Assembly: GCA_049691175.1 (NCBI GenBank) | Contig: JBAVNP010000015.1 | Coordinates: 1-58,468 of the forward strand | Direction: 5' to 3' | DNA length: 58,468 nt | Source of the DNA: Sedimentisphaerales bacterium | GTDB taxonomy: Bacteria; Planctomycetota; Phycisphaerae; Sedimentisphaerales; UBA12454 | Part shown: in pieces, positions 1 through 58,468 of the stretch | Position numbering within the stretch: position 1 is the stretch's first letter | Layout: each line of letters begins with the position of its first letter | Program-made: the position numbers and the translations under genes | Notes under the pieces: generated by a model | The model's database searches: none | The model's input: the letters and a program-made list of their open reading frames with translations, nothing else | What the model was told of the DNA's origin: nothing

Positions 1-185
1 TCAATGCCCTGCCGGGCTGTTTTCTCGCCAGGCGCAACAGCTACGGCCCTCGCGATTGTGTTCATCACAATCTTATTCGGGCTTTCGACCGCAACAAGCC
101 TTTTTTCATTAAATCTGTTTATCAGCTGATACATGAAAATTATTATCAGGATTGTTAATGCAAAAATAATTTTCTGATTCTTCAT
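1..185 (-). CDS. hypothetical membrane-anchored protein, N-terminal part only (ORF runs off the left edge)
   Basis: ATG at 185-183, frame open to position 1 (MKNQKIIFALTILIIIFMYQLINRF...). Hydrophobic N-terminal segment. Not in the supplied ORF track. No family recognised. Confidence 0.3.
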   Translation of the reverse strand, partial: MKNQKIIFALTILIIIFMYQLINRFNEKRLVAVESPNKIVMNTIARAVAVAPGEKTARQGI

Positions 186-255
186 CCCGGCTATTATCAT
201 TTATCAGACAGCAAATATCAATTACAATTACGGTGGAAAATGTTATAATGCCCGC

Positions 256-1983
256 GTGAAAAACCAGAAAATTACAATACTTAAAGATATGGTCGAACAG
301 GAGTTTCTGCCGTTTGTCGGAACGCCTTCACGTTATATCGGCGGTGAAATTAATCAGATAAAAAAGAATCTCGATGCCTGCGGCTTGAGGGTCGCTTTAT
401 GCTTTCCCGATGTTTATGAAATCGGGATGAGCCATACTGGTATGGCTATTGTTTATGAAGCTTTAAACCGCCTGCCGAATGTCGCTGCCGAAAGGGTCTT
501 TCTGCCGTGGATTGACGCGCAGGAGATAATGAAGCAAAAAAACATTCCGCTTTATACACTCGAATCAAAGGCAAAGGTCGCGAATTTCGATATTCTGGGT
601 TTCAGCCTGACAAATGAGCTTTGTTATACAAGCGTTTTAAATGCCCTTGACCTTGCCGGCATTCCATTTAGAAGTAAAGACCGTAACCAGGAGCATCCGC
701 TTATTTTAGGCGGAGCCGGTATGGCAAACTGCTGCGAACCAATAGCGGATTTCTTCGATATGTTTTTATTAGGCCAAGCCGAAGAAGTCGCAGTTCAACT
801 TGCACAATTTCTGATTGAACACAAAAAAAACAATACGCCGAAGCAAAATATTTTAATGGAAGCTGCTAAAAAGTTCCCCTTTATTTATGTGCCGTCGCTT
901 TATGATGGTTCGCCGCCGCGGATTACCGATGCTGTCGTGGACGACCTTGACAAATCCGTTGTGCCGGAAAAACCGATTGTGCCTTTTATGCAGGCCGTTC
1001 ACGAAAGGATAAGCATTGAGGTTATGCGCGGCTGTCCGGGCAGATGCAATTTCTGTCAGGCTTCCTTTTGCAGAAGACCTGTCCGTTTCCGCAGTCCGCG
1101 GAGAATTTTTGAAATCGCAAAATCCGCCTATGCCGCAACCGGCCTTGACACAATCGGCTTATTGAGTCTTTCAACGGCTGATTATCCGTATCTCGAGGAA
1201 ACTGTCAGCCTGCTTAATGAATATTTTCAGCCTCGCCGGGTTGGAATATCACTGCCGAGTCTGCGGGTTGATGTGCAATTAAAACTTCTGCCGAAACTTG
1301 CATCGTCCGTTCGCAAGAGCGGCCTGACAATCGCGGTTGAGGCGGCAAGTGAAAGACTTCGTAAAATCATCAATAAACCCATAACAGATGAAAATCTTTT
1401 CGCCGCTGTCGAAGAGGCATATAAACAGGGTTTTGAAGGCGTGAAACTTTATTTTATGGCAGGTTTGCCGACCGAAACCCAAGAAGATATAAAAAATATT
1501 GTTAAACTTTGCTATGACCTTGCGACATTGCGAAGAAAAGTTTGCGGTAAAGTTGCTAATATAAACGCTGCGGTAAGCTGGTTTGTCCCCAAGGCTCACA
1601 CGCCTTTCGGCTGGCAGGCGCAGCAAAGCGAGGAATATTTCAAAAATGCCAAAGACATTATCTTGGCTGAAAAAAGAAAATTTAACGCAAGATTTTTAAA
1701 CTTTAAATTTCACAATATACAGGCAAGTATTCTCGAATCGGCCATCGGCAGAGGCGACAGAAGATTAGCTGATGTTATTGAATTTGCGTATAAAAGCGGG
1801 GTAAAGTTTGATTTATGGGATGAGTGTTTCAGGTTTGATTTATGGCAAAAGGCTTTTGAAAAGTTCGGTCTTGATTTAAGGAAACTGGCGGCAAGGAAAT
1901 TTGATGCTGATGAGATTCTGCCCTGGCAGCACCTCGGCGGCCCGGATAAAAATTATCTGCTGAAGTTAGCAGCCTGTACTTAA
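256..1983 (+). CDS. B12-binding-domain radical SAM protein (TIGR03960-like)
   Basis: 575-aa ORF with the CxxxCxxC radical SAM cluster motif (RGCPGRCNFCQ). Overall architecture is typical of the large B12-binding radical SAM family. GTG start. Confidence 0.8.
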   Translation: MKNQKITILKDMVEQEFLPFVGTPSRYIGGEINQIKKNLDACGLRVALCFPDVYEIGMSHTGMAIVYEALNRLPNVAAERVFLPWIDAQEIMKQKNIPLYTLESKAKVANFDILGFSLTNELCYTSVLNALDLAGIPFRSKDRNQEHPLILGGAGMANCCEPIADFFDMFLLGQAEEVAVQLAQFLIEHKKNNTPKQNILMEAAKKFPFIYVPSLYDGSPPRITDAVVDDLDKSVVPEKPIVPFMQAVHERISIEVMRGCPGRCNFCQASFCRRPVRFRSPRRIFEIAKSAYAATGLDTIGLLSLSTADYPYLEETVSLLNEYFQPRRVGISLPSLRVDVQLKLLPKLASSVRKSGLTIAVEAASERLRKIINKPITDENLFAAVEEAYKQGFEGVKLYFMAGLPTETQEDIKNIVKLCYDLATLRRKVCGKVANINAAVSWFVPKAHTPFGWQAQQSEEYFKNAKDIILAEKRKFNARFLNFKFHNIQASILESAIGRGDRRLADVIEFAYKSGVKFDLWDECFRFDLWQKAFEKFGLDLRKLAARKFDADEILPWQHLGGPDKNYLLKLAACT

Positions 1984-2022
1984 ATCTTATTACGATTAAG
2001 AAGTAAAGTTTTTATTGTTTCC

Positions 2023-3654
2023 TTAAAAGCGAAAGATTTTTCTCATCGCCCTGAAGGCTTCGAAAATCAAAATAAATGCCAAAAACAAAAGTATAGCCGC
2101 AATGATGCCAACTACAGAAAATCGGTATTGTTTTAACAGCAGAATCAGGCTCCAAATCGTCATAACAATCATAAAAACCATCGGGACGAGCACAAAAAAC
2201 GATTTTTTGCCGTTTTTTCTGAGCCATACAACAATAACCAATAGAACCAGCCCCGCCAATAGCTGATTCGTAGCGCCAAAGACCGGCCAAATTATTTTCC
2301 AGGCCGGTATTAATTTGCCGGCAGGGTCTTTAAAACTCATAAGCACAAATATTGCCGGTAAAATCAGGGTAGCAAGTGTGGACAGGCCGCGCCAACGGGT
2401 GTCGTTAAGCCCAAAAAATTCTTCAAAAATATATCGGTTCAATCTTGTAGCGGTATCTAAAGTTGTGAGAATGAAAGTGGACAGAGCTAAAAGCCCAAAA
2501 GAGTAACCGAGCTTTTGCGGTATCCCGAATACCGACAAAAATTTGCCCATAGCGGTGCCGTAAATTACCAAAGGCGCTTTAGTAATAAGCGGATCGTCTT
2601 TTGCTATCATAGCTACGGTAATCAAAGCTATGACAGCCACAAGCCCTTCTATCAGCATCGCGCCGTAAGCTATGGGTTTCGCATCAGATTCTTTGTTTAA
2701 CTGTTTTGAACTCGTTCCGGAAGCAACTATAGAATGAAAACCTGAACAGGCGCCGCAGGCTACCGTGATAAATAAAATCGGGAACGGTGAGCCTAACTGC
2801 GGGTCGGTCCAAACGGTAAAGGCCGGATAAGTAATAGAAAATCCGCCAAATAATATTCCCAAAAACCCGCCTATTACCGAGGCATAAAGCAAAAAACTCG
2901 ATAAATAATCCCTTGGCTGTAATAAAACCCATACCGGCATTACAGAAGCAGCGAAACAATAAAAAATCAGCAGCAAATCCCATGTCTTTGCAGGATTGCC
3001 GCCTGCAATCGCCAGAATTTTATCAGTGGATATAGGCATTTTTTGCCCCAGCCATACACATAAAAATACCAGAGGGACAAAAAACAGCGATGACCATAAT
3101 ACAGAGAATTTTAATCGATAAACAAAAGCCCCAAAACCAATCGCCAATGCAATAAACGCAATGGAAGAAGTAGCCACGCCTCCATTTTCAACAAAGGTGG
3201 CGGAAGTTAAATCCGTGAATACTGTCAGAACATATACAAGTGTCAACCAGATAAAAATCAGGAAAAGTTTATATGCCAGAGGTGACATATATTCTTTTGC
3301 AATTTCGGCAATAGAACGGGCCTTGTTGCGTATGGAAGCCATCAATGAGGAAAAATCGTGCACACCTCCGATAAAGATAGCGCCGAGGATAACCCAAAGA
3401 AGAACGGGAAACCAGCCAAAGGCGATTGCCGCGATAATCGGCCCGACCACAGGACCGGCACCCGCGATTGACGAAAAATGGTGTCCCAGCAGAACTGCTT
3501 TATGGGCCGGAACCCGGTCTATACCATCGTAATCGGTATGGCTTGGTGTGGGATTGTTATCATTTACGTCATACCGCTTTTCCAAAAATCTGCCATAAAC
3601 AAAATAAGCTATTAAAAATAATACAAAAGCAGATAAAAGAACTACGATTAACAT
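2023..3654 (-). CDS. cstA: carbon starvation protein A (peptide/pyruvate transporter family)
   Basis: 543-aa polytopic membrane ORF. The N-terminus (YGRFL...LLGHHFSSIAGAGPVVGPI) is characteristic of CstA. Confidence 0.88.
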   Translation of the reverse strand: MLIVVLLSAFVLFLIAYFVYGRFLEKRYDVNDNNPTPSHTDYDGIDRVPAHKAVLLGHHFSSIAGAGPVVGPIIAAIAFGWFPVLLWVILGAIFIGGVHDFSSLMASIRNKARSIAEIAKEYMSPLAYKLFLIFIWLTLVYVLTVFTDLTSATFVENGGVATSSIAFIALAIGFGAFVYRLKFSVLWSSLFFVPLVFLCVWLGQKMPISTDKILAIAGGNPAKTWDLLLIFYCFAASVMPVWVLLQPRDYLSSFLLYASVIGGFLGILFGGFSITYPAFTVWTDPQLGSPFPILFITVACGACSGFHSIVASGTSSKQLNKESDAKPIAYGAMLIEGLVAVIALITVAMIAKDDPLITKAPLVIYGTAMGKFLSVFGIPQKLGYSFGLLALSTFILTTLDTATRLNRYIFEEFFGLNDTRWRGLSTLATLILPAIFVLMSFKDPAGKLIPAWKIIWPVFGATNQLLAGLVLLVIVVWLRKNGKKSFFVLVPMVFMIVMTIWSLILLLKQYRFSVVGIIAAILLFLAFILIFEAFRAMRKIFRF

Positions 3655-3723
3655 ATTACGACACTCCTGAGATAACGAGTATTTCCTTATCCTGGAAGAA
3701 AAATTTTATTGCTCGCAGGGAGG

Positions 3724-4422
3724 TTAAGTTTTTTTCAAGCCGCTCGGTTCCTGCAGTCCGATTTTCTTGCCGGATTTCTGAAAATCAATGATTGCCTGTG
3801 CGGCTTTCTGCGGGTCATCGCAAACTGTAAAAACATTCATATCGCCAGGCTCAATGAACCTGTGTTCGGCCAGCATATCTTTTTTCATCCATTCGATCAG
3901 TCCCGCCCAGTAATCGCTGCCCATAAGAACTACAGGAAAATACGCCTGTTTGAATGTCTGAATCAGGACAAGGGCTTCAGTGAACTCATCCATTGTGCCG
4001 AATCCGCCGGGGAAAACGATAAAGCCGTTGGCGTATTTCAGGAACATCACCTTTCGGCAGAAAAAGTATCTGAAATGCAGCGAAAGATTCTGATCTTTGT
4101 TCGGCATCTGTTCGTGCGGCAGTTCGATATTCAGACCGATGCTTTTACCGCCGACCTGTGCCGCGCCCTTATTTGCCGCTTCCATTATTCCGCTGCCGCC
4201 GCCGGTAATAATCGCAAAGCCTGCCTTTGCTAAAATCGCCGCCGTTTCTTCCGCAAGTTTGTAATATTTGTTATCCGATTTTATTCGTGCCGAGCCGAAA
4301 AACGAAACAGCCGGCCCGATTGTCGCAAGCTCCTCAAAACCTTCGACGAATTCCGCCATTATCCTGAATACCCGCCAGGTTTCTTCCGTCGCCACGCCAA
4401 ATCTCGCTATTTTTTCGCTCAT
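3724..4422 (-). CDS. LOG family / TIGR00730 Rossmann-fold nucleotide-binding protein
   Basis: GGGSGIMEA and PGGFGTMDEF motifs. Start trimmed to the ATG at 4422 (MSEKIARFG), preceded by GGAAAGG. The longer ORF to 4461 runs into a repeat element. Confidence 0.82.
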   Translation of the reverse strand: MSEKIARFGVATEETWRVFRIMAEFVEGFEELATIGPAVSFFGSARIKSDNKYYKLAEETAAILAKAGFAIITGGGSGIMEAANKGAAQVGGKSIGLNIELPHEQMPNKDQNLSLHFRYFFCRKVMFLKYANGFIVFPGGFGTMDEFTEALVLIQTFKQAYFPVVLMGSDYWAGLIEWMKKDMLAEHRFIEPGDMNVFTVCDDPQKAAQAIIDFQKSGKKIGLQEPSGLKKT

Positions 4423-4441
4423 TGTGTTACCTTTCCATTTA

Positions 4442-4546
4442 CCCCCACACCAATGTAACAAGTTTTGAACATTTTTTTGATAAATATTCCATTTTTATTT
4501 TTTTCTCCATAACTTCCTCCCTTACACCAGGACATTGGTGTGGGGG
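4442..4546 (-). repeat. 105-nt element with perfect 15-bp terminal inverted repeats (CCCCCACACCAATGT / ACATTGGTGTGGGGG), copy 1
   Basis: TIRs at 4442-4456 and 4532-4546. The interior is homologous to the copy at 39341-39443 when read on the minus strand. Confidence 0.85.
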
Positions 4547-4547
4547 A

Positions 4548-5204
4548 TTACCACAGCTTTGGATTATCCGCTGCCGGACAGTATTTTGCAATCGGGCAGA
4601 TGCCGCAATCCGGCTTGCGCGCTTTGCATATATTTCTGCCGTGAAAGATAAGCAGATGGCTGAAAAAAGTCCAGTTTTCCTTCGGCACTATTTCCATAAG
4701 GTCAATTTCGAGCTTTTCCGGATTATCTGTGTTGGCCGAAAGCTCAAGTCTTCTGGATAGTCTCAAAACGTGCGTATCGCAAACTATGCCCGGAATGCCG
4801 AACGCGTTGCCTAAAACCACATTTGCCGTTTTTCTGCCGACGCCGTTTAGCTTCAATAGTTCATCCATCGTGTTCGGCACTTTGTTATTATACTCATCTG
4901 TTATTTTTTTGCAGGCATTTTTTATATTGAGAGCCTTGTTGCGGTAAAAGCCTGTGCTTTTTATATCCTGCTCGATTTGTCCAATCGGCGCATCAGCCCA
5001 GTCTTTTGCGGTTTTGTATTTTTTGAAAAGTGTTTTTGTTACGATATTTACCCTCACATCGGTGCACTGAGCGGAAAGTATCGTTGCGATAAGAAGCTGC
5101 AGAGGGTCGGAATGTTCGAGTGCGCATTTCGCCTGCGGATATGTCTTCTTCAATATCGGCCAAATTGCCTTTACCCTCTCTTTCGCTTTTTGCTTGTCGG
5201 CCAT
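4548..5204 (-). CDS. nth: endonuclease III
   Basis: HhH-GPD motifs (LNGVGRKTANVVL) and a C-terminal 4Fe-4S cluster (CKARKPDCGICPIAKYC). Confidence 0.92.
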   Translation of the reverse strand: MADKQKAKERVKAIWPILKKTYPQAKCALEHSDPLQLLIATILSAQCTDVRVNIVTKTLFKKYKTAKDWADAPIGQIEQDIKSTGFYRNKALNIKNACKKITDEYNNKVPNTMDELLKLNGVGRKTANVVLGNAFGIPGIVCDTHVLRLSRRLELSANTDNPEKLEIDLMEIVPKENWTFFSHLLIFHGRNICKARKPDCGICPIAKYCPAADNPKLW

Positions 5205-6979
5205 TATTCTGATGCGTTCTTAAGACCCTGCAAATTTTTTAATAGCTCATTTTTTATCAGGTTGCCGGCCAGTTTGACCGGAGTATTACTGCCCGGCAGA
5301 AGCAAAACAGTTACCGGCACGGCAGGCTCGCTATAAATTTCTTTCAGCGCTTTTGCCGCAGGGTAATCATAGCCTGTTGTATCCGCTTTTACCGCAAGCA
5401 CGCCTTTTTGTTTTATCAAATCAGCAATTTTCCTGCTCGAATATACCGTTTTATCGAGAATCTTGCACGAAAAACACCAGTCAGCAGTGAACTTAATAAG
5501 CACCGGCTGATTAGCTTCTTGTGCCGACTTGATTAACTGTGCATCATAATCCTGCCAGTTGATAAGTCCTTTTTTCGGCTCAGTTAGAAATATAAAACCG
5601 AATATAACCGCCAGGGCAATTGCCGCTAATCTTATCAGCCATTTTTTTGCTTTGGGAGTATTATACCCAACCCAAACCCCCCACATCCAAACGCAGACCG
5701 CAAGCACAATCGCATAATAGAGAATATCTATAATTTTTTCCGGCTGCACTGCCTCGAGCAGTTTTACGCCTATCGCCAGCAGGATAAAACCGGTGGCGTG
5801 TTTGAAAAGCTCCATCCATCTGCCCGGCTTTGGTATTTTTTCAAGAAGACCGGGAATTGCGGTCAATATTATATATGGCAGAGCCATTCCAGCGCCTATC
5901 AGAAGAATTGTTATCGTCGCAAGCGGTATCGGCTGAGTCTGCGCCCAGGCAAGAACAAAAGTGAGAATCGCAAAACTGCACGGCGTGCTGAGAACCGCCG
6001 CCAAAAATCCCATTCCGACAGAACCTGCAAAACCTCCGCTTTGTTTTTTTGCGCCGCCAATTGACGCAGGTATGCCGAATGTAAATAATCCGAACATATA
6101 TAACGCCAGCACTACCATCAGCAATGCCATTCCGATGACAAAGCCGGTATTTCTGAACTGGTCGCCCCACTGAAAGATTATCCCGAATCCGAGTTTGAGA
6201 ATTATACTGACTGCGGCAAGAGCGGCAAAAAATAAAACGATACCCAAGGCAAACGCAAGGCCCAGAGTTATACTTTTTGCCTTGTTTTGTTTTGCCTGCG
6301 AGATGAGTCGCATCACGATAATCGGCAGGATAGGCCAGACGCACGGCATTACGTTCAATAATAGCCCCGCCACCACCGCCAAAAGTAAAATATGTAGTTG
6401 TTTAGCCCCCACTTTTAGTGGGGGTTCGTCATTCTCAACAAGGCGGGAACCCCTGGTCACATTTATTGCAAACGCCGGCTTATCCATCTTCGCGGATTTT
6501 GAAATGTCGAGTTTCCTTGAAAGTTCATAAGATGCCTTTCTGCACAATTGCTCCGAGCAGGAAAGACCGTCTATTGCAACTTTTATTTCGGTGCTTTGTG
6601 CATTTGCTTCTGTTTTAAAAGGAATAAAAACGCTGAAAGCCCCGCTATAAACGGTGAGCTTTTGATTTGTAACCTTATCAAAATATAATTGCCCCTTTGG
6701 GAAAACAGGCTCGGAAAAGATAAGTCCTTTGCTCGCCGGCGTTAATTTCAGGTTCATTCGCTGAGGCGCCGTGTTTGCATCCGCGTAGAAATGCCAGTCT
6801 TTTTCGAGATTGAATTTTATCTGGATTGCGCTGTTCGCTTCCGGCAGAACTGTTTCGTGTTGAAAGATAAGTTCTATCTGTGCAAAATCATCCCTGATTT
6901 TCTCATTCGCAAAAGCGACTGAAAAAAACAGATTTACCGCCGCACAAATTGCTAATAGTAAAAGATACCTTCTGCGCAT
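5204..6979 (-). CDS. dsbD: thiol:disulfide interchange protein DsbD-like (N-terminal periplasmic domain, cytochrome c biogenesis TM core, C-terminal thioredoxin)
   Basis: Signal peptide, multi-TM core with MPCVWPILP, and a C-terminal thioredoxin CxxC (WCFSCK). The stop overlaps the nth start by 1 nt (TAATG). Confidence 0.85.
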   Translation of the reverse strand: MRRRYLLLLAICAAVNLFFSVAFANEKIRDDFAQIELIFQHETVLPEANSAIQIKFNLEKDWHFYADANTAPQRMNLKLTPASKGLIFSEPVFPKGQLYFDKVTNQKLTVYSGAFSVFIPFKTEANAQSTEIKVAIDGLSCSEQLCRKASYELSRKLDISKSAKMDKPAFAINVTRGSRLVENDEPPLKVGAKQLHILLLAVVAGLLLNVMPCVWPILPIIVMRLISQAKQNKAKSITLGLAFALGIVLFFAALAAVSIILKLGFGIIFQWGDQFRNTGFVIGMALLMVVLALYMFGLFTFGIPASIGGAKKQSGGFAGSVGMGFLAAVLSTPCSFAILTFVLAWAQTQPIPLATITILLIGAGMALPYIILTAIPGLLEKIPKPGRWMELFKHATGFILLAIGVKLLEAVQPEKIIDILYYAIVLAVCVWMWGVWVGYNTPKAKKWLIRLAAIALAVIFGFIFLTEPKKGLINWQDYDAQLIKSAQEANQPVLIKFTADWCFSCKILDKTVYSSRKIADLIKQKGVLAVKADTTGYDYPAAKALKEIYSEPAVPVTVLLLPGSNTPVKLAGNLIKNELLKNLQGLKNASE

Positions 6980-7006
6980 TTTCCCCCTTTGTAAACTATA
7001 AAATCT

Positions 7007-8965
7007 TTATTCCTTTTTTTCAGCCGGCTTTTCCGCGGCCTGCTGATTTATCTTGTCCTGCTCAACCTTGAGCAAATCGCCTACGGTCGGTTTAGTTAAC
7101 GAGCCGCCTTCGAGTATTATTTTTACTTCTGAAGCGTCAAGCGTTTCATATTTCAAAAGCGTTTCCGCTATCACCTGAAGTTTATCCTTGTTGACTTCTA
7201 TAATTCCCTTAGCGGCCTTATAAGCCTGGTCTATAAGTTTTTTAACTTCGCTGTCAATTACTTCGGCGGTCTTCTGCGAATATTCTGCCCCGCCCATGCC
7301 GAAATACATATCTGGCGTCTGCGGACTGTAGTCTATCGGCCCAAGTTCTTTAGACATCCCCCACGTTTGAACCATTTCCCTCGCAAGTGAAGTGGCCGTT
7401 TTAATATCCATCTGTGCCCCGCTTGAGATATCATCACAGAAAAGCTCTTCCGCTATTCTGCCGCCAAAACATACTTGTATCTCGGCCATGCAGTATTTTT
7501 TTGTGTAGTGTGTTCTGTCTTTTTCCGGCAGCGAAAAAGTCGCTCCGCCCATCGGGCCTCGCGGAATAATACTAACCTTATGCAGCGGGTCGGCGTCCTT
7601 CAGCATTGACTGCACCAGTGTATGGCCCGCCTCGTGATAAGCCGTTATTTTTTTATCCGCCTGGTCAACTGCCCTGCTGCGCTTTTGTCTGCCCCATCGA
7701 ACTTTGTCTCGCGCCTCTTCAAGGTCTTCCATCTCGACAAAGTTTTTATTGTTCATCGTTGCCGATATCGCGGCCTCATTTATAATCGCCTCAAGGTCGG
7801 CACCGCTGAACATCGGCGTTCCTCTGGCTATTACTTCAAGGTCTACATCCGGTCCCATCTTGACCTTTTTCGCGTGTATTTTCAGTATCTCTGTTCTTCC
7901 CTTGACATCCGGCAGAGGAATATAGACCTGCCTGTCGAATCTGCCGGGCCGCGTCAGTGCCTTATCAAGTATATCTCCGCGATTCGTAGCCGCCATTACG
8001 ATAACCTGGTCGTTCGTATCGAAACCGTCCATCTCTACAAGAATCGCGTTTAAGGTCTGTTCTCTTTCATCGTGTCCGCCGCTTACAAAACCCGGCCCTC
8101 GTTTTTTGCCGATTGCGTCAATTTCATCCAGAAATATTATGCAGGGCGAATTTTCCTTTGCGCTCTTGAACAAATCGCGGACTCGCGAAGCGCCGACGCC
8201 GACAAACATTTCGACAAAATCGCTGCCTGAAATGCTGAAGAACGGCACATTTGCCTGTCCTGCGATTGCCTTCGCCAGCAGCGTTTTCCCGCAGCCAGGC
8301 GGACCCACCAGTAGTATTCCTCTCGGTATTCGCCCGCCGATTTTCTGGAACTTTTTCGGATATCTTAAAAATTCTATAATCTCCGCGACCTCTTCCTTTG
8401 CCTCATCGATGCCCGCAACATCATCAAAAGTTACTTTTATCTGCTCTTTCCCCTGCATTCTATGCTTGCTTCTTCCAAAACTCATCAGCATACCCGGACC
8501 GTTGCGGGCGTTTGTGATAAAAACAAAATATACGAACGCGAACACAAGTATAAGCGGCAGCCAGCCCAGAAGTGAAATCCATATCTGCGGCTTAACGACT
8601 CGATATTCGACATTTGCCGCCCCAAGCTTTGTTGTTATATCCAGCAGCATTTCAGGATGATAACCGACGCTAAACGTCTTGGGGGTCTTTGGCGGACGCG
8701 ATTCTATTCCTGCCGCGTTGAATTTCCCCGTTATCTGGCTGTCACCGATTTCAACGCTTTCGATTTTCCCCTCCACAATATATTTGTTGAACTCGCTATT
8801 GGTTATCTCATCCCGCTGCTGATACATTTCGAACGTCATCATAAGAGTAACGATGAGAAGCGCTATCAGAATCCACCTGAAGGGCATTTTTGCACCGATT
8901 GGCGGCTGCTGTTTTGGCGGCTGAGCACCTTGTTTTTTCATATTTTGTTTTTTCCCGTGGTTCAT
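7007..8965 (-). CDS. ftsH: ATP-dependent zinc metalloprotease FtsH
   Basis: Walker A ([13 protein letters not shown]), AAA+ second region of homology, HEAGH zinc motif, N-terminal TM pair. Confidence 0.96.
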
Positions 8966-8972
8966 TTATTGC

Positions 8973-9482
8973 CTACCACCCCGTTTGCATCTGTTCGACT
9001 ATTCTCTCGGCAAGTTTATTTATGGCGGTCTTTGAGGCATAATTAAAACCCTGCTGCTGAAACTCCGAATAACTTGCTGTCGCACTTGCTTCCTTGTTTT
9101 CAAGCAGATATTCACCGGTTTTAAGATTCTTCCAGCTGAAATTGGCGCTAATCTCGGCCTGGTCCTCCAGTGCCCTGCCCGTTTCACGTTCAATTGTCAG
9201 CGGCGAACTGCCTATCCCCGTTATTTTACCGCTCAATACCGTATCAGCCCTGCTTCTGTCTGAAACTATCTTATAAGGCGTTTCAGCTTCTATCCTTTTT
9301 GCTACCGCATCGGTAAGGTCATACTCAAGGTCTCTGGTGAACGTTGCATTGTCGAACATTTCAACATAAACGCTTTTTATATCCTGCGAATACAAAGATT
9401 TACTGCTGTAACCGCCGCATCCCGCAAAGAATAAAGCCGCCCAGGACACAAAGATAAATATAAAAAATTTCGAATTTGTCAT
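8973..9482 (-). CDS. LptE-like LPS-assembly lipoprotein
   Basis: Lipobox (FFAGC) followed by an LptE-like sequence pattern. Operonic between the TPR protein and ftsH. The family call is tentative. Confidence 0.5.
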   Translation of the reverse strand: MTNSKFFIFIFVSWAALFFAGCGGYSSKSLYSQDIKSVYVEMFDNATFTRDLEYDLTDAVAKRIEAETPYKIVSDRSRADTVLSGKITGIGSSPLTIERETGRALEDQAEISANFSWKNLKTGEYLLENKEASATASYSEFQQQGFNYASKTAINKLAERIVEQMQTGW

Positions 9483-10483
9483 AGAAAGAGCGCTCTCCAG
9501 TTAAATTTCTTCTTTTTTAACATGCTTTGCGCAAGCAGTTTTTCCTGCTCTTTTTTCATAACGGGTATTTTTTGTTCGGCGGATTTTGCCGCAACGCTGC
9601 TCGGCCAGACCTCGGTTATTCTCTGGTAATAAAGATTCGCAGCGTTATAACTGCCCGTCCTGGCGTAATAATCCGCGACAGTCATCTCCTTTTCCGCAAG
9701 CTTTTCGTCTATCACGCCCAGCTTTTGCGGTATTTGAAGTTCAGCCGCCTTATCCTCATATCTTTTCTGATACTCAGAATAGTAGCTTCTCGAGCTTTCG
9801 AGCACCTTTCCATCAAATTTCGGCCCCCTGTAATCCTTTTCAAGGGTCCGCGCCATTCCGAGCAGTGCATCCTGCCCGACTGGCCCTGTCGGCCATCTGT
9901 TCGACATATCCGACCATACCAGATACGAATCGTAATAAGCGCCTCTTTTCTCGTCGGATTGAGCCAGAGTCTGGAGCGCATTTTTCGCTATCGGGGCATC
10001 GCCCGCCTTGTCCGCGATTTTGTTCATTATCGCCCCGCCTTCATCGTAAGCGGTGATTGAGATTACCCCCAAAGCTCTTTTTTTCTGTCCGCCAAGAAAC
10101 GCAGTGCCAATCTGATACTGCCTCTCGAGCGCTGACAGATAAAATGCGCTTTGCGGAAAGTCATCTGTGAATTTGTCATAAGCCTCCGACGCCTTCTCAT
10201 ACTTTCGCTGACTATACAATAATTCCGCTTTAACAAACGCGTCAAAATCGGCGCCGGCTAATTGAGGATAATCCTTCTTCAGCTTCGCAAAGGCATTTTT
10301 AGCCTTACCTGTCTTGCCGGTAGAAACAAACTGCTTTGCGTCTGAAACGGCCAACATATAACCGGAGTCTTTTTCCTGTCCGACCGGCTGCCATTCCTGA
10401 CCATCTTTCAAGTGCCATGTTTGCTTCGCGGCAAAGACCATCGAACCGAGAATAACAAGTAAAATAAGCCCTTTTGTTCGCAT
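9479..10483 (-). CDS. secreted TPR-repeat protein, BamD/YfiO-like
   Basis: Signal peptide starting at MRTKGLILLVILGSMVFA (ATG at 10483), followed by TPR-like repeats. There is a 4-nt overlap with the downstream lipoprotein gene. Confidence 0.55.
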   Translation of the reverse strand: MRTKGLILLVILGSMVFAAKQTWHLKDGQEWQPVGQEKDSGYMLAVSDAKQFVSTGKTGKAKNAFAKLKKDYPQLAGADFDAFVKAELLYSQRKYEKASEAYDKFTDDFPQSAFYLSALERQYQIGTAFLGGQKKRALGVISITAYDEGGAIMNKIADKAGDAPIAKNALQTLAQSDEKRGAYYDSYLVWSDMSNRWPTGPVGQDALLGMARTLEKDYRGPKFDGKVLESSRSYYSEYQKRYEDKAAELQIPQKLGVIDEKLAEKEMTVADYYARTGSYNAANLYYQRITEVWPSSVAAKSAEQKIPVMKKEQEKLLAQSMLKKKKFNWRALFL

Positions 10484-10751
10484 AACTTTATCCCCGCACC
10501 AATTACCAGTCCCTTGTTTCGATAAAGACTTCGTGTCCATATTTCTTACTCCAATAAACTCATCCCCCACCCCTATCCATCGGCGCGGGGGTCAAGCCGA
10601 CATTATATATAAACCGCTGCGGCCTTGCAAACCTATTCAAAATACGGTATCAGCGGATTCAGCCATACCTTACGGCAAAACAGCCTCCCCTTTCCTAACC
10701 CTCTATTTGTTAGATATTTGCAAAATATTATATAAAATTTATAAAAAATAG

Positions 10752-10779
10752 TTGACTTATTAGAAATATATGGTAAAAT
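10752..10779 (+). promoter_or_regulatory. sigma-70-like promoter (TTGACT-16 nt-TAAAAT with TGg extended -10)
   Basis: -35 at 10752-10757 and -10 at 10774-10779, about 70 nt upstream of the ORF at 10850. Confidence 0.5.
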
Positions 10780-10849
10780 ACCACTATGTTTGATGATTAT
10801 TAAACAAGGCGTTAGGTAATAACTATAAACCATTATTAGAGAGTGACTT

Positions 10850-11149
10850 ATGAAAACGACAGATTTTAAAAAAGAGGAGACAGAATCGCTAAGAAAGCAG
10901 AAAATAGCCCGCAGAATCGCGAAAATGCCAAAAAAATACCGCAAAATCTATAGAAAAGCGGTTGAAAACAATAACAAAGACGCGGCTATTCAGGCCTTCT
11001 GCCTCGAATGTGTCTGCTGGCAAAAAAATGAGATTACCAACTGCCCCTGCTCAGCCTGTCCCCTATACGGCTTGAGACCCTACACAAAAGGAACTGATAA
11101 TGAACAAAAGAAAAATGCCGCGGCAAGAAAACAGCTATCGCACGTTTGA
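10850..11149 (+). CDS. small Cys-rich protein (phage/mobile-element style), function unknown
   Basis: 99 aa: basic N-terminus, then CLECVCWQ...NCPCSACPLYGLRPY. Lies next to an HNH endonuclease. Confidence 0.55.
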   Translation: MKTTDFKKEETESLRKQKIARRIAKMPKKYRKIYRKAVENNNKDAAIQAFCLECVCWQKNEITNCPCSACPLYGLRPYTKGTDNEQKKNAAARKQLSHV

Positions 11150-11858
11150 AATCCGCGGCCAAACAATAATCATTGATGATTTCATTTATCGCAGGCTTTT
11201 CAAAGACCCTGATATACTGCCCCGCAGAAAATATACCTTTATACAAGGTTTCCATTTTTCTGGCGGTTACCCGACAATGATTTTGAAAACTGACGACAAA
11301 TCGATTTCTCTTTCTCGGTATATAATGCACGCGGTAAAGGGAGATTTTGTTGACCACAAAAACAGAAACAGGCTGGATAACCGCCGGCGTAATTTGCGGC
11401 TTGTAAACGCAAGACAAAACAATCTTAACCGCAAAATTAAAAATAACACCGGCCTGATAGGCGTTTCAAAAGGCAGGGATAGAAAGCATTTTTGTGTCAG
11501 AACGGATTTTATAACTAAGCAGGGGCACAGAATAGGTTTTCATTGTCCCGATACTCCATTTAACAGAATTTTGACGGCACTAGCGCACGATAAATTTGTA
11601 TTGCAGCAAGGCGAAGAGGAATACGCGCCGCTGAATTTCCCCTGCTTCAAGTTCGAGCCGTCCAGGAGCATTTTGATGAAGGAGGACCTGAATAAATATA
11701 AAGAAAAAAAATCAAAAGCCTGCCCTGAGCGACCTGTGGTGAGCAAACCCGTCCTGAGTAAAACCGAAGGGGCCGAACCAAGCCGAAGGGTTAAAACTAA
11801 AAACTCAAAACTAAATAAAAGAATATTGCGTTTCTGCCGGAAAATGACCCTCATATAA
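11100..11858 (+). CDS. HNH homing-type endonuclease with AP2-like DNA-binding domain
   Basis: VDHKNRNRLDNRRRNLRLVNARQNN (HNH_3 style), followed by an AP2-like segment (GVSKGRDRKHFCVRTDF...). The C-terminal ~50 aa are encoded by repeat sequence. Overlaps the previous ORF by 50 nt. Confidence 0.78.
   Translation: MNKRKMPRQENSYRTFEIRGQTIIIDDFIYRRLFKDPDILPRRKYTFIQGFHFSGGYPTMILKTDDKSISLSRYIMHAVKGDFVDHKNRNRLDNRRRNLRLVNARQNNLNRKIKNNTGLIGVSKGRDRKHFCVRTDFITKQGHRIGFHCPDTPFNRILTALAHDKFVLQQGEEEYAPLNFPCFKFEPSRSILMKEDLNKYKEKKSKACPERPVVSKPVLSKTEGAEPSRRVKTKNSKLNKRILRFCRKMTLI
11718..11789 (+). repeat. GC-rich dispersed repeat, family A (long form), inside the HNH gene 3' end
   Basis: GCCTGCCCTGAGCGACCTGTGGTGAGC...CGAACCAAGCCGAAGG. 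The reverse complement of the 48-nt copy in truA (28479-28526) matches both ends. Confidence 0.7.
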
Positions 11859-11977
11859 ATCCAGTTAAATGCAAAGACAACAAAATCAGTGGCTATTGTT
11901 TAATTTTAGATTGAAAATTTGTTTGTAGCAAAAAACGTTTTGCCAGAACAAATAATGACTATTACTAATCATTAAAC

Positions 11978-13051
11978 TCAGAATGGTAAGTCTTCATATG
12001 ATTCTGATTCATTTTTAAAATAATCATTAGATGGTTTTTTGAAATCTTCTGTTAGCATAAGCGATGCTGCTGAAGCAGGTATACGTCCTACTCCTTTTAA
12101 TGTTTTTGCTAATTCCTGCCCTTCTCTACTAAATTTAGCAAGAGTTTTAGATAAAGAATCTATACCCTGAATGTTTAGTGCTAATCGTAATACGGTACCA
12201 GAAAAATTGGTCTTGTATAATTTTTTTGTTTTTCCTACTAATAATATCCCTGCATCTCCGCTGCAAATAAAAAAACTTCCACTATTTCGGCACAATCTGC
12301 TTGTCATATATAAACCAAATCCAGCATTTTGCCAATAATCATTAGGTTGAACCTTTTTGCCTTTGTACATTTTTCCGGAAATTCCAGGCAAAAGGCTATT
12401 ATGTATTGCTTCCTTATCTGAAACAATATCCTTTAAAAAAGGATTTTCTGATAAACTTCGCCTAATGCCTATGCCTGTATCCAATATTGAAACTTCAACT
12501 AGGTTTTGACTTGGCCAATATTGAGCACAGTAGTTTATATGACCAGAAGAACTATGCTCAACAACATTTCGTATAATTTCACAAAAAGAATATTTCAAAG
12601 TATCCACCAAATTACCACTGGGTAGTCTAGTCAGAACACACGCAAGTCGATGAGAACGCCGTTCAATTGTTTCACCAATATGTTCCCAGTTTTGATTAGC
12701 ACCATTTTTAAGACTATCAACTTTTACAGAAGTAATTGGTATATAATTCAAACTACCTTTAGCTTCTCCTTGTTGCTTCCCAAAATTTAATCCGAAAGTT
12801 TTAAAAAAACCCATATGTCCTGCATAGTCGAAGTGTTCATGATTAATAGCGTAAAATGTAGATAAGGATTTGCTTTGTCTAAATTTGCTGATTTGAGAAG
12901 ACAGATAAAGCATCCCGAAAGGCTCCACCCAGTCCATATTTGAAAAATCGAAAACATATTCCTCTGAATCTGGCAATTGAAATAATTCATTTGAAAAATT
13001 AATAGCATTATCTAAGGTAAGTAATGGTACCCTTACAACTACACTAGTCAC
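11978..13051 (-). CDS. STAS-like N-terminal domain fused to a GHKL (histidine-kinase-like) ATPase domain; acidic ...YEDLPF C-terminus
   Basis: Bergerat-fold motifs: N-box (EIIRNVVEHS), G1 (LDTGIGI), G2 (AGFGLY). The N-terminus (FDFSNMDWVEPFGMLYLSSQI) resembles STAS/anti-sigma-antagonist-like modules. No HisKA or receiver domain seen. Confidence 0.7.
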   Translation of the reverse strand: MTSVVVRVPLLTLDNAINFSNELFQLPDSEEYVFDFSNMDWVEPFGMLYLSSQISKFRQSKSLSTFYAINHEHFDYAGHMGFFKTFGLNFGKQQGEAKGSLNYIPITSVKVDSLKNGANQNWEHIGETIERRSHRLACVLTRLPSGNLVDTLKYSFCEIIRNVVEHSSSGHINYCAQYWPSQNLVEVSILDTGIGIRRSLSENPFLKDIVSDKEAIHNSLLPGISGKMYKGKKVQPNDYWQNAGFGLYMTSRLCRNSGSFFICSGDAGILLVGKTKKLYKTNFSGTVLRLALNIQGIDSLSKTLAKFSREGQELAKTLKGVGRIPASAASLMLTEDFKKPSNDYFKNESESYEDLPF

Positions 13052-13067
13052 CTTTTATGCTCCGATT

Positions 13068-13382
13068 TTAATTTGTCGTATACTCTTTCCAGGGTATGGC
13101 ATTAAGTGGCACGTTCACCAAAAATTTAACAATATCTGGACGCCCACTATAAGTTGGAATGCCCCTAGAATCTTGTGCCATAAGAATTATAGGAATACCC
13201 GGAAATAACGGCTGAAAGGAATTTATCGCCTCTCTTGTGCTTATACTATTGTCAACAACATATTTTTTAACAATTATAATTGCAAAAGTTACCCCCTGTT
13301 CCCTAATAACAGCACCTTGAAATTTCACTTCTGGTTTCCTTATATTGTTTTTCTTTGCATTGAAAAAATTCCGTTGTTGCAC
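13068..13382 (-). CDS. small hypothetical protein (86-104 aa), first gene of a pair with the GHKL ATPase
   Basis: ORF ends 16 nt upstream of the GHKL gene. The track start is the GTG at 13382. An alternative GTG at 13328 has a better-spaced AGGAAA. Alternating beta/alpha-like pattern; no family recognised. Confidence 0.55.
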   Translation of the reverse strand: MQQRNFFNAKKNNIRKPEVKFQGAVIREQGVTFAIIIVKKYVVDNSISTREAINSFQPLFPGIPIILMAQDSRGIPTYSGRPDIVKFLVNVPLNAIPWKEYTTN

Positions 13383-13398
13383 CTCATGCGACTAGGAA

Positions 13399-13426
13399 AT
13401 TATACATTAAATAAAAGAGAGGGCAA
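13399..13426 (-). promoter_or_regulatory. sigma-70-like promoter (TTGCCC-16 nt-TATAAT) for the small-ORF/GHKL pair
   Basis: On the minus strand, -35 = 13426-13421 and -10 = 13404-13399. Lies in the 75-nt gap between the 261-aa and 104-aa ORFs. Confidence 0.4.
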
Positions 13427-13457
13427 GATTTTTTCGGGACAAATAATTATGTATTTA

Positions 13458-14243
13458 TTAGTTTTTTTGAGGATAAAAGACACCCAAGACCATAAAGGTA
13501 GTGCGAAATCTTTTCAGATTGCCAACATAAAAATAAACATCTTTTTTCGCCGTGTTAGCAATATCAAGCCAGCGTTGTTTAATTTTTTCCAAAAGAACTT
13601 TATCGGTTGGATATTTTGATCGCCAATCTCTATAAGCCTGGCCGATTTCCCAATCGATAATGGATAGTTTATGGCCGGGACAATTGTCCTCGCCGAAACA
13701 TTTGAATTTATAATAAAAACTAAAAGGAATTTCTTCAATTGGATCCTTCTTTTTATTTTTATCAAAGAAACTCAATTGAGCATAGCAGACCTCTCTTGCC
13801 TGCTGGTCGGATAAACTCTGTTTTGCGCATTCAAAAGAAATATCAGCAGGTTTTATAAGCCCCAGAGAAAGATCGCTGCTGGGCTCAGCATCTTTATAGA
13901 CCTGACACATTGATTTTACAGGAACTTTTAAAACAATAGATTTGCGTCTTTCCCATGTGCCTTTGTCCGTATCAAGCTGGTCTATAATTTTTATAGTATC
14001 TACATTTACATGAAAGCTTTCCGGCCTCTTGTCATCGGATGGGATAGAGCAGTCAACTTCGATAATGCTGTATTTTTTAAACTGTTGTCCTTCGTCGAGG
14101 TCGCGGTACGGAATGGGATAAAGACGGACTAATTGTGAATTGCTTAAATCAACCCCGGCACAACATACAGTTTCGCTATATTTCCTACTGGGATTTGGGT
14201 AGGCTTTTACGGTTACAAGTATTTTCTTTTTCTCGAACTTCAC
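13458..14243 (-). CDS. hypothetical protein, 261 aa, partner of DUF488
   Basis: Long ORF 6 nt downstream of the DUF488 gene. Notable motifs: VKAYPNPSRKYSETVCCAG and CFGEDNCPGHKLSIIDWEIG. No domain recognised by eye. Confidence 0.7.
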   Translation of the reverse strand: MKFEKKKILVTVKAYPNPSRKYSETVCCAGVDLSNSQLVRLYPIPYRDLDEGQQFKKYSIIEVDCSIPSDDKRPESFHVNVDTIKIIDQLDTDKGTWERRKSIVLKVPVKSMCQVYKDAEPSSDLSLGLIKPADISFECAKQSLSDQQAREVCYAQLSFFDKNKKKDPIEEIPFSFYYKFKCFGEDNCPGHKLSIIDWEIGQAYRDWRSKYPTDKVLLEKIKQRWLDIANTAKKDVYFYVGNLKRFRTTFMVLGVFYPQKN

Positions 14244-14249
14244 TGAATT

Positions 14250-14693
14250 TTAAATATGTATTATTTTTAAGCCGTTTCCATCATACTCTTTTATTTTATC
14301 AGCCACTATTGATCGATGGCATTTTTCCGGAAATCGTTCAAAACACATAATGCAGGTTACCCCATCGAAGAGGTACTGATACACTTTTTTCACGGCATCC
14401 ATATTCTTTGATAAATACGCTGAATAAGCCTTGAAAAAATACTCATAATCCCAGTCAGATTTTAACTTATTGCGTATTGCGGCAGGACTTCCGAGGGGTT
14501 TTTCATGAATATATTCGATATTCTCATCTTTAAGTCTTTGTCCCAAGGTTGATTTCGAGAAGCCTTTTTTTCTTGAAAGGGGAATTTCTCTGACATCAAT
14601 AAGATGTGTGACGTTAAAACTTTTTAGACGAAGAACAAACTCGTCTATTTCCCTTCCTTCGTATCCTATAGTTAATAATTCATATTGTTTCAT
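14250..14693 (-). CDS. DUF488 domain protein
   Basis: LLTIGYEGREIDEFV...LIDVREIPLSRKKGFSK..L...L....IEYIH...LGSP matches the DUF488 pattern. Confidence 0.85.
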   Translation of the reverse strand: MKQYELLTIGYEGREIDEFVLRLKSFNVTHLIDVREIPLSRKKGFSKSTLGQRLKDENIEYIHEKPLGSPAAIRNKLKSDWDYEYFFKAYSAYLSKNMDAVKKVYQYLFDGVTCIMCFERFPEKCHRSIVADKIKEYDGNGLKIIHI

Positions 14694-14791
14694 AACTGCT
14701 TAATTATAACAATATTATATCGGTATAAATAGGGCGATTTCATAAATTAATAAAGGTAATATCAACGACCACCCGAAACAGGGGATTAATT

Positions 14792-14814
14792 CCTTCGACC
14801 CTGCTCAGGGCGGG
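14792..14814 (-). repeat. GC-rich dispersed repeat, family A (short form)
   Basis: CCTTCGACCCTGCTCAGGGCGGG shares the CCTTCG...GCTCAGGGC(A/G)GG ends with the truA and surA-like copies. Orientation is opposite to the copy at 11718-11789. Confidence 0.5.
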
Positions 14815-14837
14815 TAAGTTTTAAATCCGGTTTTATC

Positions 14838-15080
14838 TTATCCAATGATTAGCAGGGCCATCCAGGGGACGAAATTGAAGACCAGGACAAAAATCTTCAT
14901 TGCTCCAAGGAACGAGTAGAAGAGGATATTGAACGCTTCTTTGGAAAGTTTGAACCATTTGCTGTGCATCCGGTAGACAAAATCGCCGGCGAAGACCCAC
15001 ATAGCAAACGCAGCAAGCAGCAATGCCCCGTTCAAAATCGTGCACCACATAAAAAACGCTCTGACGGCTGTGATATCCAT
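14838..15080 (-). CDS. 80-aa integral membrane protein (paralog of 57378..57620)
   Basis: MDITAVRAFFMWCTI... with two or three hydrophobic segments. AAGGAGATTTATT-ATG RBS is shared with the paralog. Confidence 0.7.
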   Translation of the reverse strand: MDITAVRAFFMWCTILNGALLLAAFAMWVFAGDFVYRMHSKWFKLSKEAFNILFYSFLGAMKIFVLVFNFVPWMALLIIG

Positions 15081-15128
15081 AATAAATCTCCTTATTTTTT
15101 ATTCTGCCGAATTACAGCTTAAATTGCT

Positions 15129-15446
15129 CTAATGTATGCCAAGGTCGTTTATCTGTTTTGTCACCTGATGATACATCTGTCCCATAAGCTGACAAAGCCA
15201 GACAGTAACTCCGATAACAACAACGGTGATGACAATCTTGGTAATCAATTTGTATTTCGGGTTTGCCCAGACCAGCGGCAGCGCAAGCGGCCCCAGAGCA
15301 GCCAGGCCGACCACAATCGCCGATGTGGAATAATACCACTTTGTTTTCGGCTTTGGCCTGTAAGAGTCATCGAGAAACTCGCCGCAAAAACGGCACTTTA
15401 TCGCCTCTTCCTGAATTTCCTCAGCACAAAAACGGCATTTCTTCAT
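15129..15446 (-). CDS. zinc-ribbon domain membrane protein
   Basis: N-terminal CRFCAEEIQEEAIKCRFCGEFLD followed by two TM segments. The same zinc-ribbon head is found on 35824..36516. Confidence 0.7.
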   Translation of the reverse strand: MKKCRFCAEEIQEEAIKCRFCGEFLDDSYRPKPKTKWYYSTSAIVVGLAALGPLALPLVWANPKYKLITKIVITVVVIGVTVWLCQLMGQMYHQVTKQINDLGIH

Positions 15447-15580
15447 ATCGGGTCTTCTTGTTTTTTATATTAATAAAATTATAACCTTAAATTGGGCGGA
15501 AAACAAGAATTAGTTTTGAGTTCTTAGTTTTGAGTTCTGAGTTAAAAAATCCGTGAAATCTGTGGTTACAAGATGCGCAT

Positions 15581-15621
15581 AAAAATGCCCCCTCTGCTGC
15601 TTGCGCAGCAAGCGAGGGGGC
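15581..15621 (-). terminator. rho-independent terminator downstream of the PPIase gene
   Basis: The minus strand reads GCCCCCTCGCTTGCTGC-GCAA-GCAGCAGAGGGGGC followed by ATTTTTAT. Confidence 0.6.
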
Positions 15622-15637
15622 GTTGTTTAAAACTTAA

Positions 15638-16897
15638 TTACTCTTTTTTAGACTCACCTGTATCTTTCGAAGCGGGCTTGTTTGTATCTGAACTCGGCGG
15701 ATTCTCAGTTGCTTTTCGGCTCGGGGTAGGTTTTGTGCCGGGGATTTCGGTTTCGAGCTTATCTGCCGCCTCGTTGGTATATTTTATATCGGCTCCAGTC
15801 CTGATTTTCTGGATGTAATCCATCATAACCTGCTCTCTTTGCTTGTCGGCAAGAGTCTGCTTAATCTCATCTTTGGACTTTTCGAAACTTACTGTGCCGG
15901 CATCTATATGCTCGATGAGCTTTATAATATGGAAGCCGAAGCTGGTCTCTACAACATCGCTAATCTGGCCCGGCTTTAGAGCATAGGCAGCTTTTTCAAA
16001 CTCCGGCACAAGATTGCCTTTAGCCTGGATTCCGAGGTCGCCGCCCTGCTTGCTGGAAGGACAGGCTGAGTATTGTTTCGCGAGGTCGTTAAAATCGGCG
16101 CCGGCTTTCAGCTTCTTGAGAAGACCTTCGGCTTTCGCCTTTGCTTCTGCTTTGGCCTTGTTGGGGTCATTGGCGTCCTGTGCAGGGGCTATAAGTATAT
16201 GCTTGGCGTGAATCGACTCAGGCTTGTTGAACTGCTGTATATTTTCGTCATAGTATGCCTTGATCTGCTGGTCGGTGGGCGGCTGCATTTTGTCGGCGAA
16301 TTTGGTGTCCATCAGCTTTTCAAACATAAGTTTCTTGGTCATATTCTTCTGATATTCGCCGAAGGTTGTGCCGTAGGCTTTCAGCAGCGCTTTAAATTCA
16401 TCGAGAGTTAAATTCTGCGATGCAATCTGCTTGTTGATTTGCTGGTCCAGTTCGGCCTGATTAACATCGATATTATTTTTCTTCTCATCCTCCGTGATAA
16501 GCTGTTCGATTACAAGCTGTTCGATAATGCGTTTTCTTATCTGCTGACGATATTGCGGCACCATATTTTCAGGAACTCTGCCAGCCATTTGCTGCATACG
16601 CGGATTTAGAATGTCCTCGATTTGCCCTTCGGTGATGGATGTCCCGTTGACAGTTACTATAACATTCGCATCTTTTGCCTCGACGCCTTCGGCAGGGCTG
16701 AGGGCAGGCCCATTCGGCAAGCTCAGGGCAGGGGCGGCGGTCGACTCACTGACAGGAGCCTTCGGTTCTTCGACGGGTTTATTCGCTTCCGCCACAGCAT
16801 TTTTCGATTCCGCAGCAGGTTTTTTCGGCTTTGCTGCAAATGCCGCTGTCGATAACAAAATAACCAAAACAAGTGAAATACTTACGATAGTTTTCAT
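15638..16897 (-). CDS. periplasmic peptidyl-prolyl isomerase, SurA/PrsA (parvulin) family
   Basis: Signal peptide, SurA-like N-terminal chaperone region, parvulin motifs (HAKHILI, FGFHIIKL). Low-complexity N- and C-terminal extensions. Confidence 0.85.
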   Translation of the reverse strand: MKTIVSISLVLVILLSTAAFAAKPKKPAAESKNAVAEANKPVEEPKAPVSESTAAPALSLPNGPALSPAEGVEAKDANVIVTVNGTSITEGQIEDILNPRMQQMAGRVPENMVPQYRQQIRKRIIEQLVIEQLITEDEKKNNIDVNQAELDQQINKQIASQNLTLDEFKALLKAYGTTFGEYQKNMTKKLMFEKLMDTKFADKMQPPTDQQIKAYYDENIQQFNKPESIHAKHILIAPAQDANDPNKAKAEAKAKAEGLLKKLKAGADFNDLAKQYSACPSSKQGGDLGIQAKGNLVPEFEKAAYALKPGQISDVVETSFGFHIIKLIEHIDAGTVSFEKSKDEIKQTLADKQREQVMMDYIQKIRTGADIKYTNEAADKLETEIPGTKPTPSRKATENPPSSDTNKPASKDTGESKKE

Positions 16898-17562
16898 TAA
16901 AATATCCTTTCGTGAAAAGTTTTTGATTCAACCCCGCGCCGCGGTCGGGCGGGGTCAAGATATCAGACAAAGTTCAGCAGTATAGCTTGGCAGACGGCAA
17001 AATGAAAGACAAATCCCGCACCTATTTTTACCGTATTTTCCTAAAATCGGCAGTGATTCGCAGTAAACCACAGTTTTTTTCTCTTGTATTTGCACAATAT
17101 AATAGATGCGGCATTAAACACTGATTTTGATGATTTTTTCGAGTTTTTAGGGAGTTTTTTTAGCCACAAAGACACTAAGGCACTAAGGGAAATTAGCCAC
17201 AGAGTTCACCGAGCGACACAGAGAATTTAGACACGGATTTACACAGATTAACACGGTATATTTGCTTTAAGGCGATGTTTTGCAAACACCATTAAATTCA
17301 AACCGAGTGCCTTGCTTACAAGTAGAATGCTGGCACAGGGATATGAGGAAGATACCCGCGGCAAAGGCTGGAAATATGGCTATACCTTTTCAAAGCGAAT
17401 TTAAAATCTGCCGCAAACAACGAGATTGCCGCGCTGCGCTCGCAATGACGAAGTGTACGAAAAAATCGTACAGTTGAAAGGGTGGGTACAAATTGTCCAT
17501 ACCCTTGAATTGATTAAATATTAATGGATTCCCGCTTACTATCAAAAGACCTCAATCCGAAA

Positions 17563-17811
17563 ATGTTAGATTATGATGATTATTGGTTCCCTGCTGCAAT
17601 CCCAAAGGAGTGTTCCCTGTTGCTGACCCAGTGAAGCTACTTCCCGGGAATGACATTACTTCTCGGGAATGACAATGACATTTTCCCTGTATTGAAATAC
17701 GGAAATAAAAAGCAAAATAAAGGATTTCCAGCGTATCAGCAAAGACGAATATCTTGAAATACTGCGGAAAAACGGATTTGTTATTCAGACAAGCCAGAAA
17801 CGTTTATTTTA
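17563..17811 (+). pseudogene. small ORF (paralog of 58306..58449) interrupted by a ~109-nt repeat insertion
   Basis: ATGTTAGATTATGATGATTATTGG and AATACGGAAATAAAAAGC... are contiguous in the 58.4-kb copy. Here they are separated by 17587-17695. Confidence 0.45.
17587..17695 (+). repeat. family B (GTTCCCTGTTGC...CGGGAATGACA) repeat cluster inserted into a small ORF
   Basis: Contains GTTCCCTGTTGC plus two CGGGAATGACA cores. Flanked by TATTGG / TATTGA, a possible short target duplication. Confidence 0.5.
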
Positions 17812-17942
17812 AAAAGAAAACCCCTGAATGACGAACCCCGTCATCAAATCCGCCTTTGCGGCGGATTTAAGATAGTAGAGGGGTTCCCTGTTGCATCCCA
17901 AGGAAGCAGCACTCGGGAATGACAAACCCCGCACCTATCATA

Positions 17943-17971
17943 TTGACAATACTGTCGTTAGAACTTACTAT
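17943..17971 (+). promoter_or_regulatory. sigma-70-like promoter (TTGACA-17 nt-TACTAT) for purC
   Basis: -35 at 17943-17948 and -10 at 17966-17971. AAAGGAGG RBS lies 5 nt before the ATG at 18001. Confidence 0.6.
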
Positions 17972-18000
17972 ACAGGTCGAAAAATTTAAAGGAGGCACAT

Positions 18001-18903
18001 ATGGCTGATATTATTTTAAGAACAGAAATTCCCGGCACAAAAGCCAGGAGCGGTAAGGTTCGTGATATCTATGACCTCGGCGATACATTGCTTATAATCG
18101 CATCCGACAGGCTAAGCGCATTCGATGTAATTATGAAGACCGGTATTCCGTATAAGGGAATTGTCCTTACGCAGATTTCAAAATTCTGGTTTGGCTTTCT
18201 GGAAGGCACAGTCGAAAGTCATTTAATCAGCGATAAGGTAAGCGATTATCCCAAACCTTTCTGCGATTATCCATCACAGCTCGTCGGCAGAAGTATGCTG
18301 GTAAAAAAGACAAAGGTCCTGCCTGTTGAATGCGTCGTCCGGGGTTATCTTGCCGGCTCAGGGTGGAAAGAATATCAGCAAAACCAAACCGTCTGCGGGC
18401 ACAAACTGCCTGCCGGTCTGGCGCAGTGCGCCAAACTGCCGGAACCGATTTTTACGCCGGCGACAAAAGAAGAACTCGGCACGCATGATGAAAATATAGA
18501 CTTCGAGCGGTGCGTTAAGACAATAGGAAAGAAAAACGCTGAATATGTTCGCGATAAAAGTATCGAGATTTTTAAAAAGGCTTCGGACTACGCCGCCAAA
18601 AAAGGCATCCTGCTTGCCGATACGAAATTCGAATGGGGCGAAATCGGCGGGAAAATAATTCTTATTGATGAGGTTCTCACTCCTGATTCATCGCGATTCT
18701 GGCCGGCGGACAAATACGAGGCGGGCAGAGACCAGGAAAGCTATGACAAGCAGTTTGTAAGAAATTATCTCGAAAGTATAAACTTCGACAAGTCCGGCAA
18801 AGGCATTGAACTTCCCGACGATATCTGCGAAAAAACCAGCGCAAAATATATCGAGGCCTACGAACAGCTCACCGGCAAGAAATTTATTCCGCCAAAAGGT
18901 TAG
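18001..18903 (+). CDS. purC: phosphoribosylaminoimidazole-succinocarboxamide (SAICAR) synthase
   Basis: Full-length long-form PurC pattern (GKVRDIYD...ASDRLSAFD...LADTKFEWG). Confidence 0.95.
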   Translation: MADIILRTEIPGTKARSGKVRDIYDLGDTLLIIASDRLSAFDVIMKTGIPYKGIVLTQISKFWFGFLEGTVESHLISDKVSDYPKPFCDYPSQLVGRSMLVKKTKVLPVECVVRGYLAGSGWKEYQQNQTVCGHKLPAGLAQCAKLPEPIFTPATKEELGTHDENIDFERCVKTIGKKNAEYVRDKSIEIFKKASDYAAKKGILLADTKFEWGEIGGKIILIDEVLTPDSSRFWPADKYEAGRDQESYDKQFVRNYLESINFDKSGKGIELPDDICEKTSAKYIEAYEQLTGKKFIPPKG

Positions 18904-18907
18904 ACAA

Positions 18908-19705
18908 ATGAGGCTGCCGGATTCAAAAAACGGTATATTTTCCTGGTTCGGCTGGCGAATACATATCAGCCAAAGGGCACAATTTATTAAAAAAGCTGGC
19001 TTTGACGCTACGTGCCTGTGGTGGGCGGATGATGAAAAGGCAAATACCGGCTCACTCGACGATTTGCCGAAGATTGTCAGAGACAGCGGACTTGAAATCG
19101 ACAATATCCACGTTCCATTCAGTGAGGCACATCTGCTTTCATCGGAAAATATATCGGAGCGCAAAAGATTAATCGACCTTCACAAACAATGGATTGGCGA
19201 TTGTGTGAGACACAATATACCGAAAATTGTTTTTCATACGTGCCCTGATTTTCCAAATCCGCCTGCTCCAAACAGCCTGCTGCTTGACAGCGTCGAGGAA
19301 ATTTTAAAATTTGCCGAATCTGCGAAGATTATCCTTGCCGTCGAGAATATACGCAGAAAGGAATATGTTGATATTATCCTTGAAAAATTCGACTCTGAAT
19401 ATCTGGGATTCTGCTACGACAGCGGACATGATTTTATATGGAGCGAAAAGCCGACAGAAATCCTGAAAAAATGGGGCCATAAACTTATCGCAACACATCT
19501 GCATGATAATTTAGGCTCTGACGACGACCATCTGATTCCCTTTACCGGCAAAATCGACTGGCAAAAAATAGTTTTAAATTGGCCGAAGGATTACAAAGGC
19601 GTTTTAATGCTCGAGGCAATAAGCGATGGAAAAACTCCATCGCCTGAAAGCTATCTCTCTGCCGCCTTTAAGAGTATAATAAAACTTAAAGATATTGAAG
19701 CATAG
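18908..19705 (+). CDS. sugar phosphate isomerase/epimerase (xylose isomerase-like TIM barrel)
   Basis: Motifs typical of the AP_endonuc_2 TIM-barrel family (ILAVENI, GFCYDSGH, HLHDN). Start set to the ATG at 18908; the longer track ORF overlaps purC. Confidence 0.78.
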   Translation: MRLPDSKNGIFSWFGWRIHISQRAQFIKKAGFDATCLWWADDEKANTGSLDDLPKIVRDSGLEIDNIHVPFSEAHLLSSENISERKRLIDLHKQWIGDCVRHNIPKIVFHTCPDFPNPPAPNSLLLDSVEEILKFAESAKIILAVENIRRKEYVDIILEKFDSEYLGFCYDSGHDFIWSEKPTEILKKWGHKLIATHLHDNLGSDDDHLIPFTGKIDWQKIVLNWPKDYKGVLMLEAISDGKTPSPESYLSAAFKSIIKLKDIEA

Positions 19706-19838
19706 CCACGAAGAAGTAAGGAGGTAAAGAAATAAAGAAGTAAGGAAAAACGGCAAACGGTTATGGTTGCGAGGCTCGTTACGTCAATCGTTATACGGTT
19801 ACGTATATTAGAAACAGCTTCCACCTTAAAATGATATT

Positions 19839-20360
19839 ATGGAAGAGAGTGATAAAAATAATATTGTTCTTATCGGAATGCCAGCCGTGGGCAAAAGCAC
19901 CATCGGCGTTCTGCTTGCCAAAAGACTCGGCAGATATTTCCTTGATACCGATGTCTTTATTCAGGCGGTTAGCGGCAGGGGCCTGCAGGAGATTATCGAT
20001 ACCGACGGGCTGGAAAAATTCTGCGAGCTTGAGGCTGAACATATTACCTGCATCGACAGAACAAACTGTGTTATCGCTACCGGCGGAAGCGTGGTTTACA
20101 GTGAAGTAGCAATGAACCATTTGAAAGAAACCAGCGAAATTGTCTATCTGAATCTGCCGCTTGAGGTGATAAAAAAGAGACTGACGGATTTAAATATCCG
20201 CGGCGTTGTAATGAGTAAAGGACAAAGCCTCGATGATTTGTATAAAAAGCGAACCCCGCTGTATAAAAAATGGGCGGATATTACGATTGACTGCTTAAAC
20301 CTAACACACGAGAATGTCGTTGAGAAAATAATCGAAGAACTTGAAGGATTTAATATTTAA
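19839..20360 (+). CDS. aroK: shikimate kinase
   Basis: P-loop (GMPAVGKSTIG), size and pattern of AroK. Confidence 0.9.
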   Translation: MEESDKNNIVLIGMPAVGKSTIGVLLAKRLGRYFLDTDVFIQAVSGRGLQEIIDTDGLEKFCELEAEHITCIDRTNCVIATGGSVVYSEVAMNHLKETSEIVYLNLPLEVIKKRLTDLNIRGVVMSKGQSLDDLYKKRTPLYKKWADITIDCLNLTHENVVEKIIEELEGFNI

Positions 20361-20452
20361 AATTGAAAATTTAAGATTGAAGATTTGCAGAATCTGCGTG
20401 CGGCAGTATTATTTTTTATCAATTTTAAATTTTCAATCTTCATTCTTCAATT
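20359..20452. repeat. low-complexity inverted repeat between convergent genes (probable bidirectional terminator)
   Basis: Arms built of ATTGAA(A/G)A-type words (20359-20385 vs 20421-20452), with a small central hairpin GCAG-AAT-CTGC. Confidence 0.5.
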
Positions 20453-20678
20453 AGATTAGTTTCCAGGCTTTAGCAAAGGCTCTGAAGCTGCGGTCGTAGG
20501 TTTTTTCGACATCGGGCGGGAAACAACAGCCGGGGAGCTGCTTCGATGCCAAATGATACTGAATGCACTGACAGCAGATTCCTTTATTATCACAGCCACC
20601 ATAAGAACAAGTGCAAAATTTCAGGTTCTCTTTCTTCTTACATTCCATCTTTGATTCCTTTTGTAAAAAACTATGCAA
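20451..20678 (-). CDS. small Cys-rich protein
   Basis: 75 aa with CKKKENLKFCTCSYGGCDNKGICCQCIQYH...PGCCFP. Overlaps the end of the upstream GTPase gene, suggesting operonic coupling. Confidence 0.6.
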   Translation of the reverse strand: MHSFLQKESKMECKKKENLKFCTCSYGGCDNKGICCQCIQYHLASKQLPGCCFPPDVEKTYDRSFRAFAKAWKLI

Positions 20679-21657
20679 AATGTAATTCTATAATATCTTT
20701 GTCGCATAAAATATGGGTCTTATGAACGTTTTGGCCGTTACGGACGCCGCTGCCCCAGCATCGGGCCGCTTTTAATCTTTCCGCAAGCTCCTTGTGAATC
20801 GACTGCGCCAAATCCGCTACCGTCGCGCCTTTATGCAGAATAAACGGCCCGTTCATATCCGGCAGCTGGCCGGGTTTTTTGGCGTAAATCCTGACTATAT
20901 CGAGCAATCTGAAAATATCGGCAAGCATTTTGTCGAGGCTTGCCCTGTCATTTACAGATATTGCAGCAATCTCAACCGGCTTTGTAAGCTGCTTTTTCAA
21001 ATTATCAATGGCGTCCGGCAGCGCCGAATCTTTTTTTGTCGCGATGATGAAATATTTTCTCGCCAGCGATTTGCCGCTTTCATCAAGGACAGGATTATTC
21101 GGGTCGAGCAAAAGCCTTTTTGATTCGAGAAAATCAAAACAGACCTTAACCTGCTCTTCTATATTTCCGCTTAAATCTATACAGACGCCGATGAGGTCGC
21201 AGTTTCGATATGCATTTACAATTCCCGCAGGAGCGAAATCGGCTGTTATCGGCGGCATATCGACTATCTCAATTTTTATATCTTCGAACTGCGCTATGCC
21301 GGGAATCGGCAGACTTGTCGTAAATGGAAAATCAGCCACGTGAGTCCTGGCGTGGGTAACGGCCGCGACTATCGCGCTTTTGCCGCTGTTGGGCAGCCCT
21401 AAAAGCACCACCTGCCCGGCGCCAGTTTTGGGAATATGGAAAAAGTCAAGGCCGTGCGATGTCTTTTTTTTCTTTTCGGAAGATTCTTTAAGTGCGCTGT
21501 ATTTCTTCCGCAGCTCCGCCCGCATATGGTCTGTGCCCTTGTGCTTGGGGATGACTCTCATCATCTCCTCGAGGGCAAGAATTTTCTCCTCGTCAGTGGT
21601 TGCTTCTCTGAACCACTTCTCAGCCTTCATATAATCTGGCGTTAAGTTCGCAGGCAT
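20671..21657 (-). CDS. OBG/DRG-family GTP-binding protein with C-terminal TGS domain
   Basis: G1 (GLPNSGKSAIV), FPFTT, and a C-terminal TGS-like segment. Confidence 0.82.
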   Translation of the reverse strand: MPANLTPDYMKAEKWFREATTDEEKILALEEMMRVIPKHKGTDHMRAELRKKYSALKESSEKKKKTSHGLDFFHIPKTGAGQVVLLGLPNSGKSAIVAAVTHARTHVADFPFTTSLPIPGIAQFEDIKIEIVDMPPITADFAPAGIVNAYRNCDLIGVCIDLSGNIEEQVKVCFDFLESKRLLLDPNNPVLDESGKSLARKYFIIATKKDSALPDAIDNLKKQLTKPVEIAAISVNDRASLDKMLADIFRLLDIVRIYAKKPGQLPDMNGPFILHKGATVADLAQSIHKELAERLKAARCWGSGVRNGQNVHKTHILCDKDIIELHFA

Positions 21658-21706
21658 TGTAACGAAAATAAAAAATTAAATATCAAATATAAAAAATAAG
21701 GAAGTC

Positions 21707-21737
21707 GTCCGGCACCAAAAGTTTTTAGGTGCCGGAC
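21707..21737 (-). terminator. hairpin terminator after leuB
   Basis: GTCCGGCACC-11 nt-GGTGCCGGAC, embedded in A/T-rich low-complexity flanks. Confidence 0.5.
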
Positions 21738-21768
21738 TCCACAATTTTTATTTTTAATTTTTTATATT

Positions 21769-22854
21769 TTATTTTGCAACTTCGGCAGCAACAAGGTCAC
21801 CAACCTGAGAGGTTGAATAGCCCATTTTTCCGGCGGCCATACTTTTCATCTTATTGGCCGTTACGAATTTAACAGCATCTTCGATTTTTTTAGCCGCTTT
21901 TTCTTCGCCGAGCGTCTCGAGCATCATTTGAGCGGCGCAGATTGCCGCCAATGGATTGATTACACCCAGGCCGGTGTATTTCGGTGCGCTTCCGCCGATA
22001 GGCTCAAACATCGAAACGCCTTCGGGGTTAAGATTTCCGCCGGCCGCGATACCCATTCCGCCCTGCGTTATCGCGCCAAGATCGGTGATGATATCGCCGA
22101 ACAAATTGCCGGTTACGAGAACATCGAACCACTCAGGACTCTTGACCATCCACATACAGGTCGCGTCAACATGATAATAATCCCTGCGGATATCAGGATA
22201 TTCTTTTTTGCCCATTTCGTGGAAAGCTCTTTCCCAAAGGTCGTAAATATATGTAAGGACGTTTGTCTTGCCGACAAGGGCAAGCGTATTTTCCGGTCCG
22301 ACTCCGCGAGCCTTTTTGCCGTGCTTTCTGGCGTATTCAAAGGCGAACTTCAGACATCTATCGACCTGAAAACGATTGTAAACTGCCGATTGTACCGCAA
22401 CTTCATTTGGCGTGCCTTTCAAAGTAAAGCCGCCTGCGCCGGTATATGCGTCGCCGGAATTTTCGCGAACGACAACATAATCGATTTCCTTGGGGCCTTT
22501 GCCCTTGAGCGGACATTCAACGCCGGGGAATAATCGGACCGGCCTTAAATTTATATACTGGTCAAGCTCAAAGCGAGCCTTGAGCAAAATGCCTTTTTCA
22601 AGAATGCCGGGCTTTACGTCGGGATGGCCGATAGCGCCGAGCAGAATAGCGTCGAATTTACGGAGTTCGGCAATAGCGCTATCCGGCAGAGTTTCGCCAG
22701 TCCTTTTATATCTTTCGCCGCCGAAATCGAAATCCGTCAAATCGGCTTTGAACCCGAACTTTGCGGCAGCAGCCTTTAAAACCTTTGCTGCTTCAGCCGT
22801 TACTTCCGGCCCAGTCCCGTCGCCGCCAATTACAGCAATCTTGTACGTCTTCAT
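21769..22854 (-). CDS. leuB: 3-isopropylmalate dehydrogenase
   Basis: Isocitrate/isopropylmalate dehydrogenase family pattern, in a leu gene cluster. Confidence 0.88.
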   Translation of the reverse strand: MKTYKIAVIGGDGTGPEVTAEAAKVLKAAAAKFGFKADLTDFDFGGERYKRTGETLPDSAIAELRKFDAILLGAIGHPDVKPGILEKGILLKARFELDQYINLRPVRLFPGVECPLKGKGPKEIDYVVVRENSGDAYTGAGGFTLKGTPNEVAVQSAVYNRFQVDRCLKFAFEYARKHGKKARGVGPENTLALVGKTNVLTYIYDLWERAFHEMGKKEYPDIRRDYYHVDATCMWMVKSPEWFDVLVTGNLFGDIITDLGAITQGGMGIAAGGNLNPEGVSMFEPIGGSAPKYTGLGVINPLAAICAAQMMLETLGEEKAAKKIEDAVKFVTANKMKSMAAGKMGYSTSQVGDLVAAEVAK

Positions 22855-22964
22855 TTAAGAATGTCCTTTCGTATAGTAATTTCTTCTTTAAAAATAAGTT
22901 TGTTTCTGTAACAAAATTAAAAATAAAATATAAAAGAGTAAAAATACAAATCAAAAACAAAAAA

Positions 22965-23327
22965 TCATCGTTTGCCTTTGAGCGTTAAAATGCTGGAGGC
23001 AAAAATATTAGCTATTTCATTCAATTCTGCCAAAAGTTTATTTGCTTCATCCGATTCGGCTCTTTTTGTGTCTCTAAGCAATGCCAGCCATAATTTGCTT
23101 TCATTCGCAGATTTTAGCGAATAATGGAAATACTGAGTATATTCCTTTTTGCCATTTGCGGCCTGACTTTCAGCGAAATTGGCTGCAATACTTGTTCCAC
23201 TGCGCAGTAACTGATCACCAATTCGCTTTGAGACATTGTCATTAGGCAGATGGTCGAGGAAGCCTATAAGCCGAAGCGTAAAAGCATACAACCTTTTTTT
23301 AAACTCATTATTAGCTTGCTTTGCCAT
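22965..23327 (-). CDS. four-helix-bundle protein (23S rRNA intervening-sequence protein family, TIGR02436-like)
   Basis: 120 aa with the family pattern (...LLRSGTSIAANFAES...YFHYSLKSANESKLWLALL...). Sits between leuD and leuB with A/T-rich low-complexity flanks. Confidence 0.85.
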   Translation of the reverse strand: MAKQANNEFKKRLYAFTLRLIGFLDHLPNDNVSKRIGDQLLRSGTSIAANFAESQAANGKKEYTQYFHYSLKSANESKLWLALLRDTKRAESDEANKLLAELNEIANIFASSILTLKGKR

Positions 23328-23357
23328 TTTTAATTTTTTATCTGTATCTTTTATTTC

Positions 23358-23840
23358 TTATTTTTTATTTTTAATATGATTTAACAGTCCGCCGTCATTG
23401 ACAATTTCAATCGCGAAATCCGGCAGCGGCTTAAACTTTATTTCTTTTTTCTGCGTTTTATTGTTAATTACGCCTTTTTTATAATCGACTTCAATTTCAT
23501 CGCCGATATTTATTTTTTCTGTCGCGCCGTCAAGCTCAATCGGATAAAAGCCGCAATTGATGCAATTGCGATAGAAAATCCGCGCGAATGATTTTGCGAT
23601 AACCGCGCCGACTTTTGCTCCCTGAATCGCCCAAACGGCGTGTTCCCTGCTTGAGCCGCAGCCGAAATCGTCGCCTGCGACTATACAATCGCCTGGCTTG
23701 CACTTTTTGACAAATTCCGTGTCAAGGTCTTCCATACAATGCTGCGCAAGTTCGGCAACATTATCGGTATTCAAATACCTTGCGGGTATTATTTCGTCCG
23801 TATTTATATGGTCGCGTTTATAAGTATGAGCTTTCGACAT
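23358..23840 (-). CDS. leuD: 3-isopropylmalate dehydratase small subunit
   Basis: Aconitase swivel-domain pattern (GDDFGCGSSREHA). Confidence 0.92.
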   Translation of the reverse strand: MSKAHTYKRDHINTDEIIPARYLNTDNVAELAQHCMEDLDTEFVKKCKPGDCIVAGDDFGCGSSREHAVWAIQGAKVGAVIAKSFARIFYRNCINCGFYPIELDGATEKINIGDEIEVDYKKGVINNKTQKKEIKFKPLPDFAIEIVNDGGLLNHIKNKK

Positions 23841-23847
23841 TTTTACC

Positions 23848-25110
23848 TCACATATATTTTCTGCAATCGGCTAATTTGCCTTCGATTGCGCTTGCTGCTG
23901 CGGTAGCAGGGCTTGCCAGATAGACTTCACTTTTTGGACTTCCCATTCTGCCGACAAAATTTCTGTTCGTTGTGCTTACGCATTTTTCGCCAGCGGCGAG
24001 GATTCCCATAAAGCCGCCAAGGCAGGCGCCGCAGGTTGGCGCGGAAATTACGCAGCCTGCCGCGTAGAAAATATCGAACAGACCTTCATCCATCGCCTGT
24101 TTCCAGATTTGCGGAGTTGCAGGCACGATAATCGTCCGTATCGCAACTTTTTTGCCTTTCATTATCGCAGCGGCGATTCTTAAATCTTCGATTCGGCCGT
24201 TTGTGCAGCTTCCGATATAAGACTGGTCCATCTTCATACCGGCACAATCGCCAATCGGTTTTCCGCCGCTGGGCAGATGGGGCAGAGCAACTATCGGCTC
24301 AAGTTTAGAACAATCAATCTCAACCATCTGCTCGTATTTTGCGTCTTTGTCCGATTCGTAAACTTTATATTCCTTTTTGCCCTTGAGGCGTCCATCGAGA
24401 TATTTTTCCGTTATCTCGTCAAAGCCGATGATGCCGTTCTTAGCGCCGGCTTCGATAGCCATATTGGTAATCGTCATTCGCGCTTCCATCGTCATTTCTT
24501 TAAGGGTCGAGCCGGTAAATTCCATCGCTTTATATAGAGCGCCGTCAGTGCCGATTTTCGCAATCACGGCAAGAATTACGTCTTTGCTGTAAACGCCTTT
24601 CGGAAGTTTCCCGTTAAGAACAAACTTTATAGACGCGGGAACTCTAAACCACAGTGTCCCTGTAGCGATTGCAGCGGCTAAATCGGTTGAGCCGATGCCT
24701 GTTGAAAATGCTGCAAAAGCACCATAGGTGCAGGTATGGCTGTCGCCGCCGATGATTACTTCGCCGGGCCTGATATGACCCTGTTCAGGCAGTAATGCGT
24801 GGCAGACGCCTGCCGCACCGAGTTTGTAATAATGCTTTATGCCTTTTTCTCTGGCCCAGGTATCGAGTCTTTTGTGCAGTTCTGCGCTCTTGATGTCCTT
24901 TGCCGGCTGGAAATGGTCAGGCGTAACGACAATTTTTTCTTTATCGAAAACTTTGTCGATGCCTTTTTCCTTGAGCATTGTTATTGCCGCCGGGGTTGTA
25001 ACATCGTGGCACATTATGCAGTCGATTTTCGCGTCGATTATATCGCCTGGTTCGACTTTTGTTTTACCTGCCGAGGCGGCAAGGATTTTTTCTGTTATAG
25101 TCATAGACAT
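23848..25110 (-). CDS. leuC: 3-isopropylmalate dehydratase large subunit
   Basis: Aconitase-family catalytic domain with Fe-S ligands (GGDSHT, GSCTNGR, CGACLG). Confidence 0.95.
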
Positions 25111-25119
25111 TTTAATTTC

Positions 25120-26670
25120 CTATTCTTTCGCCATCATTCTGTTCATCGCATCAACATAAGCCTTTGCCGAGGCCTCGATGATATCGGTCGAGACACCTCT
25201 GCCGGCAAATCTTACGCCGTTTTTATCAATTACTTTTACGGTTGCTTCGCCCAGCGCTTCTTTTCCGCCGGTAACAGCCTTTATAGAGTAGTGCTCCAGC
25301 TTCGGCGATTGTCCGGTTGCGATTCTTATCGCTTCGTAAGCCGCATCGACAGGCCCGTCTCCGCAGGCAGCTGCGATTACAGGAGCATCTTTGCCTTTTA
25401 CTTTCATTTTGACGCTCGCAGTCGGCAGAGTTCCCGTCCCGCAGGCAACGTGCAGATATTGAAGCTCGAATATATGCTCGACCGCTCTTATCTCATCGCC
25501 GACAAGGGCCGCGATATCTTCATCGAAAACTTCCGTCTTTTTGTCCGCGACATCGAGAAATCTCTGATACAGCTGTTCAAGCTCTGCGTCCGACACTTTG
25601 TAGCCAAGCTCGCTTAACCTGTGTTTAAGGCCGTGTCTTCCGGTTCTTGCGGTAAGCACGACCGCGCTTTGAGGCGAACCGACGTCCTGAGGCCGGATAA
25701 TTTCATAGGTCAGCGGGTTCTTGAGGAAACCGTCAACATGAATTCCGCTGCTGTGCGCAAAGGCATTTGCTCCGATGATTGCCTTATTCGGCGGAACAAA
25801 TATCCCGAGCATCTCGGAAACCATTCTGCTGGTCTTATACAACTCTTTCGCATTTATTTTCGTATCAATGCCGAAAAAGTCTTTTCGCGTTCTCATCGCC
25901 ATTACAGTTTCTTCAAGCGAAGCATTGCCCGCGCGCTCACCGACACCGTTGATGGTGCATTCAACTTGTCTTGCGCCGTTTCGGACGCCGGCAAGAGTAT
26001 TCGCAACGGACATTCCAAGGTCATCGTGGCAGTGAACGCTGATAATTGCTTTTTTGGCGTTCGGCACATTCTTAAATATATCAGCGATTAATTGCCCGAA
26101 CTGTTCAGGAATCGAGTAGCCGGTCGTATCAGGAATATTGACCGTGGTAGCGCCGGCGTTTATAACGGCTTCGACGACTCTATACAGATATTCCTTTTCC
26201 GCCCTGCCGGAGTCTTCACAATAAAACTCGACATCGTCGGTATATTGCTTGGCGCGTTTGACGGCCTTGACGCCCATATCAAGGGCCTTTTCCTTTTTCG
26301 CTTCGAGCGTTTTGCCGTATTTATCGTCCTTAAACTTGCTCGCGATATGAATATTGCTGATGCCAAGGCCGGTATGTATTCTCGCTTTTTTGGCTTTCTT
26401 CAAAGCCGCTCCGGCAGAATCAATATCCTTATCGACCGCTCTTGAAAGCCCGCAAATAGTCGGACCTGTTACCTGCTGCGCAATCAACTGCACCGCCTCA
26501 AAGTCCTGCGGCGAGGAAATCGGAAAGCCCGCTTCAATAACATCAACGCCTAATTTGGCAAGCTGGGTCGCCAGTTCGAGCTTTTCCCGAACGCCAAGCC
26601 TTGTTCCGGCAGCCTGTTCGCCATCGCGAAGCGTTGTATCAAAAACTATCACTTTTTCTTCAATAGACAT
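25120..26670 (-). CDS. leuA: 2-isopropylmalate synthase
   Basis: DRE-TIM N-terminal domain ([17 protein letters not shown]) plus a LeuA dimerisation/regulatory C-terminus. Confidence 0.95.
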
Positions 26671-26781
26671 AACTTGTCTCCTTTTGGTCTTTTAAAACAG
26701 AAATTATGCAATAAAACTGGCTTAATTTCTACTACAAACAAAAACAATATGGGTGATTTTTAGAAAGGATTCTGTTGCGCC

Positions 26782-26856
26782 TTATGGGCGCAACAGGAGG
26801 GCCAGCAAGATTAGTGCTGTTGAAATGGACTTAATATTTTTAGTCTGCTTAGCCAT
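26782..26856 (-). promoter_or_regulatory. candidate Leu-rich leader peptide ORF (24 codons) upstream of leuA, with a hairpin overlapping its stop codon
   Basis: The minus strand encodes MAKQTKNIKSISTALILLALLLRP*. A 10-bp stem (CTGTTGCGCC-CATAA-GGCGCAACAG, 26772-26796) contains the last Leu codons and the stop. Confidence 0.5.
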
Positions 26857-26921
26857 AGCCCTTTATAATATAGAAACTTTCCGGAAAAAGCAAGCAAAAA
26901 TTTGCTTTTTTCGGCAGCGTC

Positions 26922-26950
26922 TTGACTTTTCCTGCCAAAATTATTAGTAT
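26922..26950 (+). promoter_or_regulatory. sigma-70-like promoter (TTGACT-17 nt-TAGTAT) for asd
   Basis: -35 at 26922-26927 and -10 at 26945-26950. AAGGAG RBS precedes the ATG at 26995. Confidence 0.55.
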
Positions 26951-26994
26951 GTTTCGGCTTTACAAAGGTTTAAAGAGTATAAGGAGCCAGAAAA

Positions 26995-27993
26995 ATGGCA
27001 AAAAATGTAGCAATTGCAGGCGTAACCGGAGCGGTAGGTCAGGAATTTATAAATATTCTTGAGCAGCGGGATTTCCCCGTTAAGTCCATAAGGATGCTCG
27101 CTTCGGCACGTTCTGTCGGCAAAACCGTCAAGTTCAAAGGCAAAGATTACCCGGTCGAAGAGCTTAAGGAAAACAGTTTCGACGGCATTGACATCGCCCT
27201 TTTCAGCGCAGGCGCATCGCGCAGCAAACAGTTCGCACCTGCCGCGGTAAAAGCAGGCGCTGTTGTCGTTGACAATTCAAGCGCATTCAGGATGGACCCT
27301 GATGTCCCGCTGGTGGTTCCGGAGGTCAATCCGGATGCGATAAAAAAACATAAAGGCATAATCGCTAATCCGAATTGTTCTACGATAATAGCCAACGTTC
27401 CGATTTGGCCGCTGCACAAAGCCAATCCGATAAAGAGAATGGTTATCAGCACCTATCAGGCAACCAGCGGAGCAGGACAGGCCGGTATGACCGAGCTTCT
27501 TAATCAGACGAAGGAAATACTCGACGGCAAAGAGCCGACCTGCAGCAAATTCAAATATCAGATTGCGTTTAATTTGTTCAGCCACGATTCTGAGGTTCAG
27601 TTAAACGGCTATAACCTCGAAGAAATGAAAATGATTCATGAAACGCATAAAATATTCGACTGCCCTGATATTGCGATAACCTGCACCTGCGTTCGCGTGG
27701 CCGTTTTTCGTGCTCATAGCGAGAGTATCAATCTTGAGTTCAGGGACCCGATTACCCCCGACCAGGTCCGCAAACTGCTCGAACACGCACCGGGCGTTTC
27801 GATTATTGACGATGCGAAAAATAACCGTTTCCCGATGCCTATTGACGCCAGCGGCAAAGACGATGTCTATGTCGGCAGAATCCGTCAGGATGAATCTATT
27901 GCCGACAGGCGGGCAATTAACCTCTGGGTTGTCGGCGACCAGATTCGAAAAGGCGCAGCACTGAACGCGATACAAATAGCTGAGTTGCTGTAA
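26995..27993 (+). CDS. asd: aspartate-semialdehyde dehydrogenase
   Basis: GVTGAVGQ NAD(P) site, active-site NPNCST, full-length Asd pattern. Confidence 0.95.
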   Translation: MAKNVAIAGVTGAVGQEFINILEQRDFPVKSIRMLASARSVGKTVKFKGKDYPVEELKENSFDGIDIALFSAGASRSKQFAPAAVKAGAVVVDNSSAFRMDPDVPLVVPEVNPDAIKKHKGIIANPNCSTIIANVPIWPLHKANPIKRMVISTYQATSGAGQAGMTELLNQTKEILDGKEPTCSKFKYQIAFNLFSHDSEVQLNGYNLEEMKMIHETHKIFDCPDIAITCTCVRVAVFRAHSESINLEFRDPITPDQVRKLLEHAPGVSIIDDAKNNRFPMPIDASGKDDVYVGRIRQDESIADRRAINLWVVGDQIRKGAALNAIQIAELL

Positions 27994-28014
27994 CGTTTAT
28001 CCGCCGTCGGCGGA

Positions 28015-28043
28015 TTTACATCTATAGATAAAAAGGTTACAAT
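28015..28043 (+). promoter_or_regulatory. sigma-70-like promoter (TTTACA-17 nt-TACAAT) upstream of truA
   Basis: -35 at 28015-28020 and -10 at 28038-28043. The predicted start site falls inside the adjacent terminator hairpin. Confidence 0.45.
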
Positions 28044-28072
28044 AGGCCCTGAAAGTATCAGGGCCTTTTTTA
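28044..28072 (+). terminator. rho-independent terminator after asd
   Basis: AGGCCCTGA-AAGTA-TCAGGGCCT followed by TTTTTTATTT. Ends 4 nt before the truA ATG. Confidence 0.7.
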
Positions 28073-28075
28073 TTT

Positions 28076-28867
28076 ATGACAGAACGTAATATAAAATTAG
28101 TTATTCAATATGACGGCTCAAACTATTCCGGCTGGCAGAAACAGCCGGGGCGAAAAACCATCGAGGCTGAAATAAAACAGGCAATTGAAAACCTTACCTG
28201 CATTGAAAATGTGGAAATTAACGGTGCAAGCCGGACCGACGCCGGTGTAAGCGCGCTGGGCCAGGTTGCAAATGTCAGACTCGATACGCCGATTCCCACT
28301 GAACGTCTTGCTAAAGCAATTAGCCAATATCTTCCATCTGAAATTGTTATTACCGAGGCTGCCGATGTGCCCGATGATTTTGATGCGATAAAGGGCGCGA
28401 AAAACAAACTTTACCGTTATTCGATTTACACAGGCAGAACCCGTCCCGTTATGCAGGTTAGCCACTGCTGGCACCGGCCCTTCGGCTTGGTTCGACCAGG
28501 CTCACCACAAGTCGCTCAGGGCAGGCCCGGCAAACTTGATATCGCGCCGATGCAGGAAGCGGCGAAAAAATTCATCGGCGAAAAGGATTTCAAATCTTTC
28601 GCGACCGCCTGCGATAAACGCTCAAGCTCAATAAGGACGATTTTTCGCTGCGATGTATCGCAAAATGGCGAATGGATATATATTGAGGTTGAAGCGAACG
28701 GTTTTTTATATAATATGGTAAGAAATATTGTCGGCACGCTCGTTGAAATAGGCCGAGGCCACTGGCAGCCGGACAAAATCGAAAAAATACTTGAGGCAAA
28801 AAGCCGTTCAGCCGCCGGACCAATAGCACCGGCAACAGGCCTTTGTTTAATGTGGATTAAGTACTAA
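28076..28867 (+). CDS. truA: tRNA pseudouridine(38-40) synthase
   Basis: IQYDGSNYSGWQKQ, catalytic GASRTDAGVSA, C-terminal NGFLYNMVR. Contains a 48-nt in-frame family A repeat. Confidence 0.92.
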   Translation: MTERNIKLVIQYDGSNYSGWQKQPGRKTIEAEIKQAIENLTCIENVEINGASRTDAGVSALGQVANVRLDTPIPTERLAKAISQYLPSEIVITEAADVPDDFDAIKGAKNKLYRYSIYTGRTRPVMQVSHCWHRPFGLVRPGSPQVAQGRPGKLDIAPMQEAAKKFIGEKDFKSFATACDKRSSSIRTIFRCDVSQNGEWIYIEVEANGFLYNMVRNIVGTLVEIGRGHWQPDKIEKILEAKSRSAAGPIAPATGLCLMWIKY

Positions 28868-28931
28868 TTGTAGAATAAAATGACAAAGCGTATTATCTGG
28901 AAACCATATAAACGGTAGTTAGGTCACGAAT

Positions 28932-29306
28932 ATGTTATTCATCTACCCAATGTGGGATAACGAGAGCCAGCGTATTGGCAAGCAGAAGTGTACGCCTCTT
29001 GGGTATAAGCTTCATTGCATTGCTGAGCTGTTAGGTTTCATTGGCCTTCTGCTCCTCTTGGGCATAATCGCTTACCTTGTGTACAGAGGAATTGTTGGTA
29101 CCTTTCAGACTCCCCTCCTTTGGCTCTTGGCCACACCATTTGTTCTAGGTGTCATTGGCGAGGCACTGTATCAATATTCATGGATATTGGCGGACAGAAA
29201 AGGCTTTCGCTACGATTATGACACCCGTGAAGCCAGTTGGCTTGAAGACGGTAAGCGATGTGTATACAAATGGGAGACTAACAATCGAGAGGAAGCTACA
29301 CAATGA
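28932..29306 (+). CDS. hypothetical membrane protein
   Basis: 124 aa with two clear hydrophobic helices. No family recognised. Confidence 0.45.
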   Translation: MLFIYPMWDNESQRIGKQKCTPLGYKLHCIAELLGFIGLLLLLGIIAYLVYRGIVGTFQTPLLWLLATPFVLGVIGEALYQYSWILADRKGFRYDYDTREASWLEDGKRCVYKWETNNREEATQ

Positions 29307-29352
29307 CTCACGCGGACGCGGGCCATTTTGAACCTCAATTTTCAATTTATTT

Positions 29353-30513
29353 ATGAAGATAGTGCACATAATAACAAGACTGATTCTCGGCGGAGCGCAG
29401 GAAAATACGCTAATCACCTGCAAAGAGCTTGCCGCCCGCGGACACGATGTAACTTTAATCACCGGCCCTGCTTTAGGCCCTGAAGGCGAACTTTTCGAAC
29501 AAACCAAAAACCAAAAATACAAAACTATCGTCATTGATTCGATACGGCGGCAAATTAATCCGATTTATGATGTTTGCGCTTATAACAAAATAAAAAAACT
29601 GCTGGCGGAAATTCAGCCTGACATAGTTCATACGCATTCAGCAAAAGCGGGAATCCTCGGCAGATTTGCTGCTTATAATTTAAAGAACCGTCCTAAAATA
29701 GTCCATTCAGTCCACGGCCTGTCTTTTCACAAGTATCAAAACGAGCTGCTTAATAAATTTTATATAGCCGTTGAAAGAGCGGCAGCGAAAAAAACAGACG
29801 CTTTTATTTGCGTCGCCGATGCGATGACAGAAAAAAGTCTTGCTGCGGGAATAGGCAGACCCGAGCAATATACAACCGCCTATTCGGCCATAGAAGAAGA
29901 ACAATTTTTGAATCCGATTACAGCTAAAGTGCGAACCGATTTCCGCAAAAAATATGATATTCCTGAAAATGCTATTGTTCTTGTAACTGTCGCGAGACTG
30001 TTTCATTTAAAGGGGCATAAATATATAATCGAATCAGCCAGGGAACTTGCAGGACGTTTCGAAAACGTAATCTGGCTTTTTGTCGGCGACGGCATTTTGA
30101 AAGAGCAATTACAAAAACAAATCGCCGATTCAGATTTATCCGATAAATTCAGGTTCACAGGTCTTTTGCCTGTTGAGCAGATGCCGCTTGTAGTTCAGTC
30201 CTCAGATATTTTAGTTCATTGTTCTCTACGGGAAGGTTTGGCAAGAGTTCTGCCGCAGGCGCTTGCTTGCGGCAGACCTGTGATAAGTTTCGATATCGAT
30301 GGCGCCGCGGAAGTTGTAAACCCTGATACAGGCAGGCTCGTTGAGCCGGAGAATGTCGAGCAGTTGACGCAAGTTTGTGCGGAATTGATTGCAAATGAAA
30401 ATCTGCGAATGAAACTCGGCCGAGCCGGCAGAGAATCCGTCAAAGAAAAATTCTCGCCAAAAACTATGGTCGATAAAATTGAAGAGGTCTACAAATTGAT
30501 AAATCATAATTGA
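29353..30513 (+). CDS. glycosyltransferase family 4 (GT-B, RfaB-like)
   Basis: N-terminal GGAQ glycosyltransferase pattern and the C-terminal Glycos_transf_1 E-x7-E region (REGLARVLPQALACGRPVI). Confidence 0.88.
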   Translation: MKIVHIITRLILGGAQENTLITCKELAARGHDVTLITGPALGPEGELFEQTKNQKYKTIVIDSIRRQINPIYDVCAYNKIKKLLAEIQPDIVHTHSAKAGILGRFAAYNLKNRPKIVHSVHGLSFHKYQNELLNKFYIAVERAAAKKTDAFICVADAMTEKSLAAGIGRPEQYTTAYSAIEEEQFLNPITAKVRTDFRKKYDIPENAIVLVTVARLFHLKGHKYIIESARELAGRFENVIWLFVGDGILKEQLQKQIADSDLSDKFRFTGLLPVEQMPLVVQSSDILVHCSLREGLARVLPQALACGRPVISFDIDGAAEVVNPDTGRLVEPENVEQLTQVCAELIANENLRMKLGRAGRESVKEKFSPKTMVDKIEEVYKLINHN

Positions 30514-30578
30514 ATTGATTTTTAATAATTTCGATATTTGTTTAATTAACTAATTCAGAACTTAGGAGCATAAGTAAT

Positions 30579-32012
30579 ATGAGAACTATTTTTTCTTTAA
30601 TTGTTTTTTTATTGATACTATTTACCCAATCTCTTTGCGCTCAAGCAAATCAAATAAACAGAGTAATTATCCTAACCGATATTGAAGCTGACCCGGACGA
30701 TACACAATCTTTGATTCGTTTACTTTTATATTCTAATGAAATTGATATAAAAGGCTTGGTTGCAACAACTTCTTGTTGGCATAGAACAAGGGTTGATCCT
30801 GAATCCATTAAAAAAATAATCCAAGCCTATGGCAAAGTACAGCCAAACCTTAAGAAACATGAAGCTGGTTTTCCTGAAACTGAAGCGCTTTTAATGAAAG
30901 TAAAACAAGGCATAGCAAAATATGGAATGCAGGGCGTTGGCGATGGAAATGATTCACAAGGTTCGGACTGGATTATAAAAGTACTTGAAGAAAAAGATGA
31001 GCGTCCATTATGGATATCTGTCTGGGGAGGTGCGAATACCCTGGCACAGGCACTTTATAAAATTAAAAATACAAAAACAGAGGCGGAAGCTAAAAAATTA
31101 ATTGCAAAACTCAGAGTTTATACAATTTCCGACCAGGATGACAGCGGAATATGGCTTAGAAATAATTTCCCCGACTTGTTTTACATTGTTAGTCCGGGCG
31201 ATGATTACGGAAGCGCAACATGGAATGCAATTAATAGTTTTGTGAAAGGTATAAACAATGATGAGATTAGCAATAATTGGCTGGCACAAAACATTCAGCA
31301 GGGGCACGGTCCTCTTGGCGCAGCATATCCTGATGTAGCCTGGGGGATGGAGGGCGATACGCCATCATGGTTGTCGTTAATACCTAACGGACTAAATGAA
31401 GCAGAGCATCCTGACTGGGGAGGTTGGGGTGGTCGTTACGAACTGTACAAGCCAGATTTTGCTACGCTTAAGAAAGGAGAATCGGGTGTTCCATTTGAAC
31501 CCGAGACAAGGGAAATATGGACAAATGCAATTGATAGCTACACCCCATATAGTTATAATGAATATGGACGAGCGGTTCGAAAGGACACGGTTTCCTTCAC
31601 CGATAATAAAGTGACTTTGTGGCGTTGGCGAGATGACTTTCAAAATGATTTTGCCGCCCGAATGGATTGGTGTACAAAATCATATCAGGCAGCCAATCAT
31701 CCACCAGTTCCTGTATTAAGGCATCCCGAAGAAATAACTGTAAAATCAGGAGAGGGCTTTGGTTTGGATGCCAGCGGCTCTACCGATCCTGATGGAGATA
31801 GTCTCAGTTATCTATGGTTTAACTATCCAGAGGCTGGTTCATATAAAAAATTGATACAAATTGGTGGAGCGGAGAATGCGCGTGCGGTTTACGTGATAGC
31901 TCCTGAGGTTGAAAAAAACGAAACTATTCATTTTATTTTGAGAGTTACAGACAAAGGTAAGCCTCAATTATCAAGGTATAAAAGAGTGATCGTTAATGTA
32001 TTGCCAAAATAA
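30579..32012 (+). CDS. secreted DUF1593 (nucleoside-hydrolase-like) protein with C-terminal Ig-like domain
   Basis: Signal peptide, then VIILTDIEADPDDTQSLIRLLLYSNEIDIKGLVATTS, characteristic of DUF1593. Confidence 0.82.
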   Translation: MRTIFSLIVFLLILFTQSLCAQANQINRVIILTDIEADPDDTQSLIRLLLYSNEIDIKGLVATTSCWHRTRVDPESIKKIIQAYGKVQPNLKKHEAGFPETEALLMKVKQGIAKYGMQGVGDGNDSQGSDWIIKVLEEKDERPLWISVWGGANTLAQALYKIKNTKTEAEAKKLIAKLRVYTISDQDDSGIWLRNNFPDLFYIVSPGDDYGSATWNAINSFVKGINNDEISNNWLAQNIQQGHGPLGAAYPDVAWGMEGDTPSWLSLIPNGLNEAEHPDWGGWGGRYELYKPDFATLKKGESGVPFEPETREIWTNAIDSYTPYSYNEYGRAVRKDTVSFTDNKVTLWRWRDDFQNDFAARMDWCTKSYQAANHPPVPVLRHPEEITVKSGEGFGLDASGSTDPDGDSLSYLWFNYPEAGSYKKLIQIGGAENARAVYVIAPEVEKNETIHFILRVTDKGKPQLSRYKRVIVNVLPK

Positions 32013-32063
32013 GATAAAACACTGCCGCCATGCTCGGTTTCTAAGGATAAACAGCGAATCGGG

Positions 32064-32196
32064 CAGTTGGCGCAAGCTTGTGCGAAACTGATTGCGAATG
32101 AAAATCTGCTCAACCGGCAGAGAATTCGTCAAAGAAAAATTCTCGCCAAAAACTATGGTTGATAAAATCGAAGAGGTTTACAAAAAACTATTATGA
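32064..32196 (+). pseudogene. relic copy of the glycosyltransferase 3' end (duplicate of ~30361-30513)
   Basis: Hand alignment gives 9 mismatches over 117 aligned positions plus one 14-nt gap that breaks the frame. The relic stop overlaps the next gene's ATG (ATGA). Confidence 0.75.
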
Positions 32197-32609
32197 AAAG
32201 CTATAAAAAGGAACTTTATTTCAACACGCCGACAAGGCGGCAGTTTATCAATATCACACAACAGGTGGAAGAAAGTCTCGTCGAAAGCGGTATAAAAGAA
32301 GGCTTATGCCTTGTCAACGCAATGCATATAACCGCAAGTGTTTTTATCAATGATGACGAATCGGGGCTTCATCAGGATTTTGAAACCTGGCTGGAAAAAC
32401 TCGCTCCTGAAAAACCATATTCACAGTATCGTCATAATACTGCCGAGGATAACGGCGACGCCCATTTAAAGCGGACAATTATGGGCAGAGAAGTTATCGT
32501 TGCCGTAACGGGAGCCAAGCTCGATTTTGGTCCGTGGGAGCAGATATTTTACGGCGAATTCGACGGCAGACGGAAAAAACGCGTCCTCGTCAAAATCATC
32601 GGTGAATAA
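32193..32609 (+). CDS. YjbQ/UPF0047 family protein (secondary thiamine-phosphate synthase family)
   Basis: [15 protein letters not shown]...[13 protein letters not shown]...[16 protein letters not shown] matches the family pattern. Confidence 0.88.
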
Positions 32610-32656
32610 CCCGTTTTTTCATTGCATTGGGGCCGAGAAGTCCTATAATACACTCA

Positions 32657-33283
32657 ATGGACAATCACAGCAGGATATTACGTCTGTGGGCGGCGGCGGG
32701 GGTAATTATCTGTATTTTTCAATATTCGGCTTCAGCAGAAGGTTATTATTCTTTCGGCAGGAGCATCAACAAACCGTTCGGCGACCCGAATCTGAAGAAC
32801 ATCGAGGTGGTGGAAAATATCTTCGTGCCGATAACCGGCAAAGTCCTCAATATAGATTTAGCGCTGAATATAGAGCATACAAGCATCTGCGACCTGCAGA
32901 TTTATCTTAAAAGTCCTGCCGGCACCGAGGTCTGTATCAACAGCTACGATTACGATATAGACGGCGGCCGTATGTTTGAACCCAACAGGCAAAACTTCTA
33001 CTGGACGGTTTTTGACGCTGAAAGTCCCATCAGCATCGACAGCGGCAAGAGTCCATATTGCGGCCTGTTTCGCCCAAACGGTCCGGGCAGTCTGACTGAT
33101 TTTTATGGTGAGCAAAGCTACGGAACCTGGCAGGTCAGGGTTAAAGACTGGATATATGCCGACACCGGCACCTTTAAAGGGGTAAGGCTGGATTTCTATA
33201 TCAATCCCGAACCTTCAACCGTTCTGTTATTTGCTTTTTCGGCTCTGATTGGTATTTCCTCAGGCAAACACAGACCGGTTTAA
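32657..33283 (+). CDS. proprotein-convertase P-domain protein with PEP-CTERM sorting tail
   Basis: P-domain pattern (LNIEHTSICDLQIYLKSPAGTEV...YGTWQVRVKD) and a C-terminal PEPSTVLLFAFSALIGI...HRPV. Start set to the ATG at 32657. Confidence 0.78.
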   Translation: MDNHSRILRLWAAAGVIICIFQYSASAEGYYSFGRSINKPFGDPNLKNIEVVENIFVPITGKVLNIDLALNIEHTSICDLQIYLKSPAGTEVCINSYDYDIDGGRMFEPNRQNFYWTVFDAESPISIDSGKSPYCGLFRPNGPGSLTDFYGEQSYGTWQVRVKDWIYADTGTFKGVRLDFYINPEPSTVLLFAFSALIGISSGKHRPV

Positions 33284-33407
33284 AACTGCAGAATTACGTT
33301 TCCATTGGCCGATAATATCTTATGCAACAAATGCTTGCATATCGTATTTGCAATGTTAAATTTCGTTTTTTATAGGACTTTTCGTAAAACCTTGCTGAGG
33401 TGCGAAG

Positions 33408-35816
33408 TTGAAATCTAAAAAGAGTAAAATGAGCAGAACCGCCCTTCTGGTTTTTGCCCTTGCGGCGGTAGTGATGTTATTTTTCAGTTGTGCCAGTTTC
33501 AATATAGGTGATTTCCCAAGCAGTCACGTCTGGCCAAATAATCATCCTGCCGCCAACTGGTGCGGCCCGGCAGGAGCATTTTGCGCATACTATTTGATGT
33601 ATTATGTCGGCCCCGGCGTCTTTGTGCCGCTGATTGCCTTAGGTATTTTTATTATCTGGAAACTGAGCAATAAGGAAACAAGCCAGATAATTCTCCGTCT
33701 CGTCGGCCTTATTCTGGTTACTGCCGCAATCTCATCCATAATTTATATGTTTCGTCCCTTTCCCGCGGATTCTTTTCCGACCGGCAGCGGCGGCATACTC
33801 GGAAGCGCGACAATTTTATTTCTTAGGGAAAAATTTTCACTCCTCGGTTCCGTAATAATTGTTTTAAGCGGTCTTATAGTCGGGGCGATTCTGCTTGCCG
33901 ACTCATTTGTGATGTATCTGCTGCATCTGTGCGGCGCTTTACTGACGCGAACCTTCGGCATATTTATGCCTGCCTGGTTCACGGCAAGACAGCATTCACA
34001 CAGGCTTAGTGAAATATGGCGCAAACTCAGCATAAGGAAGCCTGCTGCCACGGTCGCAGAACTTATGGCCCAGGAAGCACAGCACATAGAGCAGCAGCAA
34101 TCTTCTCCTGTTGCAAAAGCCGACGAAGCAATTGAGGTGCATCTTGAAAAGACACCTGCCGCGGTCGAAAAACCGGCCCAGCCGTCGGAGTCGATTTACG
34201 AGTCTGAGAACTTTGATAATTATCAGCTCCCCGGTCTTGAGCTTTTGACTGAGCCGGAGCACAGTTTTGGTTCTGTGCAGGAAAAAATTATCAGGGCGAA
34301 ATCGGCGGCTCTTGAGCAGGTATTGAACGAGTTCGGCATAGAGGCTCACGTTACCGGTTCAGAGCCGGGCCCGACAATAACGATGTTCGAGCTTGCCCTT
34401 GCCGCCGGCGTAAAGGTAAGTCAGATATCAAATCTGGCGAACGATATTGCCAGAGCGCTGGGAGCGCCTGCCGTTCGCGTAGTCGCTCCGCTGCCCGGCA
34501 GACATACAATCGGCATTGAAGTGCCGAACAGCCAGAAGGAAACTGTCCGAATAAAAGACCTCATCGTCCGGGCAGGCGATTCATACAAGAGGATGGAGAT
34601 ACCTTTATTTTTAGGCAAGGATTCTTCCGGACAGGCAATCGTTTCCGACCTGACCGATATGCCTCATCTGCTGATTGCCGGCACAACAGGTTCCGGAAAA
34701 AGTGTCTTTATTAACAGCATTATCGTGAGCATTATGCTGACAAAACGTCCTGATGAAGTAAAGCTCGTTCTTGTTGACCCGAAGATGGTCGAGATGACGG
34801 CCTTTTCAAAAATACCTCACCTGATGGCCCCGATAATTACTGAAGTCAGCAAGGCTGAGCAGATATTCGATTGGGCCACTATAAAGATGGATGAAAGATA
34901 CGCCCTGTTTGCCGAGGCCGGCGTAAAAAATATCGCAGGTTATAACGCTCTCGGCATAGATGAAATCGTCCGCAGATTCAATCCGCAAAGCCCCGATGAA
35001 GAGGCGAGAATTCCGAAAAAGCTTCCTTACTATGTCATTGTCGTTGATGAGCTTGCTGATTTGATGATGACCTCCTCGAAGGAGATTGAAAGTTATATCG
35101 TCCGCATCGCTCAAAAGAGCCGAGCGGTAGGTATTCATATAGTCCTTGCGACTCAGCGGCCGCAGGCAACGGTAGTAACCGGTCTTATCAAGGCAAACCT
35201 GCCCAGCAGGGTAAGTTTTCGCGTTGCGACGAGGCTGGACAGCAGAATCGTTCTCGACCAGAACGGCGCCGAAACGCTGCTCGGCCAGGGCGATATGCTG
35301 TTCCTCAAGCCCGGCACAAGCGACCTTGTCCGCGCACAGGGAGCCTATGTCGATGATACAGAAGTCCGAAAAGTCGTTCAGCATCTAACTGAACAGGCCG
35401 AGCCTCAGTTCCATCCTGAGCTTATGCAGCTCAACAGGTTGGACGCCGGCGAAGCAAGCAAGGATGAGCTTTTTGACGGAGCTGTCCGAGTTATTCTCGA
35501 ATCGCAGCGCGGCAGTGTTTCGCTGCTGCAGAGAAGACTGAGCATCGGCTATGCCCGCGCAAGCAGGATAATCGAGGGTATGGCGGCTTCCGGCATTCTC
35601 GGCGAATATAAGGGCAGCCAGGCCCGCGAAGTTTTGATGACTATCGAGGAATATGAACGTCTGCGTCAGCAGATGGAAGCCGATAAAAAAGCAGGTTTCT
35701 CCGATATGCAGGACGATGAGCAATCTGCCGAGCCGGACAAGCCGCAGCATACCGTCAAGGAAATTGATTATGACCATAATCCTGTCTCCGAGCAGCAGAG
35801 CACTATAAATTCTTAG
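33408..35816 (+). CDS. ftsK: DNA translocase FtsK
   Basis: N-terminal TM domain, linker, motor domain with Walker A (GTTGSGKSV), C-terminal gamma winged helix. TTG or a nearby ATG start. Confidence 0.95.
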   Translation: MKSKKSKMSRTALLVFALAAVVMLFFSCASFNIGDFPSSHVWPNNHPAANWCGPAGAFCAYYLMYYVGPGVFVPLIALGIFIIWKLSNKETSQIILRLVGLILVTAAISSIIYMFRPFPADSFPTGSGGILGSATILFLREKFSLLGSVIIVLSGLIVGAILLADSFVMYLLHLCGALLTRTFGIFMPAWFTARQHSHRLSEIWRKLSIRKPAATVAELMAQEAQHIEQQQSSPVAKADEAIEVHLEKTPAAVEKPAQPSESIYESENFDNYQLPGLELLTEPEHSFGSVQEKIIRAKSAALEQVLNEFGIEAHVTGSEPGPTITMFELALAAGVKVSQISNLANDIARALGAPAVRVVAPLPGRHTIGIEVPNSQKETVRIKDLIVRAGDSYKRMEIPLFLGKDSSGQAIVSDLTDMPHLLIAGTTGSGKSVFINSIIVSIMLTKRPDEVKLVLVDPKMVEMTAFSKIPHLMAPIITEVSKAEQIFDWATIKMDERYALFAEAGVKNIAGYNALGIDEIVRRFNPQSPDEEARIPKKLPYYVIVVDELADLMMTSSKEIESYIVRIAQKSRAVGIHIVLATQRPQATVVTGLIKANLPSRVSFRVATRLDSRIVLDQNGAETLLGQGDMLFLKPGTSDLVRAQGAYVDDTEVRKVVQHLTEQAEPQFHPELMQLNRLDAGEASKDELFDGAVRVILESQRGSVSLLQRRLSIGYARASRIIEGMAASGILGEYKGSQAREVLMTIEEYERLRQQMEADKKAGFSDMQDDEQSAEPDKPQHTVKEIDYDHNPVSEQQSTINS

Positions 35817-35823
35817 GCTGAGT

Positions 35824-36516
35824 ATGTCTGAAAATTATCCATCAGGCGCTGGTTTGCCGCAGGGCACAAAACAATGTCCCTATTGTGCCGAGATGATTAT
35901 GGCCGCGGCGATAAAGTGCCGCTACTGCGGCGAATTCCTGAATCGGCCCGTCAAATCGCCTGCCCAAAATCCTGAACAAAAGAATGCAGAAAAAGCAGAA
36001 CCTCTCTTTGAGGCCTCGCCTTCGATATGGGTACTTACCTGCAGTTTTCTTAAAACGGCTTTTTTACTTATCGTTATGTATTTTCTGGCGTTCTGGCCGG
36101 TAAATAAAATGCTTACAGATTTCAAACTTTCCGCAAACGCAATTGCCCTTACGGAAAAATACAGAACCATTATAGGAATTTCAATAATAGCCGCGGCGCT
36201 GCTGGTTCTTTTCTGTAAAATTATCAAACTTAAAAATATTCGCTACCGGGTAACTGCCGACAGGGTCGAGTGGGCAAGGGGCATTTTTGCAAAGCAAATA
36301 GACAATATTGATATGTTCCGCGTAATCGACCTGCGTTTATCCCAGAGTTTTTCCGATTCCCTGGTCGGCATAGGCACGGTTGTGCTGATTACGACTGACA
36401 AGAGCGACCCTGAATTCAGGTTTGAAAAAGTCCGCAGGCCAAAACAGCTTTACGACACAATTAAAAAGGCAAGTCTCGATGCCGATTCAAAACGCGGCGT
36501 TGTTCATCTCGAATAG
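35824..36516 (+). CDS. zinc-ribbon / bacterial PH (YdbT-like) domain membrane protein
   Basis: CPYCAEMIMAAAIKCRYCGEFLN head, two TM helices, then a bPH-like domain (YRVTADRVEWARGIFAKQIDNIDMFRVIDL). Confidence 0.72.
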   Translation: MSENYPSGAGLPQGTKQCPYCAEMIMAAAIKCRYCGEFLNRPVKSPAQNPEQKNAEKAEPLFEASPSIWVLTCSFLKTAFLLIVMYFLAFWPVNKMLTDFKLSANAIALTEKYRTIIGISIIAAALLVLFCKIIKLKNIRYRVTADRVEWARGIFAKQIDNIDMFRVIDLRLSQSFSDSLVGIGTVVLITTDKSDPEFRFEKVRRPKQLYDTIKKASLDADSKRGVVHLE

Positions 36517-36520
36517 GCAG

Positions 36521-36608
36521 GAAATAAGGAAGTAAGGATTTAAGGAAGTAAGGAACGGCTTTGCCTGTTTTCCTTACTTCTTTACCTCTTTACTTCCTTA
36601 CTTCATTT
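36521..36608. repeat. long imperfect palindrome built of GGAAGTAAGGA-type words (probable terminator)
   Basis: Left arm 36521-36555, right arm 36570-36608. A related single arm occurs at 19704-19752. Confidence 0.6.
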
Positions 36609-36679
36609 TATCGACTAAACAAACTATTGTATTTCTACCATTTCTGCGGTAAATTGTTTTAATTCGAAAGTTAAGTCCT

Positions 36680-36753
36680 GCGCCCGTAGCTCAATTGGAT
36701 AGAGTTGCGGACTTCGAATCCGTAGGTTGCAGGTTCGAGTCCTGCCGGGCGCG
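36680..36753 (+). tRNA. tRNA-Arg (anticodon TCG)
   Basis: Cloverleaf folded by hand: acceptor GCGCCCG/CGGGCGC, D arm GCTC/GAGT, anticodon stem GCGGA/TCCGT with loop CTTCGAA, T arm GCAGG-TTCGAGT-CCTGC. No encoded CCA. Confidence 0.9.
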
Positions 36754-36774
36754 TTAATTTTAAAGGATAAAACT

Positions 36775-37218
36775 ATGGATCAAATTCCGCCGGTTGTTCT
36801 ATCGACTATAGTTTGCGAACGGGTGCTGCTCGATGCGCCGACTAAAACCTCAAGCGTAATTGGAATAATAGACAGAATTTTAGCACCGCAATACCCGATG
36901 AGATTTCCGCGGCTGTTTTTCTTCGCTGAAATGACCAACGGCCGCGACACAACCGAAATTGAAGTCCGGCTTATCGATGAGCAGAACGATGAAAAAATTA
37001 TCGTCCGGCAAAAAGCTGCCGTTAAATTCCCGGATGTGAAAAGCATCGCATCAATTGTAATGGTCTTCGAGGGTCTTGTTTTCAGCCACCCCGGCGAATA
37101 CTGTTTCCAGCTCTTCGCAGCCGGACAAATCCTGACCTCAAGAAGACTGGTATGCCTGCTGGTTCACCAGCCGCCGATGAACAATAATGAACAAAAAAAT
37201 CCAAATACCCCAAAGTGA
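36775..37218 (+). CDS. hypothetical protein (147 aa)
   Basis: ATG at 36775, just after the tRNA; the track ORF start at 36727 lies inside the tRNA. No family recognised with confidence. Confidence 0.55.
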   Translation: MDQIPPVVLSTIVCERVLLDAPTKTSSVIGIIDRILAPQYPMRFPRLFFFAEMTNGRDTTEIEVRLIDEQNDEKIIVRQKAAVKFPDVKSIASIVMVFEGLVFSHPGEYCFQLFAAGQILTSRRLVCLLVHQPPMNNNEQKNPNTPK

Positions 37219-37597
37219 GCTTGTATTCAAGGCCAGCCGAAGTTCCGGCCCCGGCGGACAGAATATAAATAAACTCAATACCAAAGTCGCCGTTATCCTC
37301 GATATTGAAAACTGCTTCTGTTTAAACAGCGAGCAAAAGGAAATCATCCTCAAAAAACTCAGGTCTCGATTGACAAAAGATAACAGGCTGATTGTAGAAA
37401 GCCAGAAGTTCAGGACTCAAAAGGCAAACCGTGATTATGCCGTTGAGAAACTGACGATTCTTTTAGAAAACGCACTTAAAAAACCGAAAACAAGAAGGCC
37501 CACAAAACCAACATTTACCGCTGTTGAAAAAAGATTAAAATCCAAAAAAACGAGAAGTCTTCTTAAGCAGCAGCGAAAGAAAATCATCGAGTATTGA
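37187..37597 (+). CDS. arfB: alternative ribosome-rescue factor / peptidyl-tRNA hydrolase ArfB
   Basis: GGQ motif (SGPGGQNINK) and a basic C-terminal tail. Confidence 0.88.
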   Translation: MNKKIQIPQSELVFKASRSSGPGGQNINKLNTKVAVILDIENCFCLNSEQKEIILKKLRSRLTKDNRLIVESQKFRTQKANRDYAVEKLTILLENALKKPKTRRPTKPTFTAVEKRLKSKKTRSLLKQQRKKIIEY

Positions 37598-37625
37598 AAT
37601 CTTTTGTCCACTTATAGCGGATTCG

Positions 37626-37895
37626 TTAGAAGGTTATCTCAAAACTCTCATAAGACGGGTCAAACTGGGCATGTTCTATCTGAACATCCCTCACTGAAAA
37701 GGTCTGCTGCAAATCGTCGATACAATTATCGATATCCTGCTGGTCGCCCTGAAGCAGCAATTCGACTTTGCCATCGGTGGTATTGCGGACAAAGCCCGTC
37801 AGCTCATAGCGATGGGCCACCTCTCTTGCCGTGAAGCGAAAGCCGACGCCCTGCACCCTGCCGCAAAAAAATATGTGTTTTGCTAAACAAGCCAT
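37626..37895 (-). CDS. acylphosphatase
   Basis: GRVQGVGFR motif and ...GFVRN..DG.VE. Start trimmed to the ATG at 37895. Confidence 0.85.
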   Translation of the reverse strand: MACLAKHIFFCGRVQGVGFRFTAREVAHRYELTGFVRNTTDGKVELLLQGDQQDIDNCIDDLQQTFSVRDVQIEHAQFDPSYESFEITF

Positions 37896-38079
37896 TGATT
37901 TTTCCTTTTGCTTTAGTATAATATGAACAACCTCTTTTGGCAATCGTATAGATATCCGCCAGTCCATCGGGGAAAATTACCAAAAAATAATAAGATATTC
38001 GCAGTTCAAAAATATCTTAAAATCGTTATAATAGTGAAACTTTAGATATTGCCGCGATGTATATGGCAGAGAGATTAAA

Positions 38080-39339
38080 ATGAAAATTTTAGATAAATCA
38101 ACAAAAAGGGAAGAGCAGATTTATCAGCTCACAACGCTGGTGGCCGGCGGTTTTGCGCTCACAGAAGTGCTGGATAAACTCGCAAGGGCCGCTGTAGAAA
38201 TTACCGGCGTCTCGGCCTGCTCAATAAGACTTTTAGACGACGAAACTGGCGAATTGAAAATGAGAAGCACCTTCGGCCTGAGCGAAGAATACAGGAACAA
38301 AGGCCCCGTAACAAAGGACGACCCCGTTATCAAAGCCGCTTTCGCAGGCCAGGCCGTCGTCATAGACAATATGGGGGACGATGACCGCGTAAAGTATAAA
38401 CAAGCCTCGAAAAAAGAAGGCATTGTCAGTCAGCTTACCGTAAAAATGGAATTCAAAAATAAACCCGTCGGTGTGCTGCGGCTGTATAGGCCGACATACG
38501 GCGGTTTTACGGAAAGTGATATCTCTCTTGCAAGGTCGGTAGCTTCGCAGTGCGCCGTGGCGATTACCAACGCAAAAAACTACGCAAGAGCTCTGCAGGG
38601 CGCACAGATGGCAGAGCAGGTGAGACTGGCAGGCATTATTCAGAGAAGAATGATACCGCAGACCGCCCCGAAAATGCCGCCGCTTGATATTGCTGCCGTA
38701 TATAAACCCTGCTTCGGCATCGGCGGAGACCTTTACGACTTTATAAAGCTCGATGAAGACAATCTTGTCGTTGCCATAGCCGATGTAATTGGAAAGGGAA
38801 TTCCGGCCGCTCTTATGATGAGCTCTTTCAGAGGTATGATACGCGCTTACGCCGACGGCGGACACAAAAGACATACCCTCGCGGAAATCATCCAGAAACT
38901 CAATGCTACTGCCTGCTATGAATGCAGAGACGGGGAATTTATCACCTTGTTCTACGCGATTATCAACACAAAAGCAAAAACCATCACTTACTGCAACTGC
39001 GGCCATGAACCAGCTCTGCTGCTCAGAGGCGGTAAAATACGAGAACTGAAAAAAGGAGGACTCGTGTTCGGCGTCTTAAAAAATGCCGTTTACGAAATAG
39101 AAACAATTGAGCTTAAAGCTGATGACCGTCTGTTGTTTTACACTGACGGCCTCATCGACGCCGTTAACTTCAGCGAGAAAACCTGGGGAGTGCAGAACCT
39201 CTATAAAACCTTCAGACAATACGCAGACGGCACAGCCCAGCAGATTGTTAATTATATACTTGCTTATAGAAGACGCTTTATCGGCCTTGCACGCCAGGCA
39301 GATGATACAAGTATTGTAGCCATAAGAGTTACAAAATAA
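38080..39339 (+). CDS. GAF-domain PP2C-type (SpoIIE/RsbU-like) serine phosphatase
   Basis: N-terminal GAF pattern. C-terminal SpoIIE-type PP2C (GGDLYDF, DVIGKGIPAAL, YTDGL, DDTSIVA). Confidence 0.88.
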   Translation: MKILDKSTKREEQIYQLTTLVAGGFALTEVLDKLARAAVEITGVSACSIRLLDDETGELKMRSTFGLSEEYRNKGPVTKDDPVIKAAFAGQAVVIDNMGDDDRVKYKQASKKEGIVSQLTVKMEFKNKPVGVLRLYRPTYGGFTESDISLARSVASQCAVAITNAKNYARALQGAQMAEQVRLAGIIQRRMIPQTAPKMPPLDIAAVYKPCFGIGGDLYDFIKLDEDNLVVAIADVIGKGIPAALMMSSFRGMIRAYADGGHKRHTLAEIIQKLNATACYECRDGEFITLFYAIINTKAKTITYCNCGHEPALLLRGGKIRELKKGGLVFGVLKNAVYEIETIELKADDRLLFYTDGLIDAVNFSEKTWGVQNLYKTFRQYADGTAQQIVNYILAYRRRFIGLARQADDTSIVAIRVTK

Positions 39340-39340
39340 A

Positions 39341-39443
39341 CCCCCACACCAATGTCTTGGCGTAGGGGAAAGTATTGAGGTAAAAAATGACAATGGACAT
39401 TTTTATTAAAAAAGCATTCGAAAATTTTACATTGGTGTGGGGG
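39341..39443 (+). repeat. 103-nt element with perfect 15-bp terminal inverted repeats, copy 2
   Basis: TIRs at 39341-39355 and 39429-39443. Begins 1 nt after the phosphatase stop and ends 3 nt before the cmk ATG. Confidence 0.85.
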
Positions 39444-39446
39444 TAA

Positions 39447-40118
39447 ATGCCTAAACTGATAATCACAATTGACGGCCCCGCGGGAAGCGGAAAAAGCACG
39501 ACAGCAAGACTGCTCGCCGAAAAAATCGACGCCGCCTTTCTCGATACCGGCGCAATGTATAGAGCCGTAACCCTCGCCGCTATGCAAAACCAGTTAGACC
39601 CGGCCAATGTTGAAACTGTCGAAAAGTTAATCGACAGCACTGATTTCAAATTTGAAATCACAAACAACCAAATGGCTGTAAAAATAAACAACAAAGATGT
39701 TACCGAACAAATAAGAGACCCGAAAGTTACGGAAAACGTGCGATTTATAGCATCGCAGCCGTCCTTGCGCAGCAGGCTCGTAAAAATGCAGCAAAATTTC
39801 GCTCAAAAATATCAAAAAATCGTAACCGAAGGCAGAGACCAGGGGACTGTTGTCTTTCCGGACGCAGATTATAAATTCTTTCTTACCGCCGACTCTGCCC
39901 GGCGGACAAAAAGACGGGCCGAAGAGCTAACCGAAAAAGGTCTTAAAGTTGACCTGACAAAACTCCGCAAAGAAATTGAAATCAGAGACACCGCCGACAA
40001 AAACAGGAACACCGGCCCTCTCGTGCCGGCCAAGGACGCTATAATTATAGATAATACGAACCTTACGCTTGAGCAGACCGTAAATGAAATCCTTAAAACC
40101 ATTAATAAAAACAGCTAA
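39447..40118 (+). CDS. cmk: cytidylate kinase
   Basis: IITIDGPAGSGKST P-loop and Cmk pattern. Conserved cmk...rpsA neighbourhood. Confidence 0.95.
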   Translation: MPKLIITIDGPAGSGKSTTARLLAEKIDAAFLDTGAMYRAVTLAAMQNQLDPANVETVEKLIDSTDFKFEITNNQMAVKINNKDVTEQIRDPKVTENVRFIASQPSLRSRLVKMQQNFAQKYQKIVTEGRDQGTVVFPDADYKFFLTADSARRTKRRAEELTEKGLKVDLTKLRKEIEIRDTADKNRNTGPLVPAKDAIIIDNTNLTLEQTVNEILKTINKNS

Positions 40119-40779
40119 AAAAATTATCAGCTATGCCTGGTATTTCACCTGGTGCTGGGCGTGCAGGTTTTTCTGCGTCCTGTTCTTTCAGCCCACTACG
40201 TCCGGTCTTGTAAATATTCCCAAAAAGGGCGGTTTTCTGCTGATATCCAATCACCAGAGTTTTCTTGACCCGATGTTCAACGCCACTCCGATACACCGGC
40301 AGTTATGCTACGTCGCCAGAGACACACTTTTTGAAATCCCTTTTTTCGGCAAATTCGTCCACTCGTTTAATGTCATACCAATAAAAAGAGGACAGGCCGA
40401 CATAGCCGCCATGAAAACCTTTCTCGAAAAACTCGAAGACAATTTCGGTCTTGTCCTGTATCCTGAGGGCACACGAACAAGCGACGGAAAAATCGCGGAA
40501 ATAAAGCCGGGCTTTTGCCTTTTGGCCCGCAGGGCAAATGTGCCTATTATCCCGTCGGTTATCGACGGCGGGTTTGAGAGCTGGCCGAGACACAGAAAAT
40601 TTTACAGACCCTATAAAGTCTTTGTTGTTTACGGAAAATCTATACCGCCGCAGACTATCGTTGAGATGGGCGACAGGAAATTTGCCAAACATCTGACCAG
40701 AATTCTCCGGGGTATGCAAACCGAACTTAAATTGAAGATCGGAAGAAAACCCTTTAATTATGAGGATGATAAAAAATGA
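40084..40779 (+). CDS. plsC: 1-acyl-sn-glycerol-3-phosphate acyltransferase
   Basis: NHQSFLDP (HX4D) and YPEGTRT motifs. Confidence 0.88.
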   Translation: MKSLKPLIKTAKKIISYAWYFTWCWACRFFCVLFFQPTTSGLVNIPKKGGFLLISNHQSFLDPMFNATPIHRQLCYVARDTLFEIPFFGKFVHSFNVIPIKRGQADIAAMKTFLEKLEDNFGLVLYPEGTRTSDGKIAEIKPGFCLLARRANVPIIPSVIDGGFESWPRHRKFYRPYKVFVVYGKSIPPQTIVEMGDRKFAKHLTRILRGMQTELKLKIGRKPFNYEDDKK

Positions 40780-40876
40780 ATCCCGTTAGACCTGGTTTAA
40801 ATTTATCTCGTTATTTAATTATGATGAAAAGCTGGAATATTCTATTCTGTTTAACAGAGAAAGGAGGTCTAACGGG

Positions 40877-41728
40877 ATGAAAGTCATAGTTGCGCAAGGC
40901 TGCGGGTTCTGTCCGGGAGTCAGAAACGCCATAAAAATCGCCCAGCAAACGCTGAAGAAAAGAAAAAACGTCTATAGCCTCGGCGAAATCATCCACAATA
41001 AAGACGTCGTCAGGCAGCTGGCCAGGGCAGGACTCAAAATTACTGAAAATATTGAACAGATTCTAAAAGGCACCGTTATCATTCGTTCGCACTGCGCCGG
41101 CCGGCAGCAGCTCAAACAAATCCGGAAAAAAGGCCTCTGTATCGTCGATGCCACCTGTGTGCTCGTAAAAAGAGTGCAAAAAATCGCCAAAATGCTCTAC
41201 GAGCAGGGATACAAAGTTGTCATTATCGGCGATAAAGGACATCCTGAAGTCCAGGCCGTTCTCGGCTCTGCACCGGATATATGCGTGGTAGGAAACAAAA
41301 CCGACATCAATAACCTCGGCAAAAATCGCAAATTTGGCATCATCTGCCAAACCACCCAGAGCCCCGAACATTTCGCTGAAATGATAGCCCAAATCGCCAA
41401 AACCAGCTTTTCTGAGCTGAAAATAATAAATACACTCTGCAAAGAGGCCATTAAAAGGCAGACCTGCGCTGTCCAGTTATGCAAACAGGTTGATATTATG
41501 TTCATCCTCGGCGGCCTGCATAGCGCAAATACCAGAAAACTCGCTGAGTTATGTAAAAAATACAATCCTAAAACCTTTCACTTGCAAAACTACAAAGAAC
41601 TTGATAAAAGTACTCTCTTTGGCAATAATACCGCAGGCGTAACGGCTGGTGCTTCTACGCCGCAATGGATTATCGACGACTTTATTGAAAATCTCCGGAG
41701 GTTTGACACCAGAAAAAAGAAAAGATAA
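40877..41728 (+). CDS. ispH: 4-hydroxy-3-methylbut-2-enyl diphosphate reductase
   Basis: IspH/LytB pattern with conserved Cys residues (GFCPGV, DATC) and SANT. Confidence 0.92.
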   Translation: MKVIVAQGCGFCPGVRNAIKIAQQTLKKRKNVYSLGEIIHNKDVVRQLARAGLKITENIEQILKGTVIIRSHCAGRQQLKQIRKKGLCIVDATCVLVKRVQKIAKMLYEQGYKVVIIGDKGHPEVQAVLGSAPDICVVGNKTDINNLGKNRKFGIICQTTQSPEHFAEMIAQIAKTSFSELKIINTLCKEAIKRQTCAVQLCKQVDIMFILGGLHSANTRKLAELCKKYNPKTFHLQNYKELDKSTLFGNNTAGVTAGASTPQWIIDDFIENLRRFDTRKKKR

Positions 41729-41878
41729 CAGACATTGCTGCTCAGGGAAAGATACGCATTGGCTGGTATGGTCAATGCGTTTTTATGTCGTTTGTTTAAA
41801 TGAGTGCTGATGCGTTTAAAGCGGATGTGGAGGACGCGTCAGCCGATTAAAGTACTCCACAAAAAGAAAGAAGGTTTT

Positions 41879-43663
41879 ATGGTTGACAGAAATATTGTTA
41901 GTAAACTGGGGTTTACTCCTGAGGAACTTGACTCTAAGGTAAATGAGCTTTTTGGGGAGACGGAAAGCAAACTCTTATCGGAAGCGATTGAAAAGAAGGT
42001 CGATGTTCTCTCGCCGGGAAATATCCTGAGCGGAAGAATCCTTCAGCAAATCGGCAGCGATGTAATCCTCGAAATCGGCTTAAAAAGCGAAGGCGTTGTT
42101 GACATTTCGGAATTTGACGACCCGCAGGAAGTTCAGCCGGGCAATGAAATAGAAGTGCTTATTGAGGAAGTCGATTCCGGCGGACTTATTCTGCTGAGCA
42201 AAAGAAAAGCCGATCGGATAAGGGGCTGGGAGCGTATCGTCTCCACGAAAAAGGAAGGAGACATTGTAAAAGGCGCTGTTGTTCGGAGAATCAAGGGCGG
42301 CCTGCTCGTCGATATCGGCGTGCCTGTTTTCCTGCCCGCTTCGCAGGTGGACATCAGAAAGCCCGGCGACATAAGCAGGTTTATCGGCCAGACCGTTGAG
42401 TGCGAAATACTGAAAATAGACACTGAAAATAAAAACATCGTCGTCTCAAGAAGAAAAATCATCGAAAAGGCAAGGGCCGCTGGCAAGGAAAAACTGCTCG
42501 CAGAAATAGAGGTCGGAAAGACAAGAAAAGGTATCGTCAAGAACATCGCCGACTTTGGTGTATTTGTTGACCTCGGCGGTCTCGACGGCCTGCTGCACAT
42601 ATCCGATTTAAGCTGGGGAAGAGTTTCACATCCGTCGGAAGTCGTCCGGCTTGATGAGGAAATCGAATGTGTTGTTATCGGCGTCGATAAGGAAAATGAA
42701 AAAGTTTCTCTCGGCCTGAAACAGAAAACTCAAAGCCCATGGGAAACCATCGAGACACGATACCCGATCGGCGCAAAAACAAAAGGCGCTGTAGTAAATG
42801 TTATGAACTACGGCATCTTTGTAAGGCTTGAAGAAGGCGTCGAAGGTCTTGTCCATATAAGTGAAATGAGCTGGACGAAGAAGATTAATTACCCCGGCGA
42901 CCTCTATAAAGTCGGTGATGAAGTAACGGTCATCATCCTCGAAGTCAACAGGGAAAAACAGGAAATATCGCTCGGCATCAAGCAGCTTGAAACTAATCCA
43001 TGGACGGTTGCTTCGCAGAAATATCCGGCGGGAACCATCGTTACCGTAAAGGTTACAAGTCTTACAAATTACGGCGCTTTTGTCGAAATCGAGCCGGGCA
43101 TTGACGGCCTGATTCACATATCCGACATAAGCTGGACGAAAAAATACAACCATCCCGGAGAAGCACTGCAGAAGGAACAAATGGTAAAATGTGTCGTCCT
43201 TGAAGTTGACGAGGAAAAACAGCGAATATCGCTGGGCATAAAGCAGCTTACCGAAGACCCCTGGGTGCACGCCATACCGGAAAAATATCTGCCGGGTCAA
43301 ATCGTCAAGGGAACTGTTACGAAAATAACCAATTTCGGTGTCTTTGTCGAGCTTGAGCCCGACCTTGAAGGACTGCTCCACATCTCTGAAATAGCCGACC
43401 ATAAAATCGACAGCCCGCAGGACATCGTAAAGCCTGCACAGGAAGTCGAGGTAAAAATCCTCAGGGTTGACAGCGATTCGAGAAAAATCGGCCTGTCTAT
43501 GCGAAGGGTTAAATGGGCTGAAGAGGACCAGAAACATTCCGCTGAAAAATCACAGCCGCAGCCCGTCGATTTGCAGCCGAGAAAAAGCGACTCGGACGGC
43601 CTTCAAATCCCGCCGATTGACACCCCGCAGGAACCGGAAGGCAGCACCGAAAAAACCGAATAA
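41879..43663 (+). CDS. rpsA: 30S ribosomal protein S1
   Basis: Six S1 repeats (..GVFV.L..G.EGL.HISE..). Start set to the ATG at 41879 behind an AGAAAGAAGG RBS. Confidence 0.95.
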   Translation: MVDRNIVSKLGFTPEELDSKVNELFGETESKLLSEAIEKKVDVLSPGNILSGRILQQIGSDVILEIGLKSEGVVDISEFDDPQEVQPGNEIEVLIEEVDSGGLILLSKRKADRIRGWERIVSTKKEGDIVKGAVVRRIKGGLLVDIGVPVFLPASQVDIRKPGDISRFIGQTVECEILKIDTENKNIVVSRRKIIEKARAAGKEKLLAEIEVGKTRKGIVKNIADFGVFVDLGGLDGLLHISDLSWGRVSHPSEVVRLDEEIECVVIGVDKENEKVSLGLKQKTQSPWETIETRYPIGAKTKGAVVNVMNYGIFVRLEEGVEGLVHISEMSWTKKINYPGDLYKVGDEVTVIILEVNREKQEISLGIKQLETNPWTVASQKYPAGTIVTVKVTSLTNYGAFVEIEPGIDGLIHISDISWTKKYNHPGEALQKEQMVKCVVLEVDEEKQRISLGIKQLTEDPWVHAIPEKYLPGQIVKGTVTKITNFGVFVELEPDLEGLLHISEIADHKIDSPQDIVKPAQEVEVKILRVDSDSRKIGLSMRRVKWAEEDQKHSAEKSQPQPVDLQPRKSDSDGLQIPPIDTPQEPEGSTEKTE

Positions 43664-43681
43664 ACAGCAATTCAAATGCTT

Positions 43682-43724
43682 AAAAGGCCGTCCTGATTTT
43701 ATCCGGACGGCCTTTTTGTTTCTT
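43682..43724 (+). terminator. rho-independent terminator after rpsA
   Basis: AAGGCCGTCC...GGACGGCCTT stem followed by TTTTTGTTT. Confidence 0.75.
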
Positions 43725-43800
43725 AACAGACTCCTGATTTTAGACGATATTACCACCGGAAAGAAATCTGTAGTTAAAGTCCTATAAATAGGAGCTGAAA

Positions 43801-44616
43801 ATGATAGTGTTCGACGAGACTATAAAGGATTACCTGACTGAAATTGACGCTGCGCCGCTTTTGACCTGGCAGCAGGAATGCGAGCTTGCTCAGCAGATTA
43901 TAGACCACGATGACCCGCTGGCCAGGGACCAGCTCGTAAGAAGCAATCTTAGATTGGTCGTCAGTATCGCAAAAAGATTCGCCACAGGCAAACTGCCGCT
44001 GGCCGACCTTATCGAGGAAGGCAATCTGGGACTTATCCGCGCGATTGATTCTTTCGACCCTACTGTCGGCGTCCGCTTCAGCACTTACGCCGCCTGGTGG
44101 ATAAAGCAGTGCATTAAGCGAGCGCTGCTGCTTGACTGCGGCCCGATATCCGTTCCGACATATATGGTTGAGCTTGTCAATCACTACAGACAGGTCGTCG
44201 CGGACCTGCAGTCAAACCTTTCAGACGCCCCTTCCGTTGAGCAGATAGCCGCGGAAATGAAACTGCCGGTTAAAAAAGTAACCGCTATAAAAGAAATTGT
44301 CGATTCCACAAACACACCCCTTCAGGCAGAACCCAAACATACAAATCAGAGCAGTGATGAAACAATGCCTCCCGCATCCTATCAGCTTCCAGGCGATGAA
44401 TTGACAAACGCCGAAGAGCTGCAAAAGACCGTCAAATTGCTCGACAGGCTCGATGAAAGAGAAGCTCAGGTGCTCAAACTGCGATTCGGAATCAACGGAA
44501 CAGAACCGTTGACTTTGAAGCAGATTGGTGCTAAACTTGGACTGACTCGTGAGAGAGTAAGACAGCTTCAGCAAGGCGCCTTAAAACAGCTTAACGAGCT
44601 TGTAAGCAGCGATTAA
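43801..44616 (+). CDS. sigma-70 family RNA polymerase sigma factor (regions 2-4)
   Basis: Region 2 (DLIEEGNLGLIRAIDSFDP..G.RFSTYAAWWIKQ) and region 4 HTH (TLKQIGAKLGLTRERVRQL). Confidence 0.88.
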   Translation: MIVFDETIKDYLTEIDAAPLLTWQQECELAQQIIDHDDPLARDQLVRSNLRLVVSIAKRFATGKLPLADLIEEGNLGLIRAIDSFDPTVGVRFSTYAAWWIKQCIKRALLLDCGPISVPTYMVELVNHYRQVVADLQSNLSDAPSVEQIAAEMKLPVKKVTAIKEIVDSTNTPLQAEPKHTNQSSDETMPPASYQLPGDELTNAEELQKTVKLLDRLDEREAQVLKLRFGINGTEPLTLKQIGAKLGLTRERVRQLQQGALKQLNELVSSD

Positions 44617-44629
44617 AATCGATGGTAAA

Positions 44630-45157
44630 TTGGAAAAGAGCAAATTAAATCTGACAGAATATATGCGCAGTATCCCCGACTGGCCGAAAAAGGGCATCCT
44701 GTTCAGGGATATTACACCGTTATTAGCCGACAAAGATGCCTTTTCCGCGGCCATCGAAATTATATCGGATAGGTATAAAGATAAAAAAATCGATTATGTC
44801 GCTGCGGTTGAAGCAAGAGGTTTCATCTTCGGTGCCGCTGTTGCCGCAAGGATCGGCGCCGGTTTTGTGCCTATTCGCAAAAAAGGCAAGCTCCCGTATA
44901 AAACAGAATCGGCAACTTACGGCCTTGAATATGGAAAAGATACTATCCAGGTCCACAGTGATGCCGTCAAAAAGGGTGCAAATGTGCTGATGGTTGACGA
45001 CTTACTGGCTACCGGCGGAACTATGGCCGCTGCCTGCAGCCTCATCGAAAAAATCGGAGGAAATGTAGCAGGCATTGCTTTTCTGGTTGAACTGAAAGAC
45101 CTTAATGGCAGAGAGAAATTGAAAAATTATGACATCTCGGTCGAAATCGTGTTTTAG
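44630..45157 (+). CDS. apt: adenine phosphoribosyltransferase
   Basis: PRPP-binding motif (VLMVDDLLATGGT) and Apt N-terminal pattern. TTG start. Confidence 0.92.
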   Translation: MEKSKLNLTEYMRSIPDWPKKGILFRDITPLLADKDAFSAAIEIISDRYKDKKIDYVAAVEARGFIFGAAVAARIGAGFVPIRKKGKLPYKTESATYGLEYGKDTIQVHSDAVKKGANVLMVDDLLATGGTMAAACSLIEKIGGNVAGIAFLVELKDLNGREKLKNYDISVEIVF

Positions 45158-45177
45158 TTTTTTCTTTATATCCCCTT

Positions 45178-46311
45178 ATGCAGAAAATTAATGTTAAAAT
45201 TCCGGCTTGTTCCAAAGGCAGTTATACGATAACTATCGGCGCCGGATTTTTGCCGTCGGTGCTTTCGAATATTAAAAAACTCCTGCCGAAAAAAGAGTTG
45301 TTTTTAATTACAGATTCGAATGTCGCCAAAACAAAACATTTTAAGAATTTGCTCGGACTTCGGCGAGCTCAGTCGAGCCGCAAAGAACATTTGCCGCGAT
45401 ACGTAATTACTCCTGCCGGCGAAAAATCAAAAAATATAAAGACTGTTACAAAAATCATCGAAACAATGGAGAAAAAGGCTCTCGGTAGGGATTGCGCCAT
45501 AATCGCTCTTGGCGGCGGTACCGTCGGCGATATCGCGGGCTTCGTCGCCGCCATATACAAAAGAGGCGTCCCGGTAATTCAAATACCGACAACAACGGTT
45601 GCGCAGGCGGATTCCGCCATAGGCGGAAAAACGGGCGTCGATTCTTCCGTCAGCAAAAACGCGTTTGGCGTATTTAAAAATCCCGCCGCTGTTTTCATTG
45701 ATGTAAGCACATTAAGGACTCTCGATGAAAAACAATTTAACACGGGTCTTGTCGAATCAATAAAACATTCGCTGATTGCGGACGAAAAGTATTTCGTTTA
45801 TCTGCAAAAAAATCTGAAAGGCATTCTCGAAAGAAAATATAAACCTCTTGAATATATCGCTGTAAAAAATTGTAAGATAAAAGCCGCCGTTGTCGAAGAC
45901 GACCCTTATGAAAAAAATAAAAGGCGAATATTAAATTACGGCCATACAATCGGCCACGCAATTGAGTCGGCGAGCAATTACAAACTTCTGCACGGCCAGG
46001 CAGTCGCTATAGGAATTATCGCTGCAAATATTATCGAGCAAAAACTCAGGTTAGGCGGCAAAGAAAGGCTCGAAACGCTTAAAAAACTATTTGGGAAATT
46101 AAATATCAGTTTGAAAATACCAAAAACTATCACTAAGCGGCGGATTCTTGATATAATCAGCAGAGACAAAAAGGCCATCCGCAAATGGCCGCGTTTTGTG
46201 CTGCTTGAAAAAACAGGAAAAGTCCTGTGCAAAAACGGACAATTCGCGATTCAGGTGGAACGTAAAATTGTTGAAGAAACAATCGATATATTATTGAAAC
46301 AGAAATTTTGA
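45178..46311 (+). CDS. aroB: 3-dehydroquinate synthase
   Basis: GGGTVGDIAGF, PTT..AQ.DS..GGKT and metal-binding His motifs. Confidence 0.9.
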   Translation: MQKINVKIPACSKGSYTITIGAGFLPSVLSNIKKLLPKKELFLITDSNVAKTKHFKNLLGLRRAQSSRKEHLPRYVITPAGEKSKNIKTVTKIIETMEKKALGRDCAIIALGGGTVGDIAGFVAAIYKRGVPVIQIPTTTVAQADSAIGGKTGVDSSVSKNAFGVFKNPAAVFIDVSTLRTLDEKQFNTGLVESIKHSLIADEKYFVYLQKNLKGILERKYKPLEYIAVKNCKIKAAVVEDDPYEKNKRRILNYGHTIGHAIESASNYKLLHGQAVAIGIIAANIIEQKLRLGGKERLETLKKLFGKLNISLKIPKTITKRRILDIISRDKKAIRKWPRFVLLEKTGKVLCKNGQFAIQVERKIVEETIDILLKQKF

Positions 46312-46319
46312 GGTAAAAA

Positions 46320-47273
46320 ATGTTCAGAGAAAAAATCAAGGTTCTTGACTGCACCATCAGGGATGGAGGCCTGATTAACAATCACTATTTCACGGACGAA
46401 TTTGTCCGAGCCGCATATAAGGCGCTTTCAGAAGCAGGTATCGACTATATGGAAATGGGTTATCGTTCCAGCAAAGTGCTGGCACCGGAAACCAATTACG
46501 GCCCGTGGAAATACTGCGACGATGAGAAAATCAACAGGATTACCGATGGCATCGAGTCTAATATGAAAATCTCCATTATGGTCGATGCGCATCGCGTCAA
46601 GGAGCAGCAGTTCAAACCTGCGGACCAGAGTCCGGTTGATATGATTCGCGTTGCAACTTATGTAAAAGACATCGACAAGGCCATCGCTATGCTCAATATC
46701 GCCCACGACCTCGGCTATGAAACCACCGTAAATATAATGGCAGTATCTACTGAGGTTGAAAAAGACCTCGTCGAGGCGCTCGACCAGCTTGCTAAAACTC
46801 CTGTCCAGGTTGTTTATGTTGTTGACAGTTACGGATACTTCTACTGTGAACAGATTGAATACATGGTTAAGCTCTACCGCCAGCATCTGCCGGCAAGCAA
46901 GGAAATCGGCATACATTGCCATAACAATCAGCAATTGGCCTTCGCAAATACAATCGAGGCAATAATCCACAACGCCAATTTTGTTGACGCGTCGCTCTAC
47001 GGTATCGGAAGAGGCGCGGGCAACTGTCCACTCGAATTGATTATGGGGTTCCTGAAAAATCCCAAGTTCAGCCTTACGCCGATTTTGAAAGTCATAGAGG
47101 ATTATATGATTCCAATGCGGAAGGAGCTTGAATGGGGCTATTTGATCCCATTTATAGTTACAGGCATACTTAACAGGCATCCGGAGTCGGCCATCAGTTT
47201 CCGGAAAACAAAGGAGAAGGACAAATACGCCGAGTTCTACGAGAAAATCAGGGACTCGCTCGATACCATATAA
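46320..47273 (+). CDS. DRE-TIM (HMGL-like) aldolase/carboxyltransferase-domain protein
   Basis: DCTIRDGG, HCHNN and GRGAGN motifs of the HMGL-like family. Substrate unknown. Confidence 0.72.
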   Translation: MFREKIKVLDCTIRDGGLINNHYFTDEFVRAAYKALSEAGIDYMEMGYRSSKVLAPETNYGPWKYCDDEKINRITDGIESNMKISIMVDAHRVKEQQFKPADQSPVDMIRVATYVKDIDKAIAMLNIAHDLGYETTVNIMAVSTEVEKDLVEALDQLAKTPVQVVYVVDSYGYFYCEQIEYMVKLYRQHLPASKEIGIHCHNNQQLAFANTIEAIIHNANFVDASLYGIGRGAGNCPLELIMGFLKNPKFSLTPILKVIEDYMIPMRKELEWGYLIPFIVTGILNRHPESAISFRKTKEKDKYAEFYEKIRDSLDTI

Positions 47274-47289
47274 TTAGAATAGCGCAACA

Positions 47290-47323
47290 AAAAAGGGTTA
47301 GGCTTCTTCTTCCTACCCTTTTT
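47290..47323. terminator. bidirectional hairpin terminator between convergent genes
   Basis: AAAAAGGGTTAGG-9 nt-CCTACCCTTTTT, with A and T runs on either side. Confidence 0.6.
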
Positions 47324-47359
47324 CGCTTCACCAGTTCTTCAAACTTCTATCTTCTTCCC

Positions 47360-47923
47360 CTATTTTCTTCTTATAAAAGCTAATGCGCCAAGACCCAGCA
47401 GCAGCATTGTCGCCGGTTCTGGAACGGGTGTTGGATACACACATATCCGGAATGACGGCCAGCAATGTGTTGTGTTGTCAGTATATAATTTGATTATCGC
47501 TTTTTCGCCAGCCTCGATTGGACTATCATAGAAAAATAAATCCATCGTGGCACCGTACGGAGCATCATTGTCAATTAACCATGTCAGATCTTCATATTTC
47601 TGCCATGTATAACCTTCCTTGAGCCACAGCTCCGGAGCCGGTGTGTCTTTAAAGTCCACATCGCTGCCCCAGAAGCTGAAGAGTCTCAGATGGAAATCGC
47701 CCCAATCCTCACCACATATATTTCTCACCGTCAGCGTTGCATAGCCTTTAAACGGATCTGCGTCATTATGATCCAATGGCAACTCAGAACCGGAGCCTAT
47801 CCAATCAATATCTAACGGGTCTTCCTCGGTGCCCCATGAACCGTCGTGAGCATATACTACCGTTGTAAAAATAAAAAGGGAGAAACCGAATAGAAACGCA
47901 ACACTTAACTTCTTCATCTTCAC
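47360..47923 (-). CDS. PEP-CTERM sorting-domain secreted protein
   Basis: Signal peptide and a C-terminal VPEPATMLLLGLGALAFIRRK. Confidence 0.8.
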   Translation of the reverse strand: MKMKKLSVAFLFGFSLFIFTTVVYAHDGSWGTEEDPLDIDWIGSGSELPLDHNDADPFKGYATLTVRNICGEDWGDFHLRLFSFWGSDVDFKDTPAPELWLKEGYTWQKYEDLTWLIDNDAPYGATMDLFFYDSPIEAGEKAIIKLYTDNTTHCWPSFRICVYPTPVPEPATMLLLGLGALAFIRRK

Positions 47924-48123
47924 AGCTCCATTATTAAAATACTTCTATTTATACTAAGTGGTATTGTATCATAATCCCGTTTTTTGTCAAGAAAAATCCA
48001 AAAAAACTATATAAAAATTCTCTACAAATAACTCTATAACCTATCCATATTAGGAAATTACAGGGTTTTTTCTCTGCGAAAAACACACAAGTTCAATTTA
48101 ATCATCGGGTTAAGTAAAATCGC

Positions 48124-48152
48124 TTGCAAAAAATAGCCCATTTCTATAAAAT
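48124..48152 (+). promoter_or_regulatory. sigma-70-like promoter (TTGCAA-17 nt-TAAAAT) for ffh
   Basis: -35 at 48124-48129 and -10 at 48147-48152, 50 nt upstream of the ffh ATG. Confidence 0.5.
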
Positions 48153-48201
48153 TGCCCCCTCGTCAAAGAACCGATAACCGTGTTTCTGATAACTGACAGA
48201 T

Positions 48202-49629
48202 ATGTTTGATGCTTTAACCGAAAAATTTAATAATGTTTTTCGAGTGCTGACCAATCGCGGCAGGATAACTGAAGCGAATGTTTCAGACGCTATGAACGAT
48301 GTCCGCAAGGCCCTGCTCGAAGCGGATGTAAATTACCACGTCGTAAAGCAGTTCTGCAAAGACGTCCGTGATGCCGCTATGGGCGCCGAAGTCATAAAGG
48401 CCCTGCGGCCCGGACAGGTTATGATAAAAATCGTCAACGATGAGTTGACAAAACTAATGGGGCCTGTCGATTCGAAAATCTATTTTGTTACACCCGGCCC
48501 AACGGTAATTCTGCTCGCAGGTCTTCAGGGAAGCGGAAAAACAACAACCGCCGCGAAACTCGGCAAATACATCGTCTCAAAAGGCAAAAAAACCCTCCTC
48601 GTGGCAGACGACCTTCAGAGACCGGCTGCTATCGAACAGCTCATAATCCTCGGTCAGCAGTTAAACATTGATGTTTACAGCGAGCCGGATTCAAAAAATT
48701 CCGTTAAAGTCGCAAAAAACGCCTTAAAACACGCCAAAGACAATGGCTACGACACCGTTATTCTGGATACAGCCGGCAGACTCCACGTAGATGAAGAAAT
48801 GATGGCAGAGGTTGCCAACATCGCAAAAGCAACCACTCCCCATCAGATTTATTTAGTCTGCGATGCGATGACAGGCCAGGATGCCGTCAACAGCGCAAAG
48901 GAATTTAATCAACGGCTTGAACTTGACGGCGTTATCCTTACAAAACTCGATGGCGACGCAAGAGGCGGAGCGGCATTAAGTGTCAAAGCCGTTACCGGAA
49001 AACCAATAAAATTTATCGGTGTCGGCGAAAAATTAGACAAACTCGAAGAATTCCACCCAGACAGAATGGCAAGCCGAATTCTCGGTATGGGCGATGTCGT
49101 CGGCCTGGTTGAGAAGGCTCAGGAGCAGTTTGACGCTGAAGAAGCCGCGAAAATGCAGAAAAAAATGGCTAAAGGCACCTTTGGCTTCGACGATTTCCTA
49201 AAACAGATGCAAAGTGTCCGGAAAATGGGCGGTATGGCCGATATGCTCAAAATGCTGCCCGGTATGAGCGGCAAAATGGCCGGTATGGACATTGATGAAG
49301 GAGAAATGGGAAAAATTGAGGCAATAATTCACTCAATGACACTTGAGGAAAGAAAAAATCCCGATATAATTAGCCCCTCGCGCAGGAGGCGCATCGCCGC
49401 AGGCTCCGGCACTGACCAGCACGATGTCTCAGGACTTGTAAAGACTTTTGAACGAAGCAGGGATATGCTTAAAGCCTTATCAGGCGGAGCGTTAGGTGGT
49501 TTCAAAGCCCTGTTTTCCGGAGGCGGAATGGACGCTATCGGCTCTATGATGAGCCGGGGCAAAAAGATAAAACAGCGTTCCCGGCGAAAACAGAAAATCG
49601 TAAGAAAGGGCAAAATAAGATACCGGTAG
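48202..49629 (+). CDS. ffh: signal recognition particle protein Ffh
   Basis: NG domain (GLQGSGKTTT, DTAGR, TKLDGD) and a Met-rich M domain. Confidence 0.96.
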   Translation: MFDALTEKFNNVFRVLTNRGRITEANVSDAMNDVRKALLEADVNYHVVKQFCKDVRDAAMGAEVIKALRPGQVMIKIVNDELTKLMGPVDSKIYFVTPGPTVILLAGLQGSGKTTTAAKLGKYIVSKGKKTLLVADDLQRPAAIEQLIILGQQLNIDVYSEPDSKNSVKVAKNALKHAKDNGYDTVILDTAGRLHVDEEMMAEVANIAKATTPHQIYLVCDAMTGQDAVNSAKEFNQRLELDGVILTKLDGDARGGAALSVKAVTGKPIKFIGVGEKLDKLEEFHPDRMASRILGMGDVVGLVEKAQEQFDAEEAAKMQKKMAKGTFGFDDFLKQMQSVRKMGGMADMLKMLPGMSGKMAGMDIDEGEMGKIEAIIHSMTLEERKNPDIISPSRRRRIAAGSGTDQHDVSGLVKTFERSRDMLKALSGGALGGFKALFSGGGMDAIGSMMSRGKKIKQRSRRKQKIVRKGKIRYR

Positions 49630-49745
49630 AGCAAAAAATAACGCTGAAGCAGTTTCTCGAAAAAGTCGCTCAGAAAACTGACGATTCTTTCGGAAAACAG
49701 TTCAGAACGCTTTTTGCGGACAACAAAGGCTCGGCGGAAATTGCT

Positions 49746-49943
49746 ATGCTGGCAAGCCCGACCAGTATCGAAATCGGCCAGTTGCGAAAGGCCGTTGCGA
49801 TAATGACGGAATCGGAATTGAAAAACGCCGATTTGCTCACGGACCAGCAGGTAAAAAAAATCGCGCAGGACGCAGGGATAGATTCGGCGTTATTTGCGAT
49901 TTTTATTAATGGTTACGCTTTAAATTGCAAACGTGTTTCCTGA
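49746..49943 (+). CDS. hypothetical small protein; true start uncertain
   Basis: The frame is open and protein-like from 49629 onward, but the first ATG/GTG/TTG is at 49746. No family recognised. Confidence 0.35.
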   Translation: MLASPTSIEIGQLRKAVAIMTESELKNADLLTDQQVKKIAQDAGIDSALFAIFINGYALNCKRVS

Positions 49944-49993
49944 TGACTTTGTGTCGGAAGGAATATTAATTATAAACGGAAAGGAAAATAATT

Positions 49994-50458
49994 ATGGCAG
50001 TGAAGTTAAGACTTATGAGAATGGGAAGAAGGCACAAGCCTTTCTTCCGGCTTAACGCTATCGACACCCGCACGCCTCGTGACGGGAAAATTATCGAGAA
50101 GTTAGGCCATTATGACCCGATTGAAAAAGACCCGGCCAAACAGCTCGTCCTTAAAAAGGATAGAATCGAATACTGGTTGGGTGTCGGCGCCGTGCCGAGT
50201 GAAACTGTCGCGGAGCTTATCGCGAAAATCGGCATCGAAAGCGAACATTACAAACAAGTCAAGGCACGCAGAAAAAGAGCTAAACTTGCGGCAAGGAAAA
50301 AAAACGTGCCTTTCGATAATACGCAAAGATTGATTGCGAAAAAGGCTGCTGAAAAAGCGGCAGCGGAAAAACCGGCCGAAGCGGCTGCTGAAAAGCCTGC
50401 TGAAAAAACCGCTGAAAAGCCCGCTGAAAAAACCGAAAAAAAAGCGGATAAAAAGTGA
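49994..50458 (+). CDS. rpsP: 30S ribosomal protein S16 with Lys/Ala/Glu-rich C-terminal extension
   Basis: [21 protein letters not shown]-terminus. C-terminal AEKPAEK repeats. Confidence 0.93.
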
Positions 50459-51153
50459 TTAGGATAGATGTTCTTACGCTTTTTACGGAAATGTTCGATT
50501 CGCCGCTTGCCTTTTCGATTGTAAAGCGTGCAAGGCAAAACGGCCTGGTCGAAATAGTTCTTTCAAATATCAGAGATTTCGCTAAAGACAGCTACAAAAA
50601 AGTCGATGACAAATCCTACGGCGGCGGAGCCGGGATGGTTATGATGTGTCAGCCCGTGCTCGATTGTCTCCAGCACGTGCAAAAACAGGATTCAAGACCC
50701 GCCCGGATTATTCTGCTTGCGCCGCAGGGGAAAAAATTCGACCAGCAGCTTGCCAAAGAGCTTGCCGCCGAGCAGAGAATTATTCTCATTGCCGGCCATT
50801 ACGAAGGCTTCGACGAAAGAATCAGAATCAGCACTGGTGCTGAGGAAGTCTCAATCGGCGATTATGTCCTCAGCGGCGGAGAATTGCCGGCTATGGTTAT
50901 AATTGATGCCGTTGTCCGATTGCTGCCCGGCGCGCTGGGCGACGAAGACTCGGCAGCAAATGACTCTTTCAGTGACGGTCTTCTGGAATATCCGCAATAT
51001 ACAAGGCCGGAGGATTTCAAAGGCTTGAAAGTGCCCGATGTGCTGCTTAGCGGAAATCATAAGGAAATAGAAAAATGGCGAAAACAGCAGGCCCTCGAAA
51101 AAACAAAGAAAAACAGGCCTGACCTGTTCAATAAAAGTAAAAACTCAGATTGA
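50455..51153 (+). CDS. trmD: tRNA (guanine37-N1)-methyltransferase
   Basis: TrmD pattern ([25 protein letters not shown]). The GTG start overlaps the rpsP stop. Confidence 0.95.
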
Positions 51154-51174
51154 TGATAAAAAAGGAGCAAAACA

Positions 51175-51549
51175 GTGAAAACTGAAATACTTGATTCGGT
51201 AGAAAAGAAAAGTTTAAAAACCGAAATTCCGAAATTCGAGGTGGGCGATACGGTCGATGTGCACTGTAAAATCACCGAAGGCGACAAGACCCGCATCCAG
51301 ATATTCACCGGCACCGTGATTGCCAGAAAAGGCCGGGGAATGGGTGAGTCTTTCATCGTTCGAAGAATCGTCGGCGACGAAGGCGTTGAAAGGGTCTTCC
51401 CCCTGCATTCGCCCAATGTCGTTAGTGTAAAAACCATTCGAGGCGGAAGAACAAGAAGAGCCAAGCTTTATTATCTCAGGCAGCGAAGCGGAAAGTCCGT
51501 AAAACTATCGGAAGAAAAACGAACTGAATCTGCCAATCCCAAATCATAA
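51175..51549 (+). CDS. rplS: 50S ribosomal protein L19
   Basis: FEVGDTVDVH..I.EG.K.R.Q.F.G.VIA pattern. GTG start. Confidence 0.95.
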   Translation: MKTEILDSVEKKSLKTEIPKFEVGDTVDVHCKITEGDKTRIQIFTGTVIARKGRGMGESFIVRRIVGDEGVERVFPLHSPNVVSVKTIRGGRTRRAKLYYLRQRSGKSVKLSEEKRTESANPKS

Positions 51550-51573
51550 AGCTCCTCTGCTCCAGGTGGATTT

Positions 51574-51999
51574 GTGCTTTTCAGCAGGAATCAAAAAAAG
51601 CCGCTTTCTCCCACCCGCCCCGAGGCGAGGTCTCTCCAGAGGCTGATCCGCCTGCTCGGCAGACAGGGTCAGAAACTGTGCGAAAAATTCCTCCGAGCAA
51701 AAGGTTATAAAACACTGACGAGAAATTTCTCCTGCAGAATGGGAGAAATCGACCTTGTTATGATGGATAACGATGCTGTGGTTTTTGTTGAGGTAAAGGC
51801 TCGGACCAATGAGGCTTTCGCCGATGCCGAAGCGGCTGTTACAAAGGCAAAGCAGGTTAGAATGACAAGGGCTGCGAATCTTTTCATAAAAAAACACAAA
51901 CTCGAAAATCTGCCTCTCCGTTTCGATGTGGTGATATTAATAACCGATGGAAAAACCAAACCGCAGATAAGACATTATGAAAACGCTTTTGTCCCTTAA
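51574..51999 (+). CDS. yraN: YraN family (UPF0102) endonuclease-like protein
   Basis: GEIDLVMMDNDAVVFVEVKAR motif. Confidence 0.85.
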   Translation: MLFSRNQKKPLSPTRPEARSLQRLIRLLGRQGQKLCEKFLRAKGYKTLTRNFSCRMGEIDLVMMDNDAVVFVEVKARTNEAFADAEAAVTKAKQVRMTRAANLFIKKHKLENLPLRFDVVILITDGKTKPQIRHYENAFVP

Positions 52000-52002
52000 T
52001 AT

Positions 52003-52800
52003 ATGAATCTTATAGACTCACACGCACATTTGACTTTCGACCAGCTTCAAAAAGACCTTGACGCTGTTTTGCAGCGAAGCCTCGCGGCAGGTGTTGCCGG
52101 CTGGATAACAGTAGGCACCGATACCGGGCAGAATGAAAAAGTTATTTCAATCCTCGATAAATATGAAAACCTCTTCGGCACTATCGGCATTCATCCGCAT
52201 TACGCATCCGACACCTCAACCGCCGACATTGAGCAGGTCAAAAACCTTGCGAAGCACAAAAAAATAGTCGCTATTGGCGAAACAGGCCTGGATTTTCATT
52301 ATAATTTTTCAACTAGTGGTGAGCTTAGTCGAACCAAACAGGATGCTCAAAAAGAACTTTTTAAAAATCTGCTCGAAATTGCCGCTCAAAGAAATCTGCC
52401 GGTAATAATTCACTCCAGAAACGCCTTTGACGAAACAATCGCGATTATTGATGAATTCAAAAATAATTTAAAAAACGTCGTCTTTCACTGCTGGGGCGGT
52501 ACCGTTGAGCAGACACAAATCGTCCTCGACAAAGGTTTTCATATTTCATTCACAGGCGTCATAACGTTTAAAAATGCCGACTTGGCAAGACAGGCCGCCA
52601 AAATCGTCCCGCTCGAAAGAATGATGATTGAAACTGATTGTCCTTATATGTCTCCCGAGCCGCACAGGAAGCAAAAAATAAACGAACCATCGCTGTTAAT
52701 TCATACCGCCCGAAAAATTGCGGAATTAAAACAGATACCCTTCGAAAAATTTGCCGACGAAGTAACCAAAACTACAAAAAAATTCTTCGCCCTGCCGTAA
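52003..52800 (+). CDS. tatD: TatD family metal-dependent DNase/hydrolase
   Basis: DSHAHL, GETGLDFHY, HSR, HCW and ETDCPY motifs. Confidence 0.9.
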   Translation: MNLIDSHAHLTFDQLQKDLDAVLQRSLAAGVAGWITVGTDTGQNEKVISILDKYENLFGTIGIHPHYASDTSTADIEQVKNLAKHKKIVAIGETGLDFHYNFSTSGELSRTKQDAQKELFKNLLEIAAQRNLPVIIHSRNAFDETIAIIDEFKNNLKNVVFHCWGGTVEQTQIVLDKGFHISFTGVITFKNADLARQAAKIVPLERMMIETDCPYMSPEPHRKQKINEPSLLIHTARKIAELKQIPFEKFADEVTKTTKKFFALP

Positions 52801-52801
52801 A

Positions 52802-53482
52802 TTAATCAATCAGTTTTTGGGGGGTTGCGACAAGACTTGTTATTTCAACCAGAAATTTCGCGGCATAATCATAAGTTACTATCCTGCCGTCGGCGGCAAG
52901 ACCGAACTCGATAAACTTTTTTGTCTCGGCCCTGTCTTCACATAAAACAGGCTGCTCAATTATTTTCCCGATAGAAAGAATACTGCACTGCCCCGGCGAT
53001 GGTATCGCAAGAAACGAATCTATCCCGAACATCCCCAGCGCCGTCAGCGTTATACACGCTCCCGACATCTCGTCGGGACTTAACTTATTATTTCTCGCCT
53101 TTTCGATAAGCTCGGCGGTTTCCTTTGCGATTTCCGCCAGGCTTTTCTTGTTTGCGTTTTTCACTACCGGCACAACCAATCCTTTCGGAGCGGCGACCGC
53201 CAGACCGATATTGACGCCTTCGGCAATTTCAATATAGTCGCCTTTGAAACTGCCCGCCATCAGCGGATATTTTTCAATTGCCGCCGCCATAGCGCGTATG
53301 AAAAAATCATTAATCGAAATTCTTACGCCCGACTGTTTGCTTATCTGCCGTCGCAAATCAGAAACTACGCCGACATCCGCTTTTGCCGTCAGATAAAAGC
53401 ACGGCTGCATCTGTTTCGATTCGAGCATGCGCTGACCGATGAGTTTCTGTATCCTCGTCAGTGGTATATTTTTTGTGTCCAT
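52802..53482 (-). CDS. standalone 2-oxoacid dehydrogenase E2 catalytic-domain homolog lacking the catalytic His
   Basis: E2 catalytic-fold pattern over 226 aa. The canonical DHRxxDG aligns to DGRIVTY. No lipoyl or subunit-binding domains. Confidence 0.72.
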   Translation of the reverse strand: MDTKNIPLTRIQKLIGQRMLESKQMQPCFYLTAKADVGVVSDLRRQISKQSGVRISINDFFIRAMAAAIEKYPLMAGSFKGDYIEIAEGVNIGLAVAAPKGLVVPVVKNANKKSLAEIAKETAELIEKARNNKLSPDEMSGACITLTALGMFGIDSFLAIPSPGQCSILSIGKIIEQPVLCEDRAETKKFIEFGLAADGRIVTYDYAAKFLVEITSLVATPQKLID

Positions 53483-54130
53483 TTACTCGGCAAGAATTAT
53501 GGCTTTCATTTCGCCTAATTGCGATCCGCCTTCGACTACAAGTTTTAATGTGCCGTCAGGCCTGATAAAAAACGCTGTCGGATAGCCTCTAATGCTGCTG
53601 AATGGCTCAGGCAAAGTGCTTTGATTGGAAATTACGGTGTAGCTTATATTTCGGCTTTGCGCCGTTGCCTTTACAGTATCGACGGGTTCATTTGAAATGG
53701 CAAGAATAGCGAGTTTATCCGCCGGCATTATTTCACGAAGCGCGATAAGGTGCGGTATTTCCTCCTGGCACGGCAGACACCACGTCGCCCACATAACCAC
53801 CATCACATTTTTGCCGCGATAATCTTTCAGGCTGTGTGCTTTGCCGTTTATATCCTCAACCTTAAAATCAGGCATCTCTTTGCCATAAAAGTCTGCAAGT
53901 ATCGGATTCCAGGAATTTCTGCGGGCTATAATTTCCTCAAGCGCCTTTGAAACAGCAGGATTTTTTGCCGTTGCCGGAGCGGCGGTCTTATCCGCGGACG
54001 TGGGAGAAGATTGTTTGTCGGTGGGCGCTTTTGCCGGATTGCTTTTTTTACAGCCGGCCAGCGCGATACAGGCCGACAGACAAAAAACCAGAACCAGTTC
54101 AGTTATTGCTGCGGATTTGCTTTTATTCAC
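53483..54130 (-). CDS. TlpA-family thiol:disulfide oxidoreductase lipoprotein
   Basis: Lipobox (LAGC) and thioredoxin CxxC (WATWCLPCQEE). Confidence 0.85.
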   Translation of the reverse strand: MNKSKSAAITELVLVFCLSACIALAGCKKSNPAKAPTDKQSSPTSADKTAAPATAKNPAVSKALEEIIARRNSWNPILADFYGKEMPDFKVEDINGKAHSLKDYRGKNVMVVMWATWCLPCQEEIPHLIALREIMPADKLAILAISNEPVDTVKATAQSRNISYTVISNQSTLPEPFSSIRGYPTAFFIRPDGTLKLVVEGGSQLGEMKAIILAE

Positions 54131-55805
54131 CCTCTCTGCCCTTTAAAAAAAGTCCACGGTCTCTATCGAGGCTGGAAATGCGAAATTTGAACCGCTCGTC
54201 GTTCTTAAGCTGCTCAAAATTATCTTTCAATGTGATAACGCCGCTGTCGTTCAGATACCGCTTATAAATCTCATTAACGTCTTCTATAACAGGAACATTG
54301 CGTCCCAGATAATATACAAATGCCGGATCCAGTCTGCCGTAAGAAACAACCTCTCTGCCGCCCAACACCATGGCTGCTCGGCTGGCAAAATCACAAATTA
54401 TATAATTCTCATCTTCCTGCTCGTAACCAAGAACAGGCCAAATAAGAATAGATACACACAGAATCGCGAAAAGACACATTACTGCAACAACTTTTTTGTT
54501 CAGCCAGAACAGCACCGATACATTGAACAAAACTGCAACGATAACCACTGCCGTGCTTACCGTTACAAACTGCAGCGGATACAGCTCGCTTCGCATACAG
54601 ATAATCGCGCCTGCCGCAACGCAAAAAATGGCAAACAGATGGCCCACCCAGAAAACCATCGCGAACTTTTTGCTGTACGCCTTGTTGACAAATATCATAT
54701 CGTCGGCAATAATGCCCGCCAGAATCGCCATCGCCGGCATCAGCGGCAGAATATAATGCTGCCTCTTGCCCCCGCACAGCGTCATCACGACAATTCCCAC
54801 AGTGAACCACATCCACAGGTAAAACATCGTTTCGCGCTTTTTCTCCCATACAGGATAAAATGGCGCCGCCAGTCCTGCCGGTACAAAAGCGGAAAACGGC
54901 AAAAAGAAAATAAACATCACTCCCAGATAATAATAACCCGGCTTTTCGCCGGAGGCGTATTTGCCCATGAACCGGTCGACAAATTCTTTTTTCCAGACCG
55001 CCAGTGTTTTGCCCTGCCCCTTTGTTGATTCTGGCCCAGCCGTCTGCTGCTGTGCCGAAACGGAAGACTTTTGTATTTCATGCATCTTTGCGGCAACCAT
55101 TAGCGGCCAGGGCAGAACGATAAGCAGAAACAGAATTAATCCGACAACCGGCATAGTGCCTTTGATTTTTTGCCACTCTCGAAAAACGGCTAAATAAATA
55201 ATTATCGGCGGCACAATAATCAGCAGCGGCACAGGACCCTTGGCAAGCATCGCAAGTGCGAAACTAATCCAGAAAACAAGACCGTAGAAAATCCGCTCCC
55301 TGCGGGAGTAGGTATTAATCGCCGAATAAAAACTCATCATCGCGATTGCGACAAAAACGGTAAGCGACATCTCGGGCCTGCCCGTATGACTATACCTGAC
55401 ATAGCCAAGCGAGGTTGCCCAGATAAGTGATGAAAGAATGGCAATTCGCGTGCCCAGCCGGCCGGAAACAAAATAAAAAATCGCGATAACCGAAAGTGCC
55501 GCTAATATCGCGTTCGGCAAACGCACTATGCAGTCATTTATTCCGCCTGCTGCCATTGCCGCCGCCGCCACAAGCCAGTAATTCAATGGCGTCTTCTCAA
55601 GACGCGCCTCGCCGTTGTAATATGGTATAAGCCAGTTGCCGCCCGATGCCATTTCTTTTGCCGCGATTGCGACATAGGCCTCGTGATTACCCAGCCGCCT
55701 GGCTCCAAGAGCCCAAAACGACGTCAAAATCGATACCGCAACCACAGCGGCAAATGCCGCCTGCTGCAATATCCTGTCATACTTTTTTTTGCCGTGTCGC
55801 GCCAA
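54123..55805 (-). CDS. glycosyltransferase family 39 (ArnT/PMT-like) membrane protein
   Basis: Polytopic 560-aa ORF with an N-terminal ArnT-like pattern (E..YV..A.EM......IPY.NG....EKPPL..W). Confidence 0.82.
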   Translation of the reverse strand: MARHGKKKYDRILQQAAFAAVVAVSILTSFWALGARRLGNHEAYVAIAAKEMASGGNWLIPYYNGEARLEKTPLNYWLVAAAAMAAGGINDCIVRLPNAILAALSVIAIFYFVSGRLGTRIAILSSLIWATSLGYVRYSHTGRPEMSLTVFVAIAMMSFYSAINTYSRRERIFYGLVFWISFALAMLAKGPVPLLIIVPPIIIYLAVFREWQKIKGTMPVVGLILFLLIVLPWPLMVAAKMHEIQKSSVSAQQQTAGPESTKGQGKTLAVWKKEFVDRFMGKYASGEKPGYYYLGVMFIFFLPFSAFVPAGLAAPFYPVWEKKRETMFYLWMWFTVGIVVMTLCGGKRQHYILPLMPAMAILAGIIADDMIFVNKAYSKKFAMVFWVGHLFAIFCVAAGAIICMRSELYPLQFVTVSTAVVIVAVLFNVSVLFWLNKKVVAVMCLFAILCVSILIWPVLGYEQEDENYIICDFASRAAMVLGGREVVSYGRLDPAFVYYLGRNVPVIEDVNEIYKRYLNDSGVITLKDNFEQLKNDERFKFRISSLDRDRGLFLKGREGE

Positions 55806-55809
55806 CTAT

Positions 55810-57192
55810 TTAATCCTTACCCATTAGTTTAATTATCTGCTCAAGATTATTAGGACACTCAATCGGCGGATTACTGTATTTGCCGCCTTTTTCCTTATGA
55901 TAATTGACCGTAACGTTCGGGTCCTTCAGGCAATGCCCCGTAAGCACGCAGGCGACCTTCTCATTCGGCTTTATTGTTTTTTCCGCAAGCAGAACCGCCA
56001 GTCCCGCTATCGTCGCCGCCGACGCCGGTTCACAGCCAAGCCCGAACTTTCCTATCAGAGCCTTCGCATCCGTTATCGCCTCATCCGATACCGCCCGCAC
56101 AACGCCGTTGCATACGTCAATCGCACGCAGACATTTTTTCAGATTCACAGGCCGCGAAATCTCTATCGCTGAAGCGCAGGTATGCGGCGAAAACTTCTTT
56201 GCCGTAAGCTCTGCGTAGAAATCACTTATTATTTTATTATCTACACTGCCGTTATTCCATCTTAATTTCCTGTTATTTACAAGCTCGGTAAGAGTGTCCG
56301 CTCCCGTCGCGTTGATAATCGCCATCCTCGGCACTCGTTCTATAAGGCCAAGGGTCTTCAATTCATAAAACGCCTTGCCGAACGCGCTTGAGTTGCCCAG
56401 ATTCCCGCCCGGCACGATTATCCAGTCCGGCACTTCCCAGCCCAATCCTTCAAGAATGCGATACATTATTGTCTTCTGCCCTTCGAGCCGGAACGGATTT
56501 AGAGAATTAAGAAGATATAATTTCAATTCGGTGCAAACCGCCTGCACCTGTTTCATACAGTCGTCGAAGTCGCCGAGTATTTGAATGGTTTTCGCCCCGT
56601 AGTCCATCGCCTGGCTCAATTTGCCGAACGCTATTCTGCCAGACCCGATAAACACCGTGCATTTCATTCCGCAGTGATGTGCGTAAAGCGCAACTGCCGC
56701 GCTGGTATTTCCCGTCGATGCGCACGCGCACGATTTCGCCCCGACCATTTTCGCGTGACTGAACGCCGCGGTCATCCCGTTATCTTTAAACGAACCCGAT
56801 GGATTAAGCCCTTCGTATTGGAGATAGAGACTGCCCTTCTCCATTCCGAGAAACTCGGCGAGCATATCGTTTTGCTGCAGCAGTGTTTGTCCTTCGCCAA
56901 TTGTTATCTTGTATTTATCATCGCAGAAATCCAGCAGTTCTCTAAACCGCCACACACCGGAAAAATCAAGTTCATTTTCTCTTGTCGCCCATTTATGGTG
57001 AGCCTGTCGAACCCAGCGTTTGCCGAAATCGGACAGTTTCGCCGGCACTTTTATCTCGTTCCAGTTATAGCAGGCGTCGAGCAAATCGCCGCACTTGGGG
57101 CACTTGAAAAATGACTCATTACAGCTGAATTCTGCTCCGCAGTCGGGGTTGATGCACTTCTGATACGCTTTTTCCGCCATTCTATGCTCCAT
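55810..57192 (-). CDS. thrC: threonine synthase (long form with N-terminal zinc ribbon)
   Basis: CINPDCGAEF...CPKCGD head and the PLP lysine motif (NPSGSFKDNG). The start may instead be the ATG at 57180. Confidence 0.92.
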   Translation of the reverse strand: MEHRMAEKAYQKCINPDCGAEFSCNESFFKCPKCGDLLDACYNWNEIKVPAKLSDFGKRWVRQAHHKWATRENELDFSGVWRFRELLDFCDDKYKITIGEGQTLLQQNDMLAEFLGMEKGSLYLQYEGLNPSGSFKDNGMTAAFSHAKMVGAKSCACASTGNTSAAVALYAHHCGMKCTVFIGSGRIAFGKLSQAMDYGAKTIQILGDFDDCMKQVQAVCTELKLYLLNSLNPFRLEGQKTIMYRILEGLGWEVPDWIIVPGGNLGNSSAFGKAFYELKTLGLIERVPRMAIINATGADTLTELVNNRKLRWNNGSVDNKIISDFYAELTAKKFSPHTCASAIEISRPVNLKKCLRAIDVCNGVVRAVSDEAITDAKALIGKFGLGCEPASAATIAGLAVLLAEKTIKPNEKVACVLTGHCLKDPNVTVNYHKEKGGKYSNPPIECPNNLEQIIKLMGKD

Positions 57193-57377
57193 ATTTGCCG
57201 GTTAGTTATTGACCTGATACAATACCGCAATTCCACTCAAAAATCAAACATTTATAACCCTTTATTTATTAAACATTTCGGTTCGCCTGCCGCTTTTAAC
57301 TGTTTTTTCACTATTCCGCTCTTATAATCAATTCTATATTAAATTTTTACCCGCCTCAGGCGGGAAGGAGATTTATT

Positions 57378-57620
57378 ATGGATATTACTGCCGTCAGAGC
57401 GTTTTTTATGTGGTGTACGATTATTAACTTAGGATTGCTGTTTCTTTCATTTGCCGTCTGGATTTTCGCCGGCGATTTTGTCTATAGAATGCACAGCAAA
57501 TGGTTCACCCTTTCTAAAGAAGCGTTCAACGTGATTTTCTACTCATTCCTTGGAGCAATGAAGATTTTTGTCCTGTTTTTCAATCTCGTCCCTTGGATTG
57601 CCCTGCTCATCATTGGATAA
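57378..57620 (+). CDS. 80-aa integral membrane protein (paralog of 14838..15080)
   Basis: Same length and near-identical sequence and RBS as the 14.9-kb copy. Confidence 0.7.
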   Translation: MDITAVRAFFMWCTIINLGLLFLSFAVWIFAGDFVYRMHSKWFTLSKEAFNVIFYSFLGAMKIFVLFFNLVPWIALLIIG

Positions 57621-57702
57621 CTTGAGTTCGTTATTGATATTTGGAATTTGTTTAGGATTTAGTGCTTAGGATTTCGGATTTTTCAATACAAGGAGCTTTA
57701 TT

Positions 57703-58113
57703 ATGAACTTCGAAGAATTAAAACAGTTCACAAAGCAGACCGGCTGGGGTTATTTGGCTACTACAGATGGCAAAATCGTTGGCGTCCGTCCTATGGGTGG
57801 CCTGACATGGAAAGACAACGAGTTTCTATGTGCGACCTTTAGTGAATCGGACAAAATCAAGCAGCTTAAAAAAATCCCTTACGCCGAATATTGTTTTTGC
57901 GATTCGACAGGCAAGCACGTCCGCATCGCCGGCCCCTGTTCTATCAGCACCGACAACGCCGAAAAACTCTGGCTTTACAATCAGTTGCCGGAACTGAAGA
58001 AACATATCCCCGACCCCGCCGCCCCGCAGTATGTAATTATAAAGATGACCCCCGACAACATCCGCACAATGTCCGGCTCGGATATGAAATACGAACAGGT
58101 TAAAGTTAAATAA
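57703..58113 (+). CDS. pyridoxamine 5'-phosphate oxidase family protein
   Basis: 136 aa with a split-barrel PNPOx-like pattern. AAGGAG RBS. Confidence 0.75.
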   Translation: MNFEELKQFTKQTGWGYLATTDGKIVGVRPMGGLTWKDNEFLCATFSESDKIKQLKKIPYAEYCFCDSTGKHVRIAGPCSISTDNAEKLWLYNQLPELKKHIPDPAAPQYVIIKMTPDNIRTMSGSDMKYEQVKVK

Positions 58114-58122
58114 TTTGTTTAG

Positions 58123-58146
58123 CCCCCAGTTTCACTGGGGGTTTTC
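58123..58146 (+). terminator. rho-independent terminator
   Basis: CCCCCAGT-TTC-ACTGGGGG followed by TTTTC, 10 nt after the stop codon. Confidence 0.7.
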
Positions 58147-58305
58147 GGTTCGTGGTTAGCCCTGCCATCACGGAGTTTACCCCCGAGCAGGCAGGGGGCA
58201 GGGTTTGTTATTCTTTCACTGGGGTCATTTTATCGGCCAGCCGCTGTGGGCGGCGATTACTTCGTCAATTACCTTTACCTTCCACTATCGCTATTTCTTC
58301 CGGCG

Positions 58306-58449
58306 TTAACCAAACAAATGTCGCTGAATAGTTGAGGAAGAAAATCCGTTTTTCCGCAGTATTTCAAGATATTCGTCTTTGCTGATACGCTGGAAATCCT
58401 TTATTTTGCTTTTTATTTCCGTATTCCAATAATCATCATAATCTAACAT
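58306..58449 (-). CDS. 47-aa small ORF (intact paralog of the interrupted ORF at 17563), possibly itself a frameshifted remnant
   Basis: MLDYDDYWNTEIKSKIKDFQRISKDEYLEILRKNGFSSSTIQRHLFG*. Below the ORF-track size cutoff. The upstream region is cut by the window edge. Confidence 0.35.
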   Translation of the reverse strand: MLDYDDYWNTEIKSKIKDFQRISKDEYLEILRKNGFSSSTIQRHLFG

Positions 58450-58468
58450 TTTCGGATTGAGGTCTTTT

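Follow-up and report, generated by a model that had tools for sequence, protein, structure and literature searches.

Miniature inverted-repeat elements at operon junctions of a Sedimentisphaerales bacterium: probable gene-less copies of a family encoding a GIY-YIG nuclease

Introduction

Short repeats lodged between the genes of operons are known from mycobacteria as MIRUs (Supply et al. 1997), which are outlined as units of 40-100 bp with both filled and empty sites (PMC3184786, PMC12548453), inserted at start codons and carrying an internal ORF that is translationally coupled to the downstream gene (PMC12548453, PMC3184786). A second system consists of Ssn, a single-domain GIY-YIG nuclease of about 90 aa, and an inverted repeat (NTS/SRM) that is dispersed in many copies and also brackets its gene (Chenal et al., Nat Commun 2025, PMC11893778), an architecture likened by its authors to that of an insertion sequence (PMC11893778). 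Bacterial MITEs, in turn, are defined as elements of 70-300 bp with terminal inverted repeats (TIRs) of 15-30 bp, devoid of transposase coding capacity and mobilised in trans (PMC3733652).

Here we describe elements of a Sedimentisphaerales genome that share features with all three. They are probably gene-less copies (MITEs) of an inverted-repeat family that encodes a GIY-YIG nuclease, for which mobilisation by that nuclease, transcription and a ribosome relay are proposed. The source genome is labelled G000, its relatives G001, G002 and so on, and the loci compared L010 and L011-L013.

Results

Copies in the window

The 15-mer CCCCCACACCAATGT has exactly four matches in the window (the whole stretch of 58,468 nt analysed), at 4442-4456 (+), 4532-4546 (-), 39341-39355 (+) and 39429-39443 (-), and these form two inverted pairs of 105 nt (copy 1) and 103 nt (copy 2) (Table 1). 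The initial annotation had reported two elements with perfect 15-bp TIRs, oriented with their flanking genes and about three quarters identical in their interiors. The four exact matches bear out the first of these statements, copy 1 (minus strand) and copy 2 (plus strand) each read with their neighbours, and the measured identity is 74% in the interiors and 81% overall. Its count of two was too low, given that the window holds three copies and the genome about 30. The third copy, orthologous to locus L010 of G003, carries a mini-ORF fused in frame to the BamD/YfiO-like lipoprotein gene.

Both copy 1 and copy 2 start one nucleotide past the upstream TAA and are followed by TAAATG, as had been noticed, and duplication of a 4-bp TAAA target accounts for this pattern. 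The ATG of TAAATG is that of cmk in copy 2; in copy 1 it opens only ATGGAAAGGTAA, and the start of the LOG-family gene lies 20 nt further on. At copy 2 the mini-ORF stop and the cmk start are separated by 0 nt, the only SD-like run available to cmk, GGTGTGGGGG, is located inside the 3' arm, and the PP2C gene is three codons shorter than in relatives. Also, the local hairpin of this copy is followed on the antisense strand by TTTATTTTGT, in a terminator-like arrangement.

Table 1. Positions of the elements, their parts and the neighbouring genes in the window
Feature	Position	Strand	Description
Copy 1	4442..4546	-	A-type MITE, 105 nt; perfect 15-nt arms; between nth and LOG-family gene
nth	4548-5204	-	stop codon TAA at 4548-4550
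LOG-family gene	3724-4422	-	start codon 4422-4420
Left target copy of copy 1	4547..4550	-	TAAT (- strand); its TAA is the nth stop
Right target copy of copy 1	4438..4441	-	TAAA (- strand); its TAA is the mini-ORF stop
Mini-ORF of copy 1	4439..4510	-	MEKKIKMEYLSKKCSKLVTLVWG followed by TAA; SD-like GGGAGGAAGTT ahead
Arm 2 of copy 1	4514..4531 (approximate limits)	-	internal imperfect complement of the 5' arm; alternative local hairpin in constrained folds
Copy 2	39341..39443	+	A-type MITE, 103 nt; between GAF-PP2C (SpoIIE) gene and cmk
GAF-PP2C (SpoIIE) gene	38080-39339	+	
cmk	39447-40118	+	
Left target copy of copy 2	39337..39340	+	TAAA; its TAA now ends the PP2C gene
Right target copy of copy 2	39444..39447	+	TAAA; its TAA is the mini-ORF stop and its last A the A of the cmk ATG
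Mini-ORF of copy 2	39387..39446	+	MTMDIFIKKAFENFTLVWG followed by TAA; GAGGTAAAAA ahead
Arm 2 of copy 2	39357..39368	+	pairs with 39341-39352 in a 28-nt local hairpin
3' arm of copy 2	39429..39443	+	paired with 39341-39355 in the minimum-energy fold
Copy 3	10491..10591	-	degenerate A-type copy; 7 nt upstream of BamD/YfiO-like lipoprotein gene

Insertion sites and distribution among relatives

A search for further copies and for empty sites, which the initial annotation had called for, yielded about 30 copies in G000 and empty sites at both loci. The site between nth and the LOG-family gene is filled only in G000 and G002 and empty in G001, G003, G004 and G005, the empty sites of the relatives reading TGGTAAA... 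At L011-L013 the site between the PP2C gene and cmk is unoccupied and the stop of the former overlaps the ATG of the latter; in close relatives, in some of which the interior is replaced, the site is filled. Metagenome contigs spanning the copy 2 locus carry the reference allele or a replaced-interior allele only, and no empty allele was found among them. A search of RNA runs found none with the locus.

Copies in G000 are dispersed and single, not in tandem, and its congeners hold 20-50 each. Arm counts per strand reach about 24 in G000, 40 in G001, 28 in G002, 23 in G003 and 30 in G034, with 5 in G005, 0-1 in G004 and 0-3 in most other members of the family. The MITE-like insertion that had been suggested as one possible reading is borne out by unoccupied sites in relatives, duplicated 4-bp targets, the number of copies and their patchy occurrence among relatives. 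The elements conform to the MITE definition (PMC3733652) in length (100-110 bp) and arms (13-18 nt), and also in dispersion, target duplication and presence/absence polymorphism at orthologous sites. Within G000 the identity of interiors has a median of only 61% and a maximum of 76%, so no recent burst has taken place there. Some forms, 28 nt long, consist of the hairpin alone and are found inserted in other copies.

In 24 of 51 copies (10 expected) the same 4-mer stands on either side, and the matching pairs include words other than TAAA, such as TGAA, CAGA, TTGA and TAGA. Insertion of a family member duplicates a 4-bp, T-N-N-A-like target, which is TAAA in the present case, and both copies reported at the outset landed in a tight stop/start junction, on a TAAA overlapping the upstream stop codon. 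Roughly half of the copies are flanked by 4-mers that differ. Among the differing pairs, TTCA..TAAA and TACA..TAAA recur in several phyla, a pattern not explained by a simple duplication that later decayed at random. A fixed insertion orientation relative to TAAA, of the IS200/IS605-like kind, was considered and rejected, full-length copies being found with TAAA..TAAA as well as TTTA..TTTA flanks.

A full-length form encoding a GIY-YIG nuclease

A full-length element was identified in G001 (G001:C14:7226-7522). It spans 297 bp, has perfect 16-nt arms CCCTCACACCAATGGT and the target duplication TCTA, and contains a single ORF of 85 aa, which matches the Pfam GIY-YIG family at 7.5e-17 over residues 1-68 and has UPF0213 proteins as its nearest solved structures. 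An 84%-identical full-length copy occupies a different site in G002. The ends of the family begin CCCCCACACC, and at least 120 matches were obtained when metagenomes were scanned for the same 10 nt at both ends, with a spacing of 255-285 nt. Among the 120 matches listed, 76 (63%) encode homologous GIY-YIG ORFs of 84-90 aa, with E-values down to 1e-41 and arms of 14-17 nt, and no other recurrent ORF was found between the 275-305-bp arm pairs listed. The full-length form of the family, which is found across many bacterial phyla, is 275-305 bp long and encodes a single-domain nuclease of about 85 residues related to UPF0213 and Ssn proteins. Sister lineages of the nuclease have related but different arms, which co-vary with the nuclease sub-lineage. 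Short forms that have the ends of this family, and 4-nt repeats beside them, are likewise spread over many phyla, CPR bacteria included, and some of them carry a tRNA gene. Both the nuclease-encoding parent and the internal mini-ORF had gone unnoticed in the first reading of the window.

This distribution of arms and nuclease suggests that the elements may be moved by the nuclease. To our knowledge, no GIY-YIG enzyme carries out strand transfer. Neither G000 (90% complete) nor G003 was found to have a cognate nuclease gene, and mobilisation in these genomes would need a paralogue or else lie in the past. Outside the arms, nhmmer detected no similarity between the MITE interior and the 297-bp element, nor did it support a resemblance of the mini-ORF to the N-terminus of the nuclease (YILKSKK versus KYLSKRQ). 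Cargo between the arms is varied (mini-ORF, tRNA genes, unrelated sequence), and given this variety the nuclease ORF could itself be cargo.

That last reading is central to an alternative which we regard as unlikely, namely that the elements are ordinary MITEs moved by a conventional DDE transposase with 4-bp staggered cuts (e.g. IS1380/piggyBac-like), the GIY-YIG ORF being a passenger. Duplications of 4 bp at T-N-N-A-like sites, such as those described above, are typical of dimeric DDE enzymes, and IS1380 elements combine CC ends with 4-bp duplications. The diversity of the cargo is in keeping with this alternative, as is an IS1380-family gene on contig C76 of G000; however, the IS1380-like element on that contig does not have these ends. 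DDE_Tnp_1 is absent from the copy-rich genomes G001, G002 and G003, and DDE_Tnp_1_4 is absent from G001 and G003 and present in G002 as a short fragment only. No kb-scale arm pair surrounds a transposase in G000, in G001 or at 119 loci from multiple phyla: none of the G000 arm pairs 141-6000 nt apart encloses one, and at the 119 loci the enclosed ORFs are ordinary host genes. The recurrence of one nuclease family and of no other ORF in 63% of the 275-305-bp metagenome arm pairs (among the matches listed), and the covariation of arms with nuclease sub-lineages, likewise argue against a passenger.

Far less probable is the spread of a REP/REPIN-like hairpin by a resident Y1 transposase (RAYT/TIRYT-type) acting on single-stranded hairpins. 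The hairpin-only forms inserted into other copies and the covariation of the arms would suit such a process, and nearly all genomes of the family (25 of 26) have Y1_Tnp genes. Their presence is nevertheless uncorrelated with copy number, G036 having copies and no Y1_Tnp and G004 having Y1_Tnp and no copies, and no copy in G000 adjoins a Y1_Tnp gene. Y1 elements, moreover, do not duplicate their target. The ends found here start with CCCCC and lack a GTAG or CGTC head (PMC3733652).

Placement in operons and the internal mini-ORF

The three copies in the window belong to a subfamily, termed A-type, that occurs in two genera of one Phycisphaerae family and has three arms, of which the first is the 5' arm, the second an internal and imperfect complement of the first, and the third a 3' arm that follows an A-rich loop containing an SD and an ORF of 13-23 codons. 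All 11 A-type copies in G000 lie between co-directional genes and in gene orientation, with a start codon 3-19 nt past the element, a placement offered by only 7.6% of TAAA sites (P about 5e-13) and shared by just 1 of 18 B-type copies. Across genomes (about 22 distinct sites), A-type copies are found only at operon junctions, in gene orientation and 0-19 nt, usually 3-7 nt, before a start. The preference for sites beside stop and start codons proposed earlier is real for this subfamily. The downstream genes, which include rplK, rplN, tyrS and cmk, are functionally unrelated.

An ORF reads through the 3' arm in 30 of 33 A-type copies and is absent in three. Its stop falls between -4 and +3 nt of the downstream start in 22 of the 33, and two copies form in-frame fusions; the canonical ...LVWG-TAA frame is lost in 10.

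Conservation and folding of the arms

Arm positions are paired in 88% of cases, and 11 of 18 pairs have changes on both sides, values of arm covariation that were reached by none of 500 shuffles. Summed over four orthologous G000/G003 pairs, the arms are identical at 106 of 120 positions and the interiors at 172 of 252. In the minimum-energy fold the 5' and 3' arms are paired in 30 of 33 copies, and the closing stem is predicted to bury the downstream SD.

As an alternative to a MITE, the initial annotation had offered a structured RNA within the operon, closed by a stem of 15 bp. The MITE half of that choice stands; the choice itself does not, an RNA structure of this kind being apparently compatible with insertion and no alternative to it. 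In its exclusive form, that of a host-evolved, non-mobile cis-regulatory RNA (attenuator, thermometer or processing stem) whose copies make up a regulon, the RNA explanation is already contradicted and we consider it highly improbable. The buried SD, the alternative hairpin, the conservation of arms at orthologous sites and the strictly sense orientation would all agree with it. Against it are the empty sites in congeners at both loci, the flanking duplications, the lack of a functional relation among the downstream genes and the occurrence of the same ends around a nuclease gene, across phyla. Rfam gave nothing at gathering thresholds, and a permissive scan of copy 2 only weak sub-threshold matches. 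The elements may still have been co-opted secondarily for a regulatory role.

A chance duplicated palindrome, to which the initial annotation would have reduced the element if no further copies or homologs existed and no covariation or transcript feature was seen, is suggested only by the shortness of the arms and can be dismissed: the genome has about 30 copies, relatives and other phyla have hundreds, and only 1 of 100 shuffled controls reached four matches to the 15-mer with three mismatches allowed.

Discussion

The gene-less copies of the nuclease-encoding family, if transcribed as proposed, would form part of the operon mRNA, in which pairing of the 5' and 3' arms would bury the SD-like GGGGG ahead of the downstream start. 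Ribosomes initiating on the exposed mini-ORF would read on into the 3' arm, opening the stem, and would stop at the TAA supplied by the duplicated target, beside the downstream start, to which they would hand translation on. The 5' arm would be opened as well, by ribosomes reaching the end of the upstream gene. Such a relay would make the insertion tolerable and the element harmless ahead of essential genes, and copies that are inverted or lack the relay would be lost. The orientation bias could instead reflect avoidance of the antisense terminator-like hairpin.

A wider reading, which we advance tentatively and hold slightly less likely to be right than wrong, is that the nuclease of about 85 residues is the mover of the elements, and that the gene-less derivatives are intercistronic cassettes portable across phyla, which settle at the stop/start junctions of core operons by virtue of their mini-ORF relay and, in CPR bacteria, bear tRNA cargo. 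Were this true, a unit of about 280-300 bp composed of two arms of about 15 nt and one gene would rank among the smallest autonomous transposons, and transposition would be catalysed by an enzyme class with no known role in it. If the nuclease link holds, the functionally puzzling Ssn/SRM pairing also gains genomic evidence of transposon-like behaviour, in the form of target duplications, empty sites and miniature derivatives, from lineages (Phycisphaerae, CPR and others) whose mobile DNA is almost unexplored. A-type copies would illustrate a way for an insertion to survive immediately ahead of genes that are essential and highly expressed, rplK, rplN, tyrS and cmk among them, by carrying its own translation hand-over, a principle previously suggested for mycobacterial MIRUs only. 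The elements matter for annotation as well: they shift predicted starts and give spurious N-terminal extensions, as in 'cmk' variants of 233 aa and in LOG and pstB ORFs that are over-extended. In synthetic operons, the arms and mini-ORF might serve as a compact natural module for translational coupling.

Comparison with known systems

No described family had been recognised at the outset, and this is true of the termini, which match no Rfam family and whose arm sequence appeared in no paper found; it is not true of the kind of element, to which MIRUs and Ssn/SRM are related. Literature searches by arm sequence returned unrelated primers and CRISPR repeats only, and nothing specific was found on MITEs in Planctomycetes/Phycisphaerae.

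Classical MITEs (Correia/NEMIS, ERIC, RUP, bcr1; PMC3733652) resemble the present elements in size (70-300 bp), in inverted ends of 15-30 bp with short target duplications, in their location beside genes and in the strong hairpins that they form when folded as RNA. They differ in being derived from, or attributed to, DDE insertion sequences. We know of none reported with a GIY-YIG-encoding parent, or with a built-in SD and an ORF ending at the downstream start.

The REP/REPIN-RAYT system, as outlined in published accounts (PMC3733652; Bertels & Rainey 2011), is similar in its dispersed short hairpins with compensatory changes and in a small, single-copy, nuclease-type gene flanked by repeats. 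Its enzyme, however, is an HUH tyrosine transposase and not a GIY-YIG nuclease, and REPs have a GTAG or CGTC head and no target duplication, whereas the elements described here show no association with Y1_Tnp.

Ssn is likewise a single-domain GIY-YIG protein, comparable to the 85-aa nuclease with arms on both sides of its ORF in G001, G002 and metagenomes. The Ssn system is further defined by a site-specific cut in single-stranded DNA at the hairpin (PMC11893778). A GIY-YIG paralogue in G000, 48% identical to the parent nuclease over the catalytic core, is followed by an NTS-like hairpin, ATTCCCGCCTGCGCGGGAAT. The published SRM motif, HGTCWYN(0-2)YYVSBRHN(0-5)WNVSBRGN(0-2)RNCYNB, matched neither strand of copy 1, copy 2, a hairpin-only copy or the 297-bp element. 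The arms here are two halves of one hairpin, whereas Ssn is bracketed by two complete hairpins, and the proteins differ in their C-terminal third. Target duplications, empty sites, start-codon placement, cargo MITEs and a ribosome relay do not form part of the Ssn system as published.

With MIRUs the elements share tetranucleotide direct repeats, imperfect inverted ends and an internal ORF that is oriented with its neighbours and overlaps or abuts them; all 11 A-type copies of G000 are placed at the downstream start, and stop and start overlap or abut in 22 of 33 copies. MIRUs belong to another phylum, are GC-rich and arranged in tandem arrays, and have no long perfect closing stem and no known encoded enzyme or full-length parent, while a mini-ORF stop lying within the duplicated target is a feature of the A-type. 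Of the published systems, MIRUs and the Ssn nuclease with its hairpin repeat come closest to these elements.

Elements of the window and structure of the family

In the window, the 15-mer CCCCCACACCAATGT has exactly four occurrences, which form two inverted pairs, in agreement with the two elements with 15-nt inverted ends described in the initial annotation. Copies 1 and 2 are 81% identical. Both run in the direction of their flanking genes and both start one nucleotide past the upstream TAA, as had been noted. The TAAATG reported after each element is also present at both, but in copy 1 its ATG opens a 3-codon frame rather than the LOG-family gene, which starts 20 nt beyond. The first base of this frame (ATGGAAAGGTAA) is the last of the right-hand TAAA flanking copy 1, and the frame shares sequence with the SD (GGAAAGG) used by the LOG-family gene; mechanical listing over-extends the LOG ORF into the element. 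Only two copies had been recognized; the window holds a third, degenerate one, and iterated nhmmer together with an arm-pair scan recovered around 30 copies in the assembly under study (G000; 2.3 Mb, 331 contigs, 44.5% GC, the window being contig C15). The organisms named as sources of cmk homologues assign the window to Planctomycetota, class Phycisphaerae.

Counts of the arms (the terminal inverted repeats) are patchy across relatives. Per strand, G000 has about 24 and its congeners G001, G002, G003, G005 and G004 about 40, about 28, about 23, about 5 and 0-1, respectively; in a second genus of the same family, G034 has about 30, G036 10-17 and G017 6-8, and most other relatives have 0-3.

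The A-type subfamily, to which copies 1 and 2 belong, comprises 11 copies in G000 and has three arms: a 5' arm, directly followed by its imperfect internal complement, an A-rich segment and a 3' arm. The A-rich segment contains a purine-rich SD and the mini-ORF, a frame 13-23 codons long that begins with ATG. B-type copies (about 18 in G000) have 17-nt arms, e.g. CCCCCACACCTATTTGC, and occupy varied intergenic contexts. Hairpin-only forms of 28-29 nt, arm against arm and with their own 4-nt flanking repeats, also occur, at least 10 of them in G001, and some are inserted within other element copies. Two A-type copies from relatives carry a nested GC-rich hairpin, CCCCCAC(T/A)CTTGCTTTCG…CGTGGGGG, in the 5' arm region, with the mini-ORF intact. 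Another dispersed GC-rich hairpin family of G000, TTAGCCCCCACCCCTGCGGTGGGGGGCTAA-like and unrelated in sequence to the arms, may be a REP- or terminator-type repeat.

Coordinates of the elements and associated features
Feature	Location	Strand	Context
Copy 1	window 4442-4546, 105 nt	-	between nth and LOG-family gene
Copy 2	window 39341-39443, 103 nt	+	between GAF-PP2C (SpoIIE) phosphatase gene and cmk
Copy 3, degenerate	window 10491-10591	-	
3-codon frame	window 4427-4438	-	
LOG ORF as listed	window 3724-4461		
297-bp element	G001 C14:7226-7522 (L179:201-497)		pstA/pstB overlap
A-type with nested hairpin	L022:201-328; L024:201-329		G002; G003
Hairpin-only forms (examples)	G000 C116:7159-7187; L029; L033		
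Unequal flanks	G000 C91:24741-24836, C224:9644-9746, C128:12930-13032; L025; L026		also many CPR/metagenome copies
tRNA-enclosing loci	L055:804-906; L095:5102-5205; L087:4818-4925; L096:5536-5645; L110:1395-1495		CPR/Patescibacteria
IS1380-family transposase gene	G000 C76:2680-3967		outside window
94-aa GIY-YIG gene	G000 C67:3234-3434		outside window
TTAGCCCCCACCCCTGCGGTGGGGGGCTAA-like sites	G000 C182:1164 and 3702, C192:4609, C231:4349, C261:1746, C176:3002, C179:5914		outside window

Insertion sites and target duplication

The genome-wide search for copies and empty sites proposed in the initial annotation, once run, bore out a MITE-like insertion: G000 contains some 30 copies, orthologous empty sites exist for both reported copies, and 4-mers are duplicated at the flanks. 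The PP2C/cmk site is empty in three relatives with cmk 77-84% identical, in which PP2C stop and cmk start overlap each other (…AAAAATGGCTGA…). The nth/LOG site is filled only in G000 and its close relative G002, and is empty in G001, G003, G004 and G005 (…TGGTAAA(N11-12)ATG). Deleting the element plus one flanking 4-mer restores the spacing of the empty sites, while deleting the element alone leaves a surplus of 4 nt. Flanking 4-mers are identical in 24 of 51 copies, against 10 expected with shuffled partners, and the identical pairs include sequences other than TAAA (TGAA, CAGA, TTGA, TAGA). Given this spacing and flank identity, the offset of one nucleotide from the stop and the trailing TAAATG represent the two copies of a duplicated TAAA; the original target lay across the stop codon of the upstream gene, where stop and start were close together.

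Roughly half the copies have unequal flanks. Two of the unequal combinations, TTCA..TAAA and TACA..TAAA, are seen repeatedly, across several phyla and also around full-length copies; the first is met as its reverse complement, TTTA…TGAA, too. Plain 4-bp duplication followed by decay does not explain these recurrent pairs.

A putative nuclease-encoding parent element

Candidate transposases were rejected as the source of mobility. Y1_Tnp genes occur in nearly all genomes of the family, show no correlation with copy number and, in G000, are not adjacent to copies, DDE_Tnp_1 is missing from the copy-rich G001-G003, and the IS1380-like gene of G000 lacks the element ends. The latter (DDE_Tnp_1_4) is interrupted around position 3280, where its reading frame shifts, and has no CCCCCACACC ends. 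Also, no kb-scale arm pair enclosing a transposase was found in G000, in G001 or in the 119 loci listed from many phyla.

An element of 297 bp in G001 has 16-nt arms that are perfect inverted repeats (CCCTCACACCAATGGT) and a TCTA/TCTA duplication; its single ORF of 85 codons matches Pfam GIY-YIG (7.5e-17) and has UPF0213 proteins as nearest solved structures. The insertion splits the pstA stop and pstB start (ATGGTAG). The nuclease stop overlaps an ATG in the 3' arm (ATATGACC) that reads in frame into pstB, and the element therefore rebuilds the start of its host gene. G002 has a copy 84% identical to this element at a different site. A metagenome scan for CCCCCACACC…(255-285 nt)…GGTGTGGGGG returned at least 120 matches. 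Among the matches listed, 76 of 120 contain a GIY-YIG ORF of 84-90 aa with homology to the protein of G001 (E down to 1e-41), arms reach 14-17 nt and total length is 275-305 bp (mode 303); a co-oriented ORF starts -22 to +40 nt from the 3' end, often inside the arm, in 39 of the 68 assessable ones. Two more distant nuclease genes (46-48% identical; G005 and G034) are flanked by arms related to, yet distinct from, those of the 297-bp element (…CCCGCACCTTCT…), a pattern expected under co-evolution of enzyme and ends.

The window elements are insertions and belong, as non-autonomous members, to a family that shares its ends with the GIY-YIG-encoding unit of about 300 bp. A cognate nuclease gene was not found in G000 or G003. 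G000 encodes two GIY-YIG nuclease paralogues. One of them, a 94-aa GIY-YIG gene on contig C67, is followed, about 10 nt past its stop, by the hairpin ATTCCCGCCTGCGCGGGAAT, which is of the dRS3/NTS type of the published Ssn system and has the form of the Neisseria repeat (ATTCCC-N8-GGGAAT), constituting a second, Ssn-like nuclease/hairpin pair within this genome.

Distribution and tRNA cargo

When species-representative genomes were scanned for these 10-nt ends at a distance of 60-90 nt, at least 119 stretches were obtained, with 20-35 estimated by chance. Nearly all the stretches listed have arms lengthened to 11-19 nt and are bordered by 4-nt repeats (TAAA, TATA, TTGA, CAAG…); they derive from many Patescibacteria/CPR lineages, Margulisiibacteriota, Omnitrophota, Nitrospinota, Bdellovibrionales and others. 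The MITE interpretation is supported and can be extended: the elements would have a parent that encodes a nuclease, within a family spanning several phyla. In several CPR genomes, CCCCCACACC…GGTGTGGGGG arms enclose a complete tRNA gene (Arg-TCT, Gln-CTG, Gly-CCC, Ala-CGC, Arg-CCG) in units of about 100-110 nt. Either the tRNA would be cargo of the family, or tRNA genes would be a preferred landing site.

Operon junctions, mini-ORF and arm conservation

All 11 A-type copies of G000 lie between two co-directional genes and in gene orientation, with the downstream start codon 3-19 nt past the element (3-7 nt in 9 of the 11, with refined start calls). Only 7.6% of TAAA sites in this genome stand in such a relation to a start codon (P ~5e-13 for 11/11), and among 18 B-type copies just one has this placement. 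With relatives included, about 22 distinct sites show the arrangement. The downstream genes are functionally unrelated, encoding ribosomal proteins L11 and L14, tyrosyl-tRNA synthetase, cytidylate kinase, a thioredoxin-reductase-like protein, glycosyltransferases and a BamD-like lipoprotein; some are essential, and the insertions therefore cannot abolish downstream expression.

The A-type mini-ORF runs through the 3' arm (…T-L-V-W-G), the stop being the TAA of the right target copy. Mini-ORFs and folds were surveyed in 33 A-type copies from G000 and relatives. An ATG frame crosses the 3' arm in 30 of them; stop and downstream start are -4 to +3 nt apart in 22, and in two the mini-ORF is fused in frame to the downstream gene. 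Orthologous G000/G003 copies differ by substitutions and whole-codon changes that keep the frame (MKFVSKKQFTLVWG vs MKSLSKRQFTLVLG; MKMESLFKQQFVLVWG vs MKMKSLSKRQFTLVWG). SD-like motifs precede about 39% of long G000 genes vs 10% in a control window, which makes SD-based reasoning reasonable in this organism.

The minimum-energy fold joins the 5' and 3' arms in 30/33 copies (about -22 to -52 kcal/mol, mostly -25 to -41). The predicted stem buries GGGGG, and no other SD-like sequence precedes the downstream start; in folds constrained to leave the 3' arm unpaired, the 5' arm pairs with the internal arm. Across 48 copies, arms pair at 88% of positions and 11 of 18 pairs show two-sided changes, values reached by none of 500 shuffles. 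A structured RNA would be a plausible consequence of the insertion.

Summed over four orthologous G000/G003 pairs, arms are identical at 106/120 positions and interiors at 172/252. At the cmk site, flanks of G000 and G002 are 93-94% identical and interiors only 58%, the G002 interior matching a G000 copy from a different locus at 86% identity; environmental contigs carry the same replaced-interior allele. Interiors have therefore been exchanged or re-inserted while the arms persisted. Also, interiors among G000 copies are at most 76% identical and their arms near-perfect, so that in-situ selection or copy-to-copy conversion is needed in such old copies.

Proposed mechanism

A-type elements sit in sense at stop/start junctions, retain an SD and a mini-ORF ending beside the downstream start, and maintain their arms. 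We propose that a GIY-YIG nuclease, cognate or paralogous, mobilises the elements, and that in the operon mRNA the stem would hide the downstream SD. Ribosomes on the mini-ORF, together with those terminating at the upstream stop beside the 5' arm, would open the stem and could then re-initiate at the adjacent start; copies lacking this relay property, or in antisense, would be purged. Such a relay is compatible with the "RNA unfolding" as well as the "re-initiation" model of translational coupling (PMC12548453). Alternatively or additionally, the orientation bias could arise from the antisense strand of the element, where the hairpin and its T-rich tail resemble a terminator. Stalling of terminating ribosomes by a stem just past the stop codon has been reported for REPs, in work cited in PMC12306157, and by analogy the stable stem directly after the stop may act likewise here.

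Comparison with known systems

Target duplications, empty sites, MITE derivatives, a mini-ORF relay and tRNA cargo were not found described in the publications consulted on analogous systems. The closest functional analogues of A-type elements are MIRUs, which measure 40-100 bp, separate the genes of an operon and have direct repeats of four nucleotides and imperfect inverted ends; their internal ORF is coupled to the downstream gene, and they are reported to insert at start codons (PMC3184786, PMC12548453). The closest molecular analogue of the putative parent is the Ssn family of single-domain GIY-YIG nucleases of about 94 aa, bracketed by dispersed cognate hairpin repeats in an architecture likened by its authors to an insertion sequence (PMC11893778). 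However, the published SRM motif of the Ssn system has no match in copy 1, copy 2, a hairpin-only copy or the 297-bp element, and the C-terminal third of the nuclease encoded by the latter differs from Ssn proteins, for which reasons it is not filed as an Ssn member. It is regarded as a lineage related to Ssn that probably works in a similar manner.

Follow-up and report, generated by a model that had tools for sequence, protein, structure and literature searches.

Described systems closest to the locus

The nearest described counterpart of the locus analysed here is PDC-M19 of PADLOC-DB v2, which has the status of a guilt-by-embedding candidate in PADLOC and for which we found no reported experimental test in the literature. 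The locus lies in a 58,468-nucleotide stretch of a Sedimentisphaerales bacterium genome (contig JBAVNP010000015.1; hereafter the window), where four minus-strand genes face an HNH endonuclease gene. Two of their products match the M19A and M19B profiles, and the corresponding genes, coding for a DUF488 and a DuOB-family protein, are adjacent and co-oriented, a pairing that is strict across 76 loci. Unlike canonical M19A, however, the DUF488 protein of the window (147 aa) is devoid of the N-terminal half, and so are all 76 relatives. An earlier note on this DNA, made from the sequence alone, stated that no known defence system has such a gene content; DUF488 plus DuOB is, in fact, that PADLOC-DB candidate.

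A second resemblance is to SpoIIAA/SpoIIAB. The C-terminal domain of the 357-aa protein superposes on SpoIIAB (Foldseek prob 1.0, target-normalised TM-score 0.57-0.66), its N-terminal domain gives a STAS-type match, and the GHKL ATP-binding positions are invariant. In contrast to SpoIIAA/SpoIIAB, STAS and GHKL are here fused in one chain with no adjacent sigma factor gene, and the family is found on plasmids and prophages, beside nucleases or the 86-aa gene described below.

The lambda rexAB genes and genes 43/44 of Gordonia phage CarolAnn are co-expressed with the repressor (PMC6426606), and the DuOB and DUF488 genes of Gordonia phage Nymphadora occupy the same position next to the repressor. 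This likeness is positional only, with no sequence relationship to RexA/RexB, and, unlike exclusion genes of the rexAB type, Nymphadora genes 42/43 have no assigned defence phenotype. A local similarity to DISARM DrmA was also detected (residues 72-226 of an island protein against profile positions 73-212, 6.5e-07), but only 140 of 1750 profile positions are matched, a helicase domain is missing, and there is no DrmB, DrmC or methylase near the island.

Layout and base composition of the island

The features of the island are collected in Table 1. The ORF positions given in the earlier note, as well as its 6-nt (DUF488/261-aa) and 16-nt (104-aa/357-aa) spacings, were all correct on re-checking. 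The two gene pairs are 75 nt apart, a distance that grows to 129 nt if the 86-aa start is used.

Table 1. Features in and around the island (window coordinates)
Feature	Position	Strand	Remarks
Sigma-70-like site TTGACT-16-TGnTAAAAT, upstream of Cys-rich gene	10752..10779	+	10/12 positions; consensus match only
Cys-rich 99-aa protein	10850..11149	+	50-nt overlap with HNH ORF
HNH_3 endonuclease, homing type, 252 aa	11100..11858	+	Pfam HNH_3 28.6 bits (cut-off 24.8)
Inverted repeat, left arm, 22 nt, AAAACTAAAAACTCAAAACTAA	11793..11814	.	Within 3' tail of HNH ORF
STAS-like N-terminal domain + SpoIIAB-like GHKL ATPase/kinase domain, 357 aa	11978..13051	-	
86-aa small protein, highly conserved	13068..13328	-	ORF reaches 13382 (104 aa)
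Promoter-like site TTGCCC, 16 nt, TATAAT, between the two pairs	13399..13426	-	Consensus match only
DuOB-family protein (PDC-M19B-like), 261 aa	13458..14243	-	
DUF488 protein (PDC-M19A-like, DUF488 domain only), 147 aa	14250..14693	-	
Promoter-like site ATGAAA, 18 nt, TATAAT, upstream of DUF488	14714..14743	-	Consensus match only
DUF6868 small membrane protein	14838..15080	-	Pfam 7.6e-26; G+C 0.465 (normal)
Zinc-ribbon + transmembrane protein, 105 aa	15129..15446	-	Missing from L001
Inverted repeat, right arm, two tandem 14-nt copies (TTAGTTTTGAGTTC x2)	15510..15545	.	

The foreign, AT-richer composition that had been proposed from hand counts is borne out. All six counts of 60-nt lines were exact (13, 18, 16, 23, 29 and 29), and the four-gene block, with 35.2% G+C, is the minimum of the window, as compared to 45.5% (sd 1.9, minimum 40.2%) in windows of the same size placed outside the island. 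Likewise, GC3 of the block genes is 0.21-0.36 vs 0.42-0.53 in the flanking genes. The promoter suggested before the Cys-rich gene does match the consensus, but such sites are barely commoner in the window than in shuffles (21 vs 15.4 expected, an excess that is only slight). The TATAAT site between the pairs, as judged from consensus alone, would fit independent transcription of the 86-aa and GHKL genes.

An inverted repeat bounds the segment 11815-15509. Its arms differ by one mismatch (0 expected in 100 shuffles), and the motif has no further occurrence anywhere in the window. No transposase or recombinase gene lies inside the segment, and the repeat was not found in the syntenic relative L001. 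The DUF6868 and zinc-ribbon genes are variable neighbours, both missing from L001, and a homolog of the zinc-ribbon protein was found upstream of DUF488-DuOB in L013.

DUF488 and DuOB constitute a self-contained two-gene unit

The assignment of the 147-aa protein to DUF488 was confirmed by Pfam (1.4e-27). The protein also matches PADLOC PDC-M19A (6.3e-38, profile positions 148-294 of 294) and, weakly, the Pfam 'Active DUF488-N3 subclade', for which we know of no biochemical activity. The 261-aa protein, previously left without an assignable domain, belongs to the DuOB/PDC-M19B family according to PADLOC (PDLC04508, 3.2e-64, full length) and Pfam (DuOB, 17 bits, under the cut-off); it also matches phrog_25907 (4.5e-58). 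Invariant residues of DUF488 (C117-x-E119 ... C125-H126-R127 in 72 sequences) and the invariant Cys/His set of DuOB (C27, C28, C65, C113, C182, C188, H191) have the appearance of catalytic positions.

In 76 of the 80 genome loci, the DUF488 and DuOB genes are direct neighbours; of the four exceptions, three are cut off by contig ends and one has a truncated DuOB. These loci come from Planctomycetota, Omnitrophota, Aminicenantes, Zixibacteria, Chloroflexota, Candidate Phyla Radiation lineages, Firmicutes, Proteobacteria and an archaeon. DuOB is rare and patchy, with 312 matches in 185,579 species genomes. There is no conserved third gene among 119 immediate neighbours, which are mostly housekeeping genes; by a tally of per-family counts, about 10 of the 119 have a PADLOC match. 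In all 58 loci compared, the pair has a lower G+C than its flanks, with a mean difference of 9.5 points. The pair is also found in Gordonia temperate phages, inside the integrase-repressor-Cro immunity cassette, where gene 43 (DuOB) directly adjoins the immunity repressor gene, leaving no space between them, and gene 42 is DUF488 (35% identity, 4e-29). In Nymphadora and six related records, DuOB is directly downstream of the repressor gene and DUF488 is beside DuOB. DUF488 and DuOB are thus a self-contained unit equal to PDC-M19.

The 86-aa and STAS-GHKL genes are a second, uncharacterised module

The ORF taken in the earlier note for a 104-aa gene almost certainly encodes only 86 aa (13068-13328), in agreement with the NCBI annotation and with about 500 homologs that begin with MKFQG. 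The family comprises 725 clusters at 50% identity, nearly all of about 86 aa (phrog_23950, 8e-31), and close relatives are 60-75% identical across phyla. A structure search with its AF2 model (pLDDT 94.7) gave no confident match. For the 357-aa protein, the proposed STAS-like plus GHKL architecture was supported by the AF2 model (pLDDT 80.6), for which Foldseek returned SpoIIAB, CheA P4 and, over 90 columns, a STAS-containing SLC26A7 chain. Its invariant residues E158/N162/H166, D191xGxG195 and G244xG246 fall on the usual ATP-binding motif positions; Pfam HATPase_c stays under the cut-off, and phrog_3364 matches at 3e-28.

We regard these two genes as a second module because the pair recurs without DUF488-DuOB, in L197 (GHKL 71% and small protein 83% identical, 15-nt gap, an IS200-like gene downstream) and in L196 (52% and 57%, 8-nt gap). 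Since most GHKL homologs occur without the 86-aa gene and most 86-aa genes without GHKL, a physical partnership of the two proteins is only putative.

We also searched 116 immediate-neighbour proteins of 86-aa genes on other metagenome contigs against PADLOC. They included PDC-M14A-like proteins (9), RmrA- and CapH/CapP-like regulators (7-8), PDC-M69A-like proteins (6), WYL (3), mad2 (3) and methyltransferases, and a separate scan of neighbour clusters revealed IetA/IetS at 3 loci. DUF2188, matching PDC-S16, is near the 86-aa gene at 9 loci, in 7 of them directly upstream. A co-directional ORF follows the 86-aa gene within 150 nt in 38 of the 72 loci with room for one; these ORFs belong to unrelated families, and the variable genes 3' of the 86-aa gene are effector-like. 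GHKL homologs, many of them standing alone, occur on plasmids (one beside BrnT/BrnA) and on prophage-like contigs, beside an integrase, Rz or an AAA_21 ATPase, and in gammaproteobacteria HNH or HEPN nucleases come next. A link to defence contexts holds for at least two of the island's families.

History and interpretation of the island

The same quartet is present at the same site in L001, where HigBA is inserted in the island. Flanking core proteins of L001 are only 64-78% identical to those of the window, while identity reaches 92% for DUF488 and 94% for the 86-aa protein. The island has thus been kept at one site since the two lineages diverged and is not a recent arrival. Such long retention would be expected of a function beneficial to the host no less than of defence.

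The complete set of four is restricted to this lineage (the window, L001 and L093), and the tight packing and shared orientation of the genes, combined with HNH_3 genes that recur near DUF488-DuOB in Planctomycetota (directly upstream in L014 and L043, 2.7 kb upstream in L015), would fit the idea of a single new defence system with four components, in which the facing HNH nuclease might take part. The co-occurrence data contradict this idea. Neither 86-aa nor GHKL genes are found in any DuOB locus (0/80), including the closest DuOB relatives L013-L015 (85-89% identity), and 79 of 80 loci with close 86-aa relatives are without the other three genes. The second pair exists without the first (L197, L196), and the 129-nt gap between them holds a promoter-like site. 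We thus find a single system very improbable; what stands of the proposed defence island is an accessory, foreign and variable region between core genes, filled with patchy, mobile families. Homologs scattered singly in housekeeping contexts, which according to the earlier note would speak against its proposal, are what we found in the case of the quartet and of the GHKL gene, which in L194 has been inserted amid leuA/ilvC genes, but not in the case of either pair.

Ordinary cellular roles, with DUF488-DuOB in repair or end processing and STAS-GHKL as a partner-switching regulator (sigma factor or stress) of which the 86-aa protein is the target, are unlikely in our opinion. On one hand, the mostly housekeeping neighbours, the position in L194, stable inheritance under strong purifying selection, and a fold nearest to SpoIIAB, an anti-sigma-factor kinase, agree with such roles. 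On the other hand, the families have a rare and patchy distribution, exceed the host in A+T content in every locus compared, and turn up on plasmids, on prophage-like contigs and in the immunity cassettes of phages; the surroundings of the 86-aa gene abound in genes for defence and its regulation, and no sigma factor gene adjoins here. A selfish nature of the modules is somewhat less likely still. They would then act as addiction or toxin-antitoxin-like cassettes, or travel as cargo on a small mobile element delimited by the 22-nt inverted repeats, and would persist through post-segregational killing or homing instead of protecting the host. A small conserved gene followed by a variable larger one resembles a toxin-antitoxin layout, genuine toxin-antitoxin pairs occur within or next to related loci (HigBA in L001, BrnTA in L193), an IS200-like gene adjoins the pair in L197, and the island has both the repeat and, at its edge, an HNH homing endonuclease. 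However, the repeat-bounded segment contains no transposase or recombinase and also spans the DUF6868 and zinc-ribbon genes of normal G+C, L001 is without the repeat, and no island family matches a known toxin or antitoxin in the libraries searched.

We consider it probable that the block represents two unrelated two-gene cassettes that happen to be neighbours within a variable hot spot of the chromosome, and for both of which we infer an anti-phage or conflict function. The modular structure, mobility and genomic contexts of the cassettes are direct observations. The SurA-BamD intergenic site is probably a hot spot that gathers independent, horizontally mobile accessory cassettes. In the first of these, the dual-OB, Cys/His-cluster protein might bind single-stranded nucleic acid or DNA ends, and the DUF488 enzyme might take off or transfer a terminal phosphate or sugar-phosphate, thus disabling invading DNA. 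In the second, the GHKL domain would be an ATP-driven switch or SpoIIAB-type kinase with its STAS partner fused, and the 86-aa protein a conserved adaptor, sensor or inhibitor, elsewhere possibly coupled to other outputs (TIR-like, PD-T7-5-like, PDC-M14A-like or membrane proteins). On this reading, the island contributes a further member of the known candidate PDC-M19 plus an uncharacterised pair, whose very conserved 86-aa protein is encoded within defence islands in other genomes.

The HNH homing-type endonuclease and its Cys-rich partner would be a third, selfish element. The endonuclease had been described as HNH/AP2; HNH_3 is above the Pfam cut-off, but AP2 gave no match at E<=0.1. It matches phrog_99 (3e-17) and, weakly, a PADLOC 'homing endonuclease' profile. 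The Cys-rich protein, probably zinc-binding, had no match in any family library searched, and a 76% identical homolog adjoins the HNH gene in L001.

The island carries an AT-rich four-gene block

The contig belongs to a metagenome-assembled genome (MAG) of a member of the Sedimentisphaerales (Planctomycetota), and in its ORF map the island is bordered by LptE, BamD-like and FtsH genes on one side and by SurA on the other. The ORF positions and the 6-nt and 16-nt spacings that the earlier note had listed were reproduced by this map, and so was the AT-richness of the block, as all six of the hand-counted 60-nt lines proved exact and the computed window G+C agrees with them. The G+C content of the four-gene block is 35.2%, while same-size windows outside the island have a mean of 45.5 ± 1.9% (minimum 40.2%); G+C at the third codon position (GC3) is 0.21-0.36 in the block and 0.42-0.53 in the flanking genes. 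Two milder dips in G+C (0.38-0.39) are present at 22500-23500 and 30000-31500 of the window, the latter spanning a 386-aa ORF (29353-30513) and a 477-aa ORF (30579-32012).

The gene facing the block had been described as an HNH/AP2 endonuclease. The HNH part of this assignment holds (Pfam HNH_3, 28.6 bits with a cut-off of 24.8; phrog_99, 3e-17), but no AP2 match was obtained in Pfam at E<=0.1. An Rfam search of 10300-15700 gave no match at E<=1. As the only tRNA of the window lies at 36.7 kb, there is no tRNA-linked integration site at the island, and the direct repeats around it are short, imperfect and chance-like pairs only.

Features of the island and of the related phage gene pair
Feature	Position	Strand	Remarks
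Cys-rich 99-aa ORF	10850-11149	+	overlaps HNH_3 gene
HNH_3 endonuclease	11100-11858	+	Pfam, phrog_99
STAS-GHKL protein, 357 aa	11978-13051	-	16 nt from small gene
Small gene (ORF)	13068-13382	-	86 aa by NCBI annotation and homolog starts (homologs listed start MKFQG)
DuOB-family protein, 261 aa	13458-14243	-	PADLOC PDC-M19B
DUF488 protein	14250-14693	-	6 nt from 261-aa gene; Pfam DUF488
Promoter-like site TTGCCC-16-TATAAT	129-nt gap separating the two pairs		consensus match only
Second TATAAT promoter-like site	upstream of DUF488		consensus match only
22-nt inverted repeat, 1 mismatch	arms 11793-11814 and 15510-15545		right arm tandemly duplicated
DUF488-DuOB pair of Gordonia phage Nymphadora (NC_031061, L198)	4825-5277 and 3980-4834		genes 42, 43

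Gene neighbourhoods divide the block into two pairs

The four minus-strand genes had been proposed to form one defence system. We assessed this by scanning 185,579 species, each represented by one genome, with a DuOB profile; this gave 312 relatives, of which 80 loci were kept. None of these 80 loci contained a relative of the 86-aa or the GHKL protein, and this includes the loci with the closest DuOB (85-89% identity, other Planctomycetota). An 86-aa profile scan of metagenomes gave more than 517 relatives, and among the best 80 of these loci the quartet was found in one, that of the closest relative, L093. Among the loci scanned, the complete quartet is confined to the window, L093 and L001, a syntenic relative. 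The 86-aa/STAS-GHKL pair, on the other hand, exists without the DUF488-DuOB pair in L197 (identity 71% for GHKL and 83% for the small protein, with a 15-nt gap and an IS200-like gene downstream) and in L196 (52% and 57%, respectively, 8-nt gap). A single four-gene system is thus not supported; judged by its gene neighbourhoods, the quartet is two modules, DUF488-DuOB and 86-aa/STAS-GHKL. That the accessory island is in some wider sense related to conflict is plausible, if unproven. Splitting the block means that the units for cloning and testing are two separate pairs and not the quartet, and should both pairs fail to give a phenotype, the locus is no more than a variable accessory island of the ordinary kind.

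By profile matches, the DUF488-DuOB pair belongs to the defence candidate PDC-M19

The DUF488 protein matches Pfam DUF488 (PF04343) with 97.2 bits (cut-off 22.2; 1.4e-27), and the 261-aa protein matches the PADLOC profile PDC-M19B (PDLC04508) at 3.2e-64, with residues 4-260 aligned on positions 2-262 of 269. The DUF488 protein also matches PDC-M19A (PDLC04505; 6.3e-38), but only in the DUF488 half of the profile (positions 148-294 of 294), as it is devoid of the N-terminal half which that profile has. The two genes are adjacent on one strand, with a 6-nt gap. In Pfam, the 261-aa protein reaches 17.2 bits against DuOB (PF22557, 'dual OB-containing domain'), below the cut-off of 27; a precomputed PF22557 match is carried by several of its homologs at 60-76% identity. 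On these matches, we consider the pair a further member of PDC-M19, a catalogued and unvalidated candidate; PDCs are candidates nominated by guilt-by-embedding. No paper was found in a literature search for the term 'PDC-M19', and a search for DUF488 gave incidental mentions only among the papers found.

In the family alignment of DuOB, seven Cys/His positions are invariant, as are many charged ones, and in 72 DUF488 sequences the invariant positions are T8, G10, Y11, D33, R35, S40, R41 and C117-x-E119 ... C125-H126-R127. PDB sequence searches gave no relatives for the DuOB family profile and only noise for DUF488 alone. Membership in DISARM was rejected: the local match to DrmA covers 140 of 1750 profile positions, and no other DISARM gene was present among the eight proteins scanned against PADLOC. 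DrmA of DISARM is a large helicase-domain protein with DrmB/DrmC partners, which differs from what we see at this locus.

In 76 of the 80 loci kept from the DuOB scan, DUF488 adjoins DuOB; three of the four exceptions end at contig edges and one has a truncated DuOB. The two genes are arranged either co-directionally or tail-to-tail in the loci scanned, and no third conserved neighbour was found among 119 neighbour proteins. In each of 58 loci the G+C of the pair is below that of its flanks, with a mean difference of 9.5 points. The neighbour proteins include two AP2 and two HNH_3 matches, which is consistent with the HNH relatives at L014 and L043. In three other Planctomycetota genomes, DUF488-DuOB has an HNH_3 gene akin to that of the window either directly upstream (L014, 164-793; L043, 6763-7419) or at a distance of 2.7 kb (L015, 168-911). 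Such proximity may reflect homing-endonuclease-assisted spread of the pair, or it may simply come from the abundance of these genes in Planctomycetota.

Relatives of DuOB are also present in seven Gordonia temperate-phage records. In phage Nymphadora, gene 42, annotated as 'HipA toxin?', is DUF488 (35% identity to the window protein, 4e-29), and gene 43, annotated as 'hypothetical', is DuOB and lies against the immunity-repressor gene 44 without an intergenic gap; genes 42-44 lie between integrase and Cro in the lysogeny/immunity cassette. The idea that the 'repressor' gene 44 is an HTH-DUF488 fusion was rejected; the DUF488 gene is gene 42. The lambda rexAB genes and the proven defence genes 43/44 of CarolAnn are co-expressed with the repressor (PMC6426606), and the Nymphadora pair occupies the same slot, although this likeness is positional and not sequence-based.

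As to the possible action of the pair, the target of the OB protein would be single-stranded DNA or DNA ends, where the DUF488 enzyme would alter the terminal phosphate. Terminal-phosphate processing has been proposed for DUF4326, a domain related to DUF488 (PMC9503650). DUF488-DuOB is a compact candidate with a predicted enzyme of unexplored chemistry, and it is dispersed very widely, its range including both Candidate Phyla Radiation bacteria and Gordonia phages. A phenotype, if found, would confirm PDC-M19 and assign a function to the DUF488 domain.

The 357-aa protein is predicted to be a STAS-GHKL switch

The 357-aa protein (WCE45_00305 in NCBI) scores 19.5 bits against Pfam HATPase_c, below the cut-off of 26.4. 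Its AlphaFold2 model (pLDDT 80.6) is matched by Foldseek to the anti-sigma kinase SpoIIAB and to CheA P4 with probabilities of 0.97-1.0, and its N-terminal domain to a STAS-type fold, that of SLC26A7 (90 columns, probability 0.93). The residues at the GHKL motif positions, E158/N162, D191xGxG195 and G244xG246, do not vary among 25 homologs. The modelled Bergerat fold and these invariant N, G1 and G2 box-position residues place the protein in the GHKL class. A PDB sequence search with the family profile gave no relatives. The protein would act as a fused, ATP-dependent SpoIIAA/SpoIIAB-like switch, coupled to the 86-aa protein, which in other genomes is coupled to other effector-like outputs. 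The SpoIIAA/SpoIIAB systems have a STAS protein with a phosphorylatable serine and a sigma factor or other output partner, while no sigma factor gene is adjacent at the window locus.

GHKL homologs form 915 clusters, mostly of about 338 aa and many of them gammaproteobacterial. The gammaproteobacterial STAS-GHKL genes lack the 86-aa gene and are followed by a nuclease gene, HNH in Aeromonas and HEPN pEK499_p136 in Psychrobacter, which suggests a pair of GHKL and a swappable nuclease. Other homologs are found on plasmids (in Phaeobacter, and in Acinetobacter, adjoining BrnT/BrnA), on prophage-like contigs next to integrase, Rz or an AAA_21 ATPase, as tandem duplicates, or alone amid leuA/ilvC genes. 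Nuclease genes lie 3' of STAS-GHKL at 1419-1997 of L002 and 7154-7927 of L005. On three prophage-like contigs (L183, L190 and L191, at about 5950-6770 of each) STAS-GHKL is followed by a paralog of about 250-270 aa that matches its GHKL part only, the shorter paralog of L190 being based on tblastn evidence only.

The 86-aa protein is conserved and its neighbours vary

The 86-aa protein gave no match in Pfam, NCBIfam or PADLOC v2 and hit only an unannotated PHROG. Its model is very confident (pLDDT 94.7), but Foldseek returned only weak matches in PDB and BFVD (TM-score 0.3-0.47), to tRNA-splicing-endonuclease-like and PD-(D/E)xK-like folds, which were not accepted as an assignment; a PDB sequence search with the family profile found no relatives. 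At 50% identity the family falls into 725 clusters, almost all of them stand-alone, and its close members among those listed are 60-75% identical across phyla. Domain fusions are limited to a few isolated examples (response regulator-LuxR, ABC ATPase, gp5-OB), which may be gene-calling artefacts.

We compared 116 immediate-neighbour proteins from other metagenome contigs with PADLOC. They include nine PDC-M14A-like zinc-ribbon proteins, encoded directly downstream, seven to eight RmrA- and CapH/CapP-type regulators and six PDC-M69A-like proteins, together with WYL regulators, mad2 and methyltransferases. A separate scan of neighbour clusters gave IetA/IetS (three loci), a TIR-like protein, PD-T7-5-like proteins and DUF2188, which matches PDC-S16 and occurs in nine loci, in seven of them just upstream of the 86-aa gene. 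Of the 72 loci with room downstream, 38 have a co-directional ORF no more than 150 nt away, and the families of these ORFs are unrelated to one another. The 86-aa/STAS-GHKL pair itself was found in none of the libraries searched. It is possible, though we hold it to be rather doubtful, that the 86-aa protein is the core of a modular defence family, a near-invariant sensor, adaptor or inhibitor wired to interchangeable outputs and often controlled by CapH/CapP or WYL regulators; in the window this output would be STAS-GHKL, and in other genomes it would be TIR-like, PD-T7-5-like, PDC-M14A-like zinc-ribbon or membrane proteins. The protein is in any case the less expected lead, being conserved and lying beside changing effector-like genes and defence regulators.

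In L011 and L008, the partners encoded downstream of the 86-aa gene were rejected as GHKL relatives, as they gave no tblastn match and have transmembrane N-termini. In a Planctomycetes MAG (L011/L012, 6001-7664), an 86-aa homolog is paired with a 328-aa protein that is unrelated and whose N-terminus is transmembrane, and this pair adjoins a DUF6868 gene 51% identical to the one that abuts the window island. The presence of DUF6868 beside both loci may reflect a shared insertion neighbourhood.

The SurA-BamD site is an old and still-changing hot spot

In L001 the quartet, the HNH gene and the Cys-rich gene occupy the same site, and the island is equally AT-rich. The flanking proteins are 64-78% identical to those of the window (LptE 78, BamD 64, SurA 65), a range exceeded by DUF488 (92%) and by the 86-aa protein (94%). 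L001 carries a HigB(Gp49)/HigA toxin-antitoxin pair (5707-6455) inserted between the GHKL and HNH genes, and the DUF6868 and Zn-ribbon genes are absent from it. Because the diverged L001 keeps the quartet at the same site while other content differs, the site is a hot spot that is both old and still changing, not a recent insertion.

The 22-nt inverted repeat of the window, of which none is expected by chance and whose motif is unique in the window, encloses 11815-15509 with the GHKL, 86-aa, DuOB, DUF488, DUF6868 and Zn-ribbon genes. No transposase or recombinase lies within this segment, and the repeat motif is missing from L001. An inverted pair of the same 13-mer (1219-1231 and 2325-2337) is present in another locus, L039, in which it encloses a four-helix-bundle-like ('23S rRNA intervening sequence') gene and a second small gene.

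Follow-up and report, generated by a model that had tools for sequence, protein, structure and literature searches.

The locus and its reading frames

The window analysed here is a stretch of 58,468 nucleotides from a Sedimentisphaerales bacterium. On its minus strand lie two neighbouring genes. The larger (11978..13051, minus strand; NCBI WCE45_00305), delineated by its open reading frame, word-index homologues, hhalign and PHROGs, encodes a 357-aa protein with STAS-like and GHKL parts; the smaller (13068..13328, minus strand; NCBI WCE45_00310), delineated by homologues and PHROGs, lies upstream of it across a gap of 16 nt. A sequence-only reading of this DNA had described the two ORFs, the gap and a series of motifs, all of which were found in the minus-strand translations: the 357-aa ORF contains EIIRNVVEHS, LDTGIGI, AGFGLY, FDFSNMDWVEPFGMLYLSSQI and the terminal ...ESESYEDLPF. 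The length of the small protein had been left at 86 to 104 aa. A 104-aa product would occupy 13068..13382 (minus strand); the 86-aa product starts at a GTG at 13328 with AAGGAA before it. Of 540 homologues, almost all have 85-86 aa and start with MKFQG, so 86 aa is most likely the correct length.

The pair lies in an AT-rich island, as had been proposed, with a GC content of 0.34-0.38 over 12-15 kb, whereas most of the window lies at roughly 0.42-0.50 (about 0.45). The island is flanked by a SurA-like PPIase gene and by BamD/LptE genes, and a search for a flanking tRNA gene found none. The neighbours of the pair in the window encode DUF488, DuOB-like and HNH proteins. Two of these genes form the adjoining upstream candidate defence pair PDC-M19 (13458..14693, minus strand; PADLOC and Pfam), composed of a DuOB-like protein gene (13458-14243, minus strand; identified through the PADLOC PDC-M19 pair) and a DUF488 protein gene (14250-14693, minus strand; Pfam DUF488, 1.4e-27). 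PADLOC, which defines PDC-M19 as two genes, matched its models to just these two (PDC-M19B 3e-64, PDC-M19A 6e-38), and neither model matched the GHKL protein or the small protein. Literature searches on PDC-M19 and on DUF488 with DuOB returned nothing. No terminator-like site separates the DuOB-like gene from the small gene. A pattern scan did locate the TTGCCC-16-TATAAT sequence that had been assigned to the pair as its own promoter (13399..13426, minus strand), upstream of the small gene. The sequence is present, but sites of this kind are no denser in the AT-rich stretch than chance predicts (12 found, 11.9 expected from shuffles), leaving it a possible, putative promoter of the pair.

The 357-aa protein and its relatives

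Family searches gave little for the 357-aa protein. Pfam returned only sub-threshold matches to HATPase_c (1.4e-3) and HATPase_c_2 (5e-3), and neither NCBIfam nor PDB sequence searches yielded a family for either protein of the pair. The AF2 model (pLDDT 83) was more informative: the top Foldseek match was TopoVI-B (2hkj, 2e-4), SpoIIAB was also retrieved (1l0o_A, 9e-4, target TM 0.68), and further matches included GyrB/ParE and CheA P4. We are confident from this model that the protein has a Bergerat (GHKL) fold, in agreement with the proposal made from its motifs. The ATP-binding domain spans about residues 125-295 (12167..12679, minus strand; Foldseek and column counts), with an N box at E158/N162 (EIIRNVVEHS), a G1 box at D191xGxG195, a G2 box at G244xG246 and a long ATP lid bearing an invariant PGxS(225)GK. 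Throughout an alignment of 248 family members N162, H166, D191, G193, G195, G244 and G246 are kept in 248/248, E158 is kept in 247, and the position of S225 is S or T in every member.

The N-terminal domain (about residues 1-110; 12722..13051, minus strand; AF2 topology and hhalign to VapK) is modelled with a beta-alpha-beta-alpha-beta topology. The 357-aa protein has weak Foldseek matches to SLC26A7 and Mglu, two entries that contain STAS domains. STAS and DUF4325, which the sequence-only reading had suggested testing for, gave no Pfam match when the N-terminal domains of 13 members were searched alone at E<=10. Profile comparison led to two described kinases. VapK and CapK are Ser kinases that ssDNA activates in anti-phage systems (Chambers et al., EMBO J 2026, PMC13373217). 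After DNA damage they turn on toxin-antitoxin systems that act against phages, as well as immune operons, and each was defined along with its STAS substrate (PMC13373217). With the alignment of 248 family members as the hhalign query (a smaller alignment was also run), VapK was matched with Prob 97.7% and E 2e-12 over 236 collinear columns (query 26-287 with VapK 40-285), a match that starts at residue 26-28 and covers both the STAS-like and the kinase domain. The match to CapK (Prob 95.3%, E 2e-8, 119 columns) covers the linker, the N box and G1. These profile matches identify the 357-aa protein as a distant relative of the CapK/VapK kinases. The presence of a STAS-like domain ahead of the kinase domain in the same chain is supported indirectly, by the profile homology to VapK together with the weak fold matches; the earlier proposal of a STAS-like module joined to a SpoIIAB-type kinase in one chain thus agrees with the CapK/VapK architecture (PMC13373217) and with the collinear VapK homology.

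In both described kinases an aromatic residue of the STAS domain stacks on ssDNA, W68 in CapK and F54 in VapK (PMC13373217). By hhalign, W41 of the window protein and its clade aligns with F54 of VapK, and position 41 is W, F, Y or H in 132/248 family members (about 53%). Close by, P44 is kept in all 248 members and E43 in 176 of them (71%). E43-P44 falls where VapS has its phospho-Ser48-Pro, a placement taken from a non-significant hhalign stretch and manual reading; when the N-terminal domain was compared with VapS by itself, hhalign gave no significant match (Prob 0.7-6.9%).

The family to which the 357-aa protein belongs is large. A word-index search returned 915 homologues, the family comprises 3,504 clusters at 50% identity (E<=1e-3), and its members are spread over many phyla, phages and plasmids; the 357-aa protein itself matches phrog_3364 (3e-28, PHROGs). 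Judged by its profile, this is a large, unnamed and uncharacterised family that is sister to CapK/VapK.

Beyond the kinase domain, a C-terminal helical region (about residues 296-335; 12047..12166, minus strand; AF2 and alignment) contains helices at 300-318 and 326-335 in the AF2 model and the motif ...ASxMLxRDF, which is conserved family-wide. An effector domain was sought in both proteins and none was identified, which does not bear out the suggestion that they form a sensor/effector pair.

The chain ends in a disordered acidic tail (residues 336-357; 11981..12046, minus strand; AF2 pLDDT and alignment) that closes with ESESYEDLPF, residues 347-357 having a pLDDT below 50. Bacterial SSB proteins end in a C-terminal tip of acidic residues followed by I/L-P-F, DDDIPF in E. 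coli. The proposed resemblance of the 357-aa protein to this tip held up: the nearest clade conserves the tip, and it turns up again, independently, in other branches of the family. The tips of the four closest homologues read EDLPF, DDIPF, DDLSF and DDIPF, following the pattern (D/E)(D/L)(I/L)(P/S)F, with linkers that vary; EDLPF belongs to the window protein and DDIPF to its relatives P0002 and P0004. In the subclade P0005-7 the pair is present and the tail absent. Similar tips occur in at least five other lineages: P0245, P0250 (DDDLPF), P0287 (EDLPF), P0321 (DDIPL) and P0340 (DEEIPF). Tip-bearing members represent six or more lineages that share 34-49% identity in the core, and the nearest relatives of these lineages have no tip. 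SSB-like tips were counted in 9/248 members and in 4/1941 non-family ORFs, an excess of about 20-fold that is drawn from few sequences and a crude ORF background. Elsewhere in the family members bear a PcrA_UvrD_tudor domain (P0282, 28.7 bits, above the cut-off) or end in plain acidic tails. Since SSB-like tips recur across lineages and other members have a Tudor domain or acidic tails, the alignments point to repeated recruitment, within this family, of C-terminal modules that would bind hubs of the nucleic-acid machinery.

Genomic habit of the family and of the small protein

When the neighbours of the GHKL family were clustered at 80 genome loci, no conserved partner emerged; the largest cluster comprised 6 loci. 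At 17 family loci there is no close same-strand neighbour on either side. The genes directly upstream of family members include those for PDC-S06, type III REase, GajB, SduA, DrmB and Avs4-like proteins, and ResIII, SduA_C and HipA are among the Pfam matches of these upstream neighbours. A PADLOC model for DrmA (PDLC02567) matches residues 72-226 of the 357-aa protein itself. Homologues are present in prophages and phages, and one member is the solo cargo of a 6.8-kb Acinetobacter plasmid. The family usually moves as one cargo gene carried by defence islands, prophages or small plasmids. A defence-island or mobile-element setting, which suits the proposed link to phage or DNA conflict, is supported by the upstream defence genes, the prophages, the plasmids and the adjoining PDC-M19. 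Sigma-factor genes and separate STAS antagonist genes were neither constant across the 80 loci nor found in the Pfam table of upstream neighbours, in keeping with the sequence-only reading. No adjacent STAS-domain substrate gene of the CapS/VapS type is conserved in the 80 loci; every reported capK and vapK locus has one (PMC13373217).

The description of the pair as a two-gene module stands for one small clade and fails for the rest of the family. The small gene lies directly upstream in 7/7 loci of the clade P0001-P0007, with a spacing of 8-21 nt and across at least five flanking contexts, and is absent from the other family loci (0/81). Because most members of the GHKL family have neither the small gene nor the tail, the core function of the family needs neither.

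The small protein had been said to have no recognisable family, which is true of Pfam, where it matched nothing, and of NCBIfam, but not of PHROGs, where it matches phrog_23950 (6.5e-32); despite that match, tblastn against a phage collection returned nothing. Its 540 homologues have a mean column identity of 75% across phyla. The AF2 model has a high pLDDT (94.9), but its fold matches (TM 0.3-0.5), which involve tRNA-splicing-endonuclease subunits, the N-domain of family II pyrophosphatase and viral endonucleases of PD-(D/E)xK-like type, were set aside as too weak. We considered whether it is a diverged STAS protein like VapS or CapS and rejected this: hhalign gave Prob below 1%, and Foldseek against PDB or viral libraries retrieved no STAS domain. 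A 203-aa upstream gene in Shewanella was likewise rejected as a long form, having no similarity to the small protein. Elsewhere the small gene stands alone or before unrelated genes for PDC-M14A-like, PD-T7-5-like, HD and DUF5677 proteins, and on Rhizobium plasmids it follows DUF2188. The small protein is thus an independent and highly conserved family, co-operonic with a GHKL partner in the clade of the window protein only. Among small proteins of defence islands it ranks as one of the more conserved, and its gene precedes several different candidate effectors.

A proposed stand-alone switch and its alternatives

We propose that the 357-aa protein is a stand-alone STAS-like and GHKL ATP-dependent switch, most likely a Ser/Thr kinase related to VapK and CapK, equipped in its own clade with an upstream 86-aa partner and an SSB-like tail, and we put the probability of this reading at about 0.5. 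The data establish that the protein is homologous to VapK and CapK, that its active site is intact, how the family is placed in genomes, that the small gene accompanies it in one clade, and that the tail recurs. Activation by ssDNA, the chemistry of a kinase instead of an ATPase, the choice of substrate and the task of the tail we infer by analogy. Aberrant ssDNA arising from phage replication or DNA damage would bind in a groove formed by the STAS-like domain and the kinase domain, where W41 would occupy the site of VapK's stacking aromatic residue, and its binding would turn on ATP-dependent phosphorylation of a target. The 86-aa protein, though not a STAS protein, would be the best candidate for a substrate or adaptor of the kinase. 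The tail probably acts in one of two ways: its tip may dock the kinase on SSB-tip-binding proteins, the hubs of replication and repair, or the tail may fold back, mimicking ssDNA, and hold the kinase inactive until genuine ssDNA takes its place.

The chemistry could be of another kind. A GHL-type ATPase clamp or switch resembling TopoVI-B, MutL or MORC would act on DNA or a partner by ATP-driven dimerisation instead of phosphorylation, and we regard this as unlikely, if worth serious thought: an ATPase, TopoVI-B, heads the Foldseek list, N-box E158 is conserved (247/248), the ATP lid is long and conserved, and a nearby STAS substrate is absent. Against these points, full-length collinear homology links the protein to VapK and CapK, which are kinases; the domain has the compact size of SpoIIAB (target TM 0.68) and lacks a transducer domain; and SpoIIAB-type kinases retain the N-box Glu as well. 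Housekeeping stress signalling by an ordinary partner-switching anti-sigma kinase, with a merely coincidental tail resemblance, would fit the presence of SpoIIAB among the best structural matches. It is nevertheless scarcely credible for a family that lives on phages and plasmids, has no constant sigma-factor or antagonist gene at 80 loci, and acquires the tail in independent lineages some 20-fold above background, albeit by a count of few sequences against a crude background.

The other alternatives concern the neighbourhood. That the DUF488, DuOB-like, small and GHKL genes make up one four-gene system, in which the pair extends PDC-M19 and the tail docks on DuOB-like OB folds, seems to us rather improbable. 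SSB tips do bind OB folds, the gene order is identical in the window, in locus L003 and in the Logan contig of P0002, locus L087 has DUF488, DuOB and the small gene up to the contig end, and the step from the DuOB-like to the small gene is free of a terminator-like site. All of those loci, however, are one syntenic insertion (SurA...BamD) in one lineage and so count as one observation; the small and GHKL genes occur without DUF488 or DuOB in L167, L168 and L176, PDC-M19 is two genes according to PADLOC, and P0005-7 retains the pair with no tail. Conversely, the two genes of the pair might be functionally independent cargo that became neighbours by chance in a defence island, for each family mostly occurs without the other and the small gene is often alone or before unrelated genes. 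We doubt this strongly: the 7/7 clade loci keep a spacing of 8-21 nt, and chance adjacency is unlikely because the pairing survives at least five different flanking contexts. Finally, CapK homology and the adjoining PDC-M19 might suggest a CapK/CapS-like transcriptional controller of the adjoining defence operon. We give this very little weight, as HTH and wHTH domains are absent from both proteins, the pair lies downstream rather than upstream of PDC-M19, and in L167, L168 and L176 it occurs without any constant adjoining operon.

Returning to the stand-alone switch, the locus points to a family much larger than CapK/VapK as described in 2026 and lacking their STAS substrate. A broader idea, which we offer tentatively, is that this widespread and undescribed branch may act as a solo immune or stress sensor without a STAS substrate that has repeatedly gained C-terminal hub-docking modules, namely SSB-tip mimics and PcrA/UvrD Tudor domains; these might bring the kinase to complexes of replication, repair or transcription, or might mimic ssDNA and thereby autoinhibit it, and one clade might signal through a non-STAS 86-aa plug-in shared by unrelated defence effectors. 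The recurrent SSB-tip-like tails and Tudor domains make it a testable idea that the DNA-metabolism machinery places or gates such sensors.

Among known systems, the pair is distinct from the PDC-M19 that it adjoins co-directionally, both in the window and in two or three relatives with the same synteny, PDC-M19 being a separate two-gene unit and the pair occurring without it. SpoIIAB/RsbW share the compact Bergerat kinase fold; their STAS antagonists SpoIIAA/RsbV are separate proteins, whereas here the STAS-like module is fused in cis and its phospho-acceptor position is Glu in 71% of members. Unlike SpoIIAB/RsbW, moreover, the family has no conserved sigma-factor or antagonist gene as a neighbour and has a mobile-element distribution. 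The tail resembles the SSB tip in its disordered linker, acidic stretch and terminal I/L-P-F (window protein, P0002, P0004 and P0250), but the tip of SSB sits on an OB-fold DNA-binding protein and that of the window protein on a predicted kinase, where it may serve in docking SSB partners. CapK, of the CapK+CapS immune-operon regulators (PMC13373217), also has a GHKL kinase after a STAS domain and, by our reading of the alignment, a 'GFF' motif after the STAS sheet; in contrast to CapK, the 357-aa protein has no N-terminal HTH, its gene is not upstream of a constant operon, and capS, encoding the STAS-wHTH repressor, is absent downstream. In layout the 357-aa protein resembles VapK of the VapKSC toxin-antitoxin defence system (PMC13373217), which is likewise STAS plus GHKL without an HTH. 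The two proteins share about 25% identity over hhalign-aligned columns, the N-box pattern E-I-x-x-N-x-x-E-H-S, G1, G2, the defence-island habit and, in W41, an aromatic residue at the F54 position. They differ in that vapS (STAS antitoxin) and vapC (PIN toxin) are absent nearby, and in that VapK lacks the conserved linker motif of the 357-aa family (HMGFF...GEAxGSxxYxP) and its extra C-terminal helices. The family is usually solo, and the clade of the window protein stands apart from VapK in joining an SSB-like tail to a non-STAS 86-aa upstream partner.

A clade-specific operon in an accessory island

Two adjacent genes had been read from the sequence alone, and both are present on the minus strand. 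The larger (11978..13051, 357 aa) encodes the GHKL protein, whose translation contains all of the quoted ATPase motifs and the ...ESESYEDLPF terminus; 16 nt upstream lies a small ORF of 104 aa from GTG 13382 or 86 aa from GTG 13328. The shorter form is likely, because AAGGAA lies a few bases before GTG 13328, the NCBI annotation is identical (WCE45_00310), and of 540 homologues almost every one begins MKFQG and has a length of 85-86 aa. The site proposed as the pair's own promoter, TTGCCC-16-TATAAT, is found at 13426..13399 but is without statistical weight, with 12 promoter-like sites around the locus against 11.9 expected from shuffles.

GC content is 0.34-0.38 at 12-15 kb, compared with ~0.45 elsewhere in the window. 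The low-GC DNA forms an accessory island, flanked by the gene of a SurA-like PPIase (15638-16897) on one side and by the BamD/YfiO and LptE genes (8973-10570) on the other. Convergent with the GHKL gene are an HNH_3 endonuclease gene (252 aa) and an ORF of 99 aa that overlaps it (10850-11858, plus strand). HNH_3 genes of other lengths (200 and 116 aa) occupy the equivalent place in locus L003 and on the contig of family member P0002, and L003 carries an extra insertion, a Gp49/HigB-like and HTH pair; from these differences the SurA-BamD interval appears to be a hotspot of accessory genes. Between SurA and DUF488 the window alone has, at 14838-15446 (minus strand), a Cys-rich ORF of 105 aa and a gene for a DUF6868 protein (80 aa, 7.6e-26); both are absent from L003 and the P0002 contig. 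At an unrelated Planctomycete locus (L004, 9422-9664), a DUF6868 gene directly follows a small-protein pair.

Within the query clade (P0001-P0007, 53-83% identity), the small gene stands directly upstream of the GHKL gene in every readable locus, with a gap of 8-21 nt. Three of these loci, namely the window, L003 and P0002's Logan contig, have SurA...BamD synteny in common. The others are L168; L176, where the pair follows a cupin gene; L175, where the small gene is partly disrupted; and L167, where the context is different (KARI, a 518-aa protein and a Y1 transposase) and there is no DUF488 or DuOB. Elsewhere in the family, a small-protein HMM had no match closer than 6 kb to any of 80 GHKL genome loci, nor was the small gene found adjoining the nearest outgroup, P0009. 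The proposed two-gene module is thus a real operon, specific to this clade; that the two genes are independent neighbours is possible.

On the other side of the small gene is the PADLOC candidate defence pair PDC-M19 (DUF488, 147 aa, and DuOB-like, 261 aa; 13458-14693, minus strand). The DUF488 protein matches only positions 148-294, the C-terminal half, of the 294-position PDC-M19A profile, indicating that the usual N-terminal domain is missing, and the two proteins also match phrog_14939 and phrog_25907. PDC-M19 is probably a separate system, with a single four-gene system as a possible alternative.

A conserved small protein with variable partners

The small protein matches phrog_23950, and its mean column identity is 75% over a range that takes in Planctomycetota, Halomonas, Nostoc and Rhizobium plasmids. 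Its structural model is excellent (pLDDT 94.9) and its fold matches are weak (TM 0.3-0.5; tRNA-splicing-endonuclease subunits and PD-(D/E)xK-like folds). In none of 80 metagenomic loci is the small gene followed by a GHKL gene, and among the small-protein loci analysed this order occurs only in the window and L003. What follows instead is a Zn-ribbon protein matching PDC-M14A (10 of the 80), with an R-x4-H motif read in its C-terminal half, a PD-T7-5-like protein (3 of the 80), or DUF5677, HD and other proteins; in some loci the small gene stands alone.

An XRE-HTH gene lies near the small gene in 27 loci, often with an HExxH peptidase gene, and by sequence reading this divergent arrangement looks similar to CapH/CapP. 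At six loci (L093, L115, L123, L135, L136 and L140, around position 6000) the small gene often comes first opposite such a divergent pair (XRE-HTH ~140 aa, HExxH peptidase ~340 aa) and is followed by a Zn-ribbon protein of ~320-350 aa that matches PDC-M14A and has the R-x4-H (HEPN-like) motif close to its C-terminus. On Rhizobium plasmids a DUF2188 gene precedes the small gene, divergent from an AAA ATPase and S8 peptidase pair. The same order beside this IetAS-like pair is seen in L173 (pRi1724, 3725-4261), L174, L114, L129 and L142, the hosts being conjugative Rhizobium and Agrobacterium plasmids and metagenomes.

High conservation combined with variable partners suggests that the small protein contacts something constant, for example a host hub or nucleic acid. 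Its conserved hydroxyl residues T14, T59 (T/S 86%), Y60, Y83 and T84 (T/S 92%) could be phosphate acceptors.

The GHKL family and its C-terminal modules

A word-index search returned 915 homologues of the GHKL protein, mostly 'hypothetical proteins' of 336-340 aa at ~50% identity, and with an exhaustive profile search the number of clusters reached 3,504 at E<=1e-3 and 631 at E<=1e-30. A genome scan gave 152 relatives, of which 80 loci were examined, spanning Proteobacteria, Campylobacterota, Cyanobacteria, Chloroflexota, Bacteroidota, Bacillota and others. No neighbour is conserved across them (the biggest neighbour cluster comprises 6 loci), and at 17 of them both flanks lack a same-strand gene out to 200 nt. 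Genes immediately upstream include the defence genes PDC-S06, type III REase, GajB, SduA, DrmB, Avs4-like, PbeA and HipA, and also the housekeeping genes GyrB, UvrB and NusB. The family corresponds to phrog_3364, and a PADLOC DrmA model matches residues 72-226 of the GHKL protein at matching profile positions. A homologue with 38% identity is carried by a Coprococcus phage, and another is the principal cargo, next to BrnTA, of an Acinetobacter plasmid of 6.8 kb; a more distant relative adjoins paratox in a Streptococcus prophage accessory region. This distribution is typical of a lone gene resident on mobile elements or in defence islands. In phage Javan39 (L171, 2935-4124) the distant Streptococcus relative, at 24% identity, lies between lysin and paratox and overlaps a downstream 99-aa ORF, which may represent a different kinase-partner pair. 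Another member, P0243 (699 aa), carries an unknown 360-aa N-terminal fusion.

Most family members end at ...MLxRDFxx, and in the family alignment only the four closest homologues have a C-terminal extension of ~20 residues, with variable linkers and conserved tips (EDLPF, DDIPF, DDLSF, DDIPF). A search among longer representatives from the exhaustive profile search revealed SSB-like tips in other lineages (P0250 ...DDDLPF, P0287 ...EDLPF, P0340 ...DEEIPF, P0321 ...DDIPL, P0245 ...EYPF), whose cores are only 34-49% identical to one another and to the query clade, and whose nearest relatives are without the tip. Such tips occur in 9/248 family members; outside the family, among ORFs of 150 aa or longer across all retrieved DNA, the count is 4/1941. 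By this crude control the enrichment is roughly 20-fold. Two unrelated ORFs near family loci, L047 10151-10948(-) and L108 9165-9878(-), likewise have ends similar to the SSB tip (...RDDVPF and ...EDVPF); neither is SSB-like overall.

A PcrA/UvrD Tudor domain was detected at the C-terminus of P0282 (28.7 bits, above Pfam's cut-off) and more weakly in P0289; other long members have plain acidic ends. A C-terminal Tudor-like domain of ~55 aa is visible in long members including P0282, P0289, P0250, P0287 and P0276, and in some of them an SSB-like tip comes after it (DDDLPF in P0250, EDLPF in P0287). The occurrence of tips and Tudor domains in separate lineages indicates that C-terminal modules were acquired repeatedly. 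In known settings such modules attach to partners of SSB or to RNA polymerase. As sequence evidence, this recurrence supports the SSB-tail idea far more than one look-alike would, and the modules would fit an ssDNA-related function.

Relation to CapK and VapK

Pfam matches to the GHKL protein were limited to HATPase_c and HATPase_c_2, both sub-threshold, and neither NCBIfam nor a PDB sequence search gave a match. A confident AlphaFold model (pLDDT 83, pTM 0.84) contains an N-terminal beta-alpha-beta-alpha-beta domain (residues ~1-110), a Bergerat domain, two C-terminal helices and a disordered end (residues 347-357, pLDDT below 50). Foldseek matched it to TopoVI-B, SpoIIAB (target TM 0.68), GyrB/ParE and CheA P4 and, weakly and lower in the list, to SLC26A7 and Mglu, two entries with STAS domains.

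CapK (HTH-STAS-GHKL) and VapK (STAS-GHKL) are Ser kinases with STAS-domain substrates, the repressor CapS and the PIN-toxin antitoxin VapS; ssDNA of about 20 nt activates CapK and is proposed to activate VapK (Chambers et al., EMBO J 2026, PMC13373217). An aromatic residue in the kinase STAS domain is required for ssDNA-stimulated kinase activity in CapK (W68) and for phage protection in VapK (F54) (PMC13373217). Using sequences from the supplementary files of that paper, the 248-member family alignment matched VapK (Prob 97.7%, E 2e-12; 236 collinear columns, query 26-287 over VapK 40-285) and CapK (Prob 95.3%, E 2e-8), and a smaller 25-sequence alignment had already given 92% and 75%, respectively. 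This homology bears out the suggested fusion of RsbV-like and RsbW-like parts, which is the arrangement of CapK and VapK. Pfam gives no support to the STAS label of the N-terminal domain, which rests on the homology. The small protein is similar to neither VapS nor CapS.

In the alignment, FDFSNMDWVEPF of the window protein lies over FIFTHCRFLRPN of VapK, placing W41 on VapK F54. Of the 248 members, 53% have an aromatic residue (or His) at position 41 and 71% have Glu at position 43; E43 was placed at the VapS phospho-Ser48 position, in a register taken from a non-significant alignment and manual reading. E158, N162, H166, D191, G193, G195, G244 and G246 are essentially invariant, indicating that the ATP site is live, and lid residue S225 is Ser or Thr in every member. 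The chemistry is possibly that of an ATPase instead of a kinase.

VapK and CapK loci include STAS substrate genes, whereas the GHKL family is without an accompanying one. In the query clade, the 86-aa protein would serve as a co-operonic substrate or adaptor of the kinase, and the SSB-like tail would either tether the kinase to DNA-metabolism hubs or inhibit it by mimicking ssDNA. The GHKL protein itself is most likely an ssDNA- or DNA-damage-responsive STAS-GHKL kinase, belonging to a new branch of CapK/VapK-type kinases with a solo habit.
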